64,000 bases of DNA from assembly GCA_963836205.1 (NCBI GenBank), contig CAWIIV010000006.1, forward strand, positions 320,001-384,000, in the 5' to 3' direction. Made by a program: the position numbers and the translations under genes. The DNA comes from an uncultured Acidimicrobiia bacterium (GTDB lineage: Bacteria; Actinomycetota; Acidimicrobiia; Acidimicrobiales; AC-14). The notes below the pieces were generated by a model. It ran no database searches. It worked only from the letters and a program-made list of their open reading frames with translations, and was not told the origin of the DNA. Shown piece by piece: positions 1 to 64,000 of the stretch; within the stretch, counting starts at the first letter, position 1; the number at the start of each line of letters is the position of its first letter.

Positions 1-1
1 C

Positions 2-847
2 GGGAGCCTCTCCCCGCCTGTGGTCTATGACGAGGACTTCGGGTCGGGAAGCGGCGGGTGGACCTACTACGCGGACTGCCCTCCCGCCCCCGGCGGTTGC
101 ATTCACTCCAGCGAATGGCACGCGGAGGACGGTGGGTACATCCGGTCGTCCGCTCCCTACTGGCTGGATCCCAACCACATCAGTCCCGGTCTCGGTGCCC
201 TCAACTTGCCCGGTGTCCTGTGGATGAACGGCGTCAACGGCGGCCTGCCTCTCCCATCGCTCGACCTCGGCAACTCGACGATGGAGCTCAGGATCAAGAC
301 CGTCGGCCTCACCCCCGCGGGCGCACACCTACGCCTGTGGTTTCAGCGCTGGAATCCCGACATCGGAAGATTCGTCAACTACGCGTTCACGGGAGCAGCG
401 CTGGAGAACCTGGCCACTCCCGGCGCTTGGAGCGACATCAGCATCACGTGGGACGAATCCGGGGCCGGGTGGTCCTGCCTCGGTTCCAGGGTGGCTCGGG
501 AGGACACGTACGGATGTTCCGACGTCGTAGCTTCCCTGCACGACGTGAACGCCGACTTCGGCCTCATCCTGCTTCCTGTCGACCCGGCCACTCCGGTGAC
601 AGGAGCGGTGCTGGTGGGACGGGTTCACATCGTGCGCAACATCTCTGTGCACCTGTCGGCCGACGATCTCGACCCGTCGACACTGCCTGTCACCGCCCAA
701 ACACCCCTCCTGAACGGCGCTTTCGTCGCCAACCTGGATCTCTCGACGCTTCGTGACGGGGCGATCCGGATCGAGGCGGTCGTCACCGGGGCCAACTCCC
801 TGCCCAGCCTGCCCGTCACCCGCACCGTGACGAAGGACACCTCGTAG
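2..847 (+). CDS. 5'-truncated secreted/surface protein: Trp/Cys-rich beta-sandwich (CBM/lectin-like) region plus C-terminal Ig-like segment
   Basis: Frame is open from the window edge. C-terminus LDLSTLRDGAIRIEA...VTKDT resembles bacterial Ig-like repeats. Confidence 0.5.
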   Translation, partial: GSLSPPVVYDEDFGSGSGGWTYYADCPPAPGGCIHSSEWHAEDGGYIRSSAPYWLDPNHISPGLGALNLPGVLWMNGVNGGLPLPSLDLGNSTMELRIKTVGLTPAGAHLRLWFQRWNPDIGRFVNYAFTGAALENLATPGAWSDISITWDESGAGWSCLGSRVAREDTYGCSDVVASLHDVNADFGLILLPVDPATPVTGAVLVGRVHIVRNISVHLSADDLDPSTLPVTAQTPLLNGAFVANLDLSTLRDGAIRIEAVVTGANSLPSLPVTRTVTKDTS

Positions 848-895
848 CCCCAAAGCCCGACCGGCGGTGCGGCTCCGGCGGCTCCAGGGGCGCAC

Positions 896-1849
896 TCAGG
901 ATCGGCTTGACGGCCACCCGTCAGCGGCCACTCTGCGCAGGAAGCGGCCGACCCGCACGGCGGGGCGCAGGACGACGAGGCGGCGCGCCCGGCGCATGGC
1001 GACCGTGCGCCGCGAATCGGCCGCCGGTGCATACCGGGAATCCGCCTGGTAGGCGGCGACATCGATCTGCTCACCGGCGAGAAGGCGATCCACCACGTCG
1101 TTCAGGAGAGGGGCGGTGGCAAACCTGCTCGTATGGCCCCCCGTCTTGCGCGCGTCGACCGTCACGTCCCCGCCCTTCGATCGCCACTGCTCCACAAGGG
1201 GCACGATCTGCTCGTCGTAGACGCCCGTATCGTCCCGGCAGGACTGTACGAAGAGGTTCGGGAGCGGCTCGGTCGGCACCCGCGTCTCGATCAACCGCCT
1301 GATCTGCCTCGTGTAAGGCCAATTGTGCTCCGCGAGGGGATCCCCGTCGGGACAGACGAACGCGACGTTGTCGAAACGGGGTGTCGTCGCCGCGCAGATG
1401 TCCAGGTCGACGTGGGGCCCGATGGCAACGATGCCGCGCATGCCGTGCAACAGCCCGAACTTGATGGCGGCCGTGCCGCCCGCCGAAGAGCCGACCGCGA
1501 CCGTGTGCGACGGGTCGACAGCGAGCCGGCTCCAGATCGTGGGGAGGATGTCGTTGATGGCCCTCTCCACGAAGAAATCACCCTTCTCGCCCGTGTAGAA
1601 CGTGCCATTCTTCGCGGAACCATAAGAGTCGCAGAAAAACAGCCAGTTATGACGTGCATCATCACCCAGCATTCGCAACCGGTGGAAGTATCCGGAGAAC
1701 TCACGCTGCTGAACACCAGGCAGTTTGATGCGCTCAAAGAAGGCGCTGAAATGAACGACCAGGTCCGTGGCGCCTTCGTACGCTCGAACGGCAAACTCAA
1801 ACTTCCGGCCGCTCGAATCGACAAAATCTTCGAAGGTGACGTTCTCCAT
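896..1849 (-). CDS. alpha/beta-hydrolase-fold protein, polysaccharide-locus associated (possible esterase/acyltransferase)
   Basis: GSSAGG nucleophile elbow, downstream Asp (CRDD) and His (GGHT), ATG with AAGGA SD. Confidence 0.65.
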   Translation of the reverse strand: MENVTFEDFVDSSGRKFEFAVRAYEGATDLVVHFSAFFERIKLPGVQQREFSGYFHRLRMLGDDARHNWLFFCDSYGSAKNGTFYTGEKGDFFVERAINDILPTIWSRLAVDPSHTVAVGSSAGGTAAIKFGLLHGMRGIVAIGPHVDLDICAATTPRFDNVAFVCPDGDPLAEHNWPYTRQIRRLIETRVPTEPLPNLFVQSCRDDTGVYDEQIVPLVEQWRSKGGDVTVDARKTGGHTSRFATAPLLNDVVDRLLAGEQIDVAAYQADSRYAPAADSRRTVAMRRARRLVVLRPAVRVGRFLRRVAADGWPSSRS

Positions 1850-2008
1850 ACCTATCCTTCCGTTTCACCAAGCAGGCTCGTAGCGACATGTGGAACCAAT
1901 GCCATTCGGGCCACAGAACCAATGGTTTGCAACGCTATCAGGGTGCCGATAGGTTGGCGGCGATCTCGACTCTCTGTCGATCGTGCGTGCTGTGAACTGA
2001 AGGAGCAG

Positions 2009-3469
2009 ATGATCGACGGCAGCGAGGACGACTCGAGGAATGTCCACGAGTCCTCCGACAGCGTCCGATCTCTCATCGGGAGCGGTTCGATCTATGCGGC
2101 CGGCAAGGCGGTCCAACTCAGCGCTGCGGTCCTCGTTCTTCCCGTACTTACCCGGCTGCTGACGCCGGGTGAATACGGAGAGATCGCCACTGCGCTCGTC
2201 GTCATTCAACTCCTCACCTTTCTAGCGGCCGGTGGGTTGCCGGTCGCCATCACTCTTGAGTTCTTCCGGGGCGAGGACGGCCCCCATCGCGCCCGAGGGC
2301 TCGTTCTGTGGACCGCGCTTGTCGGGTCGATAGTCACCCTCACCGCTCAGCTTCTCGCACCGTACTGGATCCGGATATTTGGCACTGCGGAACACCTGCC
2401 AGCCATACGAGTAGCGGTGCTAGCAACGATGCCATTGGTGGTGCTCACCGCAGTGCAGTCCCTGCTGCAGGTCCGCCGCCAACCCAAACAGTATGCCGTC
2501 GTCACGCTGGCAGGCACTGCTGGCGCCCAAGTCATCGGCCTCCTTTTCGTTCTGTTCCTCGATGCTCATGCCAGCACCTATCTAGCGGGAATGGCACTCG
2601 GCGGTGCGATTGCCGCCGGTGCCGGCCTGCTTCTCACCGGTGTCGACCGACGAGCTTGGCGAAACTGGCGTCTGCCGTACGCGGGCCTGATGGTGGGCCT
2701 CCCGACCGTTCCCCACGACGTCTCCATCTACATCATCCTTGCGGGCGATCGGGTGATCTTGGAGCGGTCCCATAGCTTCGCAACCGTCGGCCGCTACCAG
2801 ATCGCATACATCGCCGGCACCTTGGGAATCTCGCTGATGAGTGCGCTGAACAGTGCCTGGCTGCCGATCATCTATGGAGCGGCCGACCAGGTGCGCTGGA
2901 AGCTACTCGCCGACATGACCGTCAACCTCTATTGGCTGGCGGCCCTCGTGACCGGGACGCTCTCTTTGGCAGCACCCCTCATGCTGTCGATGCTTGCCGC
3001 GGATTCGTTCAAGCCTCTCGAGTTGGCGCCCATGGCATCAATGGTCGCCCTGAGCGTCCTGCCGTATGTCACCGTCGCCGCCAACGTTCTCGTCCTGCTC
3101 CATCTCGGGAAGTCAGCCTACCTGGCATGGGCCACACCCCTGTGCGCGGCGTTCAACATCGGACTGAATATCGTGTTCGTTCCCAGGTACGGCATGACGG
3201 CCAGCGCGGTGCTCACCGTGGTCACCTACTGCTTCCAGGCGATGGTCCTCAAGCTGCTCACCCGGCGTCTCGTGACCATTCCTTGGCGCAAGGGAGCGGC
3301 GACGACCCCGTGGCTGGTCGGAATGACGTTAGCCGCGCTCGGGATCGTCGTGCCCACGACAATAGTTTGGCTGGTCCTCCGGGGTGCCATCAGCGCTGTG
3401 CTCCTCGCCGGAGTGACCGCAATCGTTCTCCGGCGCTTCCGGCGAGCCGTGACGCCGGGCGTTGCATAG
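2009..3469 (+). CDS. wzx: Wzx-type oligosaccharide flippase
   Basis: Many hydrophobic helices, LPVLTRLLTPGEYG and DRVIL...VGRY motifs. Start reassigned to ATG 2009 after AAGGAG. Confidence 0.85.
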   Translation: MIDGSEDDSRNVHESSDSVRSLIGSGSIYAAGKAVQLSAAVLVLPVLTRLLTPGEYGEIATALVVIQLLTFLAAGGLPVAITLEFFRGEDGPHRARGLVLWTALVGSIVTLTAQLLAPYWIRIFGTAEHLPAIRVAVLATMPLVVLTAVQSLLQVRRQPKQYAVVTLAGTAGAQVIGLLFVLFLDAHASTYLAGMALGGAIAAGAGLLLTGVDRRAWRNWRLPYAGLMVGLPTVPHDVSIYIILAGDRVILERSHSFATVGRYQIAYIAGTLGISLMSALNSAWLPIIYGAADQVRWKLLADMTVNLYWLAALVTGTLSLAAPLMLSMLAADSFKPLELAPMASMVALSVLPYVTVAANVLVLLHLGKSAYLAWATPLCAAFNIGLNIVFVPRYGMTASAVLTVVTYCFQAMVLKLLTRRLVTIPWRKGAATTPWLVGMTLAALGIVVPTTIVWLVLRGAISAVLLAGVTAIVLRRFRRAVTPGVA

Positions 3470-3493
3470 ACCGACGCGTCGGAATCCCCGAAA

Positions 3494-4492
3494 TCAGGTC
3501 TCCTCCGATGCGACCAAGACTGGGTTCATGCCTTCCTTGGAAGCCTCGTCCCAGTTGTCGTGCTGAAGCTGATAGTCGTTTCGGGCGAACTCCACCTGCA
3601 CCACCAGCCGATCACCAAACACCGGTGGCGAGCCCTTGTGAAAGGCGCGGGTGTCCTCCGCGAAACCGTGACCGGCGGGGCCCGTGATCTCGACGATCCG
3701 CTCGACACCGTATTCCGCTTCGATCTCCTCGTCGGTGCGCCGGCGAAGCCGGAGCTGATGGCGCAGTGCCTTCTTCGTGTGCGTGCCCCGCACGCAGACG
3801 TGGGGGCCGCTGTTCTCGTCGACGTCCGTGAGGTAGAAGAAGAACTTGAGGAATCGATAGTCGTCCAAGTCGAAGTGGAACATCTGGGCGGCCATCGATC
3901 GCTCCTCGGCGCTAACGTCGACGGCGAAGCTCCACCAGAGCACGGTGGCCAGGAGAACCGGCGGCGCCCGCAGATACGACTCCGCAATCTGTCGCAGGGT
4001 GCCGTCATGTGCGAGCTTCGCGATCGCCGGGCAGTCAGCCTGTGTGTTGTTGTAGGTCCCGATCGCGAACGACTTGTCGAACCGCGCCTTCACTGTCGCC
4101 TTTTCGTCGTAGAGGAACGCGAACGCCGGATTCCGGTCTCCGTAGCACGGGTTCTTGCGGGCGAACTCCCAGATCTCCTTCTGGATCGACGTCGGCAGTC
4201 GCAGCCCGAGGTAGCAGCCGTCACGCTCGAGACCGGCGACGACCTTGGCGACATCCAGATCGGGGAAGACCGTGGGCCCAGGCGCGGTGTCGCTTCGGCG
4301 ACGCCGCATGGACGCAATCGAGCGAGCAATGTCGAACCGCCCAACGGCGCGCATCAACGCCCAATCTGGGTGGTGCCTATAGACGTTGACCTTCGATCTC
4401 ACTTTCGGCCTATTGGCCCTCAGTCGAGCCACGCTCGCGCGCGCTGGGCCCCAGAGGCGCACAGCCATCCTGCCACTTCCCTTCTCGATCAA
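3494..4492 (-). CDS. PhyH-like Fe(II)/2-oxoglutarate dioxygenase family protein
   Basis: FHFDLD (HxD), FYLTDVDENSGPH...GTH, distal HKG. Confidence 0.75.
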   Translation of the reverse strand: MIEKGSGRMAVRLWGPARASVARLRANRPKVRSKVNVYRHHPDWALMRAVGRFDIARSIASMRRRRSDTAPGPTVFPDLDVAKVVAGLERDGCYLGLRLPTSIQKEIWEFARKNPCYGDRNPAFAFLYDEKATVKARFDKSFAIGTYNNTQADCPAIAKLAHDGTLRQIAESYLRAPPVLLATVLWWSFAVDVSAEERSMAAQMFHFDLDDYRFLKFFFYLTDVDENSGPHVCVRGTHTKKALRHQLRLRRRTDEEIEAEYGVERIVEITGPAGHGFAEDTRAFHKGSPPVFGDRLVVQVEFARNDYQLQHDNWDEASKEGMNPVLVASEET

Positions 4493-5856
4493 CTACCTAT
4501 CAACGAGGGGACGTACTTGTCGATACTAGTCGCCAATTGTGTCATATGGGGTCCGTCGGACCCCTTCCTCTGCCCGAACTCACGCCACGACTCGAAGAGG
4601 TCGGCAGGAATACAGGTGCGGAGCACCTGCCTGACGATCTCCTGGCGTCTCTCCTCATCCGGGAGCACGAAGCCCTCGACACGGCGGGGCAATGTCGCGA
4701 TGTCGGGCCGCGCCTCCAGGCGAAGGAACGCGCCATCCACGAAATAGTAGGGATCCGTGACGATGGACACCCGACCAGCCAGCGCCGCCTGCATTCCCAC
4801 CGTGCCGGCCAGCGTGAAGGTGCCTCGCGTCTCGGCCATGAGCGTCTGCGAAGGGACCTCGTAGGGCACGAACACGACGCGGTCGATCGCAGCCAGTTGC
4901 TCGACGAGCTCGATGCGCTGGAATCCGAACATGTTCGGATGATCCTTGACGAGCACCAAATAGCCGGCGGCCGAAAAGGTCGCAACAACGTCTATCAGGG
5001 TTGCATGATAGTCGAGGAGACTTCGAGATCGGACCCAGTAGTCGATCGTCGACTCCGGGTACACGCCGAGGGCTACGAAGATCCGCCTTTCGACTGGGTG
5101 CTCGTGAGCGACCCTCTTCCAGTCCGCGTTGAAATGCCTCACCACCCCGTAGTCGCGGATCCGCATCCTCCATCCGCAGTCGGGCCGACTGAGCCAGTAA
5201 TGCATGTTGAGCGAATCCCTGTTCCACAACCCGATGGCACGGAAGGCTGGGGCCCGCGCCGTGTAGTGGGCGTACTTCTTCGCGAACTCGAAGGGGCCAT
5301 AATGTGGCCTTGTGGGTAGAAATGGTGCAAACGAGTCTGATGTGACCGACTGAAACGTCGTCGCGACCTCATCGAAGTCAGGTTCGCGGACTTGGTTGTG
5401 CTCACCGCGGGTGGTGACGAGCGTCTGTCCGGCGATGGGCGCACCACTGATCCCGACGTACTTGATGCCACGAGCGGACAGGATCCGATCAAGGATGTCT
5501 ACTGCGTAATAGTCGATGCAGAACGAGAGGAGAAGGTCAGGTTGCTCCTGGTCGATGATATCGACCAGGGCTCTGAGCATCGCGCCCACCATCTTCAGCG
5601 CCACCTGCGGATCAAACTGCCGAAGGAAGCGACAACGCATCCTGATCTCTTCACAGCCCGCTTCCCCGAAAGCGGCCCACGCTGCCGTCTCGTTATCAGG
5701 TCTGCACATCCACCGGTAGAACGACGGCATCACGTATACGTCAGCATCGTTCCGGAACTCGCTGACCACGACGGTGTCTTCGGCGAGCGCGAGTCGAGAG
5801 GCGAGCCGGCGCCACCAATCGGTCTTCCGGTATCGAGAGTAGATCATGACCTTCAC
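4489..5856 (-). CDS. KpsS/Capsule_synth-like glycosyltransferase, candidate nonulosonate (Pse) transferase
   Basis: YPESTID, VKDHP and GTVGMQAALAG motifs typical of KpsS/KpsC-like proteins. Located next to the pse genes. Confidence 0.6.
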   Translation of the reverse strand: MKVMIYSRYRKTDWWRRLASRLALAEDTVVVSEFRNDADVYVMPSFYRWMCRPDNETAAWAAFGEAGCEEIRMRCRFLRQFDPQVALKMVGAMLRALVDIIDQEQPDLLLSFCIDYYAVDILDRILSARGIKYVGISGAPIAGQTLVTTRGEHNQVREPDFDEVATTFQSVTSDSFAPFLPTRPHYGPFEFAKKYAHYTARAPAFRAIGLWNRDSLNMHYWLSRPDCGWRMRIRDYGVVRHFNADWKRVAHEHPVERRIFVALGVYPESTIDYWVRSRSLLDYHATLIDVVATFSAAGYLVLVKDHPNMFGFQRIELVEQLAAIDRVVFVPYEVPSQTLMAETRGTFTLAGTVGMQAALAGRVSIVTDPYYFVDGAFLRLEARPDIATLPRRVEGFVLPDEERRQEIVRQVLRTCIPADLFESWREFGQRKGSDGPHMTQLATSIDKYVPSLIGS

Positions 5857-6566
5857 GGCGACCCAGTGTCTCGGGTGACCAGGGGGAGTATTCGGTTCAT
5901 CAAATAGTCGGCGAGGAGCTCGTGGTAGGGCTGCTTCAAATGGAACCAGTCACAGTTCCGAAATGGCCCGTAGGTCTCGGGATCGACAATGGGCCCAGTA
6001 ACCAGGTTGACACCATATTCGGCCCGGAGGCCATGGCAGACCCGGCGCGCCCGATCGTTGTGGGCGGGGCCGAAGACACCGGCAGAGACCTCGAAGATCG
6101 GGATGGTGAGCACGACCGGTGCGTGATGGCTGAGCTGTGCCACAAGCTTCACATGCTCTTCGATGATCTCCTCGACAGTCGCATAATATTCCCCGTGGTT
6201 GCGGACGATGGCCAGGCGTAGCAAGAAGAAGGGAAGGCGGATCACCCAGGCTGGACCGAAGCTCGGAGGCACAAAGAACAGGCCGTCTCGGCAGAATGAG
6301 AAGCCGGCCTTTCTCGCCACCTGAAGTGGACGCCGCGGCATCCTTGGATGCACATCGGGGTTGCCAAGATGCACGACAATGACGTCGTACCGGCCCAAGT
6401 CCTGCTCGAACAGTCTTGGCCGGACCTTTGCGATCGGGACCCCGCCGTAGCTCCTGACGTCGACGATCACGCCGTGGGATGCCATCTTCCGAGCCAGCGT
6501 CTTGGCGTACCCGGAAGCCCCCCATTCGGACCCCACCGAGTCGCACACCAACAGGACTGCTGCCAT
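5853..6566 (-). CDS. SGNH/GDSL hydrolase-like protein
   Basis: N-terminal CDS (GDS-like) motif, LGNPD block, C-terminal DWFH (DxxH). Overlaps the next gene's start. Confidence 0.55.
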   Translation of the reverse strand: MAAVLLVCDSVGSEWGASGYAKTLARKMASHGVIVDVRSYGGVPIAKVRPRLFEQDLGRYDVIVVHLGNPDVHPRMPRRPLQVARKAGFSFCRDGLFFVPPSFGPAWVIRLPFFLLRLAIVRNHGEYYATVEEIIEEHVKLVAQLSHHAPVVLTIPIFEVSAGVFGPAHNDRARRVCHGLRAEYGVNLVTGPIVDPETYGPFRNCDWFHLKQPYHELLADYLMNRILPLVTRDTGSP

Positions 6567-6935
6567 CTACGGCCAGGCTCTCACGGTTTCGCCGGCCGAC
6601 GGCCCGGCCGGTGTCCGGCGCACAGATGCCTTTGCTGCGCCGCCACGCCCGTACCAGCATCTTTCGCAAGCGTCGCTTGGCAGCGGTGGATTCCTCTCAA
6701 CTGGCCGCCCTCGGACGAGCACCGACCCCTTGCTCCCGGACGTTTGCGCCAGAAGGTGCTCGGTAGCCTGTCGCTCCTTGCCACCGGGCGTCAACGTTTC
6801 CAGCCTACTCGGACCACTCGGCCGCGCCGCGTACCCCCCGAGCCTCCATCCCCGAGGTACCAGCACCTCCTAGCGTACGAGTGATGCGCCGGATTCTGCA
6901 TTGCCGAAGGATCTCCGCCGCGTGATCGGTCGTCT

Positions 6936-8384
6936 GTGACCCGACCCTCGATCGTCGACGCGGGGGCAACGCTCGGTGCTCTGGTGGTTCGGGCCGACGC
7001 CGGCCGGGGCCGCGGCCATGGGCACGTGCTCCGTCAGCTGGCCCTCGCCCAGGCCTGGTCCCGCAGGGGTGGCACGGTAACCCTCGTCACCGTCCGTCCA
7101 CCTCCGACCGTGACGGCTCGGTGGCAGGACGAAGGCGCCGAGGTGCTCGATCTCGACGAATGCCCGGCTGCTCGCCTGCTGGAGGTGGCGCTCGAACGCG
7201 CTGCCAACTGGGTGTCGCTCGATGGCTACCACCTCGGTGCCCCCCAGGACCGGCTGCGGGAACAGGGCCTGCGGGTGCTGGTCGTCGATGATCATGGCGG
7301 TATGGGCGCGTGCCAGGCGGACGTGATCGTCGACCAGAACGTCGGCGCCTCGCCGGAGGACTACGCCGACCGGCCGAACGAGGGTTTGCTCCTGCTGGGG
7401 ACTCGGTACGCCCTACTGCGACGACAGTTCATGCCTTCCGCCGGCTGGCAGCGCATCGTCCCCGAGCGACCCCGAACGATCCTCGTCACCCTGGGGGGCG
7501 CACCGCCGGCGGGGCCTCTTGCCCTAATCAGGGACGCCGTCACGTCTGCCTTCCCCGATGCCGAACGGGTCGAACTGGTCGACGAGTCGGATGACAACCG
7601 GATCGTCGACCTCCTGACCAGGAGCGATGTCGCGGTGTCCGCCTCGGGGTCCACGGCGTGGGAGCTGTGCCTGATGCGGGTTCCGACCGCCTACGTCGCG
7701 GTCGCCGACAACCAACGACCCGTGGCCCGTCGGCTCGCGGAGATCGGCTGCGCACTGGATCTCGGAAACGTGAGAGATCTTGAGATGGGTCGACTGACCG
7801 ATGCCCTCCGCCGGCTCTCCGAACCGGGGACCCGATCGGCGATGGCGAGCCGTTGTGCGGGTCTCGTAGATGGCCGCGGCGCGAGCCGCATCGTGACGGC
7901 GCTCCAAGCGGAGCTGCTGGAAGTCCGGCGAGCGACCGGGGCCGACGCCGAGCTCCTGTTCGGTTGGCGAAATGATCCCGCTGCCCGCAGTTGGTCCTTC
8001 AACCCCGCGGAGCTGACCTGGGAGGAGCACCTCGCTTGGCTCCACCGACGGCTCACCGGGGCGGATTGCGTGATCTACGTCGTCAGCGCGCCGTCGGGGC
8101 CGCCCATCGGGCAGGTCCGATTCGACCGGGCGGGCGACGGCTCGGCTGACTCGCAGATCAGCCTGAGCCTGGATGCGAGCGCCAGGGGCCATGGCCTCGG
8201 CGCGGCCTTGATCCGCGCCGGGCTGCGGCGATACCGGTCAGACGCGGGTATCGGCCACATCGAGGCTCGGGTCAAGCCCGGCAACATCGCGTCGGTCGCG
8301 TCCCTCGACCTCGCCGGGTTCGTACCCCACGGCGATGCCGTGGGCGACGGCCTCATGGTGCGTTACGGGTTGGAGCTCGCGTGA
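6936..8384 (+). CDS. pseG: fused UDP-2,4-diacetamido-trideoxy-altropyranose hydrolase (PseG) / GNAT N-acetyltransferase (PseH-like)
   Basis: RADA..GHGHVLR, LDGY, VDD, G.RYALLR, VADNQ, VDGRGASR, then GNAT domain (WRNDP, EEHLAW, IGQVRFD, RGHGLG, NIAS). Confidence 0.85.
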   Translation: MTRPSIVDAGATLGALVVRADAGRGRGHGHVLRQLALAQAWSRRGGTVTLVTVRPPPTVTARWQDEGAEVLDLDECPAARLLEVALERAANWVSLDGYHLGAPQDRLREQGLRVLVVDDHGGMGACQADVIVDQNVGASPEDYADRPNEGLLLLGTRYALLRRQFMPSAGWQRIVPERPRTILVTLGGAPPAGPLALIRDAVTSAFPDAERVELVDESDDNRIVDLLTRSDVAVSASGSTAWELCLMRVPTAYVAVADNQRPVARRLAEIGCALDLGNVRDLEMGRLTDALRRLSEPGTRSAMASRCAGLVDGRGASRIVTALQAELLEVRRATGADAELLFGWRNDPAARSWSFNPAELTWEEHLAWLHRRLTGADCVIYVVSAPSGPPIGQVRFDRAGDGSADSQISLSLDASARGHGLGAALIRAGLRRYRSDAGIGHIEARVKPGNIASVASLDLAGFVPHGDAVGDGLMVRYGLELA

Positions 8385-8535
8385 GCGGCGAGGAGCATCA
8401 GTACGGTCGGCCGGGCCACGGCCCGTCGGCGTCGAGGCTGGTCGGGATAGCATGCACGTCTGGTCGCTTGATGATGAAGGCCGACGTACGCACGCGCAGC
8501 CCGGCCTGGGTCCGGACACGGGTCGAGGATCGACG

Positions 8536-9987
8536 ATGACCTCCAGGATGACCTCCAGCGTGACGCGCCCCGTTCGCCGCCGACGCCGCTCCAAGGTACG
8601 TCGCGTTCTTTTCACAAAATGCTGCCGTACCCCGGCCAGCCTCATGTTCACGGCATGGGGAGCATACGCCGTGCTGTTCATCTTCGGACCGGTGACACCG
8701 GTGGCCCGCATTCGCTGGTCCACCTGGGGATTCATCGGCCTCTGCGTCGCCGTGTTCTTTCTCGGCTGCCTAAGCTCTCGGCGGAAATCAAGGATCTCGA
8801 CAAAGGCGACCGCTGGGCTGCCACTTCGTGACCTGCAACGCCTCATCCAGAGGTTCGCGATCGTCGGTATGGTGGGGGGAGCCTTCGTCGTCATCGACAA
8901 ACTATTCCTGAGCGGGCTGGATCTATCCTCCGGGTTCACCAGCGCCAGATTTCAGTCGGCAGAGCTCGGAGCGGCGTTCTCCAACAGCTACGCACGTTCC
9001 CCACTCCTGTATATCGGGCAGGTGACGTACTCGTTCAGTCTCATCTCCTTTGTGTGCTACATCCTCAACGCGGAGCGGCTCCCGATCCGCCTGCTGTACT
9101 TCACCACAGTGTCGCTGATCAGCCCCTTCGCGGTGGCGATCGTGTATGGCGGGCGGTCGGTGCTCTTCATCGCCCTCGTGCTCCCGATCGGAGCACTCCT
9201 GATCCGGAGATTGCGCGGGCGCAGGAGTGCCGTCAAGCGTCTGAAACCGATGGTCGTCATGTTTCTCATCGTGAGCGTGATGGCCGTCGTGTATGACAAC
9301 AGCATTCAACGGGACCGCCGGACCATTCTCGGAGTCACCGACTACCTTACCGAACTGAAGAACACGGAATCGGCACGAAACTTCCGAACCAAGCCGTGGG
9401 TGGTGGACCTCATCAAGGCCGGTGCACCACCCAACGCAGTCATACAGGTGCTGAGCCTCAGCGTCTATGCCGTTCAAGGCCCGCCGCATTTCGACCTCAT
9501 CATCCATGCCGACAACCCTGTCGGACCATTCTACGGTCAATATGAGATCGCTAGCCTGGGAACCTGGTTCGGAAGGATCGTCCCCGAGCTGAGCGTCGTC
9601 GACCGGATGTATGCCGAACTGGACGACGCGAAGGTCCTCGGAGTGTTCGTCTCGACCTGGGGATCGCTCTTTGTCGATTTTGGCCCGATCGGAATGCTCC
9701 TCATCGCGTTTCTTTGGGGGTGGTTCAGCTCGCGCGTCTGGGCGGCGGCGACGAAGTCGGATCATCTCGGGGCGCAGGTCTTGGCCTCATTTCTCTTCCT
9801 GACGATCATCTCCTGCCCGATCCACTCTGCGATCGGGGCCGGCACCGGCACCTTCCTCGCTTTGGATGTGCTCATCGCCTATAGGCTGCTCTCCCCCAAG
9901 AGGAAACACGTAGGGCGATCTCGACGGGCGGCACCGCGAATTTCGGTCGCCAGGCCGAAGGTCGCATCAACCGTGTCCGGCGCGTGA
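8536..9987 (+). CDS. wzy: Wzy O-antigen/polysaccharide polymerase
   Basis: Multiple TM helices, GGRS motif, large extracytoplasmic loop, FVDFGPIG motif. Start uncertain. Confidence 0.7.
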   Translation: MTSRMTSSVTRPVRRRRRSKVRRVLFTKCCRTPASLMFTAWGAYAVLFIFGPVTPVARIRWSTWGFIGLCVAVFFLGCLSSRRKSRISTKATAGLPLRDLQRLIQRFAIVGMVGGAFVVIDKLFLSGLDLSSGFTSARFQSAELGAAFSNSYARSPLLYIGQVTYSFSLISFVCYILNAERLPIRLLYFTTVSLISPFAVAIVYGGRSVLFIALVLPIGALLIRRLRGRRSAVKRLKPMVVMFLIVSVMAVVYDNSIQRDRRTILGVTDYLTELKNTESARNFRTKPWVVDLIKAGAPPNAVIQVLSLSVYAVQGPPHFDLIIHADNPVGPFYGQYEIASLGTWFGRIVPELSVVDRMYAELDDAKVLGVFVSTWGSLFVDFGPIGMLLIAFLWGWFSSRVWAAATKSDHLGAQVLASFLFLTIISCPIHSAIGAGTGTFLALDVLIAYRLLSPKRKHVGRSRRAAPRISVARPKVASTVSGA

Positions 9988-11117
9988 GCCGCGCGCACAC
10001 CGGATACCTTCGAGCCGTGGTTCACGCGTCCTCAGAATTGAACGAGCGGACGGGCGCGACGGCGCGCGTGGCTGCCCTCCCCTTTCGCCTGGTCAACTCG
10101 GTGGCGTCGATCGCACGGGTCCAGGTCGTGCTCCGGCGCATCGTCAAGCAGCTCGACCCGTCGGTGTTCGCCTCGCTCTGGGACGGGCAGAGCCTCCCGG
10201 GCCAGCGGGTGCGACCCGACATCGAGTCGCACGCCATCGACACGCTCCTGGTCGACTGGCTGGAGACCGACCTCGTCGTGGCCGATGTCGGTTCGAGGTG
10301 GGGCGTGCTCGACGTGTGGCGGCAGTTCCAACCCCACGTCCGGGTGGTGGGGTTCGAGCCCGACAAGGTCGAGTGCGAGCGGCTGACGGCCCTCGAGGGC
10401 TCGAGCGGGGTCGTCACCTTCGTGCCCGCCGCCCTCGGTCCGGCCACGGGTTCGGCCACGCTCCACCTCACCCGTTCGCCGGCGTGTTCGTCGCTCTACC
10501 CACCGGTCGAGGAACTGATCCGCCATCGTCCCCGCCTGGCCTCGATGGCGAAGGTGGGCGAGGTCACCGTGCCCCTGACGACGCTCGACGAATGGTTCGA
10601 GGGGTCGGGGCTCGACCACATCGACGTGCTCAAGCTCGACACCCAGGGCTCGGAGCTGGGGGTGCTGCAAGGCTCCGTCGCCGCCCTGGCCACGGTTCGC
10701 CTCATCGAGGTGGAGGTCGAGTTCAACGAGATGTACGGGGGTCAACCCCTCTTCGCCGATGTCGACGGGTTTCTCCGGTCCCACGGCTTCGTGCTGTGGC
10801 GGATCAAGGGGATGATGCACTACGGCCTCAGCGGCGTGCCTTCGAGCGCCTTCCGCGTGACCGACCGCCAGTACTTCGACGGCAAGGCCTGCGACCTGGA
10901 CGCCCAGGGTGGCCAGCTCTTCTGGGCCCACGCCTACTACGTCCGCCAAGCGGTCGCCTTCCCGGACGCCGGTCGGACCGAGTGGCAACAGGCGGTTCGG
11001 GACGCATGCGGGGCGCAGACCTTCGGGTACACCGATCTGGCCCTCAACCTGCTCCGGGGGGCGGCCGACGTCGCTCCCGAGGGCGTTCGGGCCCGACTCG
11101 ACACCCTCTTCACCTAG
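9984..11117 (+). CDS. FkbM family SAM methyltransferase
   Basis: DVGSR.G, GFEPD, LKLDTQGSELGVLQG, EVEF, YGGQPLF motifs. Confidence 0.9.
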   Translation: MSRAHTGYLRAVVHASSELNERTGATARVAALPFRLVNSVASIARVQVVLRRIVKQLDPSVFASLWDGQSLPGQRVRPDIESHAIDTLLVDWLETDLVVADVGSRWGVLDVWRQFQPHVRVVGFEPDKVECERLTALEGSSGVVTFVPAALGPATGSATLHLTRSPACSSLYPPVEELIRHRPRLASMAKVGEVTVPLTTLDEWFEGSGLDHIDVLKLDTQGSELGVLQGSVAALATVRLIEVEVEFNEMYGGQPLFADVDGFLRSHGFVLWRIKGMMHYGLSGVPSSAFRVTDRQYFDGKACDLDAQGGQLFWAHAYYVRQAVAFPDAGRTEWQQAVRDACGAQTFGYTDLALNLLRGAADVAPEGVRARLDTLFT

Positions 11118-11127
11118 GCGGCGCACG

Positions 11128-12225
11128 ATGACCGCGCCCCCCGCCGCTCCCTCGCCGTTCTCCATCGCCGGCCGCCCCATCGGGCCCGGCCACCCCGTCT
11201 ACGTGATCGCCGAGCTGTCCTGCAACCACCTCGGCCGCTTCGACCGGGCCGCGGAGCTGGTCCGGATCGCGGCCGACGTCGGCGTCGACGCGGTCAAGCT
11301 GCAGACCTACACCCCGGACACCATGACCCTCAACGACAAGTCCGAACGGTTCAGGGTCGGTCGGGGGACGCCGTGGACCGGGCAGACGCTGTACGAGATC
11401 TACCGCGACGCCCAAACGCCCTGGGCGTGGCATGCGCCGCTCAAGGAGCTGGCCGACAGCCTGGGCATCTGCCTCTTCTCGTCCGCCTTCGACCCGACCT
11501 CGGTGGATTTCCTCGTCGACCTCGGGATGCCGGCCTTCAAGATCGCGTCCTTCGAGCTCGTCGACCTGCCGCTGATCCGCCGGGTCGCGGCCACCGGCAA
11601 GCCGATGATCCTGTCCACCGGCATGGCCAGCCTGCCGGAGATCGACGCCGGTGTCTCGGCGGCCAGAAGCGCAGGGGCTCAAATAGCAATCATGCGCTGC
11701 AACAGCGCCTACCCGGCGGCGCCCGCCGAGATGGACCTGCGCACGATTCCGGCGATGGCAAGCACCTGGCACGTGCCGGTCGGCCTGTCCGACCACACCC
11801 TCGGCCAGACAGCGGCGGTCACCGCCGTCGCCCTGGGGGCCACCCTGCTCGAGAAGCACCTCATCCTCGACCGCTCCGAAGGGGGTCCCGACAGCGCCTT
11901 CTCGTGCGAGCCCGACGAGTTCCGATCGCTCGTCACGGCGGTCCACGAGGCAGAGCAGGCCCTGGGGACGGTGCGCTACGGCCCCTCCGAGCACGAGCAT
12001 CCCAGCCTGGCCTTCCGCCGCTCCCTCTTCGTCGTCGCCGACATGCGGGCCGGCGACATCTTCTCGGCGGCGACGGTGCGGGCGATTCGCCCCGGTGACG
12101 GGCTGGCGCCCGGGGCCCTCGACCTGGTCCTGGGGCGGACGGCGCCTGTCGACGTCAGGTGCGGAACACCGCTGTCGTGGGACCTCGTCGGCGGCATCGC
12201 TCCCGACTCCACCCCGCCCGGATAG
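11128..12225 (+). CDS. pseI: pseudaminic acid synthase
   Basis: IAELSCNH, AVKLQTYTPDT, KIASFE, GLSDHT, EKH, C-terminal SAF domain (RRSLF...IRPG.GL). Confidence 0.92.
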   Translation: MTAPPAAPSPFSIAGRPIGPGHPVYVIAELSCNHLGRFDRAAELVRIAADVGVDAVKLQTYTPDTMTLNDKSERFRVGRGTPWTGQTLYEIYRDAQTPWAWHAPLKELADSLGICLFSSAFDPTSVDFLVDLGMPAFKIASFELVDLPLIRRVAATGKPMILSTGMASLPEIDAGVSAARSAGAQIAIMRCNSAYPAAPAEMDLRTIPAMASTWHVPVGLSDHTLGQTAAVTAVALGATLLEKHLILDRSEGGPDSAFSCEPDEFRSLVTAVHEAEQALGTVRYGPSEHEHPSLAFRRSLFVVADMRAGDIFSAATVRAIRPGDGLAPGALDLVLGRTAPVDVRCGTPLSWDLVGGIAPDSTPPG

Positions 12226-12249
12226 AGTGCGGGCGGGCCACGGCCGGCC

Positions 12250-12264
12250 TACGGTCATCCCATG
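12250..12264 (+). promoter_or_regulatory. -10 element TACGGT 6 nt upstream of pseB ATG (probable leaderless transcript)
   Basis: The same TANNNT(-like)-N6/7-start geometry recurs before the starts at 28486, 56223, 56853 and 59503 (CAGACT variant), as is typical of actinobacteria. Confidence 0.5.
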
Positions 12265-13230
12265 GACATCGCTCACTCCACCATCCTGCTCACGGGAGGT
12301 ACCGGCTCGTTCGGGCACGCTTTCGTCGCCCACGTGACGAGGGAGTTTCCCGAAGCGGTCATTCGGGTCTACTCCCGGGACGAGTTGAAGCAGTCGGAGA
12401 TGCGAACCCGCTTCGGTGACGACCAGGTCCGCTACTTCCTGGGCGACGTGCGCGACCGCGGCCGGCTCCTACGGGCCGCCAAGGGTGTTGACCTCATCGT
12501 CCACGCCGCCGCCATGAAGCAGGTGCCGGCGTGCGAGTACAACCCCTTCGAGGCCGTCCAGACCAACGTGCTCGGCGCCGAGAACATCGTCGACGTCGCC
12601 ATCGACGCCGGGGTCTCGAGGGTGATAGCTCTCTCCACCGACAAGGCCGTGAACCCCGTCAACCTCTACGGCGCCACCAAATTGTGCGCCGAGAAGATTA
12701 TCGTCCAGGGCAACGCCTACGCGGCCACGTCGTCCACCAGGCTGTCGTGCGTGCGCTACGGCAACGTCGTCGGCTCGCGAGGTTCGGTGGTGCCCCTGTT
12801 CGTCAAGCAGCGGGCGGCAGGCCTCCTCACGATCACCGACGAGCGCATGACCCGGTTCTGGATCACTCTCGACCAAGCGGTGGACCTCGTCCTCTTCGCG
12901 GTCGACCACTCGACGGGCGGGGAGGTCTTCATCCCCAAGATCCCGTCCATGCGAGTGGTCGATCTCGCCGACGCCATGGCTCCGGGCGTCCCCCGGGAGG
13001 TCATCGGGATCCGACCCGGCGAGAAGCTCCACGAGGTGCTCATCACCGCCGACGAGAGCCGGCACGCAGTCGACGCCGACGACGTCTACATCGTGTTCCC
13101 GGAGCAGCCGTGGTGGGATGCCCATCCCCGGTGGATGGAGGGGAAGCCGCTCGACGAGGGGTTCGTCTACGCCAGCAACACGAACCGCGAGTGGTTGACG
13201 AAGGAAGCCCTCACCGCGCTGCTGTCGTGA
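12262..13230 (+). CDS. pseB: UDP-N-acetylglucosamine 4,6-dehydratase (inverting)
   Basis: TGGTGSFG, SRDELKQ, HAAAMKQVPACEYNP, STDKA, YGATK, RYGNVVGSRGSV, MTRFWIT. Confidence 0.95.
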   Translation: MDIAHSTILLTGGTGSFGHAFVAHVTREFPEAVIRVYSRDELKQSEMRTRFGDDQVRYFLGDVRDRGRLLRAAKGVDLIVHAAAMKQVPACEYNPFEAVQTNVLGAENIVDVAIDAGVSRVIALSTDKAVNPVNLYGATKLCAEKIIVQGNAYAATSSTRLSCVRYGNVVGSRGSVVPLFVKQRAAGLLTITDERMTRFWITLDQAVDLVLFAVDHSTGGEVFIPKIPSMRVVDLADAMAPGVPREVIGIRPGEKLHEVLITADESRHAVDADDVYIVFPEQPWWDAHPRWMEGKPLDEGFVYASNTNREWLTKEALTALLS

Positions 13231-14305
13231 TCCCCTACGGCCACCAGTCGATCGACGACGACGACATCGCAGCCGTCGTCGAGGTGCTCCGAGGCGATTG
13301 GCTCACCCAGGGCCCCACCGTCGTCGCCTTCGAGGACGCGCTGGCCGAATCGGTCGGCGCCCGCTTCGCCGTGGCCTTCTCCAGCGGCACGGCGGCCTTG
13401 CACGGGGCGATGATCGCCGCCGGCGTCGGCCCGGGAGCCGTCGTCACCACCTCACCTCTCACCTTCGTGGCCAGCGCCAACTGCGCCCGGTACGTGGGGG
13501 CCGACGTCGCCTTGGTCGACATCGACCCGCGCACGCTGCTGATGAACCTCGATCTGGTCCCGGCGACGGGGTGCGACGCCCTGGTCGCCGTCCACTACGC
13601 CGGCCTTCCGCTCGACCTGTCGACGCTGACCCAGCGGCCGCGGGTCGTCATCGAGGACGCCGCCCACGCCCTCGGGGCGATCACGCACGACGGCCCCGTC
13701 GGCAACTGCGCCCACTCCGACATGTGCATGTTCTCCTTCCACCCGGTGAAGCACATCACCACCGGCGAGGGCGGCATGATCACCACGAACTCGGCCGAGC
13801 TGGCGGAGAAGCTGCGCCGGGCGCGGAACCACGGCATCGTCCCGAAACCCAAGGTTGGTGGCTGGTACTACGAGGTGGAAGACACCGGGTTCAACTACCG
13901 GATGACCGACATCCAGGCCGCCCTCGGGTGCAGCCAGCTAGCCAGGCTGGCCGCGTTCGTCGAGCGGCGGAACAAACTGGCCGAGCGCTACCGGCACATG
14001 CTCGCCGGCCTGCCGGTCCAGCTCCCGGAGGCAGCCGCGCCCGGCGCTTTCCACGCCTACCACCTGTTTCCCATCAGGGTCGGCGGCCGCGACGAGATCT
14101 ACCGCCGTCTACGGGGCCACGGGATCGGAGTCCAGGTGCACTACGTGCCGGTGCACCACCACCCTGTGTTCGCCCACCTGGGGTCCGGCGGCCCCGGCTT
14201 CCCCGAGGCCGATCGCGCCTATGAGCGGCTGCTCTCCTTGCCGCTGTTCCCCGGTATGAGCGAGCTCGACCAGGACCGCGTGGTCCAGGAGCTGTCTGCC
14301 GCGCT

Positions 14306-14309
<4 letters not shown>
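13227..14309 (+). CDS. pseC: UDP-4-amino-4,6-dideoxy-N-acetyl-altrosamine transaminase (DegT family)
   Basis: IPYGHQSI, LTQGP, SSGTAALH, FSFHPVKHITTGEGG, GFNYRMTDIQAALG. GTGA overlap with pseB. Confidence 0.92.
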
Positions 14310-15570
<1,261 letters not shown>

Positions 15571-15574
<4 letters not shown>

Positions 15575-16518
15575 CCGTCGTCCCCCGGGTGCTGGTGCTG
15601 GGAGCCGGCTCCATCGGGGCGCGTCATGCCCGCAACCTGGCCGCGGCGGGCGCTGCGGTGTCGATCACGGACCCGGCCCCCGGCCGGGCCGAGGCGGTTT
15701 CGGCCGCGGTCGCCGTGCCGTTCACCGACGGGGCCTTCGAGGGTTACGACGGCATCGTCGTCGCCAGCCCTACCAGCTTTCACGCGACGCACGCCGAGAT
15801 GGCCACCCGTCATTGTGATCGGGTGATGGTCGAGAAGCCGCTGGCGGCGACCGCGGCCGAGGCCGACGCCCTCGCCGACGCGGTGGGCGAGCGCCTTATG
15901 GTCGGCTACAACCTTCGCCTGCACGCGCCAATGGAGCGCCTTGTGGCCCTCGTCCACGACGGCACCGCCGGATCCGTGCTCGGACTCCACATCTGGTTCG
16001 GGAGCTACCTCCCCGACTGGCGGCCCGGCACCGACTACCGGACGACCTATTCGGCCCGGGCCGACCTAGGCGGCGGCGTCCTGGCCGACGCCATCCACGA
16101 GATCGACATGCTCCTCTGGCTGCTCGGGGATGGGCTGGAGGTCGTCGGCGCCGCGATCGGCAACACCGGCACCCTCGAGATCGACGTAGAGGACACGGTC
16201 AAGGCGGTGCTCCGGCACACCTCGGGTGCGACGGTCGACATGTCGCTCGACTACCTGAGCCGGCGCTACCGCCGGGGCGTCGAGGTGGTGGGCGAGCGGG
16301 CCACGGTCAGGCTCGACTGGGCTCGCGCCTTGATCGAGCGGGAGGACGGAGACTCTGTCGTGACCGAGGAGGCGTCTACGCCGGTGCACGTCTCCTACGA
16401 GCGCGAGGCGCAGCGATTCCTCGACTGGATCACGACCGGGGCGCCACCCCCCGTCGACGGCGCGGAGGGAGCCAAATCGGTCCGCCTGGCCAACCGGCTA
16501 CGGGAGTGCGCCCGATGA
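15571..16518 (+). CDS. Gfo/Idh/MocA family oxidoreductase
   Basis: GAGSIGARH, VEKP, VGYNLR, GGGV..D.IHEID. Confidence 0.88.
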
Positions 16519-17561
16519 CGGTCCTCGGCGTCGTCCAGGCCCGGATGGGATCCAACCGCCTGCCCGGGAAGGTGGTCGCCGACCTCGGCGGCGGCTATCG
16601 CGTACTGGGGCTGCTGCTCGAGCGGCTCCGGCCGGCTCCGTTGGACATCATCGTGGTCGCCACCACCACCGCGCCCCACGACGACGTCGTGGAGGAACTA
16701 GCCCGCTCGACGGGAGTGGCGGTGGTGCGGGGCTCCGAGGACGACGTCCTTGGTCGCTTCGCCCTCGTCCTCGAGACCTACCCCGCCGACCACGTCGTCC
16801 GAATCACCGCCGACTGCCCCCTCGTCGACCCCTCCATCGTCGCCACAGTGCTGGACAACCACGCGTGGTCCGGGGCCGACTACACGTCGAACACCCTGAT
16901 CCGCAGCTATCCGGACGGCCTCGACATAGAGGTGGTGTCCGCCGCGGCCCTTCGGGCTGCCCACGCCGAAGCGGTCGACCCTGACGAGCGGGAGCATGTC
17001 ACGCCCTTCGTCCACCGCCGCCCCGAGCGGTTCCGGCTGGCGGCCAGCATCGGGTCCCGTCATCTGGCCCACGAGCGATGGACGCTCGACACTCCGGACG
17101 ACCTGGCGTGGCTTCGTGATGTTGTCGCTCGCCTGCCCGATCCGACGCTCGGGTGGGAACAGATCCTCGCCGTGCGGCCCGTGCCACAGGCACCGGCGCC
17201 GGCCCTCAGGCCGGCTACCGGCGCCGATATCGGCCTCGTAGGCGAACCCGTCGACGACCCTGGCAACCGGGTCTGGCTCCTCGACGACGGGGCGGGATCG
17301 CCCCTGTGGGCGCGCCTCGCCGTCCGCTCGGGGTCAGCCCAGTTGACCGTCGGAGGTGACGTGCACGATCACCACCGAAAGGCCCAACTTGTGTCGTCGC
17401 TCCTCGGCGTGCTGAAACAGGATCTTCAGGTCACCGAGCTCAGGTCCGACGGGCCGCCGGAGGCGCTCCACACTGAGAATGGCTTCGTCAAAGAAGAGGG
17501 TTCGGCCGACCTTCTGTGGCGGCTTCGCCCACCATCGGTAGCGGGCGCGGGGGTGGGTTAG
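16515..17561 (+). CDS. pseF: cytidylyltransferase (SpsF/PseF-like CMP-nonulosonate synthetase) with C-terminal extension
   Basis: QARMGSNRLPGKV, RGSEDDVLGRF, RITADCP, PDGLDIEV, REHVTP, WTLDTPDD. Confidence 0.75.
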   Translation: MTVLGVVQARMGSNRLPGKVVADLGGGYRVLGLLLERLRPAPLDIIVVATTTAPHDDVVEELARSTGVAVVRGSEDDVLGRFALVLETYPADHVVRITADCPLVDPSIVATVLDNHAWSGADYTSNTLIRSYPDGLDIEVVSAAALRAAHAEAVDPDEREHVTPFVHRRPERFRLAASIGSRHLAHERWTLDTPDDLAWLRDVVARLPDPTLGWEQILAVRPVPQAPAPALRPATGADIGLVGEPVDDPGNRVWLLDDGAGSPLWARLAVRSGSAQLTVGGDVHDHHRKAQLVSSLLGVLKQDLQVTELRSDGPPEALHTENGFVKEEGSADLLWRLRPPSVAGAGVG

Positions 17562-17984
17562 ACGACACTCGGGCAGATCAGCCGGATCGTGCCGCGATGG
17601 CGAACCTATCGCTGCGATCTTCCTGCGTCGGCTCGCAGTTTTGGGGAGATCGACAGCTGGGACCGGTACGCACTCGCTCGCGACTGTCAGCGGGGGCGGA
17701 GTGGCCTCTCCGTCCAATGTGTCGTTTAGTTTCATACCCTGTTGTGACAGCACCTGCTAGTACCACTTGCGAACTCCCCATAGCGCCACTAGACAGGCGG
17801 CTTGCTGCGCTGGTTGGCGTTGCTGGGGAGAGGACTGGAGGCACGGCGGCCTGCTTGAACGGCGGTAACACCTGCGACTCGCGCCGTAGCTGGCGACCGG
17901 TGCCTTTTGGTCGGCTTTGGGAAGGACCGCGCCCTGCCTTGGGTGCGCTCGGGCAAAAACCGAAGATGGCGGAGGTGCCAGGAG

Positions 17985-20900
17985 ATGATGGCCCAGGTAA
18001 TGAAAGCGAGGCGGTGTTTCAGGAATCTGGTCAAGGTTGCAGTCGGCCTCTTGGCCTGCGCTACGATGCTGGCGGTGGCCACGGGCCCGGTCGCGGCTCA
18101 GGGCGCACCGGCTGACCTCAGGGCCAAGCTCGATGACGCCGCCGGGGGCCAGGCCCGCCTCGCCGACCAGGCCGGCACCGGCTTGCTCCGCTTCTTCGGC
18201 ACCACCAAGGACCACGCCGTGGCCCGGGCCCGGGGCGTGGCGGCCGACGCCACCCCCGAAGTCGCCGCCCGCAGCTTCCTCGGCACCTACGGCTCGCTGT
18301 TCGGGGCCCACGACCAAGGGCATCAGCTCCAGGCCACCCGCTCCACCACCTCCGACGAGGGCCGCTCGACGGTGCGCTTCCAGCAGGTCCACAACGGCGT
18401 GGCCGTCTACGGGGGCCAGCTGATGGTGAACCTCGACGCCGACAAGAACGTCCTGTCGGCCAACGGCGAGCTGCTGCCCTCCCTGACGTTGGGGACCACG
18501 CCCGCCATCAGCGCGGGCGAGGCGCAGGCCGCGGCGATCGCGGCCATCGCCAAGCAGCGCGACCTCGACCCCGCCGGGCTGCGGGCGGGGCCCGGCTCGC
18601 AACAGATTCACAACCCGGTGCTGCTGGGCGACGGCGGGCGGCCGGTCGACTCGCTGGCGTGGCTGACCGAGGTCACCAACCCCGGCGGCGACCCCATCCG
18701 GGAACAGGTGCTGGTCAACGCGAAGACCAAGGCCGTCCTGCTGCACTTCGACCAGATCGCGGAGATCAAGGACCGCACCATCTGCGACCGCAATAACGTC
18801 GTCAACCCCGACGAGAGCTGCACCCCTATCACTCGCATCGAAGGCAGTGGTCCCAGCGGCATCCTCGACGTCGACCGGGCCTACGACTACTCCGGCGCCA
18901 CCTACGACTACTACTTCACCAACTTCGGCCGGGACAGCATCGACGACGCCGGCCTGCCCCTGCAGTCGGTCACCCGCTTCTGCCCCGACGCAGGCAGCTG
19001 CCCGTATGGCAACGCCTTCTGGAACGGCGCCAACATGGTGTACGGCGACGGGTTCGCCTCGGCCGACGACGTGGTGGGCCACGAGCTGACCCACGGCGTG
19101 ACCCAGTACGAGTCGGGCCTCTTCTACTACTACCAGTCGGGCGCCATCAACGAGTCGCTGTCGGACGTGTTCGGCGAGCTGGTCGACCTCACCGACGGGC
19201 TTGGCACCGACACCCCCGGGGTGCGGTGGCTCATGGGCGAGGACCTGCCCATCGGCGCTATCCGCAACATGCAGAACCCGCCGGCCTACGGCGACCCGGA
19301 CTCGATGGCCAGCCTCAACTACGTCACCGGCGCCGGCGACAACGGTGGCGTGCACAGCAACAGCGGGGTCAACAACAAGAACCTGTCCCTCATGGTCGAC
19401 GGCGGCACCTTCAACGGCGTCACCGTGGCCCCCCTGGGCACGACCAAGGCAGGGCACATCTACTACGAGGCCCAGACCAACCTGCTCACGTCGGGCAGCG
19501 ACTACCGGGACCTCTACGAGATGCTCCAGCAGGCCTGCTACAACAAGGTCGGCGTCGCCGGCATCACCGCCGCCGACTGCGCCGAGGTCAAGAAGGCGGT
19601 CACGGCCACAAAGATGAACCAGTCCGCCCCCGGGGGCGGAGCGCTGGAGGCCCCCATCTGCGAGAGCGGCGACAACCCCACCGACCTGTTCTTCGACAAC
19701 ATGGAGGGCCCCACCAACAATTGGACCTCCGAGGGTTCGGTCGACGGTGGGTGGGTCTACAACGGCGGCTACGCGACCAGCGGGAACCTCCATCTCTTCG
19801 GACCTGACCCCGCCTCTGCAAGTGACCAGACAGCCACCCGGGCAGCACCTGTCATCCCGCCGGCAGACAAGACCACCTACCTACTGTTCAACCACGCCTA
19901 CGACGCGGAGGCCAATTGGGACGGCGGCAAGGTCGAGTACAGCACCAATGGCGGCGGCAGCTGGATCGATGCCGGGCCGCTGTTCGTCGACAACGGCTAC
20001 AACCTCACCAACTCCAACGGTCCCTTCGCCGGCGAGTCGGTGTTCAGCAGCAGGAGCATGGGCTATGGCTCGAGTCGGATCGACCTGACCTCCCTGGCCG
20101 GCGCCAGCGTCCTCTACCGCTTCCGCTTCGCCTCCGACGCCTCCGTCGGCGGCCTGGGATGGTTCGTCGACGACGTGCGGGTGTACACCTGCGGGCAGCC
20201 GGCGCCGTCCATCTCCATCAACGATGTCAGCGTGGCCGAAGGCAACACCGGCACAACGCCGGCCACCTTCACCATCTCCCGCAGCGGCGACCTGACTGAG
20301 ACCTCCTCCGTGGACTACTCCACGTCATCGGGCACGGCAACGCCCAACGTCGACTTTGGTGGCCTGTGGTTAAACACCAACTTCGCCGCCGGGGAGTCGT
20401 CCAAGACCGTGATCGTCAACGTCAACGGCGACACCCTCGACGAATCCAACGAGACGTTCTCTGTCGTCCTCCTGCTCCCGGTCGGAGGGATCGTGTCCGA
20501 CGACGTGGGCGTCGCCACGATCGTCAACGACGACTCGGCGCCGTCGCTCACGATCAACGACGTGGCCGTGGTCGAAGGCAACGCCGGCATCACCGTGGCC
20601 GGCTTCACCATCACCCGCTCGGGCGACGTCAGCGGGGCATCCTCGGTGAACTACGCCACCGCCGGCATCCAGGCCACGGCCGGGACCGACTTCGTCAACG
20701 TGGGCACCACCACGGTGAACTTCTTGGCGACGGAGACGACCAAGACGGTGAACATCACCGTCAACGGCGACACCACCGTCGAGGCCCACGAGAACTTCCT
20801 GGTGGCGCTGGCCACGCCCGTCAATGCCGTCATCGCCGACAGCCAGGGCATCGGTACCGTCACCGACGACGATGTCGGCACTCCGGCGAGGATCTCGGTC

Positions 20901-22259
20901 AACGACGTGCCTGTCACCGAGGGCAACGCCGGCACCCTCAACGCCACCTTCACCGTGACCCGGACCGGCAGCACCGCCGAGGCGGTGTCGGTGTCGGCGC
21001 TCACCGCCGCCGGCACGGCCACCGCCGGCACCGACTACACCACCACCGGGCCCACGGTGCTCAGCTTGGGCATCGGGGTGACCTCGGCCAACTTCGTGGT
21101 GCCAGTCGTGGGAGACGTCCTCGACGAGCCCAACGAGACGTTCTTCGTCAACCTCACCCTGCCGGTCAAGGCCACCATCATCGACAGCCAGGGGGTGGGC
21201 ACCATCGTCGACAACGACGGGGTCCCCAATCCCGCAGGCCCGGCCACCTTCCTCGCCGTCAACGACGTCACCGCCAGCGAGGGCAACGCCGGGCTCACCA
21301 ACTTCAGCTTCACCGTCACCCGCTCGGGCAACGTGGCCGGGGCTTCGTCGCTGACCTACAAGACCTTCCAGGGCACGGCCAAGCTGGGCACCGACCTGAT
21401 CCTGGTCGACGACGCGGCGGTGAGCTTCGCCGCCACCGAGACCACCAAGACGGCGGTCGTGCAGGTCTACGGTGACCCCAACGCGGAGACCAACGAGACC
21501 TTCGTCATCAGCCTCCGCAACCCGGTGGGGGCGACGATCTCCGACTCGATCGGCACCGGCATTATCACCAATGACGACGCCGGCCTGCCGGGCAGCCTGG
21601 CCGTCAACGACGTCATCGTCGGTGAGTCCAACTCGGGGACCGCCACCGCCACCTTCACCGTGACCCGCTCGGGCAACTCCGCCGAGCCGGTGACGGTGAA
21701 CTTCGCCACCACCAACGGGACCGCCGCAGCCCCCGGCGACTATGTGGCCATCAGCTCCACCAGCTTGATCTTCGCCGAGCTGGAGACGACCAAGACCGTC
21801 AGCGTGGCCGTCAAGGGCGACGGTACCGTCGAGGGCGACGAGACCTTCTTCGTCAACCTCTCCCTGCCGGTGGGTGCCGCCATCGCCGACACCCAGGGCG
21901 TGGGCACCATCAAGAACGACGATCCGCTGCCCAGCCTCAGCGCCAACGACGTCTATGTCACCGAGGGCAACGGAACCCGCAAGACCGTCACCGTGACGGT
22001 GACCCGCGCCGGCGACCTGTCGGGGGCATCGTCGGTGGCCTACACCACCAGTGCCATCACGGCCACGTTCGGGGTCGACTACCTGCCCGCTTCCGCCATC
22101 CTCAACTTCGCGGCCGGCGAAACGGCCAAGACCATCACGGTCACCATCATCGGCGACAGCGAAGCGGAACCCAACGAGACCACGGCCATCGCCCTGAGCT
22201 CACCCGTCGGCTTGACGATCTCCGACAACGGCTTGATCACGATCGTCAACGACGACTGA
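17985..22259 (+). CDS. secreted M4 (thermolysin-family) metallopeptidase with propeptide, beta-sandwich domain and six Calx-beta domains
   Basis: Signal peptide, FTP propeptide (RFQQ...V.VYG), NAFWNG, HELTH, GAINES, GVHSNSG, six NDV..EGN...TI.NDD repeats. Confidence 0.92.
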   Translation: MMAQVMKARRCFRNLVKVAVGLLACATMLAVATGPVAAQGAPADLRAKLDDAAGGQARLADQAGTGLLRFFGTTKDHAVARARGVAADATPEVAARSFLGTYGSLFGAHDQGHQLQATRSTTSDEGRSTVRFQQVHNGVAVYGGQLMVNLDADKNVLSANGELLPSLTLGTTPAISAGEAQAAAIAAIAKQRDLDPAGLRAGPGSQQIHNPVLLGDGGRPVDSLAWLTEVTNPGGDPIREQVLVNAKTKAVLLHFDQIAEIKDRTICDRNNVVNPDESCTPITRIEGSGPSGILDVDRAYDYSGATYDYYFTNFGRDSIDDAGLPLQSVTRFCPDAGSCPYGNAFWNGANMVYGDGFASADDVVGHELTHGVTQYESGLFYYYQSGAINESLSDVFGELVDLTDGLGTDTPGVRWLMGEDLPIGAIRNMQNPPAYGDPDSMASLNYVTGAGDNGGVHSNSGVNNKNLSLMVDGGTFNGVTVAPLGTTKAGHIYYEAQTNLLTSGSDYRDLYEMLQQACYNKVGVAGITAADCAEVKKAVTATKMNQSAPGGGALEAPICESGDNPTDLFFDNMEGPTNNWTSEGSVDGGWVYNGGYATSGNLHLFGPDPASASDQTATRAAPVIPPADKTTYLLFNHAYDAEANWDGGKVEYSTNGGGSWIDAGPLFVDNGYNLTNSNGPFAGESVFSSRSMGYGSSRIDLTSLAGASVLYRFRFASDASVGGLGWFVDDVRVYTCGQPAPSISINDVSVAEGNTGTTPATFTISRSGDLTETSSVDYSTSSGTATPNVDFGGLWLNTNFAAGESSKTVIVNVNGDTLDESNETFSVVLLLPVGGIVSDDVGVATIVNDDSAPSLTINDVAVVEGNAGITVAGFTITRSGDVSGASSVNYATAGIQATAGTDFVNVGTTTVNFLATETTKTVNITVNGDTTVEAHENFLVALATPVNAVIADSQGIGTVTDDDVGTPARISVNDVPVTEGNAGTLNATFTVTRTGSTAEAVSVSALTAAGTATAGTDYTTTGPTVLSLGIGVTSANFVVPVVGDVLDEPNETFFVNLTLPVKATIIDSQGVGTIVDNDGVPNPAGPATFLAVNDVTASEGNAGLTNFSFTVTRSGNVAGASSLTYKTFQGTAKLGTDLILVDDAAVSFAATETTKTAVVQVYGDPNAETNETFVISLRNPVGATISDSIGTGIITNDDAGLPGSLAVNDVIVGESNSGTATATFTVTRSGNSAEPVTVNFATTNGTAAAPGDYVAISSTSLIFAELETTKTVSVAVKGDGTVEGDETFFVNLSLPVGAAIADTQGVGTIKNDDPLPSLSANDVYVTEGNGTRKTVTVTVTRAGDLSGASSVAYTTSAITATFGVDYLPASAILNFAAGETAKTITVTIIGDSEAEPNETTAIALSSPVGLTISDNGLITIVNDD
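20200..22256 (+). repeat. six tandem Calx-beta repeats of about 115 aa
   Basis: Recurrent S(I/V)NDV.V.EGN.G, FT(V/I)TRSG, F...ETTKT, GD...E..ETF, GTI.NDD. Confidence 0.85.
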
Positions 22260-22289
22260 AGATGGACTCGATGACGCACTCGATGAGCG

Positions 22290-22320
22290 CTCGACCCGCG
22301 GGGAGATCCCGCGGGTCGAG
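22290..22320 (+). terminator. perfect 13-bp GC-rich hairpin after the protease gene
   Basis: CTCGACCCGCGGG-GAGAT-CCCGCGGGTCGAG, 30 nt after the stop, no U-tract. Confidence 0.65.
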
Positions 22321-22332
22321 GCTCGGAATGAA

Positions 22333-22944
22333 GTGGTCGGCGTGTCTCTGAATCTCTCCCGGCGACCGGCGTGGCCGAATGCCGGCGGCAACCGGCAGTG
22401 GGCATCGGCCCGAGTCGCGAAGGCGGCGGCGATCCTCGCCATCGGACTGCTCGCGGCCGTCGCCGCCCTCAACATCGGTCGTCCTCAAAAGAGCCAAGAG
22501 CTCATCCAACGCAACGGGCAGGCCGACGTGAGCGCACCCGGCGCCGTCGCACTCACTCCCACCGGCGACGGCAGCGCGACCGTCGGGTCGGAAGCGTCTG
22601 GCGGCAGCGGGTTGGACTCCTCCACCCCGGCGGGTCCCACCCAGTCTCCTAACGGCCGCCCGGACACCGTGGCATCCGATGCAGGCGGAGGGGGAGGCGC
22701 GGAGCGGAAGGTCGATCCGAACACGACCACCGGTCAGAACGTGCCCGGTGCCGATCCGACCACCGACGACGCGACGACGGCCGAGGACCTGGCGAACCGG
22801 TTGGCCGCGGACCTGCTGGCCCAACCGGCCGATGCCGACATCGATCCCGAGGCCTTCGAGGAGGTTGGCGGGTCAGGAGCCACGGAGCCGATCTCCGGCG
22901 ATCCAGCGACCGAGTCGAACCCCATCGTGCCGCCCCTCAGCTGA
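22333..22944 (+). CDS. hypothetical single-TM protein with acidic, low-complexity extracellular tail
   Basis: Hydrophobic AAAILAIGLLAAVAAL followed by a G/S/T/D/P-rich region. Confidence 0.55.
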   Translation: MVGVSLNLSRRPAWPNAGGNRQWASARVAKAAAILAIGLLAAVAALNIGRPQKSQELIQRNGQADVSAPGAVALTPTGDGSATVGSEASGGSGLDSSTPAGPTQSPNGRPDTVASDAGGGGGAERKVDPNTTTGQNVPGADPTTDDATTAEDLANRLAADLLAQPADADIDPEAFEEVGGSGATEPISGDPATESNPIVPPLS

Positions 22945-23034
22945 CGTAGGTCAGGTCGCCCGAGGTCCCGCGGCTACGATCGAGGGGTGCCGCGACCCTG
23001 CGGCTTGCTTGTAGCGCTGGGCCCAGGGAGACAA

Positions 23035-24258
23035 ATGGAACTCGTTCGTTGTACGAAATGCATACTTCCTGAGACGCACGAGACGATTACCTTCGACGAG
23101 GACGGCGTCTGCAATATCTGTCGCCAGCAGGAGCACAAGCAGGGCGTCATCGACTGGAGCGAAACCAAGCAACAACTAGACGCCATCGTCGAGAGCTTCC
23201 GTGGCCGGTACGAGTACGACTGCATCGTGCCGTTCTCGGGCGGCAAGGACAGCACCTGGACGCTGTATTACCTGATGAAGGAGTACGGCCTCCGGCCATT
23301 GGTGGTGAGCTTCGACCACGGCTTCATGCGGCCCCAGCTCCTCGAGAACACGAAACGGACTCTGCGCCAGTTGGGTGTGCCATTTCACTCATTCACGCCG
23401 AACTGGAAGGTTGTGCAGCGCCTGATGCTGCAGAGCTTCCTCGAGAAGGGCGACTTCTGCTGGCACTGCCACACCGGGATCTTCGCCTACCCGATGTGGG
23501 TGGCCATCCGGTACGAAGTGCCGCTGGTGATCTGGGGCGAACCGTCGGCAGAGTACACCGCATACTACCGCTACGACCAGCCGGAGGAGGTCGACGAGAA
23601 GCGGTTCAATCGCTTCGTGAACCTGGGGATCACGGCCCAGGACATGTATGTCCGCCTCGAGGGCATGGTCGACGAGCGTGACCTCCTCCCCTTCACATAC
23701 CCGCCGGTGAAGGAGCTGCGGCGCATCGGGTACCGCTCGATCTGCCTGGGCTCCTTCGTCCCCTGGGATGTGAAGCGGCAGGTGAAGATCATCGAGCAGG
23801 AGCTGGGCTGGCAGGGCGACGAGGTGGAGAACGTCCCGCCCGGCTACAGCTACGAGAAGATCGAATGCTCAATGCAGGGTGTGCGTGATTACATCAAGTA
23901 CATCAAGCGGGGCTACACCCGACCCTCCCACCTGGCGTCGATCGACGTCCGGAACGGGCGGCTCAGCCGCGACGAGGCCATGGAGATGGTGGCCGGCTGC
24001 GAGGGCATGCGGCCGCCCAGCCTCGACCTGTTCCTCGAGTTCGTCGGCCTCACCGAGGAGGAGTTCATGGAGATCGCCCTCAGCCACCGGGTGTCCCCGT
24101 GGAGCGAGGACGACGACGCCGTGCCGGTCCAACTCGGCCGCAAGACGCACGATTTCGACCGGTGGACCCGCCAGGGTGCCATGGATCCCGACGACGCCGC
24201 CCAGCAGCTCGACCGCTGGCGCCGTCGCACCAACCGCGTCGTCCTCACCGAAGTCTGA
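23035..24258 (+). CDS. N-acetyl sugar amidotransferase (WbpG/PseA/WbuX family)
   Basis: CTKC...CNIC Zn site, PP-loop SGGKDS, CWHC, WGE, KYIKRGY.R. GGGAG SD before ATG 23035. Confidence 0.9.
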   Translation: MELVRCTKCILPETHETITFDEDGVCNICRQQEHKQGVIDWSETKQQLDAIVESFRGRYEYDCIVPFSGGKDSTWTLYYLMKEYGLRPLVVSFDHGFMRPQLLENTKRTLRQLGVPFHSFTPNWKVVQRLMLQSFLEKGDFCWHCHTGIFAYPMWVAIRYEVPLVIWGEPSAEYTAYYRYDQPEEVDEKRFNRFVNLGITAQDMYVRLEGMVDERDLLPFTYPPVKELRRIGYRSICLGSFVPWDVKRQVKIIEQELGWQGDEVENVPPGYSYEKIECSMQGVRDYIKYIKRGYTRPSHLASIDVRNGRLSRDEAMEMVAGCEGMRPPSLDLFLEFVGLTEEEFMEIALSHRVSPWSEDDDAVPVQLGRKTHDFDRWTRQGAMDPDDAAQQLDRWRRRTNRVVLTEV

Positions 24259-24287
24259 GGCCGGTCCGGCCTGATGGGTCTCCCCGC

Positions 24288-24896
24288 GTGATCGCGGTCG
24301 TCGACACGGGCCACGGCAACCTGCTGTCGGTCTGCAACGCGATCGAGTACCTGGGCTCGACGGCCCAGGTGTGCGATGGGCCCGAGGCCCTCCACGGCGC
24401 AGAGCGGGTGATCCTGCCGGGGGTGGGCGCGTTCCAGGATGCCATGCGGTCTCTGGCGGGTCGGGGCTTCCCGCCTGTACTCGACCAGCTGCGCGCCGCA
24501 GGGGTCCCGATCCTCGGTATCTGCCTCGGGATGCAGCTCCTGGCCCGGTGCAGCTACGAGGGCGGGAAGCACCCGGGCTTGGGATGGTTCGACGCCGAGG
24601 TCGTCCGGCTCGAGCCCGGCCACCTCCGTGTCCCCCACGTCGGGTGGAACCCCACCACGGTCGACCCGGAGAGCCCCTTGTTCAAGGGGCTCCCGGCCGC
24701 GCCCGAGTTCTACTTCGTCCACTCCTACCAGGTGCATTGCGCGGACAGGTCCCAGGTCGACGCCATCTGCGAGTACGGCGGCGACGTCACCGCCGCCATC
24801 CGGCTCGGCAACGTGGTGGCCACCCAGTTCCACCCCGAGAAGAGCCAGGACCTCGGCTTGGCCGTGCTCGACAACTTCCTGCGCTGGAACCCGTGA
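24288..24896 (+). CDS. HisH-like glutamine amidotransferase (WbuY-type)
   Basis: GNLLSV, LPGVGAF, GICLGMQ, PHVGWN, YFVHSY, QFHPEKS. Confidence 0.9.
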   Translation: MIAVVDTGHGNLLSVCNAIEYLGSTAQVCDGPEALHGAERVILPGVGAFQDAMRSLAGRGFPPVLDQLRAAGVPILGICLGMQLLARCSYEGGKHPGLGWFDAEVVRLEPGHLRVPHVGWNPTTVDPESPLFKGLPAAPEFYFVHSYQVHCADRSQVDAICEYGGDVTAAIRLGNVVATQFHPEKSQDLGLAVLDNFLRWNP

Positions 24897-24900
24897 CTCT

Positions 24901-25689
24901 GTGCTCCGTCGCCGCCTGATCCCCAAACTCCAACTACGCTGTACCAGTCACGGCGCCGGCACCCGGATGGTGCTGGTGACGACGATCGGCTTCAGGGACG
25001 TGATCGAAATCGGTGATCCCGTCTCACAGGCCAAGATCTATCAGGCCCAGGCGGCCGACGAGCTCATCTTCCTCGACCTAGACGCCTGGCGGGACGGCCG
25101 TTCGACGCTACTCGGCATCGTCCGCACCGCGGCTGAGGAGGTCTTCATGCCTTTCACCGTCGGAGGCGGTGTTCGAAGTCTCGAGGACTTTCGATTGCTG
25201 CTGTCCAACGGTGCCGACAAGGTGAGCGTGAATACCGCTGCCGTCGAGGACCCTAACCTGATTGCCCGGGCGTCCGATGCCTACGGCGCCCAGTGCGTCG
25301 TGCTCAGCATCGACGTGGGCTGGGACCCCGAGCTCGGTTACCAGGTCTGGACCCGGGGTGGAACCGTTCGCACGAACCTCGACCCCGTGGCCTGGGCTGT
25401 CGAGGGCGAGCGTCGCGGGGCAGGCGAGATCCTGCTCACATCGATCGACCGCGACGGCTCCCGTCGTGGACTCGATCTCGATGTGACCCGCGGGGTGACC
25501 GAGGCCGTCGGCATCCCCGTCATCGCCTCTGGCGGGTGCGGCGCCGCCTCGCATTTCGTCGACGGATTCCTCGTCGGTGGTGCGGACGCAGTTGCATCGG
25601 GCACGTACTTCTGCTTCCGGGATGAGAACCCGATGCAAACGAGGTCGCAGATCAAGAACGCCGGCATCCCCATTCGACTCCACACATGA
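24901..25689 (+). CDS. HisF-like cyclase paralog (WbuZ-type)
   Basis: GDPV, ADELIFLD, PFTVGGG, GADKVSVNT, GAGEILLTSIDRDG, PVIASGG. N-terminal IPKLQL replaces IPCLDV. Confidence 0.88.
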   Translation: MLRRRLIPKLQLRCTSHGAGTRMVLVTTIGFRDVIEIGDPVSQAKIYQAQAADELIFLDLDAWRDGRSTLLGIVRTAAEEVFMPFTVGGGVRSLEDFRLLLSNGADKVSVNTAAVEDPNLIARASDAYGAQCVVLSIDVGWDPELGYQVWTRGGTVRTNLDPVAWAVEGERRGAGEILLTSIDRDGSRRGLDLDVTRGVTEAVGIPVIASGGCGAASHFVDGFLVGGADAVASGTYFCFRDENPMQTRSQIKNAGIPIRLHT

Positions 25690-26237
25690 TCGGCCCGCCG
25701 ATTGAGGGCCAACGGTTGGTCCTCCGGGACATGGTGGCCAGCGACGCTTCCGGCGCCTATCTGGGATGGATGAATGATTCCGGAGTGACGAGGTTTCTCG
25801 AGAGCAGATTCGCTTCCTACTCCGAACGTGACCTCGTGTCCTACATCACTGCGATGCGCTCCCATGCCGATATCCGGTTCCTAGCGATCCTTGTCCGCGA
25901 CACACAACGACACATTGGGAATGTCAAGCTTGGACCCATCGAGCGTCCCCACGGAAGGGCCGATATCGGGATCCTTATCGGGCAGCGCGAATGCTGGGGG
26001 CGTGGCTATGCCAGTGAGGCTGTTTCGATGGTGGCGGACTGGGCATTCGCCGAGCTTGCCCTGTCCAAGCTGACCGCCGGCGCCTACGCCAACAACGTCG
26101 GCTCTATCCGGGCCTTCGTCCGGGCGGGTTTTGAGATCGAGGCGATTCGTCAACGCCACTACCGATGCGGCGACGAACTGGTCGACGGTGTCCTGCTTTC
26201 TATGTTCGCGCCGGAGCCCGACAACGGCGGCGCCTGA
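25686..26237 (+). CDS. GNAT (RimJ/RimL-like) N-acyltransferase
   Basis: YLGWMND, HIGNVKL, ADIGILIG...WGRGYASE, NVGSIRAF. Confidence 0.85.
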   Translation: MIGPPIEGQRLVLRDMVASDASGAYLGWMNDSGVTRFLESRFASYSERDLVSYITAMRSHADIRFLAILVRDTQRHIGNVKLGPIERPHGRADIGILIGQRECWGRGYASEAVSMVADWAFAELALSKLTAGAYANNVGSIRAFVRAGFEIEAIRQRHYRCGDELVDGVLLSMFAPEPDNGGA

Positions 26238-26502
26238 TTGAGTCGGCCGGAGTCGAAGCCGCTTATACCGACCTCGCTCGCGCAGACCATGAGCCTGCGA
26301 ACGCCGTGGGATGGCATGGCGGTGGAGCGAAGCATCGGCTCGCTGGAGTGCCGGCTGACGGGGCCGGGGTCACGGCAACTGCGTGTCGGCCTCATGCCTG
26401 TCGGACGGCGAGGTCGGGGATTGCGGATCGGGTTTACCGTTGTGCGTCGTCCGCTTGGGCTGCGGGGCAGCAGGCTCGCCGGCCGGCGAGGCCTGACAGT
26501 GG

Positions 26503-26731
26503 CAGTTTGAGCCTCCACCAGCTTGTCGAGCGTGGACTGTCCTCGAGTCGGTGGCGATCTACACATGCGGGAGGTGGCAGCCGAGCTCGAGCTCCCGCGT
26601 CCTCCTCTTCAGCGGGGGCAAGGACTCGCTGGTGCTGCTGCGGCTGGCCGAGAATACCTCCGGCCGCCAAGTTCCCTTTCCCGATCATGCACATCGACAT
26701 CGGCCACAACCTCCCCGAGGCGTTGGTCTAA
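26503..26731 (+). pseudogene. cysD: degraded 5' fragment of sulfate adenylyltransferase subunit 2
   Basis: Frameshifted pieces MREVAAELE / LLFSGGKDSLVLLRLAE / KFPFPIMHIDIGHNLPEAL closely match cysD at about 53390-53600. Confidence 0.85.
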
Positions 26732-26792
26732 GTGCTCGTCGCCTGAAGTGCTGGGCGGCTCAGCTGCGATCCTCTCTTACACCCGACAACGG

Positions 26793-28486
26793 TCAACCGT
26801 CGTCAGGGCGAGCTCCCGGGCCCCGCCGATGACCTCTGCTCGACGACGATGCCAGGCCGCCGGCCCCGTTCTTGGCCCCTTTGTTCTTCGCGGCCCCGTT
26901 TCTTGCGGCCTGGTTCTTGGCGGCCCCGTTCCTCTCGAATCTTCCACGGCTCGGTGGCGTCTCTGACTCGTAGCGGTAGCCGTAGCCATACCTAGCGTCC
27001 GCCTCGACACCGTTCAGGACAGCTCCGACCAGGGGGCCGTCGACCTGGCGTACTTTTGCGATGGCGGTGGCGGCGTCCTTGCGGGTGGTCTTGCTGGCGG
27101 AGAAAACCATCAGGGTGGCGTCGACGTGCCGGAACATGACCAGCGCGTCGGTCACGGGGAGCACGGGCGGTGAGTCGATGAGAACGATGTCGGCCTCGCC
27201 GGCGAGGGCCGAGAAGACGTCGCCGGCCCGTTGGGACGAGAGCAGCTCTGAGGGATTCGGTGGCATCGGGCCCGACGCCAGCAGCCGAAGGCGGGGGATC
27301 CCAGGGACGGCTTGGAGCGCAGCCGAGACCGGGCGCTCACCAAGAAGGGTCGAAGTGAACCCGACCGCGTTCGACAATCCGAAGAAATCGTGGATGCGGG
27401 GCCGACGCAGGTCGCAGCACACGATGACCACCCGCTTACCCGCCATCGCCATGGTTACAGCCAGGTTGGCTAGGGTAGTGGTCTTGCCCTCGCTGGCGTT
27501 GGCGCTGGTGACCTGGACCAGGCGCATGGGGTGGTCGATGGCTATGAAGTCGATGGCCGTACGCAGGGCGCGGTACGCCTCTGCCGCCGCCGACTGCGAC
27601 GCCGCCGCCGCCACGACCCTGGTGCTGCCCTTCGCCTTCCAGCCGCTCACCTCGGGGATCTCGCCGATAATTGGAATCGCGCCCGTGACCCGCTCCAGCT
27701 CCTCACGACTCTTGATCGTGTCGTCGAGGTACTCGACCAGGAAGGCAAGGCCGACGCCCAGCAGGGAACCGACGACCACAGCCAACACACCGTTGCGGAG
27801 CGGCGTCGGCTTGATGGGTGAGGCGGGCACGGTTGCAGAGCGGACGAACTCGGCACCGCCGGTGATGAGTGCGCTCGTCACCTGCAGCTGGTCGAGGGTG
27901 TTTTGAAACAGCGACTGCTGCTGGACCAGGGCCTGCCGCTGTGACCTGAGCTGTGTTCGGATCGCCTCCCGAGGCTGTCGATCTGGTCTTGGAGGAGGTC
28001 GATCTTGGATCGGACCTCCTTCTGGGCGGCAAGAGAGTCGTCGACCCCCTGCTGGCGCCGGTTGGCGATGTAGGCATCGACGTAGGCGTTGGCCACGGCA
28101 GCAGCCCGTTCGGGATCGGCACTTTCAGCGATGATCTCGACCACCGCAGTGTTTCCCACCGGCCGAACCGTGACGGAAGGGGCCGAACCCAGCCGGCGAC
28201 GTACCTCGTCGCGGACAGGGTCGCCCTTGACCACCTCGATCTCGGTGGCGACGAACTGTGCGGTCTCGTTGCCCTGCTGGTTGGTGGCGTCGAACGGCGA
28301 GAGGCCTGGGCGGGGTTGGATGCGCATCCTCGCAGCAGCCGCGTACACCGGTGTCTGCAGGAACGAAACGAGCAAAGCCAGACCCAAGACGACCGCCAGG
28401 GTCACGGCGATGACGGCGCGACGGCGCCGCAGGACCTGCAGGTAGTCGCGAAGCTCTAGTTCTTCGTCGGACGGCTCATCGAGCAC
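26793..28486 (-). pseudogene. wzc: Wzz-Wzc polysaccharide co-polymerase/tyrosine autokinase split by a frameshift near 27968
   Basis: N-half ELELRDYL (Wzz). C-half has AEAYR.LRT, Walker A SANASEGKTT, DLRRP, DSPP and the Tyr cluster YGYGYRY. Adding one base at 27968-27970 fuses the halves. Confidence 0.8.
26862..26931 (-). repeat. imperfect 15-bp tandem repeat encoding (K/R)N(G/Q/K)(A/G)A in the wzc tail
   Basis: RNGAA KNQAA RNGAA KNKGA KNGAG. Confidence 0.6.
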
Positions 28487-28540
28487 CCCGCGAGGCTACT
28501 GGCTCAGGTCGACCCGGGCATCACCGCGATGAGACGCCAG

Positions 28541-30403
28541 TCACCCCTCCAGCCAATCAGTGGTGTCGACCGCCTCGATCGTCGACAAGTAAGCCATGCT
28601 CCCGACAAGGGCGGCCGCGTCGTCCATGGGGTCGAGGGCTTTCGCCTCCACGGGGTCGAGCGGAGGCACGGGGACCTGGGAGATCAGCGGATGGGTTGGG
28701 CGGAGGTCGACTTCGCCCTTGGCCAGCAGGATCTCGTGGAGCTTCTCGCCTGGCCGAAGCCCGGTGAACTCGATCTTCACCTTGCGCGGAGACCGGGCCG
28801 ACACCAGCCGTGCCACCTCGGCGATCGACACCGGCTTGCCCATATCGAGCACCATCGCCTCTCCCGGCCGACCGACGGCCCCGGCCTGGATCACCAACTG
28901 CACCGCCTCCTCGACGGTCATGAAGTAGCGGGTGACGTCCGGATGGGTGACGGTGATCGGCCCGCCCCGCTCCACCTGCGCCTGAAACGTGGTCAGCACC
29001 GAGCCCCGGCTGCCGAGCACGTTCCCGAAGCGCACGCTCAGGTAGGCGGCTCCGGTGATCTCCGAGTAGTGGCTGGTGAGGCGCTCGGTGATGCGCTTCG
29101 AGTACCCCAGGACGCTGCAGGGGTCGGCGGCCTTGTCGGTGGAGATGTTCACGAATCGCCGTACCCCCACCTCGGCCGCCAACTCGAGCAAACTGAGGGT
29201 GGCGAGGATGTTCGTCTTCACCGCCTCCGCCGGGTAGCGCTCGAGCATCACCAGGTGCTTCAGTGCGGCTGCGTGGAACACCACCTCGGGCCGGTGCTCC
29301 TCCAGAACCGCCCGCAGGGCCGGTCGGTCGCGGATGTCGACGAGGACGAGGTCGGGCGAGTCGAGCAGGGCCCGACCCTCGATCGACAACTGCACCGCGT
29401 GCAGGGCCGACTCGTCGCGGTCGACCATCACCAGGTGGGCCGGCGCGAATCGGTAGAGCTGCCGGCACAGCTCGGACCCGATCGAGCCCCCGGCACCCGT
29501 CACCATCACCCGCTTGCCGCTGATGTAGCCGGCGATCGCCTCGATGTCGGTCTTGATCTCGTGCCGACCGAGAAGGTCGGCGGTGGTGACGTCGCGGATG
29601 TCGTCGACCTCGACCCGTCCCTCGAAGAGCTCCCTCACTGGAGGGAGGACCTTCACCGCCAATCCCGCCTGGAGGGCGAGCTCGCTCATCTCGGTTACCA
29701 GGTCGGCAGTCGCACTGGGAACGGCGATGAGCAAGGTGTCGGCGCCGGTGACCGCCGCCACGTCGGCCAGCCGAGAGCGGGTGCCAAGTACGGGCACGCC
29801 CATGATGCGCAACTTGCGCTTCGAGAGGTCGTCGTCGAGCAGTCCGACGGGCAGGAAGCCACTCGTCGGGTCCTTCAGCAGTTGCGGTACGACCTGCGCC
29901 CCGCCTTCGCCCGCCCCGAACACCAGCAGCCGGTGTATGTCGTCCCCACACGGCCGGCGCCGGCGGTCCATGGCCAGCCGCCAGGTGTAACGGATGCCAC
30001 CCATGAGCAGCATCGCCACGAGGCCGGCTACGACAGGGACGGTAAGGGGGACGAGGCGCGGGCTCGTGATGGCGTTGGCCGACGCGACAAGCACGGTCGT
30101 CAGTCCAACTGCCTTGGCCAGAGATGCGACCTCGTCGAAGCTTCCGAAGCGGGACCGGCCGGTGTAGGTGCCGAAGGCGACGCCAGCGAACGCCTGGGAC
30201 GCCACCGCCGCCGGCACGAGGAAGAGGAGGCCGCCGAACTTGCCGCTGGCGTCGACCAGCTCGTAGCGCAGCATGATGGCCGCGACCAGGGCGAAAGCCC
30301 ATGCGGCGGCGTCGAGGAGGCCTTGTATCAGCGCCCGATGGCGACCCAGGCCGACGAAAAGGCGGTTCCCGTCCGGCTCCTCGTCACGACCCCGGGTCGT
30401 CAT
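28541..30403 (-). CDS. membrane-bound UDP-GlcNAc 4,6-dehydratase (CapD/PglF/WbpM family)
   Basis: N-terminal TMs, FGAGEGG CoA-binding-like domain, DLLGR, TGAGGSIGSEL, HAAALKH, STDKA, RFGNVLGSRGSV, GLRPGEKL. Confidence 0.92.
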   Translation of the reverse strand: MTTRGRDEEPDGNRLFVGLGRHRALIQGLLDAAAWAFALVAAIMLRYELVDASGKFGGLLFLVPAAVASQAFAGVAFGTYTGRSRFGSFDEVASLAKAVGLTTVLVASANAITSPRLVPLTVPVVAGLVAMLLMGGIRYTWRLAMDRRRRPCGDDIHRLLVFGAGEGGAQVVPQLLKDPTSGFLPVGLLDDDLSKRKLRIMGVPVLGTRSRLADVAAVTGADTLLIAVPSATADLVTEMSELALQAGLAVKVLPPVRELFEGRVEVDDIRDVTTADLLGRHEIKTDIEAIAGYISGKRVMVTGAGGSIGSELCRQLYRFAPAHLVMVDRDESALHAVQLSIEGRALLDSPDLVLVDIRDRPALRAVLEEHRPEVVFHAAALKHLVMLERYPAEAVKTNILATLSLLELAAEVGVRRFVNISTDKAADPCSVLGYSKRITERLTSHYSEITGAAYLSVRFGNVLGSRGSVLTTFQAQVERGGPITVTHPDVTRYFMTVEEAVQLVIQAGAVGRPGEAMVLDMGKPVSIAEVARLVSARSPRKVKIEFTGLRPGEKLHEILLAKGEVDLRPTHPLISQVPVPPLDPVEAKALDPMDDAAALVGSMAYLSTIEAVDTTDWLEG

Positions 30404-30589
30404 GCCATCCCGACCATGGATATCCCTTCACCGCTGCCCCTGGACGTTTTGGGGCGGACGCAGCCTAACCGCGGCGCCCGCCCACGCGTGGATCATCTGT
30501 GAAATCGCCGAGAAGGCGGCTATTCCTATGCGCCCGAGGTCGTCGAGTTCGCCGCCCGCCTCAAGCGGACGCACCGACCTGCATCGCCG

Positions 30590-31366
30590 TCATAGGACCT
30601 CACCTTGATGGATCCCCGTGGCCTCTGGTATGCCGTTCGACCCGGGGGCGAGGGGGTCATCGTTCACACGTCGGCGCTGATCGAGAGAAAGGCCGTCGGG
30701 GGCCGTGGAGGTATCCTGTCGATCGCCCGGGGAGGGGGCAGGCCCGTCGTCGGACCGCTCCCCAGCCGACGCGTTGGTCGACTGCCAAGCCGGGCGCTTA
30801 CCCAGCTGTTCCCAGATCTGGGCGGAGCGGGGCGAGGGCGCGGTCCGGCGCGACTCGAGAAGTCCGACCAGATCGGCCTGCACCTGGCTCACCTTGTCGA
30901 TCCCGGCGCGAATGTCAGGCAAGTCGGCGACAGTGCGGTCAAGCTCGCCAACGGCATCGGCGATCGAACGGAGATCCGAGGCGATCGCGTCGACAGCTGC
31001 TCGAAGCGAAGACAGGGTGTCGTCGCTCTCAGCGCGAGCGCGCTCGGCGCCCTGGAAAATTGTGTACACAGCCTTCAGCTGTCGGCCCAACGTCGCGACA
31101 GAAACCACCACATCCTCGAGTGATGCGGCGGTGTCCGGCTCTACTGTTTCCGCCACCGTTGGGTGCACCACCAGCGCCGATCCGCTTCTGATGCCACGGT
31201 GCGGGGCATGGGTTCGAGGCCCTGCCGCCCAGACCTCCTTGCACCCCGCGTACCGACCGGCACACTCGGTCCCGCAGACGTCGCAGCGACACGACGTACG
31301 GCCGGCCGCCATCGGCTGGCCGCAGGCGTCGTGGATACGCACTCCAAACTCGGCACACCATCCCAC
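30590..31366 (-). CDS. hypothetical protein: N-terminal 7-Cys domain plus coiled coil
   Basis: AGGAG SD before GTG. First 50 aa are 25/50 identical, without gaps, to 31613..32815. Confidence 0.75.
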   Translation of the reverse strand: MGWCAEFGVRIHDACGQPMAAGRTSCRCDVCGTECAGRYAGCKEVWAAGPRTHAPHRGIRSGSALVVHPTVAETVEPDTAASLEDVVVSVATLGRQLKAVYTIFQGAERARAESDDTLSSLRAAVDAIASDLRSIADAVGELDRTVADLPDIRAGIDKVSQVQADLVGLLESRRTAPSPRSAQIWEQLGKRPAWQSTNASAGERSDDGPAPSPGDRQDTSTAPDGLSLDQRRRVNDDPLAPGSNGIPEATGIHQGEVL

Positions 31367-31612
31367 GTCGCGTTACTCCTCGGATATTCCAGTCATTCGG
31401 CCAGCGCGCAACCTGCTCAGGCGGCGAGTATTAGGGGCCGATCCCGCAGATCCGTCATTGTAGACAGCGGGCGGGGGTCACCGACAGGGCGCCGACCCCT
31501 CACTCTGCCGACGAGACCGCGCGACGGCTGGTAGGCGAGCCCACGTCGCGGCCGGGCCCACCCTGTCTGCTTCACTCGGATTTAGAGCACCCGGCCGGTA
31601 GGATCGACGGGA

Positions 31613-32815
31613 ATGGGATGGTGCCGCGACTTCGGCTCGCAGATTGCGGAGGGATGCGACCACCCGATGCAGGCCGACTCCGATTCCTGCCACTGCGAGC
31701 GGTGCGGGGTTGTCTGCACGGGCAGGTTCGAGGCCTGCCCGGCGGTGTGGGCCCAGGGCCCGCAGCCCGTCGTGATCACCTTGACCTCAGCAGACGCCCT
31801 GTTGGACGGTCCCAGGTTCGAGAGCCAGATCACCAACGGTCATCAGACGCTCGAATCGGGGGCCACCAACCCGCCCTCCACGGCCACCCCCGCCGCCCCC
31901 GCGAATGCGCCGCCCGAGACCACGGCTCCCGCCGGCGCTACCGGTGCCGAGGTCTTGCGTTCGTACGAGAGCGCGTTCGATGAGCTCCGCCTGGAAGTCA
32001 AGGGACTCCGGTCGTTCCAGGAAGCCTTCGACTCGCTCCGGTTGGAGGTGGAACATCTCCGTTCGTTCCAGGACGATTCCGACGCGCTCCGCGTGGCGGT
32101 GGACGGTCTCCGCCGCGCCTCCACGCACGAAGCGAGCCTCGTTGCATCCCTGGTCGAGAACAGCGCCGAGAGTCGCCTCGACGAGGCGGCTCTCGGCAAG
32201 CTCGTCACCAGCGCGGTCCAAGTAGCAGCGCGGAGGGAGGCGGCCGACCTTGAGACCGCTCTGGCCGCAAGTGTCGACGCCATGCGCGATGACATGGAGG
32301 CTATGAGGCAGGCCCACGAAGACGGCCTGGCCAGCCTACGGGTGTCGATAGAGGCTACGTCAGCGGCGTTGCCGGCGGATCTGAGCCGGCGGGACTCCGG
32401 CAACCGCAAGGCGTTGCGGACGACGCTTCATGAGGAGTTCCAGCCGCTCGTGGAGGTGGTCGCCGAGTCGGTCGCCCAGTCCGAGTATCAGCTCCAGGCC
32501 CTCGACCGGAGGTTGGACAAGCTCGAGGAGCTGGGGCGATCGTTGGCGGCCGGCCTCGCAACGGTGTCGGCGTCGTTGGAGGTACTCCTCGGGGAGGAAT
32601 TGCAACCGGACGACGACCTCACACCGGTTCGGCCCCGACCTCCCAGGCAGGCGGCGGGGGCCCGGGCAGCGTCTGGGTTCGTGTCTCGGGCCACTGGCTC
32701 CAGCACAACTCCCGCGCTCTCCAGGCGTCAGCGCAACGACACCCCTGCGGGCCCCGGGGAACGGGTCGCCGGCGGCAGGCGAGTCTCGATGCGCGGTCCG
32801 ACTGACGACGGGTAG
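31613..32815 (+). CDS. hypothetical protein: N-terminal 7-Cys domain, Pro/Ala linker, long coiled coil, basic disordered tail
   Basis: Paralogous N-terminus to the divergent gene, heptad-rich helical region, TAGGAT -10-like element at 31599. Confidence 0.8.
   Translation: MGWCRDFGSQIAEGCDHPMQADSDSCHCERCGVVCTGRFEACPAVWAQGPQPVVITLTSADALLDGPRFESQITNGHQTLESGATNPPSTATPAAPANAPPETTAPAGATGAEVLRSYESAFDELRLEVKGLRSFQEAFDSLRLEVEHLRSFQDDSDALRVAVDGLRRASTHEASLVASLVENSAESRLDEAALGKLVTSAVQVAARREAADLETALAASVDAMRDDMEAMRQAHEDGLASLRVSIEATSAALPADLSRRDSGNRKALRTTLHEEFQPLVEVVAESVAQSEYQLQALDRRLDKLEELGRSLAAGLATVSASLEVLLGEELQPDDDLTPVRPRPPRQAAGARAASGFVSRATGSSTTPALSRRQRNDTPAGPGERVAGGRRVSMRGPTDDG
31961..32113 (+). repeat. 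three 51-bp (17-aa) tandem repeats within the coiled coil
   Basis: SYESAFDELRLEVKGLR / SFQEAFDSLRLEVEHLR / SFQDDSDALRVAVDGLR. Confidence 0.75.
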
Positions 32816-32821
32816 ATGCCT

Positions 32822-33544
32822 CTATCGGCCGTCCCGCGGTTTGCGCGCCTCCATGTAGAGCGAGCCCGGCTTGTAGGGCGAACCATCGGGAAGAAGGTCC
32901 AATCCTGTCTCGTCCCATCGGGGGATCGCGCTCGTGTGAGCCTGGTGTTGTGTCATGTCCACGAAGCCACTCGCGCCGAGGGCCTGGGCGAGGTTGAGCC
33001 GGTCGTACATCCATTGATGCGTCTGGCCGCGCTTACGGGCGTCCCCGAGGATCAGGTTTTCGATCCGCCGTCGGACGGGACCTTGAAGACTGGTGCCGAA
33101 CGCCTCTCGCTGGACCGACTGGGCCAGCAATGGCACGAGCGCCTCGTCGTGCGCTGAATCCCCACGCTCCAAGGACGCGAGATAGTCGCGAACTCCAAGT
33201 TCGAAGTCTGGCACCACGATCCGGTGGATGCCGCCGGGAACAAGAACGCGAAGGATCTCGGCAAAGAAGGCGGGTACGGCCTCGCGATCTATGTGCTCAA
33301 GGGCGTGCGAATGGTAAACGGCATCGACGCTCCCAGTCTCCGCCGGAATGCCCTTGCGGAGGTCATGCACGACCAGCTCCCCGCAAAGACTGTCGAACGC
33401 TTCACGTCGGTACCCACGCACGAGCACGCGTGCGGCGATCCTGCCGACAGGTGACGATCGAAGTCGCAATGCCGGCGAGAAATCAATGTTCACCGTCATC
33501 GCACTGGTCCTGGAGCCACAGCCAAGATTGAGGATCCTCGTCAC
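32822..33544 (-). CDS. class I SAM-dependent methyltransferase
   Basis: LNLGCG, DLRKGIP, SHALEH, RVLVPGG...VVPD. Confidence 0.85.
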   Translation of the reverse strand: MTRILNLGCGSRTSAMTVNIDFSPALRLRSSPVGRIAARVLVRGYRREAFDSLCGELVVHDLRKGIPAETGSVDAVYHSHALEHIDREAVPAFFAEILRVLVPGGIHRIVVPDFELGVRDYLASLERGDSAHDEALVPLLAQSVQREAFGTSLQGPVRRRIENLILGDARKRGQTHQWMYDRLNLAQALGASGFVDMTQHQAHTSAIPRWDETGLDLLPDGSPYKPGSLYMEARKPRDGR

Positions 33545-33716
33545 AATACGCCACTGTACTCTGGTGCCGTACTATAGAAAGGACGAGCCTCTAGTGAGAT
33601 GCATCGATCCTTGGCGCTCATTCGGAGATGCTACCCCAATAGGTGGAGCTGCTGCCGCTCGAGAGCGAGTTATAGCGTCGGCACCATCCCAATCGAACGT
33701 GCGGTAATGTGGCCGC

Positions 33717-34457
33717 GTGCGGTATCCGGAACGGAAAGCCGGCGGGTACACGCGGGTCGACGGCACAGTAGCGTTCTATGTTCGAGTTCACGCCTTGCTG
33801 GACGAGCTCCCCGGGGATCTCGTTGTTGTGAACTTCGGGGCGGGTCGTGGTGCCCAAGTTGACCATGGCGCACAAATATACCGGCGCCTGAAGGACCTTC
33901 GCCGCCCGGGTCGACAGATCATCGGCGTCGACGTCGACCCAATCGTGAGGACAAATCCCTTCATCGACTCAGCCGTGGTCATTCCGCCCTCGGGCAGGGT
34001 GCCGATCCCCGACGCGAGTGTCGATCTGGTGGTCTCCGAATGGACGTTCGAGCACATCGATCACGCTGAGGTAGTGGCGGCCGAACTCGGAAGAATCCTC
34101 AAGTCGGGAGGATGGATTTGCGCCTGCACTCCCAACAAATGGGGCTACATTGCTGTCGGCGCCCGACTTGTACCCAACCGCTTGCACGTGGGTGTGCTCC
34201 GACACCTCCAGCCAACGAAGCTGGCACGAGACACGTTCCCTACGCGCTATAGAATGAACACCCGGCGAGCGCTGGGGGCTCTCTTTCCGAGCGACCGTTA
34301 TGAAGTAGTCGCCTACACCCATGATTCTGAACCCTACCAGTACGCCGGTTCTTCTCGGATTGGCTCTTGGGCACTAACGCTTGCCCACCGTCTCCCCTCG
34401 CAGTTCAAGAGCATCTGGTTCATTTACATCCGCAAGCGATGCGAAGATCATTCGTGA
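33717..34457 (+). CDS. class I SAM-dependent methyltransferase
   Basis: NFGAGRG, GVDVD, DLVVSEWTFEH, RILKSGG..TPN. Confidence 0.85.
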   Translation: MRYPERKAGGYTRVDGTVAFYVRVHALLDELPGDLVVVNFGAGRGAQVDHGAQIYRRLKDLRRPGRQIIGVDVDPIVRTNPFIDSAVVIPPSGRVPIPDASVDLVVSEWTFEHIDHAEVVAAELGRILKSGGWICACTPNKWGYIAVGARLVPNRLHVGVLRHLQPTKLARDTFPTRYRMNTRRALGALFPSDRYEVVAYTHDSEPYQYAGSSRIGSWALTLAHRLPSQFKSIWFIYIRKRCEDHS

Positions 34458-34601
34458 TCCTCGAGCCGGGCGGCCGGACGCCCCCGACCAGCCCGTGCCG
34501 GTCCGTCGGCGACGCCAGGCGGAGGACCCCGGCCGGGTCCGCTCGGAGGACTCCGGGCGCCAGACAGTACGCTGGCTGTTCGCGCGGATGAAGGGGAACC
34601 C

Positions 34602-36065
34602 ATGGTGACTGGAACGGCGGCCGGACCCAGACGTGCGCGGGGCCGTCTTGGCGCAAGGACGGCGCCCATCGCGGGTCTCGTGGTGGCTGCCACGCTTGTG
34701 CTCGCCGCCCCCGCGTCGGCGTTCCTCTTTGCCAACGCAGGACCCGAGTTTCCAGGATCCGTCACAGTCGGCCAGATCTTCAGCGCCACGGTGGGCCTGC
34801 ACAACTTTTCGACGCCGCCACAGAGCATCACCATCCCCGTCATCACGGCGTCCGACATCGATCTCGTGCCGGCCTGCACCAACACCACCCAGGACTGCCC
34901 CGGCGGGATCGACGCGGGCGTGTTCCAGACCACGACGGGCATCGGCGCCGGATCGGGCCCCGCCAGCTGCACCGGCACGTGGACGGTCATCGAGACCACA
35001 CCCGGCACGTTCCGATTGAACCCGCCCGGTGGCAACGGGTCGCTCGCGCTCGCCACCGGCGAGATCTGCACCGTCAGCTTCCCGCTCATGGCGATCCGTA
35101 TGCCATCAGTCGACGCCAGCGCCGCGGCCGGGGTACAGACCAATCAGGCAACAGGTGTCACCTTCCACGCGCCAGCGCCGATGTCCCGTCAAGGACTTGC
35201 GACCGCCACCACGGTCAATCCCGCCCCGATCGTCCCGCCCGCCGACTTCAACGGTGACGGCTCGACCGGCCTGTCCGTCTACCGACCGTCGACCAGCCTC
35301 TGGTATTCGACCGGCTCGTCGGTCGCGTGGGGCACCGGCGGCGACATCCCCGTCCCCCGCGATTACGACTTCGACGGGACGACCGACCGTGCCGTCTACC
35401 GACCCTCGTCGGGCGTCTGGTACGTCCAAGGCAGCTCGGGTGGTACCACGTCGGTCGCGTGGGGCGCGACCGGCGATATCCCGGTGCCGGCTGACTTCGA
35501 CGGTGACGGCAAGACCGACCGCGCCGTGTTCCGACCCTCCTCCGGGTTCTGGTTCGTCCAGCGCAGCGCGGGCGGTACCACGTCGGTTGCGTGGGGAGCG
35601 ACCGGCGACATCCCCGTTCCCGGCGACTACGACGGCGACGGCAGGGCCGACCACGCCGTGTTCCGGCCATCGACGGGTGTCTGGCAAATGCAGCGGAGCA
35701 CAGGCGGAGCGACCTCCGTCGGGTGGGGTGCGGCGGGCGATATCCCCGTCCCCGGTGACTACGACGGCGACCTCAAGACCGACCTCGCCGTCTTCCGGCC
35801 GTCGGCCGGGGCCTGGTTCGTCCAGCCCAGCACGGGCGGCGGCACGTTCGGCGCGTGGGGTGTCAGCGGCGACATTCCCGTCCCCGGTGACTACGACGCC
35901 GACGACAGGACCGATCAGGCCGTGTTCCGGCCCTCGTCGGGCATCTGGTACGTGCAGCTCACCTCGGGTGGCTCAATTGCCAGCGCCTGGGGCGTCAACG
36001 GCGACGTTCCCCTCCCCCTGCCGGCGGCCATCGGGCGGTTCTTCTTCTCGCCGCCGTTCCCGTGA
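34602..36065 (+). CDS. secreted protein with Cys-containing beta domain and six FG-GAP/VCBS-like repeats
   Basis: Signal peptide ending APASA, then six repeats of about 44 aa: PGDYDGDG..D.AVFRPS.G.W...WG..GDIPV. Confidence 0.85.
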   Translation: MVTGTAAGPRRARGRLGARTAPIAGLVVAATLVLAAPASAFLFANAGPEFPGSVTVGQIFSATVGLHNFSTPPQSITIPVITASDIDLVPACTNTTQDCPGGIDAGVFQTTTGIGAGSGPASCTGTWTVIETTPGTFRLNPPGGNGSLALATGEICTVSFPLMAIRMPSVDASAAAGVQTNQATGVTFHAPAPMSRQGLATATTVNPAPIVPPADFNGDGSTGLSVYRPSTSLWYSTGSSVAWGTGGDIPVPRDYDFDGTTDRAVYRPSSGVWYVQGSSGGTTSVAWGATGDIPVPADFDGDGKTDRAVFRPSSGFWFVQRSAGGTTSVAWGATGDIPVPGDYDGDGRADHAVFRPSTGVWQMQRSTGGATSVGWGAAGDIPVPGDYDGDLKTDLAVFRPSAGAWFVQPSTGGGTFGAWGVSGDIPVPGDYDADDRTDQAVFRPSSGIWYVQLTSGGSIASAWGVNGDVPLPLPAAIGRFFFSPPFP

Positions 36066-36084
36066 GGACGCCGGCCGCGCTCGG

Positions 36085-36786
36085 ATGCTCGTGAGCTCGC
36101 GGGGCGCAGATCGTTCGGTGGTTCCCGTGCGCATCGGGACGGCTGTCACCGCGCTGGTGGTGTTCGTGCTTGCTGTGATCGCCGGCGGCGGGTGGGCGTG
36201 GGCCGGGTCGCCCGCGTCGGCGACCGGCGCGGCTCTGCGAGTCGCCGAGGAGGGACCGTGCGGGGCCAATCCCTGTGGTTCGGTGCCGCCGGACGAAGGA
36301 CCGTGCGGGGCCGTCGCCTGCCCGCCGAGCGTGTCCGACGAAGGCCCCTGCGGGGCGAACCCGTGCGAGGAGCCACCGGCGGCCGAGGACCCGTGCGGCG
36401 GTGTCGCTTGTCAGTCGCAGGCGGTTGCCGACGGGCCGTGTGGCGCCAATCCGTGTCCCGAGGTGGCCGCCGACCAGACTCCCTGCGCCGACGCTTCCTG
36501 CGGGACGCCCGCCAGCGCGCCGGAGGCAGTCTCATCCGGGCCGACGACGTCGGCCCCGACCGGGGCGGCTGCCGGTCAGGGAGAGACCGGGGCCGGTTCG
36601 TCTGCCGCCGGATCGGCCCAACCCGCGTCCCCGAGACAGGTCGCCGAGGGGCCGCGGCCGTCCGATGACGGCACCGGCATCGGACGCGCCGTCGGGTTCC
36701 TCCTGCTGGCGGTGGCGGTACCTCTGGCGGGGGTTCTCGGGTACCGCTCCGTCCGCCGGCGGGGACGACTCGGCGTCGGAGGCTGA
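36085..36786 (+). CDS. exported, C-terminally membrane-anchored protein with six 15-aa PCxxxxC repeats
   Basis: Signal-like N-terminus (...GGGWAWA), Cys repeats, Ser/Ala/Gly linker, TM helix followed by RSVRRRGR. Confidence 0.75.
   Translation: MLVSSRGADRSVVPVRIGTAVTALVVFVLAVIAGGGWAWAGSPASATGAALRVAEEGPCGANPCGSVPPDEGPCGAVACPPSVSDEGPCGANPCEEPPAAEDPCGGVACQSQAVADGPCGANPCPEVAADQTPCADASCGTPASAPEAVSSGPTTSAPTGAAAGQGETGAGSSAAGSAQPASPRQVAEGPRPSDDGTGIGRAVGFLLLAVAVPLAGVLGYRSVRRRGRLGVGG
36247..36516 (+). repeat. 6 x 45-bp tandem repeat with alternating A/B units
   Basis: EEGPCGANPC / DEGPCGAVAC / DEGPCGANPC / AEDPCGGVAC / ADGPCGANPC / DQTPCADASC at exact 15-aa spacing. Confidence 0.85.
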
Positions 36787-36932
36787 CGCAACTCGGGTCA
36801 GGCGAACCGGCGTAGGTCCGGTTAGATCGAGACGTCCGCCCGACGTTCCCGATCCCGGCACTCAGTCCCCGCCCGGGCGTCAGAGCATCTGCGACGACGT
36901 GATCGCGTAGCAAGGTTGGCCCATCGCGCCGG

Positions 36933-39320
36933 CTAGGGCATCGACCGACGGATGGCGAAGGGCAGGGGCAGGGCGGTGTCACCTGAGGTGCCCCACACTG
37001 TCGTCGTCCCGGCCCGGAGGTACCAGAGACCGGTGGAAGGCCGGAACACGGCGATGACGGTGGAGCCATTTCCGTCGTAATCGCCCGGGACGGGGATGTC
37101 GCCGCTGGTGCCCCAGGACGTCGTCGTCCCGGCCCGGACGTACCACACGCCACTGGACGGCCGGAACACGGCGATATCGATGTCGGCGTCGCCGTCGTAG
37201 TAGCCGGGAACCGGAACGTCGCCGTTGGCGCCCCAGGCGGTGGTGGCACCGCCGTGGACGTACCAGGCCCCGGTTGACGGCCGGAACACTGCGATATCGG
37301 TCTTGCCGTCACCGCTGTAGTCGCCGGGCACGGGAACGTCGCCATTGGCGCCCCAGGCGGTGGTGGCACCGCCCTGGACGTACCAGGCCCCGGTTGACGG
37401 CCGGAAGACTGCGATCTCGGTCTTGCCGTCACCGTTGTAGTCGCCGGGCACGGGAACGTCGCCATTGGCGCCCCAGGCGGTGGTGGCACCGCCCTGGACG
37501 TACCAGGCCCCGGTTGACGGCCGGAACACTGCGATCTCGGTCCTGCCGTCACCGTTGTAGTCGCCGGGAACGGGAACGTCGCCGTTGGCACCCCAGGCGG
37601 TGGCGGCCCCGCCCTGGACGTACCAGGCCCCGGTCGATGGCCGGAACACGGCGATCTCGGTTTTACCGTCACCGTTGAAATCGGTCGCCGGTGGGACGCC
37701 GGCCTGGGCGGTGAGCGTGTACGAACGGGTGCCGCTGGCAGCAGGGTTGCCGGTGCTCTGGGTCTCGTTCGTCACAACTGCCACCGCGCGCAGGCAGCCC
37801 GTGGTCCTTACGGGCGTGAGCGTGCTTACGACGCCTGCTCCCACAACGGGAAAGGGCGATCTCACCAACGCCGTGCCCGTGTCGCATACGGCACTGGCAC
37901 GCAGCTGTCCGCCGCCCGACGTGTTGGTGAGCTTCAGGGTGTACCCACTGAAACCGGCCCCGGTCGGAAGAGTAATCCAGCTCGTGGCGAAATCGTCCTC
38001 GACGGCGCCGGTAAAGGTGGACCCGAGAGCGCTGATCGAGCCTTGAACCGGAGGCAAAACGCCATTCTTCTTCGCCTTATAGCCGCTTGCCTCCTCGAAG
38101 CAATGAGGCAAGACGTAGGAGCCACCGCAGGCGCGCATGAACGCCGCTGCGATCGCGAAATCGTGGAAGGCGGTGGCGAGCGGCACGCCCCGGCGGGAGA
38201 GGGCGGTCGCCAAGGCAGAGAGGTTGTTGCCGGTGTTCTTGCTTGTCTCCTCCCAGAAGTCCTGGACGACCTGTTCGCCTCCGGAGGCTGCGCCCGTCCC
38301 GAACCGTTCGGTGAGTCCCCGAATCATGAGCCAGAAGCGGTAGGGACTGCCGTCGTAGTCGCCGAGACCCTGGGTGAAGTCAGGCCAGAGGTAGTTGTAG
38401 TTGTCGTTCGCGGTGTCGAAAGTCTCGTCTTCCATCCAGGTGGCACCACCTTCGATGAAGGACGCGTCCGGGACGTTCGTTCCGGCGAGGGCGCCGTAGC
38501 CGAACTGGATGGCGTGGTTGTATTCGTGAGCAGCAGTCGCGTCGAGGGCTTTTTGTGCGTCGCCGAATTGGTTGAAGTCGTCGCTCAGGGCGAGGCAGGT
38601 TGCGGATGCGTCACTGTCGTTCCAAGCGGTGTTGGGGTTGTTTCCCACGCTTCCTGAATACGTGCCCGAGACGGCGCTGTAGCCGTACAGCCCGCCGCCG
38701 AGTTCAAGTATCGCGACCGGATAGCGCCCGCCGGGGGGCGGGGCGGACGACCGGAACGGCGGTGCGGGCCAGCCAAACGAATCCACCTGGGTCGATCGTG
38801 CGCCGTCGAGGGCGCTGCCGTAGTCGGCAGCAGTAAGCGGCCCGCTGGACGTGGACCCGAGGATGTGAAAGTACGACGAGTCGACGACGGCGGCTGTCGT
38901 GATCGTGTTCGTTCCACAGGTCATGCTTTCGGTGCTCGCGGCGGCGTCGGCCGGTGCCGGCGGCGGGGAGAGAGCTTCTTCGATCGCCACGCGGCTCGGG
39001 CCGTCTGGCATGCCTTCGACGCGGCGACGGAGGTTGAGGAGCGGCAAGGTGCCGTCCCACGGGGTGTCGGATTGGAACTCTCCTGGGATCGTCAGATACC
39101 GCGCCCGGTCGCCGAGGGCGAGGGCGAGGAGGACGTCACCCAGCGTCGGCGTGATCGCGCCCCTGTCAACTGCATGCTCGAGGAGCTCTGGAGTAGGCAG
39201 ATTTGGCAGACCGGCTGCCTCGGGAGCCTGGGCCGCGACGCCCGGAGCGAGGCCGCCAAGCAGAACGGCAGTCAGCAACAATGACGAAGTCGTCCAGCGT
39301 TTCAGCTCACACCTGGCCAT
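36933..39320 (-). CDS. secreted zinc metalloprotease (HEYNH; MXAN_6640/DUF6055-like) with six FG-GAP-like repeats
   Basis: Signal peptide, TAAHEYNHAIQFGY...EGGATWME zincin motif, C-terminal 40-aa repeats. Confidence 0.8.
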   Translation of the reverse strand: MARCELKRWTTSSLLLTAVLLGGLAPGVAAQAPEAAGLPNLPTPELLEHAVDRGAITPTLGDVLLALALGDRARYLTIPGEFQSDTPWDGTLPLLNLRRRVEGMPDGPSRVAIEEALSPPPAPADAAASTESMTCGTNTITTAAVVDSSYFHILGSTSSGPLTAADYGSALDGARSTQVDSFGWPAPPFRSSAPPPGGRYPVAILELGGGLYGYSAVSGTYSGSVGNNPNTAWNDSDASATCLALSDDFNQFGDAQKALDATAAHEYNHAIQFGYGALAGTNVPDASFIEGGATWMEDETFDTANDNYNYLWPDFTQGLGDYDGSPYRFWLMIRGLTERFGTGAASGGEQVVQDFWEETSKNTGNNLSALATALSRRGVPLATAFHDFAIAAAFMRACGGSYVLPHCFEEASGYKAKKNGVLPPVQGSISALGSTFTGAVEDDFATSWITLPTGAGFSGYTLKLTNTSGGGQLRASAVCDTGTALVRSPFPVVGAGVVSTLTPVRTTGCLRAVAVVTNETQSTGNPAASGTRSYTLTAQAGVPPATDFNGDGKTEIAVFRPSTGAWYVQGGAATAWGANGDVPVPGDYNGDGRTEIAVFRPSTGAWYVQGGATTAWGANGDVPVPGDYNGDGKTEIAVFRPSTGAWYVQGGATTAWGANGDVPVPGDYSGDGKTDIAVFRPSTGAWYVHGGATTAWGANGDVPVPGYYDGDADIDIAVFRPSSGVWYVRAGTTTSWGTSGDIPVPGDYDGNGSTVIAVFRPSTGLWYLRAGTTTVWGTSGDTALPLPFAIRRSMP
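36960..37690 (-). repeat. 6 x 120-bp coding tandem repeat, central copies nearly identical
   Basis: TACCAGGCCCCGGTTGACGGCCGGAA recurs at 37261, 37381 and 37501, with variants at 37021, 37141 and 37621. Confidence 0.9.
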
Positions 39321-39791
39321 TTAGGGTGTCCGAAGGCGGCTCGGGCGCGGCCAGCCGAAGCCGCCTGGGCGGTTGTCGGGGATGGCCGGGAAGAGCACCG
39401 CGCCCCGCCGGCCGCGCCGGAGCCGAGTCGGCGTTCAGCCCGGCGAGTGCGGTCAGAAAGGGGGTCAGCGGTCCGGTCTCGGCTTGTTGCTGGGCGGTTG
39501 GGCGGCCGTCTGTGCCCGCGCCATTGGGACCGGGCGCAGGAAAGGAATCGACAGGAGGGCCACAGCGACGGCCGAACGGCCTCTCGGCAACGGGCAGACC
39601 ACGCGCAGCGCGGTTTCGGTGTCCGCCGATACCCACTCCCGACCCCCAGCGCCGAAGCTATGTTGTCGTTCGGAGAATACACCGAACGGTCCGAAACTGG
39701 ACACCGTCCCGCCCGCACCGGACAGCAGCGCCCGACGACGAACCACACGCCGTCGGGACCGGCAACGGCATGTCCGACACGCGGTGAGGCC

Positions 39792-41078
39792 TCACCCTAC
39801 AAACGGAGGCTCACGTTCCATCTCCTTGTGCACCTTTCGAAGCACCAAATGCGAACCCAGAAGCAGGACGGGCTCTCTCGCCACAGCGCCCCACGCCGCG
39901 CCGGCGAGACCGTAACGGTGGCTCAGGACGATCTGGGCCGACGCAGCCACCGCAAAGGCGCACGCGTAGATCTTCGTCGTCGCCGGCCCCCGGTCGATCG
40001 CGACGAGGATCGCCAGGCGCGGCCCGGTAACGGCGATCATGGGGAGCGACAGCGCCAGGATACGAACGGCGAGAGCGGTGTCCTGATACCGAGGACCGAG
40101 CACCACGTCGACCAACACGTCGGAACCGGCGAAGATGGCAACGGCACTCGGAAGGGCAATAAGGAGACCGAGCTTCGTCAGCTTGCGGTCGAGACGTCTC
40201 AAAGCCGCCGGGTCTCTGGCGTACGCGGCTGCAACTGGGACGGTCGCGGTGACCAGGACAAGTGGCAAGAGCCCGAAGACATCCTGGATACGGCTTGCCG
40301 GACCGTAGAGGCCCGCAATGAAAGACCCCGCTCCGAACCGAACGAGGTTCACATCGAACTTGTTGTACATGAGAATGAAGATGGTGTTCGCGGCAAAGGG
40401 CAGCGAAGCAATGAGCAGTGCCCTGCTTCGCGTCCATCGTCGATGCCGGAGAACCTGTCGCAGGGGCGCACTCCCGACCGCGACTCCCAGCGCGACGGTC
40501 GTGGCGACCTCACACGCGGCAAGCCCAATCCAGATCGTGGCCAGGCTGTCGATCGAGGTGACCGCGGTGTAGACGATCCAGGCGATCGACAACACACGGC
40601 CCAGGACCTCCGGGAGCGATGCCGCGAGATACCTGTGTTGACCTTGCAGGACACTGATGAGCAGCAGGCCGACGCCGAAGGCCAACGTGACCACGAGGGT
40701 CGTCAGGGTCAGCACCGTCGAGTCGGTGCGATCCCTGAGGATGGTGACCAACATGATGGCCATCAGCGCGACCGGCACTCCCAGGAGAGAGATGCGCGCC
40801 CAAAATGCGTCTGCCAGGGCAAGGGTGGGCGATCCACCGGCGGCGATGTCGCGTGTCACTCGAAGTCCTACGCCTGCGTCCCACAGCGCCACGCCCACCA
40901 GGGCGAACGCCTGCATCGACAGCAGCAGGCCGTAGTCGGTCACCGAGAGGGCCCGGACGGCGATCAGCGCGACGAGGACCGCGGAAACCTTGACCGAGAG
41001 GTGCAGCACGAAGGCGCCGACCGTCGACCGCCGCAGGCTTGCGACGCGCACGACGCTCTCGTCAGTCTCTATCTCCAC
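39792..41078 (-). CDS. wzx: Wzx-type flippase (second cluster)
   Basis: RALSVTDYG, DAGV...TRDIA, YNKFD...AGLY motifs, multiple TM helices. Start reassigned. Confidence 0.82.
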   Translation of the reverse strand: MEIETDESVVRVASLRRSTVGAFVLHLSVKVSAVLVALIAVRALSVTDYGLLLSMQAFALVGVALWDAGVGLRVTRDIAAGGSPTLALADAFWARISLLGVPVALMAIMLVTILRDRTDSTVLTLTTLVVTLAFGVGLLLISVLQGQHRYLAASLPEVLGRVLSIAWIVYTAVTSIDSLATIWIGLAACEVATTVALGVAVGSAPLRQVLRHRRWTRSRALLIASLPFAANTIFILMYNKFDVNLVRFGAGSFIAGLYGPASRIQDVFGLLPLVLVTATVPVAAAYARDPAALRRLDRKLTKLGLLIALPSAVAIFAGSDVLVDVVLGPRYQDTALAVRILALSLPMIAVTGPRLAILVAIDRGPATTKIYACAFAVAASAQIVLSHRYGLAGAAWGAVAREPVLLLGSHLVLRKVHKEMEREPPFVG

Positions 41079-41103
41079 GGAGACGGCACCAGGCTGATCG
41101 CGT

Positions 41104-42198
41104 TCACGACCTCGCAGTCGTCGCAACGGCTGCGAGCGGAGCCAGGGTCGTCTGCCACGAGTGCTTCTCGAGCCGATTCGATAGATCACTGGCGGAGGGC
41201 TCGCTCCAACCGGCGAGGGCCAGGCTGCAGATCTCCACCACCTCGACGTGCGACGATTGCGGGTCGAGTTCCAACAAGCCTTCGATGCCATACTCGCGTG
41301 AGAAGCCGTTGGCCGAGGCGACCACATCGCATCCGGCGACATACGCCTCGATGTCCACCAGGGAGGCGACCTCCACCCAGCTGGCCGAGGCGCTCACCTT
41401 TGTTCGCCGCAGCACTGCCTGCATCTCATCGGCGGCCAGTTGACCGACATAGCTGAGGTTGTCAGCGGCATCGATCACATCGAGAAGGCGGTGAGCGTAC
41501 CGCTGGTTCGCCCCCGCGATGTGGCCCGCGAAAACCACGGTCATCGATGTTCCAGCCAGCGCCCGAGCGAGATGGAGTTGGTTCTTCCGTTCCTCGATGC
41601 GACCGACCACTGCGATATCGATGTCCCTCGCTGACCCGGGGCTCCAGGGCCCGTCCGGCACTCCGTTCCTCACGAGCGTGCCATCGGGTGCAACCCCGAA
41701 GTCGCGCTCGATGTGGGTCCTTTCCCCCTCGGCGATGTAGACGACTCCGGCGGCACGTGCGAGCACTTCGGCGGCTTGGTCGACGAGCGGCTTCCGGCTG
41801 GCGAGGTGCCACTGCGCCCGCGAGACCGTCCTCGACCGGCCGACGTCGCGCGCTCGATCACGCATTCCCGGCGTGCGCAGGACCACGTTGGCAGCTCGCC
41901 ATGCCCCACTCCTGCCCTGTTCCTCGAACCGACCCAACCATTGCCACGGGTGATGGATCGGGACCGCGATATACGGGCATCCGTGGGCCGCGAGGTCCTG
42001 CCCATGTCGAATCCACTCGCTCATGAGGTCAAGATTGAAGATGAACGCCAGATCGCAGCTCCGTGTCTCAGGCCCAATGGTGTCGACCACGACAGAGTGA
42101 CCGTGCTGACTCAGCCAGTGAGCATAGGCAGATGCCTGGACGACATCTCCGCCAGGCTTCGTCTTGTGACTGGCCCGGACAATGAGGGCGAGCCTCAT
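41104..42198 (-). CDS. GT4 family glycosyltransferase
   Basis: PGGDVVQ, VRNGV, VGRIEERKNQ, SWVE...LVDIEA..AGC. Confidence 0.85.
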   Translation of the reverse strand: MRLALIVRASHKTKPGGDVVQASAYAHWLSQHGHSVVVDTIGPETRSCDLAFIFNLDLMSEWIRHGQDLAAHGCPYIAVPIHHPWQWLGRFEEQGRSGAWRAANVVLRTPGMRDRARDVGRSRTVSRAQWHLASRKPLVDQAAEVLARAAGVVYIAEGERTHIERDFGVAPDGTLVRNGVPDGPWSPGSARDIDIAVVGRIEERKNQLHLARALAGTSMTVVFAGHIAGANQRYAHRLLDVIDAADNLSYVGQLAADEMQAVLRRTKVSASASWVEVASLVDIEAYVAGCDVVASANGFSREYGIEGLLELDPQSSHVEVVEICSLALAGWSEPSASDLSNRLEKHSWQTTLAPLAAVATTARS

Positions 42199-43025
42199 TG
42201 CGAACCGAACAACGGCCGTGCATTGAGCCGAAGGGCCGATCGGGGATGTTTACGGACATATCGACCGAACGATTGCCAATGCCACCGGACCGGTTGGCGC
42301 CACAAGGCCCATTTCAGGTTGCTCGCGCGCTGGTAGTGATGGCTCATCACGATGGCAGGTGTGACCATGACGGGGAGCCCAGCCTGCCATGACCGAAGGC
42401 ACAGATCGACATCCTCGAAGTAGAGAAAGAACCGCTCGTCGAAGCCTCGAACAGCATCGAGGGCGTTTCGGCGTATGAGCATGGCCGCACCGATCCCCCA
42501 GTCGACGGGAAGCGGGATCTCCGTCGGGACGGGGGTTGAGCCTGCCGGCGAACGCCGGACGAGGCGCCCAACGAGCTCGACCAAGGACGGGAACGCCCGC
42601 GTGGTGAGCTGGGGCGATCCGTCGGGGTAGACGAGCGTCGGTAGGAGAATTCCGGCGCCAGAGGCATGCGCAGCCGCCTGTAGGTCCTCCACGCCTCCGA
42701 CCCGGAGTTCCACATCGGGATTCATGATGAAGACGTCGCGATCAGGGAAGCGGGCGATGCCGAGGTTGCACGCCTTCCCGAACCCGGTGTTGGTCGAAAG
42801 CTGGATGGTGACGACCGACTCGTAGGCGCGCGCGACCGCCACGGAATCGTCAGCCGACGCGTTGTCGACGACCACGACATCGAGCCCGCGTACCGCATCC
42901 AGCGCGGCGCGCAGTGTTCGTGACGAGTTGTAGGTCACGATGACGACTCCAGGCGGCCGATCCCCGGAAGGGACGGCATCCGCTTCCAAGTCAGTTCGCG
43001 GCTCCACTCCTCCCGTCTGAGGCAT
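42195..43025 (-). CDS. GT2 family glycosyltransferase (WbbL-like)
   Basis: VIVTYNS, VVDNASAD, NTGFGKACN, NPD, GFDERFFLYFEDVDLC. Confidence 0.9.
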   Translation of the reverse strand: MPQTGGVEPRTDLEADAVPSGDRPPGVVIVTYNSSRTLRAALDAVRGLDVVVVDNASADDSVAVARAYESVVTIQLSTNTGFGKACNLGIARFPDRDVFIMNPDVELRVGGVEDLQAAAHASGAGILLPTLVYPDGSPQLTTRAFPSLVELVGRLVRRSPAGSTPVPTEIPLPVDWGIGAAMLIRRNALDAVRGFDERFFLYFEDVDLCLRSWQAGLPVMVTPAIVMSHHYQRASNLKWALWRQPVRWHWQSFGRYVRKHPRSALRLNARPLFGSQ

Positions 43026-43041
43026 CTCCGATGTCGACGAG

Positions 43042-43848
43042 CTACGTCGGGCGCGGGTCAGGCGCGGCAAGTACGAGAAGCGAGAAGCCGCCCAACACCC
43101 GAGCGGTGAGATCCGGGGCGACGACCGAGCACAGCCGTCGCGGCCAGGCAGCAAGGCGTGATCTCCAGAGCCCACGTGGCAGTTCAACCGCACTGGCCGT
43201 GTAGCGAACGTCGCGGATCATGAATCCCGCCTCCTTCAGTGCAGCTAACGCAGTGCCCTTGGAGAAGTGGTGTATATGGCCGAGCTGCGCCCGTGACCGG
43301 AGCAGCGCCCGCTCCCGCAGAATTGCCAGGACCGACATCTCGAGCGGGATGTGGAACAGCTGGTGAGAGGCAACGTCGCGAACCGACCGAAGGAAGCCTG
43401 GATAGTCCTCGACATGCTCGAACACATCGAGGACGAGGGCCAGGTCGTAGCATTTCCGCTCGGCCAGGGCGGTCGCCACGCCGCCTTCCCGGACGTCGAC
43501 TTCAGGGTGCGCTTGGCGCGCCAGTGCGACCGCCTGGGGCGAGAGCTCGAACCCGACAGCCTCGCTCGGCCGAAGTCGAGGAGCGACGATGCTCAGCACA
43601 CCACCTGTTCCGCACCCGATGTCGCAGATCGTGTCGGTCCTGATCCCGACCTCAGAGAGCATGGCGAGGATCTTTTCGGCCTTCCACGCCGCGTCGGAGT
43701 CGTGCCACTCCGGGTTTGACTCCTCGTACTGGCCATCGAGGTACCGCGCCGCAGACTCGTCCGCGGGGATGACGTCGCTCAACTCCCGCTCCTCCTGCTG
43801 GGAAGCCGATTCTACTGGTCGGCTCCCTGTTGGTTGCGGAACACCCAT
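43042..43848 (-). CDS. class I SAM-dependent methyltransferase
   Basis: DIGCGTG, GFELS, DVFEHVED, GHIHHF. Confidence 0.85.
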   Translation of the reverse strand: MGVPQPTGSRPVESASQQEERELSDVIPADESAARYLDGQYEESNPEWHDSDAAWKAEKILAMLSEVGIRTDTICDIGCGTGGVLSIVAPRLRPSEAVGFELSPQAVALARQAHPEVDVREGGVATALAERKCYDLALVLDVFEHVEDYPGFLRSVRDVASHQLFHIPLEMSVLAILRERALLRSRAQLGHIHHFSKGTALAALKEAGFMIRDVRYTASAVELPRGLWRSRLAAWPRRLCSVVAPDLTARVLGGFSLLVLAAPDPRPT

Positions 43849-44633
43849 ACCTCCTGCCGGCCTGCAACCGCAGCGGGAGCGTCACTCGTGTGCCGCACTA
43901 CTTCGAGGCCGGGAGCAAGCGTGCCCAGCATGTACTTCGGGCTGTGGAAAGCGACGAAGCCACGTGACCCCTCCTTGACGTTGCCTCGACCTACGTATCC
44001 CCTGTGGTCGTATATGGCCTGCTCGTCGGGGAGAAGCATCGAATCCCGATACCAGTCTCCGTGGACGGTAAGCATGATCAGCCCATCGCGCCGGACGATT
44101 CGACGCAGTTCGCGCATCCAGGCCAAGCATCGCTCCTCCGAGAGGTGCGTCATCACCGAGATGCCGAAAACCAGATCGACATGTCCGTCGGGGATGTCGA
44201 GTGGAGGTTCGAGCTCGTTCAGGATCCAGGTCGTCCCGGGGAACTGTTCGCGACACCATGAAATCGAAGCCGCGTTGTAGTCGGCACCGATGGTGTCCTT
44301 CACGGAGGGTTCCCCCGCAAGGTGGCGAAGCGTTCGGGCGGGGCCGCACCCCCATTCGCACACGACCCAAGGAGTCACGGTAGATGCCGCGATGAGGTCG
44401 ACGAGGTACGCCGCGGTCTGCCGGCCATCGCTCCAATAACGCTCGAAGCTGACGTCACTGAACGCGTCGTACGCGAGCCACCTGGGAGGCATCGGCTCGG
44501 TGGGGTGATCTCGCCCAAAGGTTCGGTTCGCCCGATACGAGGCAACCGACTTAGCCAGAAAACGAATCCGCTCGAGGACGGCGAGGACCCTGACCGCTCG
44601 AACGATTCGGATGGCTCGCTGCTTCGTTCGCAC
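43812..44633 (-). CDS. class I SAM-dependent methyltransferase
   Basis: EWGCGPAR, GADYN, ISVMTHL, ELRRIVRRDG. Start uncertain because the long ORF extension overlaps wzy. Confidence 0.8.
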   Translation of the reverse strand: MRTKQRAIRIVRAVRVLAVLERIRFLAKSVASYRANRTFGRDHPTEPMPPRWLAYDAFSDVSFERYWSDGRQTAAYLVDLIAASTVTPWVVCEWGCGPARTLRHLAGEPSVKDTIGADYNAASISWCREQFPGTTWILNELEPPLDIPDGHVDLVFGISVMTHLSEERCLAWMRELRRIVRRDGLIMLTVHGDWYRDSMLLPDEQAIYDHRGYVGRGNVKEGSRGFVAFHSPKYMLGTLAPGLEVVRHTSDAPAAVAGRQEVWVFRNQQGADQ

Positions 44634-44822
44634 CAGGATGAATCTACCTTGACCGGTCTCGGCGATCTGCCCGTCGGTCCCCTGGGACGTCCGCACTGGG
44701 TGGCCGTTCGCCGACCCGCCGGGCCGCCCATGTACCCTTGCCCAGTACGATTGCCGGCCGAGGGCCGAAGGGTCCGACGTGTTTTGCGCGGGCACGTTCC
44801 ACGGGCGTTGACGGGAGGTGGC

Positions 44823-46193
44823 GTGAGTTCGAAAACCGGTGCCACCCTTGCGACGCTCTTGGGAGTGCTTTGCGGGGTAATGGTGACCGTGACGGATGCC
44901 GCCTTGTTGGGCTGGGTTATCACAACGACTGCGCTCCTCGCGCTCGGTTTCTTCCTCGTGATCCACCGTTCTTTGTCGATCACAAGCCCACCGATCGTCG
45001 TCGCATTGACCTATGTCATCGTCGCGTTCTCTGCTCCCTTGATTTTGCCACGGGTGAGTGACGCAGGGGGAGTCTCCGCGATACTTCGACTCTCCTCGAT
45101 CCACTCGCAGCGGACCACCCTGCTCTTTCTGCTGGCCGCTCTTAGCGTCCTCTTGGGTGCGACAGCGCACGAGCTCTCGACGACCCTTCAACCGGGTCGT
45201 GTCGTTCATACGAAGATCAGCGCGGCTTTGCGTTTTCCGTCAATTGTGCTGGGTTCGGCGGCGCTGCCGGTAGTGTTTCTCGTCGCCGGCATCGGGCCTG
45301 GTTTCATCATACAAAAAGACTTGTACTTGGGCATCGCGGGGAGTAGACAACTTGTAAGTCTAGGGACGGCATTCTCCCTCCCGGCTGTCGCGCTCGCATC
45401 TTGCATCCTGTTCTCCGGAACGAATCGCAGGGTTCGACACCAAGCCCGCCTGCTGTTGGTGGCGTACGGGATCGTCTTCTTTTCGCTCGCGTCGCGCCAG
45501 CTGGCCCTCCTGCCCCTCTTGATCCTCATCGGTTGGCTCTTATCTGACCGCACTGCAGTGCCGGCTTGGCCTCGGATAACCGCGGCGATGGTTGCCACAG
45601 TGATCCTGTTTTCAGTTCCGCTTACTCTCCGCCAACTCCCGAATCACGGCCTCCGCCCTTATACGACCTATGTCGTGGCAAATCCGGATCTTCTGATCTC
45701 CCCGAAACTCGGAGCCCTGTCCAACAATCTTTTGTTTTCCTATTCACTCGCCGGCCATGTGGCGTATACCGAGCTGCCAATTCGGCCGCGGATCTTCTGG
45801 TTGATGGTGAATCCTCTGCCCGGCCGGTATGCAGGATGGGAGAAGGTCCTGCCAACCCAAGGTGTCAACGCCTATACACCTTTCAACGCGTTAGGGCAGC
45901 TCGGGAACTTTGGCTGGATGTATCTGGTCGCTTATCTATCGGCAATCGGGTGGTACCTTGCTCATATTCGGAACGTGGTCGGTAGGCGTTTTCCGGCCGG
46001 GTGGCAGCCCGTGGCCAATACGGTGTGCACGGGTATTGCCGGGCTCTTCGCGGTGACGTCGCTCCAGTACAGCCTTCGGACTGCCTCCCGACTCATCTAC
46101 TATGTGATAGCTCTGGAGGTCTTCTTGCGGCTCGTAATCCTCCCCCTCCGCTCCGGCAGACGCGCCGCGCAACAGAGCGTCGTTATGCAGTGA
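44823..46193 (+). CDS. wzy: Wzy-like polymerase (second cluster)
   Basis: GGAGGT SD before GTG, roughly 10 TM helices, ASR motif, extracytoplasmic loop, NFGW. Confidence 0.6.
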   Translation: MSSKTGATLATLLGVLCGVMVTVTDAALLGWVITTTALLALGFFLVIHRSLSITSPPIVVALTYVIVAFSAPLILPRVSDAGGVSAILRLSSIHSQRTTLLFLLAALSVLLGATAHELSTTLQPGRVVHTKISAALRFPSIVLGSAALPVVFLVAGIGPGFIIQKDLYLGIAGSRQLVSLGTAFSLPAVALASCILFSGTNRRVRHQARLLLVAYGIVFFSLASRQLALLPLLILIGWLLSDRTAVPAWPRITAAMVATVILFSVPLTLRQLPNHGLRPYTTYVVANPDLLISPKLGALSNNLLFSYSLAGHVAYTELPIRPRIFWLMVNPLPGRYAGWEKVLPTQGVNAYTPFNALGQLGNFGWMYLVAYLSAIGWYLAHIRNVVGRRFPAGWQPVANTVCTGIAGLFAVTSLQYSLRTASRLIYYVIALEVFLRLVILPLRSGRRAAQQSVVMQ

Positions 46194-46264
46194 AGATGCG
46201 GTGCACGGCTGGTCTCATTGCAAAGAGTTTGGCAACGCCCAGTGCCCGTCACTTCGCGGCTGGG

Positions 46265-47791
46265 CTAGTACGCCCCATGGCGGCGGAGGACGGCCGTGAG
46301 GGTCTTGGCGATGATCGTGGCGTCCATCGACAGAGACCAATTCTCCACGTAATAGAGATCGAGGCGAACCGCTTCATCCCAGGGCAGCCCGGCCCGGCCT
46401 CCCACCTGCCACAGGCCGGTGATCCCGGGCTTGACGAGGAGTCGACGACGGACGTGGTGGTCGTACCGCTCCACCTCGCAGGGCAGGGGCGGACGAGGGC
46501 CGACAATCGACATATCGCCTCGCCCGACGTTCCACAGTTGGGGGAGCTCGTCGAGCGACCAGCGGCGTAGGAAGCGGCCGACACGGGTGACCCTCGGATC
46601 ATCCTGCATTTTGAAGAGAACACCGTCGTGCTCGTTGAGATGCTGGAGCTCGCCGAGCTGATCCTCGGCATCGACCCTCATGGTGCGGAACTTCCAGATC
46701 ATGAAGTGCCGGCCACCGAGCCCGACCCGCACCTGCCGGAACAACGCCGGTCCCCTGCTCGTGAGGCGCACGACCACGCCGATCAGCAGGAGGAACGGGA
46801 GGAGAACGACGATCCCGGCACCCGCGAGGAGGCGATCGAACGCGCCTTTGGCCAGCCGCCTGCGACCCTTGAGCTCCGGCTCCTCGACCAGCAGGAGGGG
46901 GATGTCGGACAGCGCCCGGATGGAAATGTGGGGACCGGTGACGTCGGTGAGGGCGGGCGCCACCATGAGATCGACCCCGGTGCCCTCCAACTGCCAGGCG
47001 AGTCGCCGCAGCGACCCGTTGGTGAAGGAATCGGTGTCGGCGATGGCGACCACGTCGGCCTGGGCCGCGACGACTGCCTCCAGGGTGAACTCCGGATTAC
47101 CCAGGACGGGAACCGGCCGACCCTCGACGTCGAAGGTGACCACCGGATCGGCCATGCAGGCGCCGATCACCGAGAGGCCACTGTCGCCGCCGGCGCGCAG
47201 CTGGATAATGAGATCCCGGCTTGCCTCCATTGACCCGACGACAAGGACTTTCTTGGTGAACCGCCCCGTCCGACGCATCCGGTGCAGCCACCGACGGAGC
47301 GCGTACCGCCCGGCCAGGGTGAGGAGCGTGGCCACGGGAATGGCGATGGCGACGAAGCCCCGCGCCACGTCGATCTTGAAGAGGAAGCCCATGAGGGACA
47401 CCACCAGCAAAAACCGGATCGCGGCGTCGAAGACCCGTCTGTACTCCTCGGTGCCCCATCCGTAGTAGCGGCGGTCGTAGGCGCCGCCGAGCGTCATCGT
47501 GATGACCCACACCGGGGCGGCGGCGAAGGCCACGCCGACGTAGGAGAGCACCACTCGCCCGGTCGACGTCGTACCGAGGTTGCCGAACCGAACCCACTGG
47601 GCGACGAAAGACCCCAGGATCACGGCCGCCGAGTCGAGCACGGCCAGGGCGCAGGCGTACGGGCGCCACCATGTGGAGGCCGACCGGGACCGGACAGCCG
47701 AGACCGGGCCGGCCGCCGTGCCGTGCTCCTGTCGTACTCGGGTGTCGCTGTCGAGCATCACCACGTCCGCCACCTTCGCGATGAGAGGCAC
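46265..47791 (-). CDS. priming polyprenyl glycosylphosphotransferase (WcaJ/WbaP family)
   Basis: K..FD, SRGPALFRQ.RVG, KFRTM, DDPRVTRVG, SLDELPQLWNV, VGPRP, KPGITGLWQV. Confidence 0.93.
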   Translation of the reverse strand: MPLIAKVADVVMLDSDTRVRQEHGTAAGPVSAVRSRSASTWWRPYACALAVLDSAAVILGSFVAQWVRFGNLGTTSTGRVVLSYVGVAFAAAPVWVITMTLGGAYDRRYYGWGTEEYRRVFDAAIRFLLVVSLMGFLFKIDVARGFVAIAIPVATLLTLAGRYALRRWLHRMRRTGRFTKKVLVVGSMEASRDLIIQLRAGGDSGLSVIGACMADPVVTFDVEGRPVPVLGNPEFTLEAVVAAQADVVAIADTDSFTNGSLRRLAWQLEGTGVDLMVAPALTDVTGPHISIRALSDIPLLLVEEPELKGRRRLAKGAFDRLLAGAGIVVLLPFLLLIGVVVRLTSRGPALFRQVRVGLGGRHFMIWKFRTMRVDAEDQLGELQHLNEHDGVLFKMQDDPRVTRVGRFLRRWSLDELPQLWNVGRGDMSIVGPRPPLPCEVERYDHHVRRRLLVKPGITGLWQVGGRAGLPWDEAVRLDLYYVENWSLSMDATIIAKTLTAVLRRHGAY

Positions 47792-48117
47792 CTGCTGGAT
47801 TGCCAGATCCTACCGGCCGATCCGGAAATCGCATTCCATACAGATGAACGGTCGACGGCGGCTGACAGGACGGCCGACGGCGTGGGAGCTACGCCGGTCC
47901 AGGAAGGTACTCCGCCGGGCCCTGCCTTCATGTCGGAATCGCCTTTCCCCAGCACCCTGCGCTACTGGCCAGGGCTCTCCGGTCCACCGAACCGTTGCCA
48001 CTCGACGCCACTGCGGCGCCCTTCCCCGGGCCTACCCCCTTCGCGAGGTCTGACACTCGGGTCTCGGAAAGCTGACTCTAGCCCCGGGCGGGGACGACGT
48101 CCGAGTAGGCGGTCGCG

Positions 48118-50223
48118 TCACTTGTCGGCGATGGCCCACGTTCCGATGAGGTCCTTGTCGAGGGACGCCTCCGCGGGCGGCGCAGCACCGGCCCAGCGCC
48201 ATCCCTCCGGCAGGTCGACGGTGAGCTTGAGGACGTCGCCCGTGTGGTCGGGGTGCCGCATCCACAGCAACGAGTAGGCCCGATCGCCGTCGGCGGTCGT
48301 CTCGACCATGTTGGGGACGTTCCACACGACCGTGACCGTGGTCTGGGACTGGGCCGAGACCGGGCGGAACCAACCTACCCCCGGATGACCACTCACCTCG
48401 ATCTCGGGGATCCCGAGCGGGTCGGAGCCCTTCCCAAGCTCCGCTCCCGCGGGCCCGTACATCGTGACGTACGTCGTGCTCTCGAGGTTCAGGCTCGACG
48501 GCGGTTCGGGATTGACGAGCGTGAGGACCGTCGTCACGTCCGCCGACCCGTCGGCGTTGAGCTCGACATGGTGGTCGTAGGTCCGCCGTAGCTCGCGGCC
48601 GTTCTTGTTTGCGTATTCGAACTCCGCCGGGAGCACGAAGTCGCCGGCTCGCGCGGGCACGGACCCGTCCCATCCCCGCTGGCCCAGGATCTCGGCCACT
48701 TCGGTGTCGGTCGACCAGACCATCGCCTCCCGGCCCGCGAAGGCCTGGCCCAGCACCTTGGCCAGTGCTTCCCACTTCGAGGCCTGGACACCGAAAAGCT
48801 TCGGCATGAGCTCCTTGGCCAGCTCGGCGATGAATTCCTTGCGGTCCTCGCCCGGCTCCGGCGGAAGCAGGTGGGTGTAGTAGTCGAGCCGCTCCACCAG
48901 GTTCTCAGCCGAGACCGTCTCACCGAAGGCTTCGACCCGGACCGGACCCACGACGCTCAAGATCCGACCCAGGAAGGCGGGCGTGAACGACACCACGCCC
49001 TGCACCGGCGCCTCGCCCCCCCGTTCCCACAACCGAGCCGCGAGCTGGGCCGCGAGGGTGAAGTCTGGCCCCGTGTTCACATTGGCGAGCGTCTGCGGCT
49101 TGCGGGTGTCGAACCGCAGCGGGCCGCCCCGCTCTTCCGGGGTGGCCACCGCCTCCGGGCGGGGCCGGAACCAGTTCTCGATGGCGTCGTAGCGCTCGAG
49201 CACCAACTTGCCACTTACTGCGCTGAGGACGCCGTAGGTGCCGATGTACCCGCCGGTGGGCCGCACTTCGTCGGGGTTCTGCGAAAGGACGAGGTAGGTC
49301 CGGGGGCCGTCCCCGCCGGCGAAGGTGATCAGGGAACTCAAGCCGTCGGCCGCATCCAACGCCCGCCGGCGGATTTCGGGCAGGCGGCCGGCCAAGTCGG
49401 ACCGAGCACGGCCCAGGGGGCGGAGGAGGAGCTTGCCGTCGAGCGAGTCGACCTTCGCCGCCGCCTCGTCGATGCTGTTCACGCCCAGTCGCAGCAGGCC
49501 CTGGACCTCGCGCAGCTGGGCCAGTGAGTCGGACAGCTCGAGTTGCTCCTGTTGGGGCTCGAGGATCGACGAGGCGGCGTCGGTGAGGCGCATCCCTGCG
49601 TCCGAGAGCAGGACGCCGGAGTCGGCCAGGGCCGCGACCCCTCGAACCTGCGTTCCGACAACGGGAACCCACCGGCTGAAGGGCAGCACCCGTTCGAGGA
49701 GGCGAACCTCCCGGCGGCTCTTGGCGAAGTCCGCCCTCGCCCGGACGAGGGTGCGGCCGGCCTCGTCGACGTTGCCGGCGTTGATCTGTTTCTCTGCCCG
49801 CTGCAGCGCAGCCTTGCCGGCGAAAGCGGCCCTCGCCGCCTTGGTCGCCTGGAACGCCCCGAAGCCGAGGACGCACACCCCCAGAACGCCGAGCACCATG
49901 TAGAGACGGTGCCGGCTCCTGTTTCCGGGCCCTCGCCGGGATCGGGAGGGATGCCGACGCCGTCTCACGAGGGGGCCAGGCTCGTCCGAATCGCGGTCTA
50001 CGACGGGCAAAGGACGCCTGATGTTGCCTTCTGACCTGCTCGAACGGGTCGAGGGCCGCCTCGAACGAGAATCGGGATCGTCGGGCGCATGCCGCCTAGC
50101 CTGGCCGTCTCCCGGACGGCTGTCCAGAAACTCCGCCGGAAGCGTTGCGCTCGCCGCGAACGCGGGTAGAGTTCCCGTCGACCGCACACCAGGGCCAGCA
50201 ACCGGTTGTTCACGGTTGTTCAC
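48118..50223 (-). CDS. DUF4012 domain-containing membrane protein
   Basis: Single TM, helical stalk, GPRTYLVLSQNPDEVRPTGGYIG signature, N..PDF. Typical of actinobacterial EPS loci. Confidence 0.85.
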   Translation of the reverse strand: MNNREQPVAGPGVRSTGTLPAFAASATLPAEFLDSRPGDGQARRHAPDDPDSRSRRPSTRSSRSEGNIRRPLPVVDRDSDEPGPLVRRRRHPSRSRRGPGNRSRHRLYMVLGVLGVCVLGFGAFQATKAARAAFAGKAALQRAEKQINAGNVDEAGRTLVRARADFAKSRREVRLLERVLPFSRWVPVVGTQVRGVAALADSGVLLSDAGMRLTDAASSILEPQQEQLELSDSLAQLREVQGLLRLGVNSIDEAAAKVDSLDGKLLLRPLGRARSDLAGRLPEIRRRALDAADGLSSLITFAGGDGPRTYLVLSQNPDEVRPTGGYIGTYGVLSAVSGKLVLERYDAIENWFRPRPEAVATPEERGGPLRFDTRKPQTLANVNTGPDFTLAAQLAARLWERGGEAPVQGVVSFTPAFLGRILSVVGPVRVEAFGETVSAENLVERLDYYTHLLPPEPGEDRKEFIAELAKELMPKLFGVQASKWEALAKVLGQAFAGREAMVWSTDTEVAEILGQRGWDGSVPARAGDFVLPAEFEYANKNGRELRRTYDHHVELNADGSADVTTVLTLVNPEPPSSLNLESTTYVTMYGPAGAELGKGSDPLGIPEIEVSGHPGVGWFRPVSAQSQTTVTVVWNVPNMVETTADGDRAYSLLWMRHPDHTGDVLKLTVDLPEGWRWAGAAPPAEASLDKDLIGTWAIADK

Positions 50224-50301
50224 GGAGAAAGTCGCTTCCGGCCTGGTGGACGGGTTAAGCTTCGACCGACACTTGGCGGCATTCGATAGATGGGAGACCC
50301 T

Positions 50302-50562
50302 ATGGCAAACGTCACCGGCGGCACGAGGAATCGCGGCCTCGTGAGGCGCGTAACCTCGCTGGGTGCAGCAGTGGCTACGGCGGTGACAATGCTGGTCGTC
50401 GTCAGCACTGGTGCAACAGCCAGCTCTGCGCAGATCAACTTCCAGGCGATCGTGTGCCCGATCCTTCTCGCGTTGCGAGCGGCGTTCGGCAACTTCTTCG
50501 GTCTCGGGGCAGTGTTTGACGGGTTGCTCGCTGCCTTCGGCTGCACCGTCCCCTCGGGTTAA
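50302..50562 (+). CDS. small secreted peptide (86-aa precursor) with hydrophobic two-Cys mature part
   Basis: GGGAG SD, signal peptide ending ASSA, mature QINFQAIVCPILLALRAAFGNFFGLGAVFDGLLAAFGCTVPSG. Confidence 0.7.
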   Translation: MANVTGGTRNRGLVRRVTSLGAAVATAVTMLVVVSTGATASSAQINFQAIVCPILLALRAAFGNFFGLGAVFDGLLAAFGCTVPSG

Positions 50563-50636
50563 GTAGCCCTCGGGCCTTCGCCAGCTCGTCCCGGGTTGGC
50601 GTCAAGCGCAGGGCCGTCCAAGGGCACAGAACGAAC

Positions 50637-50711
50637 CTACGACCGGTTGCGTCAGACGCAACCGGTCGTAGCGCGTCTGCGAGCCGGATGGGGGGTAGGG
50701 GTCCCATCCGG
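50637..50711. terminator. two tandem hairpins between convergent genes (35-bp perfect palindrome plus 9-bp stem)
   Basis: CTACGACCGGTTGCGTC-A-GACGCAACCGGTCGTAG (50637-50671) and CCGGATGGG-N10-CCCATCCGG (50684-50711). Confidence 0.65.
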
Positions 50712-50943
50712 GCGAGCTCGGGGAGCGCCTCAACCTTGGCGCGAGGGCAGGCCACTCCCACGTCGCCGCACCCGAAAGCCTGAATCCTACGGTTTCACTC
50801 GTCCACGACCACGAGCCCCCCGCACACTGCTGCACGGACCCAGCCTCCGCGCCCTGCCGGTGGCCAGTCGTCTCAGCTAGGCGTCTCCTGGCGGAGGAAG
50901 CGGGGCCCGGCCCTCCCCGGTCGTGGGGGCCGACCCGGGTGGG

Positions 50944-52656
50944 TCAGGGGTCGCGGCGAGGGGTCTTGGCGGGAGCGGCGGGACGGCCCCGGCCGTTCGT
51001 CGGGGCCGACCGAGCGTCCGTGGCCAGCGGGGTGCTCGCCGCCGCCTCTTTCCCCACTCTCGGGGGAGCCGTCCTGTACTCGTACGCATAGGCCGAGCCG
51101 TAGCCACCCGAGGTCGGGACGCCGTTGAGCAAAACTCCCACGAGGGGGGCGTCGACCTGGGCCGCCATGGCCAAGGCCGTCGCCGCCTGCTTCTGCGAGG
51201 TCTGCCCGACGGCGAAGACCATGATGGTGGCGTCGACATGGCGGAACAGCACCAGGGCGTCGGTGACCGGCAGCACCGGCGGAGAGTCGATGAGGACGAT
51301 GTCGGCGTCGGCCTTGAGGGCGGCGAACACCTCCTTGGTGCGGCCGGAGGAGAGCAACTCGGACGGGTTCGGCGGCAGAGGACCCGAAGCCAGCACCCGC
51401 AGCCGGGGGATGCCGGGCACGTTCTGCACTGCGCGCGTGATGGGAGCCTCGCCCAGAAGCATCGACGTGAACCCGATCTCGTTGGAGAGACCGAAGAACT
51501 CGTGGAGCCGGGGTCGGCGGAGGTCGCAGCAGACCAGGGTGACCCGCTGGCCGGCTTTGGCCAGGGCGACGCCCAGGTTGGCCAGGCTCGTGGTCTTGCC
51601 TTCGCCCGCGTTGGCGCTGGTGACCTGCACGACGCCCATCGGTCGGTCGAGGGCCACGAACTGGATGGCGGTGCGCACGGTGCGGTAGGCCTCGGCCGCC
51701 GGGGAGTTGGGGGCGTCCAGGGTGATGAGCTGGACGTCGGCCCGTTCCTTCCAGCCTCCGACGGCGGGGATGACGCCGATGACGGGGGCGCGGCCCGCGA
51801 TCTTCTCCAGATCTTCCCTGGTCTTGATCGAGTCGTCGAGGTACTCGGCCAGGAAGGCCAGCCCGATCCCGAGCATCAGGCCCATGAGGAGCGCGAGCAC
51901 CGCGTTACGTATCGGCTGCGGCCTCACCGGCGAGGTCGGCAGCTCGGCATCGCCTGCCGGCTGCGCCCCACCGGTGGCCAGCTTGGTCTCCACCGTGAGC
52001 TTGTCGAGCGTGTCCTTGAACGCCGCCTGTTGCTGCACCAGGGTCAGGCGCTGGGCACTCACCGAGTCCCTCGTCGGCCCCGGGGCGGCGGCATCGGCGG
52101 CCGGCTCCGCCCGCAATTGGTCGTCCAGCGCCGTGATCTGCTGCTGGAGGGTGCTGATGCGGTCCTGGATCTGCTCGCCGGCCGCCAGGAGGCCGTCGAC
52201 CACCTGCTGGCGACGGACCTCGACGTAGGCGGCGGCGTAGGTGTCGGCCACCAGCACCGCCCGTTTCGGGTCCGCGCTCTCGGCGGTGACCTCGATGACG
52301 TCGGTCTGGCCCACCGGGCTGGCGGTGATGTCAGGGGCGGAGCCGAGCTTGTCGCGGACGGCGTCCTTGACCAGTTGGCTCTTCAGGATCTCGATCTCCG
52401 TGGCCAGGGCGCGGGCCGGGTCGGTGCGCTGACCGGTGTTGGGGTTGAACGGGGACTCGGACTGGTTGTCACGGATGACCAGCCGGGCGCTGGCGGCATA
52501 GACTGGCTCCTGGACGTACGAGGCCAGCAACGCGGCGCCGACCACAACGGCGACGGTGAGGAGCGCAACTTTCTTGCGGCGCCTGAGCACACGCAGGTAG
52601 TCGCGCAGCTCTAGCTCAGATGTCGAAACCTGCTCTGTCGCCGTGACCACCGCCAT
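50944..52656 (-). CDS. wzc: Wzz-Wzc polysaccharide co-polymerase/tyrosine autokinase (intact)
   Basis: ELELRDYL, two TMs, AEAYRTVRT, SANAGEGKTT, DLRRP, DSPP, Tyr cluster YGSAYAYEY. Confidence 0.92.
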   Translation of the reverse strand: MAVVTATEQVSTSELELRDYLRVLRRRKKVALLTVAVVVGAALLASYVQEPVYAASARLVIRDNQSESPFNPNTGQRTDPARALATEIEILKSQLVKDAVRDKLGSAPDITASPVGQTDVIEVTAESADPKRAVLVADTYAAAYVEVRRQQVVDGLLAAGEQIQDRISTLQQQITALDDQLRAEPAADAAAPGPTRDSVSAQRLTLVQQQAAFKDTLDKLTVETKLATGGAQPAGDAELPTSPVRPQPIRNAVLALLMGLMLGIGLAFLAEYLDDSIKTREDLEKIAGRAPVIGVIPAVGGWKERADVQLITLDAPNSPAAEAYRTVRTAIQFVALDRPMGVVQVTSANAGEGKTTSLANLGVALAKAGQRVTLVCCDLRRPRLHEFFGLSNEIGFTSMLLGEAPITRAVQNVPGIPRLRVLASGPLPPNPSELLSSGRTKEVFAALKADADIVLIDSPPVLPVTDALVLFRHVDATIMVFAVGQTSQKQAATALAMAAQVDAPLVGVLLNGVPTSGGYGSAYAYEYRTAPPRVGKEAAASTPLATDARSAPTNGRGRPAAPAKTPRRDP

Positions 52657-52773
52657 CCAGCCTAACCGGCCGTCGCCGGGCTCAGTCCGGCTCAGCCACA
52701 ATGTCAGTCAGCCGCGCCCACGAGCTGTTTCGCCGCCAGTAGCCGTTTCGATCGACAAGGGAGAAGGCGTCGC

Positions 52774-53364
52774 GTGGACCACCTGATGGGCGACACCGAT
52801 CCCCCCGGGCAAATGATCTCTGTCCCGTCCTCCGCGGCACCACATCGGCTGGGCGACGGCCTCACCGTCTGGCTCACCGGGCTGCCGTCGGCGGGCAAGA
52901 CCACCATCGCCAACGGTCTGGCCGAGCGCCTCACGCAGGCCGGCTACCCGGTGGAGGTACTCGACGGCGACTGCGTGCGCAAGGTGCTCGGGCCCGAGCT
53001 GGGGTACAGCCGCGAGGATCGCGACCGCAACGTGCGGCGGGTCGGCTACGTGGCCGAGCTCCTCAGCCGCCATGGCGTGGTGGTGGTCTGCGCCCTCGTG
53101 TCGCCCTACCGGTCCACCCGCGACGCAGTGCGGGCCGAGCACGAGGGCCGGTTCTTCGAGGTCCTGGTGGCCACGCCGCCGTCGGTGTGCGCCGAGCGGG
53201 ACGTGAAGGGCCTCTACGCCAGCCAGTCGGCGGGGGACATGAACGGCCTCACCGGCGTTGACGACCCTTACGAGCCGCCCCTCGACCCCGACGTCGTCGT
53301 CCCCACCCACACCCAGACGGTGGCGGAGTCGGTGCAGACAGTCTGGGACGCCCTTCCCCGATGA
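52774..53364 (+). CDS. cysC: adenylyl-sulfate kinase
   Basis: WLTGLPSAGKTT, LDGD, LGYSREDRDRNVRR, SPY, RDVKGLY, TGVDDPYEPP. Confidence 0.93.
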   Translation: MDHLMGDTDPPGQMISVPSSAAPHRLGDGLTVWLTGLPSAGKTTIANGLAERLTQAGYPVEVLDGDCVRKVLGPELGYSREDRDRNVRRVGYVAELLSRHGVVVVCALVSPYRSTRDAVRAEHEGRFFEVLVATPPSVCAERDVKGLYASQSAGDMNGLTGVDDPYEPPLDPDVVVPTHTQTVAESVQTVWDALPR

Positions 53365-54290
53365 GTCCGCTCACCCGCCCCCGCCAGCCGTTCGAGCTCT
53401 CCCACCTCGACGCCCTCGAGTCGGAAGCCATCTACATCATGCGGGAGGTGGCGGCCGAACTTGAGCGCCCAGTGCTGCTGTTCAGCGGGGGCAAGGACTC
53501 GTTGGTGCTCCTGCGCCTGGCGGAGAAGGCGTTCCGGCCGGCGAAGTTTCCGTTCCCGGTGATGCACATCGACACTGGGCACAACTTTCCCGAGGCTCTC
53601 GAGTTCCGCGACCGGCGGGTGGCGGAGCTGGGCGAGCGGCTCATCGTGGCCAGCGTCCAGGACTCGATCGACAAGGGGCGAGCCACCGAGGTGGGGGGGC
53701 CGACGGCGTCCCGCAACCGGCTCCAGACCATCACGTTGCTCGACGCCATCGCCGAGCACGGCTTCGACTCCTGCTTCGGCGGTGCCCGGCGTGACGAGGA
53801 CAAGGCCCGGGCCAAGGAACGGGTGTTCTCGTTCCGTGACGACTTCGGGCAGTGGGACCCCAAGAACCAGCGCCCGGAGCTGTGGTCGCTCTACAACGGC
53901 CGGGTCCACAAGGGCGAGCACATCCGGGCCTTTCCCATCTCCAACTGGACCGAGCTCGACGTGTGGATGTACATCGCCAAGGAGAAGCTGGAGCTGCCGT
54001 CGATCTACTTCGCCCACCGGCGGGTCGTCGTCCCCCGGGACGGGATGCTGCTGGCCGTGGGTCCGGTGGTGACCCCCCTCCCCCACGAGGAGCCGGCCGA
54101 GATGCTCGTGCGGTTCCGCACGGTGGGCGACATGTCGTGCACGGGGGCGGTGCTGTCGTCGGCATCGACGGTGGACGAGGTGATCGTCGAGGTCATGGCC
54201 ACCCGCATCACCGAGCGGGGCGCGACCCGGGCCGACGACAAGTTCTCCGAGGCCGCCATGGAGGACCGCAAGAAAGAAGGGTATTTCTGA
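53361..54290 (+). CDS. cysD: sulfate adenylyltransferase subunit 2
   Basis: LESEAIYIMREV, FSGGKDS, GGARRDE.KARAKER, NQRPELW, MEDRKKEGYF. Confidence 0.96.
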   Translation: MSPLTRPRQPFELSHLDALESEAIYIMREVAAELERPVLLFSGGKDSLVLLRLAEKAFRPAKFPFPVMHIDTGHNFPEALEFRDRRVAELGERLIVASVQDSIDKGRATEVGGPTASRNRLQTITLLDAIAEHGFDSCFGGARRDEDKARAKERVFSFRDDFGQWDPKNQRPELWSLYNGRVHKGEHIRAFPISNWTELDVWMYIAKEKLELPSIYFAHRRVVVPRDGMLLAVGPVVTPLPHEEPAEMLVRFRTVGDMSCTGAVLSSASTVDEVIVEVMATRITERGATRADDKFSEAAMEDRKKEGYF

Positions 54291-55543
54291 TGGACTTAGT
54301 GCGGGTCGCCACCGCCGGGTCCGTCGACGACGGCAAGTCCACGCTCATCGGCCGGCTGCTCTACGACTCCAAGCAGATCCTGGAGGACACCCTCGAAGCG
54401 GTGGAGAAGTCGAGCACCCAGCGGGGCTACGACTACATGAACCTGGCGTTGCTCACCGACGGACTCCGGGCGGAGCGGGAGCAGGGCATCACCATCGATG
54501 TCGCCTACCGCTACTTCACCACCGCCCGCCGCAAGTTCATCCTGGCCGACACCCCCGGGCACATCCAGTACACCCGCAACATGGTGACGGGGGCGTCGAC
54601 GGCCGACGTGGCCCTGGTGCTGGTCGATGCCCGCAAGGGGCTGTTGGAGCAGTCCCGCCGGCACGCGTTCCTGGCCACCCTGCTCCGGGTGCCCCACGTG
54701 GCCGTCTGCGTGAACAAGATGGACCTGGTCGACTGGGACCAGGGGGTGTACGAGGCCATCCGGGACGAGTTCCGGGCCTTCGCCACCCGCCTGGAGATCG
54801 CCGACCTGTCGTTCTTCCCGGTGTGCGCCCTGCACGGCGACAACATCGTCGACCGCTCGCAGAACATGCCGTGGTACCGGGGGCTGCCCCTGCTGGTGCA
54901 CCTGGAGGAGCTGCACATCGCCTCCGACCGCAACCTGGTCGACGGCCGCTTCCCGGTGCAGTACGTGGTGCGGCCCTTGACCGAGGAGCACCACGACTAC
55001 CGGGCCTACGCCGGCGTGGTGGCGGGGGGCGTGTTCCGGCCCGGCGACGAGGTGGTCGTGCTGCCGTCGGGGATGACGACGACGATCGCGGGGATCGACA
55101 CGTTCGACGGGCCGGTGGAGGAGGCGTTCCCCCCCATGTCGGTGTCGATGCGGCTGAGCGACGATGTCGACGTGTCCCGGGGCGACATGATCTGCCGGCC
55201 GGGCAACCAGCCCGAGATCTCCCAGGACATCGACGCCATGGTGTGCTGGATGGCCGACAAACCGCTGGTGGAGGGGGGTCGGTACGGCCTGAAGCACACC
55301 ACCCGGTCGGTGCGGGCGGTCGTGCGCGACCTCCGCTACCGGCTCGACGTGACGACATTGCACCGGGACGAGACCGCCGTCGACCTCGGGTTGAACCAGG
55401 TGGGCCGCATCACCATTCGCACCACGGCCCCCCTGATGTACGACGACTACCACCGCAGCCGGAGCACCGGGAGCTTCATCCTCATCGACGAGTCCACCAA
55501 CGCCACCGTCGCCGCGGGCATGATCCTCGACCGCCACTCGTAG
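54290..55543 (+). CDS. cysN: sulfate adenylyltransferase subunit 1 (GTPase)
   Basis: GSVDDGKSTLIGRLL, DGLRAEREQGITIDVAY, DTPGH, NKMD, GSFILID. Confidence 0.95.
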   Translation: MDLVRVATAGSVDDGKSTLIGRLLYDSKQILEDTLEAVEKSSTQRGYDYMNLALLTDGLRAEREQGITIDVAYRYFTTARRKFILADTPGHIQYTRNMVTGASTADVALVLVDARKGLLEQSRRHAFLATLLRVPHVAVCVNKMDLVDWDQGVYEAIRDEFRAFATRLEIADLSFFPVCALHGDNIVDRSQNMPWYRGLPLLVHLEELHIASDRNLVDGRFPVQYVVRPLTEEHHDYRAYAGVVAGGVFRPGDEVVVLPSGMTTTIAGIDTFDGPVEEAFPPMSVSMRLSDDVDVSRGDMICRPGNQPEISQDIDAMVCWMADKPLVEGGRYGLKHTTRSVRAVVRDLRYRLDVTTLHRDETAVDLGLNQVGRITIRTTAPLMYDDYHRSRSTGSFILIDESTNATVAAGMILDRHS

Positions 55544-55551
55544 GCGACGAC

Positions 55552-55689
55552 TCGTGGCGAGCGATCGCCACGAATGCCCCCGGGGGTTGCTCGTGCCAAT
55601 CGTTCGCTTGCGAGTGGCGGTGGTGGTGGAGCCATCGCCACGAACAGCCCCTCCTCGGGGCACTTGCGCCAATCGTTCGTCACGAACGA
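55552..55689. repeat. REP-like cluster of hairpins and imperfect direct repeats
   Basis: ATCGCCACGAA at 55564 and 55634, GCCAATCGTTCG at 55595 and 55668. Hairpins TCGTGGCGA/TCGCCACGA and TCGTTCGT/ACGAACGA. Confidence 0.6.
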
Positions 55690-55704
55690 CGCCGGGTCAG
55701 CGTG

Positions 55705-56223
55705 TCAGACGGGCCACTCGATCTGGCGGACGAGCTCGGTGACCGCCACGCCGAGGAGGCCGCTCCTGTCGGTCTCCTCGTAGGCGGCTCCGGCGAGGAC
55801 GAACCACCGCAGCTCGCGGCTGAGGGGGTCGGCGACGCAGATCTCGTCGACGAGGTGCCGGGCGTAGAAATCGAACTTGGCCCACGTCTCGTCGTCGGGT
55901 GAGACGACCTCCACCACGATGGCGGCCGTCGGGATCCAGACCGCGGACGGCAACTGGCGGTGGAAGCCCCGGTCGGGAACCCGGAAGTCGTCCGGATCAC
56001 CGAGGTTGAATGGGTCAGTTCCGACAAGCCCGGCCGCCCGGGCATACGGACCGAGCAACTCGGCCAGGAGTGCCCCCACGTAGCCGTGCCAGGCATGGGC
56101 CATCGGCGCCACGTGGTAGACCCCCTCCCACACCTCGTCGTGCCCGTCCTGACCCAGGGCCCGCCGGCGCTCGAGGAACGCCTCGAACTCGGGGGGCCGC
56201 GGACCGAGAACCACCGTCTTCAC
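55705..56223 (-). CDS. Uma2 (DUF820) family PD-(D/E)xK putative endonuclease
   Basis: E.WEG...P...H, RVPD, VVEVVSP, K..FYA...E....D. Confidence 0.85.
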   Translation of the reverse strand: MKTVVLGPRPPEFEAFLERRRALGQDGHDEVWEGVYHVAPMAHAWHGYVGALLAELLGPYARAAGLVGTDPFNLGDPDDFRVPDRGFHRQLPSAVWIPTAAIVVEVVSPDDETWAKFDFYARHLVDEICVADPLSRELRWFVLAGAAYEETDRSGLLGVAVTELVRQIEWPV

Positions 56224-56263
56224 GTCGTCCAGCGTACCGATTGGACCGGGGCCCAGGGAGGCC

Positions 56264-56755
56264 TCAGATGCAGCCGACGTTGGCCGCTCCAGCCCGGAGC
56301 TCGGCGTCGTCGATCATCTCGAGGAGCTGGCGGAACAGGGCGCAGGCCTCCGAGTCGTAGCCGGGAAGGCCGGGGGGCGTCTCGTCGCCGGGATCCTCGG
56401 TGTCGTCGGGTGCCGACGAACCCCCGGCGGTGGTCGTCATCGGGGACCCACCCGGGGCCGACGACCCCCCGGCGGAGGTGGTGGGCGTCGAGGACCCTAA
56501 GCCGGGCTGGCCAGGGGACGATGGAGACGACGCCGACGGCGAGCCCGTGGACGGCAGCGTCGTGGCCGTGGGCGACGACGGCCGTGTCGTGGTGAGCGCC
56601 GGCAGCCCAGTTGTGGGTCGCGGGCCCGACGACGGCGATTCGGGGTCGGAGTTTCCGAGGAGCGCCACCGCCCCGAACACGGCCAGTCCGAGGACGACAA
56701 CAGCAGCGACGACGATGGCCACCAGAGGACCGCGAGAGCGGGCTTCGCCGACCAT
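56264..56755 (-). CDS. single-TM protein with Ser/Thr/Pro stalk and C-terminal two-Cys helical tip
   Basis: N-terminal TM, low-complexity stalk, ends ACALFRQLLEMIDDAELRAGAANVGCI. Confidence 0.7.
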   Translation of the reverse strand: MVGEARSRGPLVAIVVAAVVVLGLAVFGAVALLGNSDPESPSSGPRPTTGLPALTTTRPSSPTATTLPSTGSPSASSPSSPGQPGLGSSTPTTSAGGSSAPGGSPMTTTAGGSSAPDDTEDPGDETPPGLPGYDSEACALFRQLLEMIDDAELRAGAANVGCI

Positions 56756-56852
56756 GTCGCCGACCAGGCTAGTCGTCCCCGGGCGGGGCGTCGGGTGGGG
56801 GCGCCGATCGGGCCTGGGGGCGCCCAGTCGAGCGGGGCAGTAGGTTCGTCAC

Positions 56853-57178
56853 GTGAAGGTCCTGGCCACCGGCGCGGCCGGATTCATCGGTTCCGACGTC
56901 GCCCGGGCGCTGCTCGACCGGGGGGACGAGAGGCCAACGAGCTGATGGCTCACGGCTACAGCCACCTTTACCGGATCCCGCCACCGGCCTGCGCCTGGTC
57001 ACCGTCTACGGGCCCTGGTCGGCCCGACATGGCCGCCTTCCTGTTCACCAGGGCCACCCTCGACGGAAACTCGATCGACGCGTTCAAGCGGGCCGATACA
57101 GCGCGATCGAACGGGCACCGACGGCCGACCGGGATCGAGCGCTTCGTCGCCTGGTGCCGGGAGTACTACGGGGTCTGA
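56853..57178 (+). pseudogene. internally deleted NAD-dependent epimerase remnant (UDP-glucuronate 4-epimerase-like)
   Basis: Fragments MKVLATGAAGFIG...DRGDE / ANELMAHGYSHLY / TGLRLVTVYGPW / RPDMAAFLFT / GIERFVAW.REYYGV lie in shifting frames within 326 bp. Confidence 0.85.
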
Positions 57179-57181
57179 GCG

Positions 57182-57574
57182 TTGACCCTTTCCACCGTCG
57201 GCCGGGTGGCGCTCGCGGTCGTCTTCGCCGCGGCCGCGGTGGGAAAGCTGGCCGACCGGAGGGGGGCGGTGGCTGCGGCCGAGGGGTTGGGGGTGCCGGC
57301 GGCGGGGGCGGGCCCGGTGACGGTCGGGCTGGCAACGGCGGAGCTGGCTGTGGCCGCGGCCCTCGTGTGGCCGCCGACGGCAGCCGTGGGCGCGGCGGCG
57401 GGGCTCTTCATCCTCGCCCTGCTCACCTGCCTGGTGGTGCTCAACCTGCGCCGGGGCCGCCGCCCGCCGTGCCATTGCTTCGGCCGGGTGAACGCCGCCC
57501 CCATCGGTGCCGCCACCGTGGTACGGAATGTGGTGTTCATGGCGCTGGCGGTGGGCGTGCTGCTGACCGCCTGA
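57182..57574 (+). CDS. MauE/DoxX family membrane protein
   Basis: LAVVFAAAAVGKL, AELAVA, RGRRPPCHCFG, RN motif. Confidence 0.85.
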   Translation: MTLSTVGRVALAVVFAAAAVGKLADRRGAVAAAEGLGVPAAGAGPVTVGLATAELAVAAALVWPPTAAVGAAAGLFILALLTCLVVLNLRRGRRPPCHCFGRVNAAPIGAATVVRNVVFMALAVGVLLTA

Positions 57575-57594
57575 CCGCTTAACCGGACGGCCGG

Positions 57595-58101
57595 CTACCC
57601 GGCGGCGCGGCAGACGTTGGTGAGGTAGGCCTGGAGGCGGGTGACGGAGTCGAGGAACTGCTCGTTCTGCAGGGCTCCCAGGTCGGCGGCCGACATGTTG
57701 GTGACGTTGAAGTCGACGGCGGCCGCCGCCGCCTGCACCGTCTTGAACGTGTCGGAGATGCGCATGACGTCGGGCTTGATCTCGGGCGGGGCGACTTCGA
57801 CCGCCTGATCGATGGAGTCGAGGGACTTTGCGAAAGCGGCCTCGAGCGCCTCCGGCGCGGCGGATGCGGAAACGCCCTGCTGGCTGTCGGTGAAGGCGGT
57901 GATGAACTCGCAGAACTCGGCGCTGCCCTCACCGGTGAAACGGGTGTCGACCGTCCGGGTGGAGGTCGTGGCCGCGGGCGCCGTGGTCGAGGTGGCGGCC
58001 GCGTTGTCGTCGCCGTCGTCGGAGTCGCTACAGCCTCCGAGCGTCAGGAGGGCGACGAGGCAGGCGGCGGGCACGACCAGGGCGGAGCGAACGATGCGCA
58101 T
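57595..58101 (-). CDS. lipoprotein with FC...C helical domain
   Basis: Lipobox LGGC, Thr-rich linker, helical domain bounded by two Cys. Confidence 0.8.
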   Translation of the reverse strand: MRIVRSALVVPAACLVALLTLGGCSDSDDGDDNAAATSTTAPAATTSTRTVDTRFTGEGSAEFCEFITAFTDSQQGVSASAAPEALEAAFAKSLDSIDQAVEVAPPEIKPDVMRISDTFKTVQAAAAAVDFNVTNMSAADLGALQNEQFLDSVTRLQAYLTNVCRAAG

Positions 58102-58110
58102 CCGCTCTCT

Positions 58111-59043
58111 CTAGCAGACGTCGGCGATGTACTGGTTGAACCGGTCCCGGGCCGTCCTCGCGTCGGCCGTGGCCAGGCCCGCGAATGCGCCGGGGCCGAG
58201 CCGGCTGCGGTCGTAGCCGGCCGCCTCCATGTCGTCGAAGAGCCGGCCGAAGCCCCGGGCCAGGATGTCGACGTCGCCCTGGAGCTCGGAGGGGGCAGTG
58301 GCCTGGGCGGTGGCGAAGGAGTCGCGGGCCCACTCCACCGCGTTCTCGAGCTCGGACGGGCCGGATGCCGCGCCGACCGCCTCGAGTGCGGCACTCAGGT
58401 CGTAGGCGGGACCGCAGAAGTCGGTGGAGGTGGGAATCGGCGGGGTCGTCCCGCCGCCGGTGTTGTTGCCGCCACCGCCGGTGTTGTTGTTGCCGCCGCC
58501 GGTGTTGTTGCCGCCTCCGGTGTTGTTGCCTCCTCCGGTGTTGTTGCCTCCTCCGGTGTTGTTGCCACCGGTAGTGCCACCACCGGTGTTGTCACCCGTG
58601 CCGGTTCCGGTCCCGGTGCCCGTCCCCGTGCCGATGCCCGTCCCTGTCCCAGTCCCGCCCGAGCCGGTGCCGGCAGGGGGGGAAACCAACTCGGGCGGGA
58701 GGGCGACGACGGGTACGCCGAGGATCTGCAGCGCCCCCAGGCCGGGGGAGAGCACCGGGCTGGCGCCCGTCTCGCCGATGTCAGTGCCGGTTTCGGGACT
58801 GGTGTTCGCCCCGGCGAGGATCGACGGGACCTGGCCGGGGGTGGTGACGGTCGTGATCGCGGACCCCGTCCTCCCGGCCGTGTCGGCCGGCTGCGTCCCG
58901 ATGGGAGCGGAAATGGGGGTGGTCGAACCCGATCCCGTCCGTGCCGTCTTCGACGAGTCGCTACTGCAGCCGGCGAAGAGGGCTGCCGCGGCCAGGACAG
59001 CGATGAGGGTGTTCTGCCGCGTGCGCACCCCCCCTTGTACCAC
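58111..59043 (-). CDS. lipoprotein with Gly/Thr/Asn repeats and paralogous FC...C helical domain
   Basis: Lipobox FAGC, (GT)n and (GGNNTG)n linker, C-domain aligns with 57595..58101. Confidence 0.78.
   Translation of the reverse strand: MVQGGVRTRQNTLIAVLAAAALFAGCSSDSSKTARTGSGSTTPISAPIGTQPADTAGRTGSAITTVTTPGQVPSILAGANTSPETGTDIGETGASPVLSPGLGALQILGVPVVALPPELVSPPAGTGSGGTGTGTGIGTGTGTGTGTGTGDNTGGGTTGGNNTGGGNNTGGGNNTGGGNNTGGGNNNTGGGGNNTGGGTTPPIPTSTDFCGPAYDLSAALEAVGAASGPSELENAVEWARDSFATAQATAPSELQGDVDILARGFGRLFDDMEAAGYDRSRLGPGAFAGLATADARTARDRFNQYIADVC
58450..58660 (-). repeat. coding VNTR-like repeats: 18-bp GGNNTG units and 6-bp GT units
   Basis: CCGGTGTTGTTGCC recurs about every 18 bp, next to a GTGTGT peptide run. 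Confidence 0.8.
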
Positions 59044-59047
59044 AGCC

Positions 59048-59503
59048 TCAGTGCGGAACCCAGGCGTCTGGGTCGGCAGTGAGGGAGCGAATGGCGGGCG
59101 GGAGGTCGCCCGAGACGACCTGGGCCAGGCTCACGTTCTCCAGAACCGAGCGCAGGCTGGCCCGCACCGCCACCCATACCTCCTGGAGATGCTCGGCCGA
59201 GCCCGTGTAGATCGCGTGCTCCGGACGGTCGCCCCGGACCTCGGCCAGGGGACCCTCGACTGCCCGCATGACGTCGGCCAGGGAGATCGCGGTCGCCGGC
59301 CGGGCCAGCCGGTATCCGCCCTCCGACCCCCGCTGGCTGGCCACCAGTCCCCCCCGGCGCAGCTGGTTGAGGATGTTCTGGAGGAACTGGCGGGGCAGCT
59401 CGGCCGTGGTGGCCAGGGCTTCGGCCGGCACTGGGTCGCCGCCGGCCGCGGCCAGGGCCAACAGCGCCCGCACCGCGTAGTCGACCTTGGCCGAGATGTG
59501 CAC
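59048..59503 (-). CDS. Rrf2 family transcriptional regulator (no Fe-S Cys; CymR-like)
   Basis: ISAKVDYAVRAL, SQRG.EGGYRLARP, ISLADV.RAVEGPL. The protein contains no cysteine. Confidence 0.92.
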   Translation of the reverse strand: MHISAKVDYAVRALLALAAAGGDPVPAEALATTAELPRQFLQNILNQLRRGGLVASQRGSEGGYRLARPATAISLADVMRAVEGPLAEVRGDRPEHAIYTGSAEHLQEVWVAVRASLRSVLENVSLAQVVSGDLPPAIRSLTADPDAWVPH

Positions 59504-59533
59504 GCCCTCAGTCTGCCGCGCCGGCCGAGCCGG

Positions 59534-60694
59534 TCACGTGCTCCGGGGGCCGATCGGCACCGGCGGCGGCTCCGGTGGGAGGTCGACCTCCTCCTCCAGT
59601 TGGCGGGCGGTCTGGCGAACGCCCGGGTGGAGGAGGGTGTAGAGGACGACGGCGAGGCCGATGACGGCGAAGGGCACCACCGCGTTGCCCTGGTTGGTGT
59701 AGGTCGGCATGAGGACGACGCCCGAGAGGATGGCCGTCCACGCCCAGAGGATGAACACCGAGCGACGGGGACCGTGGCCCTGGTTCATGAGCTTGTGGTG
59801 GAGGTGTTCCTTGTCGGCCTGGGACAGGGCCGTGCGCCGCCGGGCCCGGCGCACGATGGCCAGGGCAGTGTCGAGGAAGGGGATGCCGAGGATCACGAAG
59901 GGGATGATCAGGGGGGCGAAGAAGAAGAAGGTCTGGCCGCTGAACTGGTCGGCCGTGCGCCCGCCCACGGAGATGGTGGTGGCGGCCAGCAGCAGGCCCA
60001 GGAGCAGGGCCCCGCTGTCGCCCATGAACACCTTGGCCGGGTGGAAGTTGTGGGGCAGGAAACCGACGCAGATGCCGCAGGTGATGGCCACCACGAGGGG
60101 GGCGACGTTGTCGGGCGACAGCAGGCCCACGTCGGACAGGCGGTAGGCGTACAGGAAGATGGCCCCGGCGGCAATGGCGACGACGCCGGCGGCCAGCCCG
60201 TCGAGGCCGTCGATGAGGTTGACGGCGTTGGCCATGGCCACCACCCAGATCACGGTCATGAGGAAGCCGAGGTCGGGCGAGAGCACGAAGAAGTCGGCGA
60301 ACGGGACCCGGAAGTAGAACATGGTGACGCCCAGCAGGCCGAGGACCGACCCCGCCAGGACTTGGCCCGCGACCTTGGCCGGCGCCGACACCTCCCGCAG
60401 GTCGTCGAGCAGGCCGACGCCGAAGATGATCACCGCGGCCACGGCCACGCCCAACGGTTCCGACGACGATTCGAACACCGGCCGGAACTGGGGCAGGAAC
60501 CAGGCCACGCCCAGGGCCGCGAACAGGGCCAGGAGCATGGCCGCGCCCCCCAGGGTGGGCGTGGGCCGCAGGTGGATGCGGCGCTCGTCGGGCACCACCA
60601 CCGCCCCGATCTTGACCGAGACCCGCCACACCGCCGGCGTCAGGGCGTACGTGACCAGGGCCGCCACCGCGAAGACGATCCCGTAACCAAGCAT
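59534..60694 (-). CDS. wecA: MraY/WecA family polyprenyl-phosphate GlcNAc-1-phosphate transferase
   Basis: P.LGG, GLLDD, NAVNLIDGLDGLA, NFHPAKVFMGDSG, DKEHLHH. Confidence 0.9.
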   Translation of the reverse strand: MLGYGIVFAVAALVTYALTPAVWRVSVKIGAVVVPDERRIHLRPTPTLGGAAMLLALFAALGVAWFLPQFRPVFESSSEPLGVAVAAVIIFGVGLLDDLREVSAPAKVAGQVLAGSVLGLLGVTMFYFRVPFADFFVLSPDLGFLMTVIWVVAMANAVNLIDGLDGLAAGVVAIAAGAIFLYAYRLSDVGLLSPDNVAPLVVAITCGICVGFLPHNFHPAKVFMGDSGALLLGLLLAATTISVGGRTADQFSGQTFFFFAPLIIPFVILGIPFLDTALAIVRRARRRTALSQADKEHLHHKLMNQGHGPRRSVFILWAWTAILSGVVLMPTYTNQGNAVVPFAVIGLAVVLYTLLHPGVRQTARQLEEEVDLPPEPPPVPIGPRST

Positions 60695-60713
60695 CAGGTC
60701 CGCCCGCGGCGGT

Positions 60714-61982
60714 TCAGTCGTCCGGGTAGGGAGTGAACTTGGAGCAGAGGGTGGCGACCTCGTCGCGGATCTCGGCGACCGCCCCCTCGTCGTCGCGCTG
60801 GCGAAGGGTCCGGCCGATCAGGGCCGCGATCTCGCCCATCTCCGCCTCGCCCATGCCGGCGGTGGTGGTGGCGGCGGTGCCGAGCCGCAGGCCACTGGTG
60901 ACGAAGGGGGACCGGGGGTCGCCCGGGATCTGGTTCTTGTTCAGGGTGATCCCGGCCGCGTCGAGGACGTTCTGGGCCACCTTGCCGGTGAGCTCGGCGT
61001 CGAAGGGGCGCAGGTCGACCAGCATCAGGTGGTTGTCAGTCCCCCCCGAGACGAGGCGGAAACCCTCCCCCGCCAGGGCTTCGGCCAGGGCCCGGGCGTT
61101 GGCCACGACGCGGGCCGCGTAGTCCCGGAACGACGGCTGGGCGGCCTCGAGGAAGGCCACCGCCTTGGCCGCGATCACGTGCATGAGGGGCCCGCCCTGG
61201 AGGCCCGGGAACACGGCCTTGTCGATCGCAGTGGCGTGCTCGGAGGTGGTGAGGATGCAGCCCGCCCGCGGTCCCCGGAGGGTCTTGTGGGTGGTGAAGG
61301 TGACCACGTCGGAGTAGGGGACGGGGCTGGGATGGGCTCCCCCGGCGATGAGCCCGGCGATGTGGGCGGCGTCGAAGATGAGCAGGGCCCCGACCTCGTC
61401 GGCGATGGTGCGCAGAGGCTCGGGTTCGATGACCCGGGGGTAGGCGGTGGCGCCGGCCACGATTGCCTTGGGCCGGTGCTCCCGGGCCAGGTCGCGGATC
61501 TGGTCGTAGTCGAGGCGCTCGTCGCTCTCGCTGACGCCGTAGGAGACGAAGTGGTAGATACGCCCGGAGAAGTTGACCGGCGAGCCGTGGGTGAGGTGGC
61601 CGCCCTGGTCGAGGCGCATGCCGAGGACGGTGTCGCCCGGCTGGAGGAGGGCCAGGTAGGTGGCCATGTTGGCGTTGGCGCCGGAGTGGGGCTGGACGTT
61701 GGCGTGGTCGGCGCCGAAGAGGGCCTTGGCCCGCTCGCGGGCCAGGTCCTCGACCTCGTCGACCACGTAGTTGCCGCCGTAGTACCGGCGGCCGGGGTAG
61801 CCCTCGGCGTATTTGTTGGTGAGGACCGAGCCCTGAGCCGCCATCACCGCCGGCGACGTGAAGTTCTCCGAGGCGATGAGCTGGATGGTGGTGTTCTGTC
61901 GCTCCCGCTCCCGCCGGATGATGTCGAAGACGGCGGGATCGGCGCTGGCTTGGCGGTCGCCGAGAACATCGATCGGGGTCAC
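60714..61982 (-). CDS. glyA: serine hydroxymethyltransferase
   Basis: [55 protein letters not shown] overlap with the PTP stop. Confidence 0.97.
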
Positions 61983-62545
61983 CGGTACGACTGCTCGTAG
62001 TGGGGCGCCCACAGGAGGGCGACGAGGCGGTCGAGTTGCTCGTCGAGCTCGACGACCATGCGCTCGTAGGCGTTGCGGGGCAGGCCGATCGGGTCGGCCA
62101 CGTCGTCGGCGTGGGAGTTGCCCAGCAGGTCGGACGAGGTGCGGCCGGCGTGGGCCCGGGCCAGCCAGTCGGCCACGCTCTCGTCGCCCATCCGGGGACC
62201 GATGGCCTCGCCCCGGCGGACCAGCTCCTTGAGGGTGAAGGTCTTGGGGAACGCAGCGGGAACCATCACCACCGCCTCCCGGACGTGCTCCCGGGCCATG
62301 CCCAACACGAGGTCGGCCGTGCGCACGGCCTCCGCGGTGAGGCGGCGGCTGCGGTGGCTGGTGATGTCGAGACCCCGCCCGGCCAGCGTGTCGATGCTGC
62401 TCGAATGGGCCGGTCGGCCGTCATCGAGCATGCCCGCCGACCGCACCTGGGCCTCCACGCCGAGGGCGTGGAGGCGGTGGCGGAGCATGGCTTCGGCCGC
62501 CGGGGAGCGGCAGATGTTCCCGGTGCACAGCATGAGGACCCTGAT
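61979..62545 (-). CDS. low-molecular-weight protein tyrosine phosphatase (Wzb/PtpA-like)
   Basis: CTGNICRS P-loop, SAG, ADLVL.M, DVADP. Start codon uncertain. Confidence 0.88.
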
Positions 62546-62739
62546 GCAGCCGAGTCTAACGGCGCCCACCCGACCGATCGCGACCTCCTCCGATGGTCTT
62601 GCGCACCACCCCGAGCCGCTCGCCGCCGCCGTCACCCAGCGAGCCGGGCCAGCGGGGGACGACGAGTCGAGGGAATGTCACCTCCCCCGCGGGTGGCTCG
62701 GTAGTCTGGCCGCTGGCCCGACGACGAAAGGAGGCGGAC

Positions 62740-64000
62740 TTGCCGGCGAGCCAATCGAAGATGGGAACCGTGGTGGTGGTGGGGCAGGGCTATGTGGGCC
62801 TGCCGCTGGCCATGCGGGCGATCGAGGTGGGTTGGTCGGTGGTGGGCCTCGACGTCGACGACCACCGGGTCAAGCGCCTTAACGCAGGCGAGTCCTACGT
62901 GGAGGACGTGACTTCCGCCGTCCTGCTGGCGGCCATCGAGTCGGGCCGCTACCAGGCGTCCACCGACCCGGCCGACTGCGCCGGATTCGACGTGGCCGTC
63001 ATCACCGTCCCCACCCCCCTGCGTGACGGTGCCCCCGATCTCTCGTTCATCGAGGAGGGCACGGCCACCGTCGCCCGCTACCTCCGCCCCGGTGCCACCG
63101 TCGTGCTCGAGTCCACCACCTACCCCGGTACGACCGAGGAGCTGGTGGCGCCCATCCTCGAGGCGGGCTCGGGCCTGGCTGCCGGTACCGACTTCCACCT
63201 CGGATACAGCCCCGAACGAATCGACCCCGGCAACCGCACGCACGACCTGGTCACCACGCCCAAGGTGGTCTCCGGCATCGACCCCGCCTCCCTCGCGGGG
63301 GTGCAGGACTTCTAAGCTACGACACGATCGTCGACCACACGGTGCCGGTGTCGAGCCCCAAGGTGGCGGAGATGGTGAAGCTGCTGGAGAACACGTTCCG
63401 GCACGTCAACATCGCCTTGGTCAACGAGCTGGCCATGTTCGCCTCCGACCTGGGGGTCGACGTGTGGGAGGCCATCGACGCCGCGTCCACCAAGCCCTTC
63501 GGGTTCATGCGCTTTACGCCCGGGCCGGGCGTGGGCGGCCACTGCCTCCCCATCGACCCGAGCTACCTCTCCTGGCGGGTGAAGCGGCTGCTGGGCCAGC
63601 AGTTCCGGCTGATCGAGCAGGCCAACGACGTCAACGATCACATGCCCGACTTCGTGGTCCAGCGGTTGGTCCTCGGCCTCAACCGCAAGCAGCAGGCGGT
63701 GAACGGCAGCCGCATCCTGCTCCTCGGGCTGGCTTACAAGGCCAACACCAGCGACGACAGGCAGTCGCCGGCGGTGGTGATCGCCGACCGCCTGCTCACC
63801 CTCGGGGCCGGGGTTCGGGCTGCCGACCCCCACGTGCTCGAGGACCACACCGATCGCCGGGTGGTGCGGGTGACGGCCGACGCCGAGGAGCTGGCCGCGG
63901 CCGACGCCGTCATCCTCCTGGCCGACCACGACTCCTTCGACCTCGACCTGGTGTGGCGCTCCGCCCGCTACGTCCTCGACACCCGCCACTGCCTGCCGTC
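62740..64000 (+). pseudogene. UDP-N-acetylhexosamine 6-dehydrogenase (WbpA/WecC/TviB-like) disrupted at 63313; runs off the window end
   Basis: AAAGGAGG SD, GQGYVGLP, VPTP, ESTTYPGTT, SPERIDPG, then TAA. Continues in another frame with KLLENTFR.VNIA, GPGVGGHC.PIDP, GLAYK. Confidence 0.88.

What the first reader, a model, noticed from the sequence alone, without database searches (positions are those of the whole stretch)
30590..32815. Head-to-head paralog pair sharing an unrecognised 7-cysteine N-terminal domain fused to coiled coils
Seen: two divergent genes 246 bp apart begin with the same 50-aa module, MGWCAEFGVRIHDACGQPMAAGRTSCRCDVCGTECAGRYAGCKEVWAAGP and MGWCRDFGSQIAEGCDHPMQADSDSCHCERCGVVCTGRFEACPAVWAQGP. 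They are 25/50 identical without gaps, with pattern MGWC-x10-C-x2-PM-x6-C-x-C-x2-CG-x2-C-x-GR-x3-C-x2-VWAxGP. Each continues with a Pro/Ala linker, a coiled coil and a disordered tail, and these parts do not visibly align. Neither has a signal peptide or TM. I do not recognise the domain. Inference: it is a cytoplasmic Zn- or Fe-S-binding module (the CxCxxCxxxC core resembles ferredoxin spacing) on a self-assembling coiled coil. The two proteins could hetero-oligomerise as a metal/redox-responsive scaffold or regulator of the surrounding glycan machinery (Wzc, CapD). This is the best candidate here for an undescribed system.
Basis: partly seen in the sequence, partly recalled or inferred. Interest (0 to 1): 0.8.

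Follow-up and report, generated by a model that had tools for sequence, protein, structure and literature searches.

The report
Seven-cysteine-headed coiled-coil proteins beside Wzc
Two neighbouring genes belong to an undescribed family of actinobacterial proteins that start with a small seven-cysteine, probably metal-binding head on a long helical tail, and whose genes sit unusually often beside the kinase that controls export of surface polysaccharides.

Summary
Window 30590-31366(-) (P0001, 258 aa) and 31613-32815(+) (P0002, 400 aa) are 246 bp apart and share only an N-terminal ~50-aa module (BLASTP E 1e-16).

- **Size of the family:** the genome has five copies. A profile search of 1.84 billion proteins gave 511 cluster representatives.
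- **Conservation:** the module always starts at residue 1. All seven Cys are present in 159 of 159 heads, with H17, M19 and W46 near-invariant.
- **No known relatives:** no Pfam, NCBIfam or PDB family matches above threshold, and weak hits go only to Zn-binding families. Tails are Cys-free helical or low-complexity regions.
- **Distribution:** concentrated in one Actinomycetota family (18 of 24 genomes) and rare elsewhere in the class (5 of 300).
- **Link to Wzc:** in published genomes, 15 of 57 heads lie within 500 bp of a Wzc-type tyrosine-autokinase gene (0.15 expected). So do 4 of 5 members from other families or orders.
- **What is not conserved:** the CapD and methyltransferase neighbours and the head-to-head layout. 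P0001 is an orphan paralogue.

Best reading (confidence 0.45): a Zn-type docking head on a self-associating tail, acting as a cytoplasmic accessory of Wzc-dependent polysaccharide assembly. Metal identity and binding partner are untested.

The parts
31613..32815 (+). P0002, 400 aa: member of a conserved orthologue group of the family
   Evidence: ORF. 19 database relatives of 336-439 aa besides P0002 itself. 17 of them, aligned in A5, are 41-55% identical to P0002 over the alignment. GC3 0.83.
31613..31762 (+). P0002 head, residues 1-50: seven invariant Cys (4, 15, 26, 28, 31, 35, 42) plus H17, M19, W46
   Evidence: AF2 with 149-row alignment: pLDDT 71.7, short beta hairpins plus helix 42-47.
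31763..31948 (+). P0002 Pro/Ala/Thr-rich linker with an NGH motif (residues 75-77); N75 and G76 invariant and H77 at least 90% conserved in the orthologue group
32369..32503 (+). P0002 residues 253-297: most conserved tail block (LPADLSRRD...AESVAQSEYQLQAL)
   Evidence: Alignment A5. Coordinates.
32780..32794 (+). C-terminal RVSMR motif (RVSxR), conserved in the P0002 orthologue group
   Evidence: RVSxR in the last 45 aa of 19 of 159 family members.
30590..31366 (-). P0001, 258 aa, GTG start: orphan paralogue. First gene of a same-strand run P0001 -> CapD-like -> Wzz part -> kinase part
   Evidence: Tail without any relative in the proteins and loci fetched. GC3 0.74. GAGGAG about 10 nt upstream of the GTG (sequence printed).
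31217..31366 (-). P0001 head, residues 1-50: same seven Cys, Q at position 17
31367..31612 (.). 246-bp divergent intergenic region
   Evidence: No sigma-70-like consensus site found.
28541..30403 (-). CapD/PseB-like Polysacc_synt_2 dehydratase with a membrane N-terminal part. Lies between P0001 and Wzc1. Not conserved next to P0002 orthologues
26793..28486 (-). Wzc1: Wzz part (27878-28486) plus BY-kinase part (26793-27881) as two ORFs overlapping by 4 nt. Closest to the Wzc that neighbours P0002 orthologues in relatives
   Evidence: PF02706 and TIGR01007 (152 bits, cut-off 108). Y-cluster YGYGYRY and TM 28-53. Orthology by identity.
50944..52701 (-). Wzc2: intact Wzz plus BY-kinase, 585 aa. 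Used as the query to map Wzc-like genes. No module gene adjacent in this genome

Best explanation
P0001 and P0002 are two of five members in this genome of an undescribed, lineage-restricted Actinomycetota protein family. Each member begins at residue 1 with a ~50-aa head that carries seven invariant cysteines (plus near-invariant His17, Met19 and Trp46). A Pro/Ala-rich linker and a variable, Cys-free helical or coiled-coil tail follow. Shown: the family, the invariance, the strictly N-terminal position, the absence of TM segments or signal peptides, and a strong non-random linkage of the genes to Wzc-type (Wzz + BY-kinase) genes across several genera and orders. Inferred: the head is a compact, metal-stabilised knuckle or ribbon-like domain. 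Two Zn sites built from 7 Cys plus His17 (or another fourth ligand) is the most likely arrangement. The head serves as a protein-docking module and the tail self-associates. Together they would form a cytoplasmic scaffold or modulator of the Wzx/Wzy-type polysaccharide assembly machine, most plausibly acting at the cytoplasmic kinase side of Wzc. P0002 would be the conserved partner of Wzc1. P0001 would be a species-specific extra copy that heads the CapD-Wzc1 gene run.
For: Pair similarity E 1e-16. Five copies in the genome with a clean score gap. 511 representatives at E <= 1e-3 and 289 at E <= 1e-10. Module at annotated residue 1 in 136 of 161 proteins. Of the other 25, 23 have M or V at model position 1 behind an upstream extension and 2 are N-terminally truncated. 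All seven Cys in 159 of 159 heads; H17 147, M19 153, G2 157, W46 158 of 159. Tails contain 0.1% Cys, and TM-like segments occur in 3 of 161. AF2 on the 149-row alignment gives pLDDT 71.7, beta hairpins plus one short helix. Sub-threshold Pfam hits of heads go only to Zn-binding families among those hit by 2 or more members: Zn_ribbon_DUF2089 5 of 17, AZUL 3, zf-tcix 2. Weak Foldseek rows are mostly zinc-ribbon proteins, all with E >= 2. Head net charge averages -1.7 (range -5 to +2), which argues against nucleic-acid binding. Wzc linkage: in published genomes 15 of 57 heads lie within 500 bp of a Wzc-like match (0.15 expected) and 25 of 57 within 5 kb (0.63 expected). Orientations are 15 divergent, 6 Wzc->module, 3 module->Wzc and 1 convergent, across genera g1, g10, g8 and g14. 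In 4 of 5 genomes from other families or orders a Wzc-like gene is immediately adjacent; in the fifth the module gene is next to DUF4012, GT4 and UDP-glucose dehydrogenase genes. This genome has only three Wzc-like loci, and three of its five module genes lie within 3.1 kb of two of them. Paralogue-specific pairing holds across genera: P0002 type with Wzc1 type, copy-D type with Wzc3 type. The neighbours are bona fide BY-kinases: TIGR01007 is above cut-off in all three.
Against: No direct evidence for metal binding or for any protein contact. 32 of 57 heads in published genomes have no Wzc-like match within 5 kb. Some of those are on short contigs, but copy A (next to the atp operon and a WecA-like GT4) and copy E (next to HflX) are clear non-Wzc contexts. 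Six of 24 genomes of the home family have Wzc-like genes or fragments but no module, so Wzc does not need it. Kin are not independent, so the Poisson figures overstate significance. Four long members carry a C-terminal BTAD domain, typical of SARP transcription activators, and the commonest arrangement (divergent) is also typical of regulators. The AF2 model is only of moderate confidence and has no significant structural neighbour. His17 is replaced in 12 of 159 heads, including P0001, so a simple Cys7His two-Zn scheme cannot hold for all members.
Confidence: 0.45

Rival explanations
1. Transcriptional regulators of the polysaccharide loci: the head binds DNA, RNA polymerase or a sigma factor, the tail oligomerises, and the genes sit divergent to their targets.
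For: 15 of the 25 heads within 5 kb of Wzc are divergently oriented. Four long members (L059, L047, P0165, P0166) end in a BTAD domain, and one source names its copy a SARP-family activator.
Against: Heads are on average acidic (mean net charge -1.7). No DNA-binding family matches. 2-7 head matches per genome (genus g1) and coiled-coil tails up to about 1,200 aa are unusual for regulators. BTAD is far from the head (about 650 aa), unlike SARPs. P0001 and P0002 have no BTAD.
Confidence: 0.15
2. Redox or metal sensor: the head holds an Fe-S cluster (or Cu/Ni, possibly using the N-terminal amine after Met removal) rather than structural Zn. Cofactor state gates assembly of the tail.
For: Seven invariant Cys, near-invariant Met19 and His17, a CxCxxCxxxC core, and an obligatory position at residue 1 with G2 in 157 of 159 heads. 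These exceed what a single structural Zn site needs.
Against: The spacing is not the ferredoxin CxxCxxCxxxCP. No Fer4, WhiB or metallothionein family appears even at E <= 10. The weak hits are to Zn families only. Nothing here can distinguish metals.
Confidence: 0.15
3. General cytoskeletal or polar scaffold family (in the manner of PopZ, DivIVA or Scy) with no direct role in polysaccharide export. The linkage to Wzc reflects co-location in a large cell-envelope region.
For: Copies A and E lie in non-EPS contexts. Tails are up to about 1,200 aa of coiled coil. One member has at least 16 tandem units matching the PopZ C-terminal domain DUF2497 at 100 bits, and copy D has one such unit. Four of the five copies in this genome lie within an 88-kb stretch.
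Against: Gaps of 20-300 bp to Wzc in three different orientations, and the same adjacency in single-copy genomes of other orders, are tighter than regional clustering explains.
Confidence: 0.15
4. P0001 alone is a decaying or non-functional remnant of a duplicated head fused to unrelated sequence. Only P0002 is functional.
For: P0001's tail has no relative in anything fetched. It has the lowest GC3 of the pair (0.74) and a GTG start. Two other copies in this genome (A and E) are frame-broken.
Against: An intact 258-aa frame with all seven Cys and all other invariant head residues kept. A good Shine-Dalgarno-like GAGGAG upstream. Its head is 63-67% identical to heads of other short members, so it is not a recent copy of P0002.
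Confidence: 0.1

Closest known systems
ZitP N-terminal zinc-finger (ZnR, zinc_ribbon_5 / PF13719) of Caulobacter crescentus, which docks onto the polar scaffold PopZ (PMC5182065; passages read)
   Same: A small Cys-based domain starting at residue 1 of a cytoplasmic segment, used for protein-protein docking rather than DNA binding. ZitP has an invariant Trp next to the metal site (W35); here W46 is present in 158 of 159 heads. The domain is followed by a linker.
   Different: ZitP has four Cys in two CxxC knuckles and one Zn; here there are seven Cys with only one CxxC spacing. There is no PF13719 or PF13717 hit even at E <= 10. ZitP continues into a TM segment and DUF3426, not a coiled coil. 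The partner here is unknown.
Coiled-coil plus zinc-ribbon proteins of the DUF164 type (H. pylori HP0958/FlgZ; M. smegmatis MSMEG_4306) (PMC3372290, PMC5947703; search listing and abstracts only)
   Same: A long helical coiled coil combined with a small Cys-based Zn domain in a cytoplasmic bacterial protein.
   Different: There the ribbon is C-terminal with two CxxC motifs. No sequence match. No known link to Wzc.
Modulators of BY-kinases (transmembrane activators such as CapA/TkmA of Firmicutes; the names are partly recalled, with titles seen)
   Same: A separate polypeptide encoded next to the tyrosine autokinase and presumed to act on its cytoplasmic domain.
   Different: Known modulators are the membrane Wzz-like halves of a split Wzc. 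Here Wzc is of the fused P-type usual in Actinomycetota (Table 1 of PMC9800525), and the neighbour is a soluble Cys-headed coiled-coil protein.
PopZ (C-terminal DUF2497 oligomerisation region)
   Same: Architecture of interaction region, Pro-rich or acidic disordered linker, then helical self-association region. A subset of the family carries DUF2497-like units.
   Different: P0001 and P0002 have no DUF2497 match. PopZ has no Cys head. PopZ is alphaproteobacterial.

Membership tests
Zinc ribbon, zinc_ribbon_5/4 (PF13719/PF13717; ZitP/MJ0042 type) | Match to the family model | tested here: not met
   Not among families at E <= 10 for P0001 or P0002 or for 17 heads.
Zinc ribbon, zinc_ribbon_5/4 (PF13719/PF13717; ZitP/MJ0042 type) | Four Cys as two CxxC knuckles binding one Zn (C5, C8, C28, C31 in ZitP) | tested here: not met
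   Seven invariant Cys with spacing C-x10-C-x10-C-x-C-x2-C-x3-C-x6-C, so only one CxxC.
Zinc ribbon, zinc_ribbon_5/4 (PF13719/PF13717; ZitP/MJ0042 type) | Zn actually bound | not testable with these tools
   Needs metal analysis of the purified head.
Zn_ribbon_DUF2089 (PF22747) | Score above the gathering cut-off (27.6 bits) | tested here: not met
   P0002's head scores 14.2 bits (E 0.049) against the 27.6-bit cut-off. 5 of 17 heads match at E <= 10, best E 0.0089.
Ferredoxin-type 4Fe-4S domain | CxxCxxCxxxCP motif (recalled) and a Fer4 model match | tested here: not met
   The core is CxCxxCxxxC followed by xG(R/K)F. No Fer4 family at E <= 10.
Known fold of any solved structure | Significant structural neighbour of the AF2 model | tested here: inconclusive
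   Foldseek against PDB: best E 2.0. VIA-align wide: best Z 2.2. Model pLDDT 71.7.
PopZ / DUF2497 (PF10691) | Match to DUF2497 in the tail | tested here: not met
   None for P0001 or P0002. A unit HMM built from L058 repeats gives no hit for P0002 and E 1.9 for P0001. It is met by other members: L058 at 100 bits and 1 of 149.
SARP-type regulators (BTAD, PF03704) | BTAD domain, and an OmpR-type DNA-binding domain | tested here: not met
   Neither is found in P0001 or P0002. BTAD alone is present in L059, L047, P0165 and P0166.
BY-kinase / Wzc (for the neighbouring genes, not the finding itself) | TIGR01007 tyrosine autokinase domain above cut-off, a Wzz domain, two TM segments, a C-terminal Tyr cluster | tested here: met
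   TIGR01007 scores 147.5, 152 and 145.3 bits against a cut-off of 108. PF02706 present. TM segments and YGYGYRY. Wzc1 is disrupted into two ORFs.

The most novel reading that the evidence does not exclude
The seven-Cys head is a new kind of metal-dependent (possibly redox- or metal-gated) docking domain. It would recruit self-assembling coiled-coil or PopZ-like scaffolds to the cytoplasmic ring of Wzc tyrosine autokinases. This would be a previously unknown class of soluble BY-kinase partners that positions or gates polysaccharide export machines in Actinomycetota. Expansion of the family into paralogue-specific Wzc-partner pairs, and into BTAD-tailed forms, could couple export to transcription.
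Probability: 0.2. Interest if true: 0.8.

Novelty: new variant of a known kind. Interest (0 to 1): 0.6.

Why it matters
Wzc-type tyrosine autokinases are the master regulators of capsule and exopolysaccharide assembly. Their known protein partners are membrane or periplasmic components and a phosphatase. A conserved, soluble, Cys-headed coiled-coil protein encoded against Wzc genes in several actinobacterial orders would be a new component, and its function is directly testable by binding, kinase and localisation assays. Separately, the head is a sizeable domain family (511 cluster representatives) with ten invariant residues (seven of them Cys) in the 149-row alignment, an obligatory position at residue 1, and no curated model or solved relative. 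That makes it a good target for structure determination and metal analysis. The limit is that all members found come from uncultured or poorly studied lineages.

Tried and rejected
- **Complex prediction.** Wzc1 kinase part (residues 56-335, 8-row alignment) + 2 Zn + P0002 (18-row alignment): ipSAE 0.00 in both runs, verdict 'no answer'. This is evidence neither way.
- **First AF2 run.** The 17-row alignment gave pLDDT 59.4, too low to use.
- **ESM Atlas.** Residues 1-56 gave a best score of 0.77 to unnamed clusters. No lead.
- **PDB sequence search.** The head profile gave a best E of 0.12 (asparaginase, NPC1 Cys-rich loop). Rejected as chance Cys matches.
- **The search for related loci.** With the alignment it failed for lack of a conserved 7-10 column stretch. 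With P0002 it returned one locus, an 'Actinomycetota bacterium' MAG, which was not used further.
- **Searches for longer fused forms.** P0002's head with lengths 'longer' gave no candidates, which the tool itself calls weak evidence. P0164's head gave two BTAD-tailed proteins. No fusion to Wzc or to an enzyme was seen. The one 5-FTHF cyclo-ligase hit probably comes from an over-extended gene call of the kind seen (not checked).
- **DUF2497-like unit in P0002.** My eyeballed similarity of P0002's conserved block to the unit was not supported by an HMM of the unit.
- **Public reads.** No RNA holder listed, and one DNA run holds a 0.05 share of words.
- **Promoter scan.** 0 sites in the intergenic region. 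Uninformative for high-GC actinobacteria.
- **Source names.** Of 12 cluster members listed, only 'hypothetical protein' and one evident mis-annotation.
- **Literature.** Term searches combined cysteine-rich / coiled-coil / Acidimicrobiia; BY-kinase / Actinobacteria / coiled-coil / zinc; BY-kinase / polysaccharide co-polymerase / cytoplasmic / interaction partner; Wzc / zinc finger / coiled-coil / exopolysaccharide; tyrosine autokinase / zinc-ribbon / gene neighbourhood / Actinomycetota. None found a description of such a protein. These are word searches of open-access text only, and supplements were not seen.
Full report
**1. The observation.**
The window holds the two ORFs exactly as described: 30590..31366 on the minus strand (258 aa, GTG start; P0001) and 31613..32815 on the plus strand (400 aa; P0002). 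They are separated by 246 bp. BLASTP aligns only residues 1-51, without gaps, 24/51 identical as printed (25 with the GTG read as Met), E 1e-16. Nothing else aligns better than E 16. Each protein has exactly seven cysteines, all in the head, at positions 4, 15, 26, 28, 31, 35 and 42. Third-position GC is 0.83 for P0002 and 0.74 for P0001. Neither has a TM-like segment. Pfam and NCBIfam give no hit to the head. The tails get only sub-threshold coiled-coil-type hits.

**2. It is a family, not a pair.**
- The organism's own assembly (4.05 Mb, 25 contigs, 88.6% complete) has five copies of the head.
- A six-frame HMM scan separates them cleanly: E <= 2e-22 for the five, and 0.79 for the next hit.
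- Four copies lie on contig C6 between 301 and 389 kb. The window is C6:320001-384000.
- A 17-sequence head profile (A2, published genomes only) was scored against 1.84 billion cluster representatives. It found 511 proteins at E <= 1e-3 and 289 at E <= 1e-10.
- Of the 161 proteins then held, the head starts at annotated residue 1 in 136. In 23 more there is an upstream extension, but M or V stands at model position 1, so these are over-extended gene calls. Two are N-terminally truncated.
- Among 28 heads from published genomes, 24 start with ATG, 3 with GTG and 1 with ATC.
- In a 149-row alignment (A3), C4, F7, G8, C15, C26, C28, C31, C35, G37 and C42 are invariant. M1, G2, H17, M19, A21, F39, V45, W46, G49 and P50 are at least 90% conserved.
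- Counted on 159 heads: all seven Cys in 159, H17 in 147, M19 in 153, G2 in 157, W46 in 158.
- Tails are 0.1% Cys and rich in A, R, L, P and E. They have a median of 0 Tyr, and TM-like segments occur in only 3 of 161.
- Pfam on 149 members finds only coiled-coil-type families, each in at most 3 members.

**3. What the head looks like.**
- AlphaFold2 gave pLDDT 59 with 17 rows and 71.7 with 149 rows. The better model has short beta hairpins and one helix at residues 42-47.
- There is no significant structural neighbour. Foldseek's best E is 2.0, with weak rows mostly zinc-ribbon proteins. VIA-align's best Z is 2.2.
- The head profile finds nothing in PDB sequences.
- At E <= 10, the Pfam families hit by two or more of 17 heads are Zn-binding ones: DUF2089 zinc ribbon (5), AZUL (3) and a treble-clef family (2). 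All are below cut-off.
- The heads are on average acidic, with mean net charge -1.7.
- My inference is a compact metal-stabilised domain. Seven Cys plus His17 would give eight ligands for two tetrahedral sites. However, His17 is replaced in 12 of 159 heads, including P0001 (Q).
- The ligand scheme and the metal (Zn, Fe-S or other) therefore remain open.
- The core CxCxxCxxxC is not the ferredoxin spacing.

**4. Distribution.**
- Among 40 relatives, 20 have the head (21 of 41 with this genome).
- All 7 of the same genus have it, with 2-7 matches each.
- 18 of 24 genomes of the same family have it, against 2 of 16 other families of the order.
- These tallies include genomes flagged unpublished (G009, G015, G021, G023; one search also flags G008 and G017). 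Without the six flagged genomes the family figure is 14 of 18.
- In an even sample of the class, only 5 of 300 other genomes have it.
- Sources call the proteins 'hypothetical', and the only organism labels seen are 'Actinomycetota bacterium'.

**5. Context: the CapD link fails, the Wzc link holds.**
In the window the pair is flanked by the following genes:
- a CapD/PseB-like dehydratase (28541-30403);
- a Wzz part (27878-28486) and a BY-kinase part (26793-27881);
- two methyltransferases and FG-GAP proteins;
- further out, a Wzx-like flippase, glycosyltransferases and a phosphoglycosyl transferase (46265-47791);
- DUF4012 (48118-50223), an intact Wzc (50944-52701), sulfate-activation genes, a WecA-like GT4, an LMW phosphotyrosine phosphatase and UDP-glucose dehydrogenase.

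In 20-kb regions around P0002 orthologues of seven relatives, CapD and the methyltransferases are not found. A homologue of the Wzc gene is.

I then mapped Wzc-like genes in the same 41 genomes and measured distances:
- In published genomes, 15 of 57 heads lie within 500 bp of a Wzc-like match (0.15 expected from the genome fraction covered).
- 25 of 57 lie within 5 kb (0.63 expected).
- Orientations within 5 kb are 15 divergent, 6 Wzc->module, 3 module->Wzc and 1 convergent.
- By genus: g1 19 of 40, g10 4 of 5, g8 1 of 3, g14 1 of 2, and six other genera 0 of 7, mostly on short contigs.
- Relatives are not independent, so the Poisson tails overstate significance.

The five members from other families and orders give more independent support:
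- L070: Wzc divergent, 1.3 kb away.
- L071: module->Wzc.
- L072 and L073: Wzc->module, about 0.3 kb.
- L069: no Wzc within 10 kb, but DUF4012, a WecA-like GT4 and UDP-glucose dehydrogenase are adjacent.

This genome has only three Wzc-like loci. P0001 and P0002 lie 2.7-3.1 kb from Wzc1, and copy D lies 3.1 kb from Wzc3. By identity, the Wzc next to P0002 orthologues is closest to Wzc1, and the one next to copy-D orthologues is closest to Wzc3. All three Wzc-like proteins pass the TIGR01007 tyrosine-autokinase cut-off, and Wzc1 has a YGYGYRY cluster.

**6. The pair itself.**
- P0002 belongs to a conserved orthologue group. One search found 19 relatives besides P0002 itself, and 17 of them were aligned in A5.
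- That group shares the head, an NGH motif in the linker (N75 and G76 invariant, H77 at least 90% conserved), a strongly conserved helical block (residues 253-297) and a C-terminal RVSxR motif.
- P0001 is different. Its tail matches nothing among the proteins and loci fetched.
- P0001's head is 49% identical to P0002's and 63-67% identical to heads of other short members. The two are therefore old paralogues, not a recent inverted duplication.
- In G002, G003, G006 and G007 the P0002 orthologue is preceded in tandem by a long (640-840 aa) module gene.
- The relative of that long gene in this genome is copy A. Its downstream ORF is 46-60% identical to those four tandem neighbours, and 42-67% identical to the long module proteins of relatives overall. 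Here copy A lies 50 kb away, between the atp operon and a WecA-like GT4, and is frame-broken.
- 'Two module genes side by side' is therefore recurrent, but the head-to-head P0001/P0002 layout is specific to this genome.
- P0001 heads a same-strand run P0001 -> CapD-like -> Wzz part -> kinase part, with gaps of 186 bp, 54 bp and a 4-nt overlap.

**7. Tail diversity.**
- Nine long members were scanned. Two end in a BTAD domain (L059, L047).
- One (L058, 1,236 aa) has at least 16 tandem ~20-aa units that match DUF2497 at 100 bits.
- Two of the other six give only coiled-coil-type hits, and four give no hit at all.
- Two further database proteins of 866 and 876 aa also carry BTAD.
- DUF2497 is the conserved C-terminal domain of the polar scaffold PopZ, and ZitP docks onto PopZ through an N-terminal four-Cys zinc finger with an essential Trp (PMC5182065, passages). 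That is the closest functional analogy for a residue-1 Cys domain used for docking.
- An HMM of the L058 unit hits 8 of 163 proteins at E <= 1e-3, including copy D, but not P0001 or P0002. The analogy is a lead only.

**8. Mechanism and odds.**
- *Shown:* a conserved, strictly N-terminal seven-Cys head; Cys-free helical tails; cytoplasmic character; linkage to Wzc genes.
- *Inferred:* the head is a Zn-type docking domain, the tail self-associates, and the proteins act as soluble scaffolds or modulators at the cytoplasmic side of Wzc-dependent polysaccharide assembly (confidence 0.45).
- *Rivals:*
  - transcriptional regulators, supported by the BTAD forms and divergent layout, opposed by the acidic heads and long coiled coils (0.15);
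  - an Fe-S or other metal/redox sensor (0.15);
  - a general cytoskeletal scaffold with no direct EPS role (0.15);
  - for P0001 alone, a decaying orphan (0.1).
- The single complex prediction gave no verdict and counts neither way.

**9. Novelty.**
No curated family, solved structure, source name or paper found in five term searches (open-access full text only, supplements not seen) describes this head or a soluble Cys-headed coiled-coil neighbour of Wzc. Small Cys domains on scaffolds are a known kind, so I rate it a new variant of a known kind, with interest 0.6.

Noticed in passing
window 26793-28486 (-): Wzc1 is in two ORFs that overlap by 4 nt. tblastn shows a frame change and a loss of about 18 residues just before TM2, and the Wzz ORF ends in about 29 residues that do not match the family consensus. 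This is either a disrupted gene or an assembly error.
   Followed up: partly
L037:9537 (-) = G000:C14:253536; also L060, L061, L062: The roughly 1,040-aa paralogue (copy E) starts with ATC at the Met1 position, three codons after an in-frame TAG. This holds in all four genomes examined (G000, G001, G002, G005), which suggests a conserved non-canonical start codon.
   Followed up: partly
L035:9133-11750 (+) and L037:6248-9537 (-): Copies A and E are each split between two frames in this genome. The downstream ORFs are 42-67% and 79-82% identical to the intact tails of relatives. These are either pseudogenes or assembly frameshifts.
   Followed up: partly
L058:714-4421 (+) (G018): A 1,236-aa family member with at least 16 tandem ~20-aa units (V.PE.R..L.ERLP.LVAE.V) that match the PopZ C-terminal domain DUF2497 at 100 bits.
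   Followed up: partly
L059, L047; P0165, P0166: A subfamily of 866-953 aa with the seven-Cys head and a C-terminal BTAD domain. One source calls its copy a SARP-family activator.
   Followed up: partly
window 48118-50223 (-); L069, L072, L073: A DUF4012 gene recurs next to Wzc and the module gene in distant genomes as well as in the window.
   Followed up: no
window 52774-55543 (+): APS kinase, a CysD-like PAPS_reduct protein and a CysN-like GTPase lie directly beside Wzc2. This may indicate a sulfated polysaccharide.
   Followed up: no
window 10909-17561 (+): NeuB-like synthase, PseB-like dehydratase, class-III aminotransferase and a cytidylyltransferase form a nonulosonic-acid-type sugar pathway.
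   Followed up: no
window 17907-22259 (+): A 1,450-aa thermolysin-like M4 peptidase with a propeptide motif, a MAM-like domain and six Calx-beta repeats. GC3 0.93.
   Followed up: no
window about 22000-46000: Genes here have lower third-position GC (0.67-0.89) than the flanks (mostly 0.83-0.96). That is consistent with a variable glycan island, and P0001 (0.74) shares the low value.
   Followed up: partly
window 34602-36065 (+); L040, L043: The FG-GAP protein downstream of P0002 has a 59%-identical homologue divergent from the P0002 orthologue in G005, and a 51%-identical one 3.4 kb away in G001.
   Followed up: no
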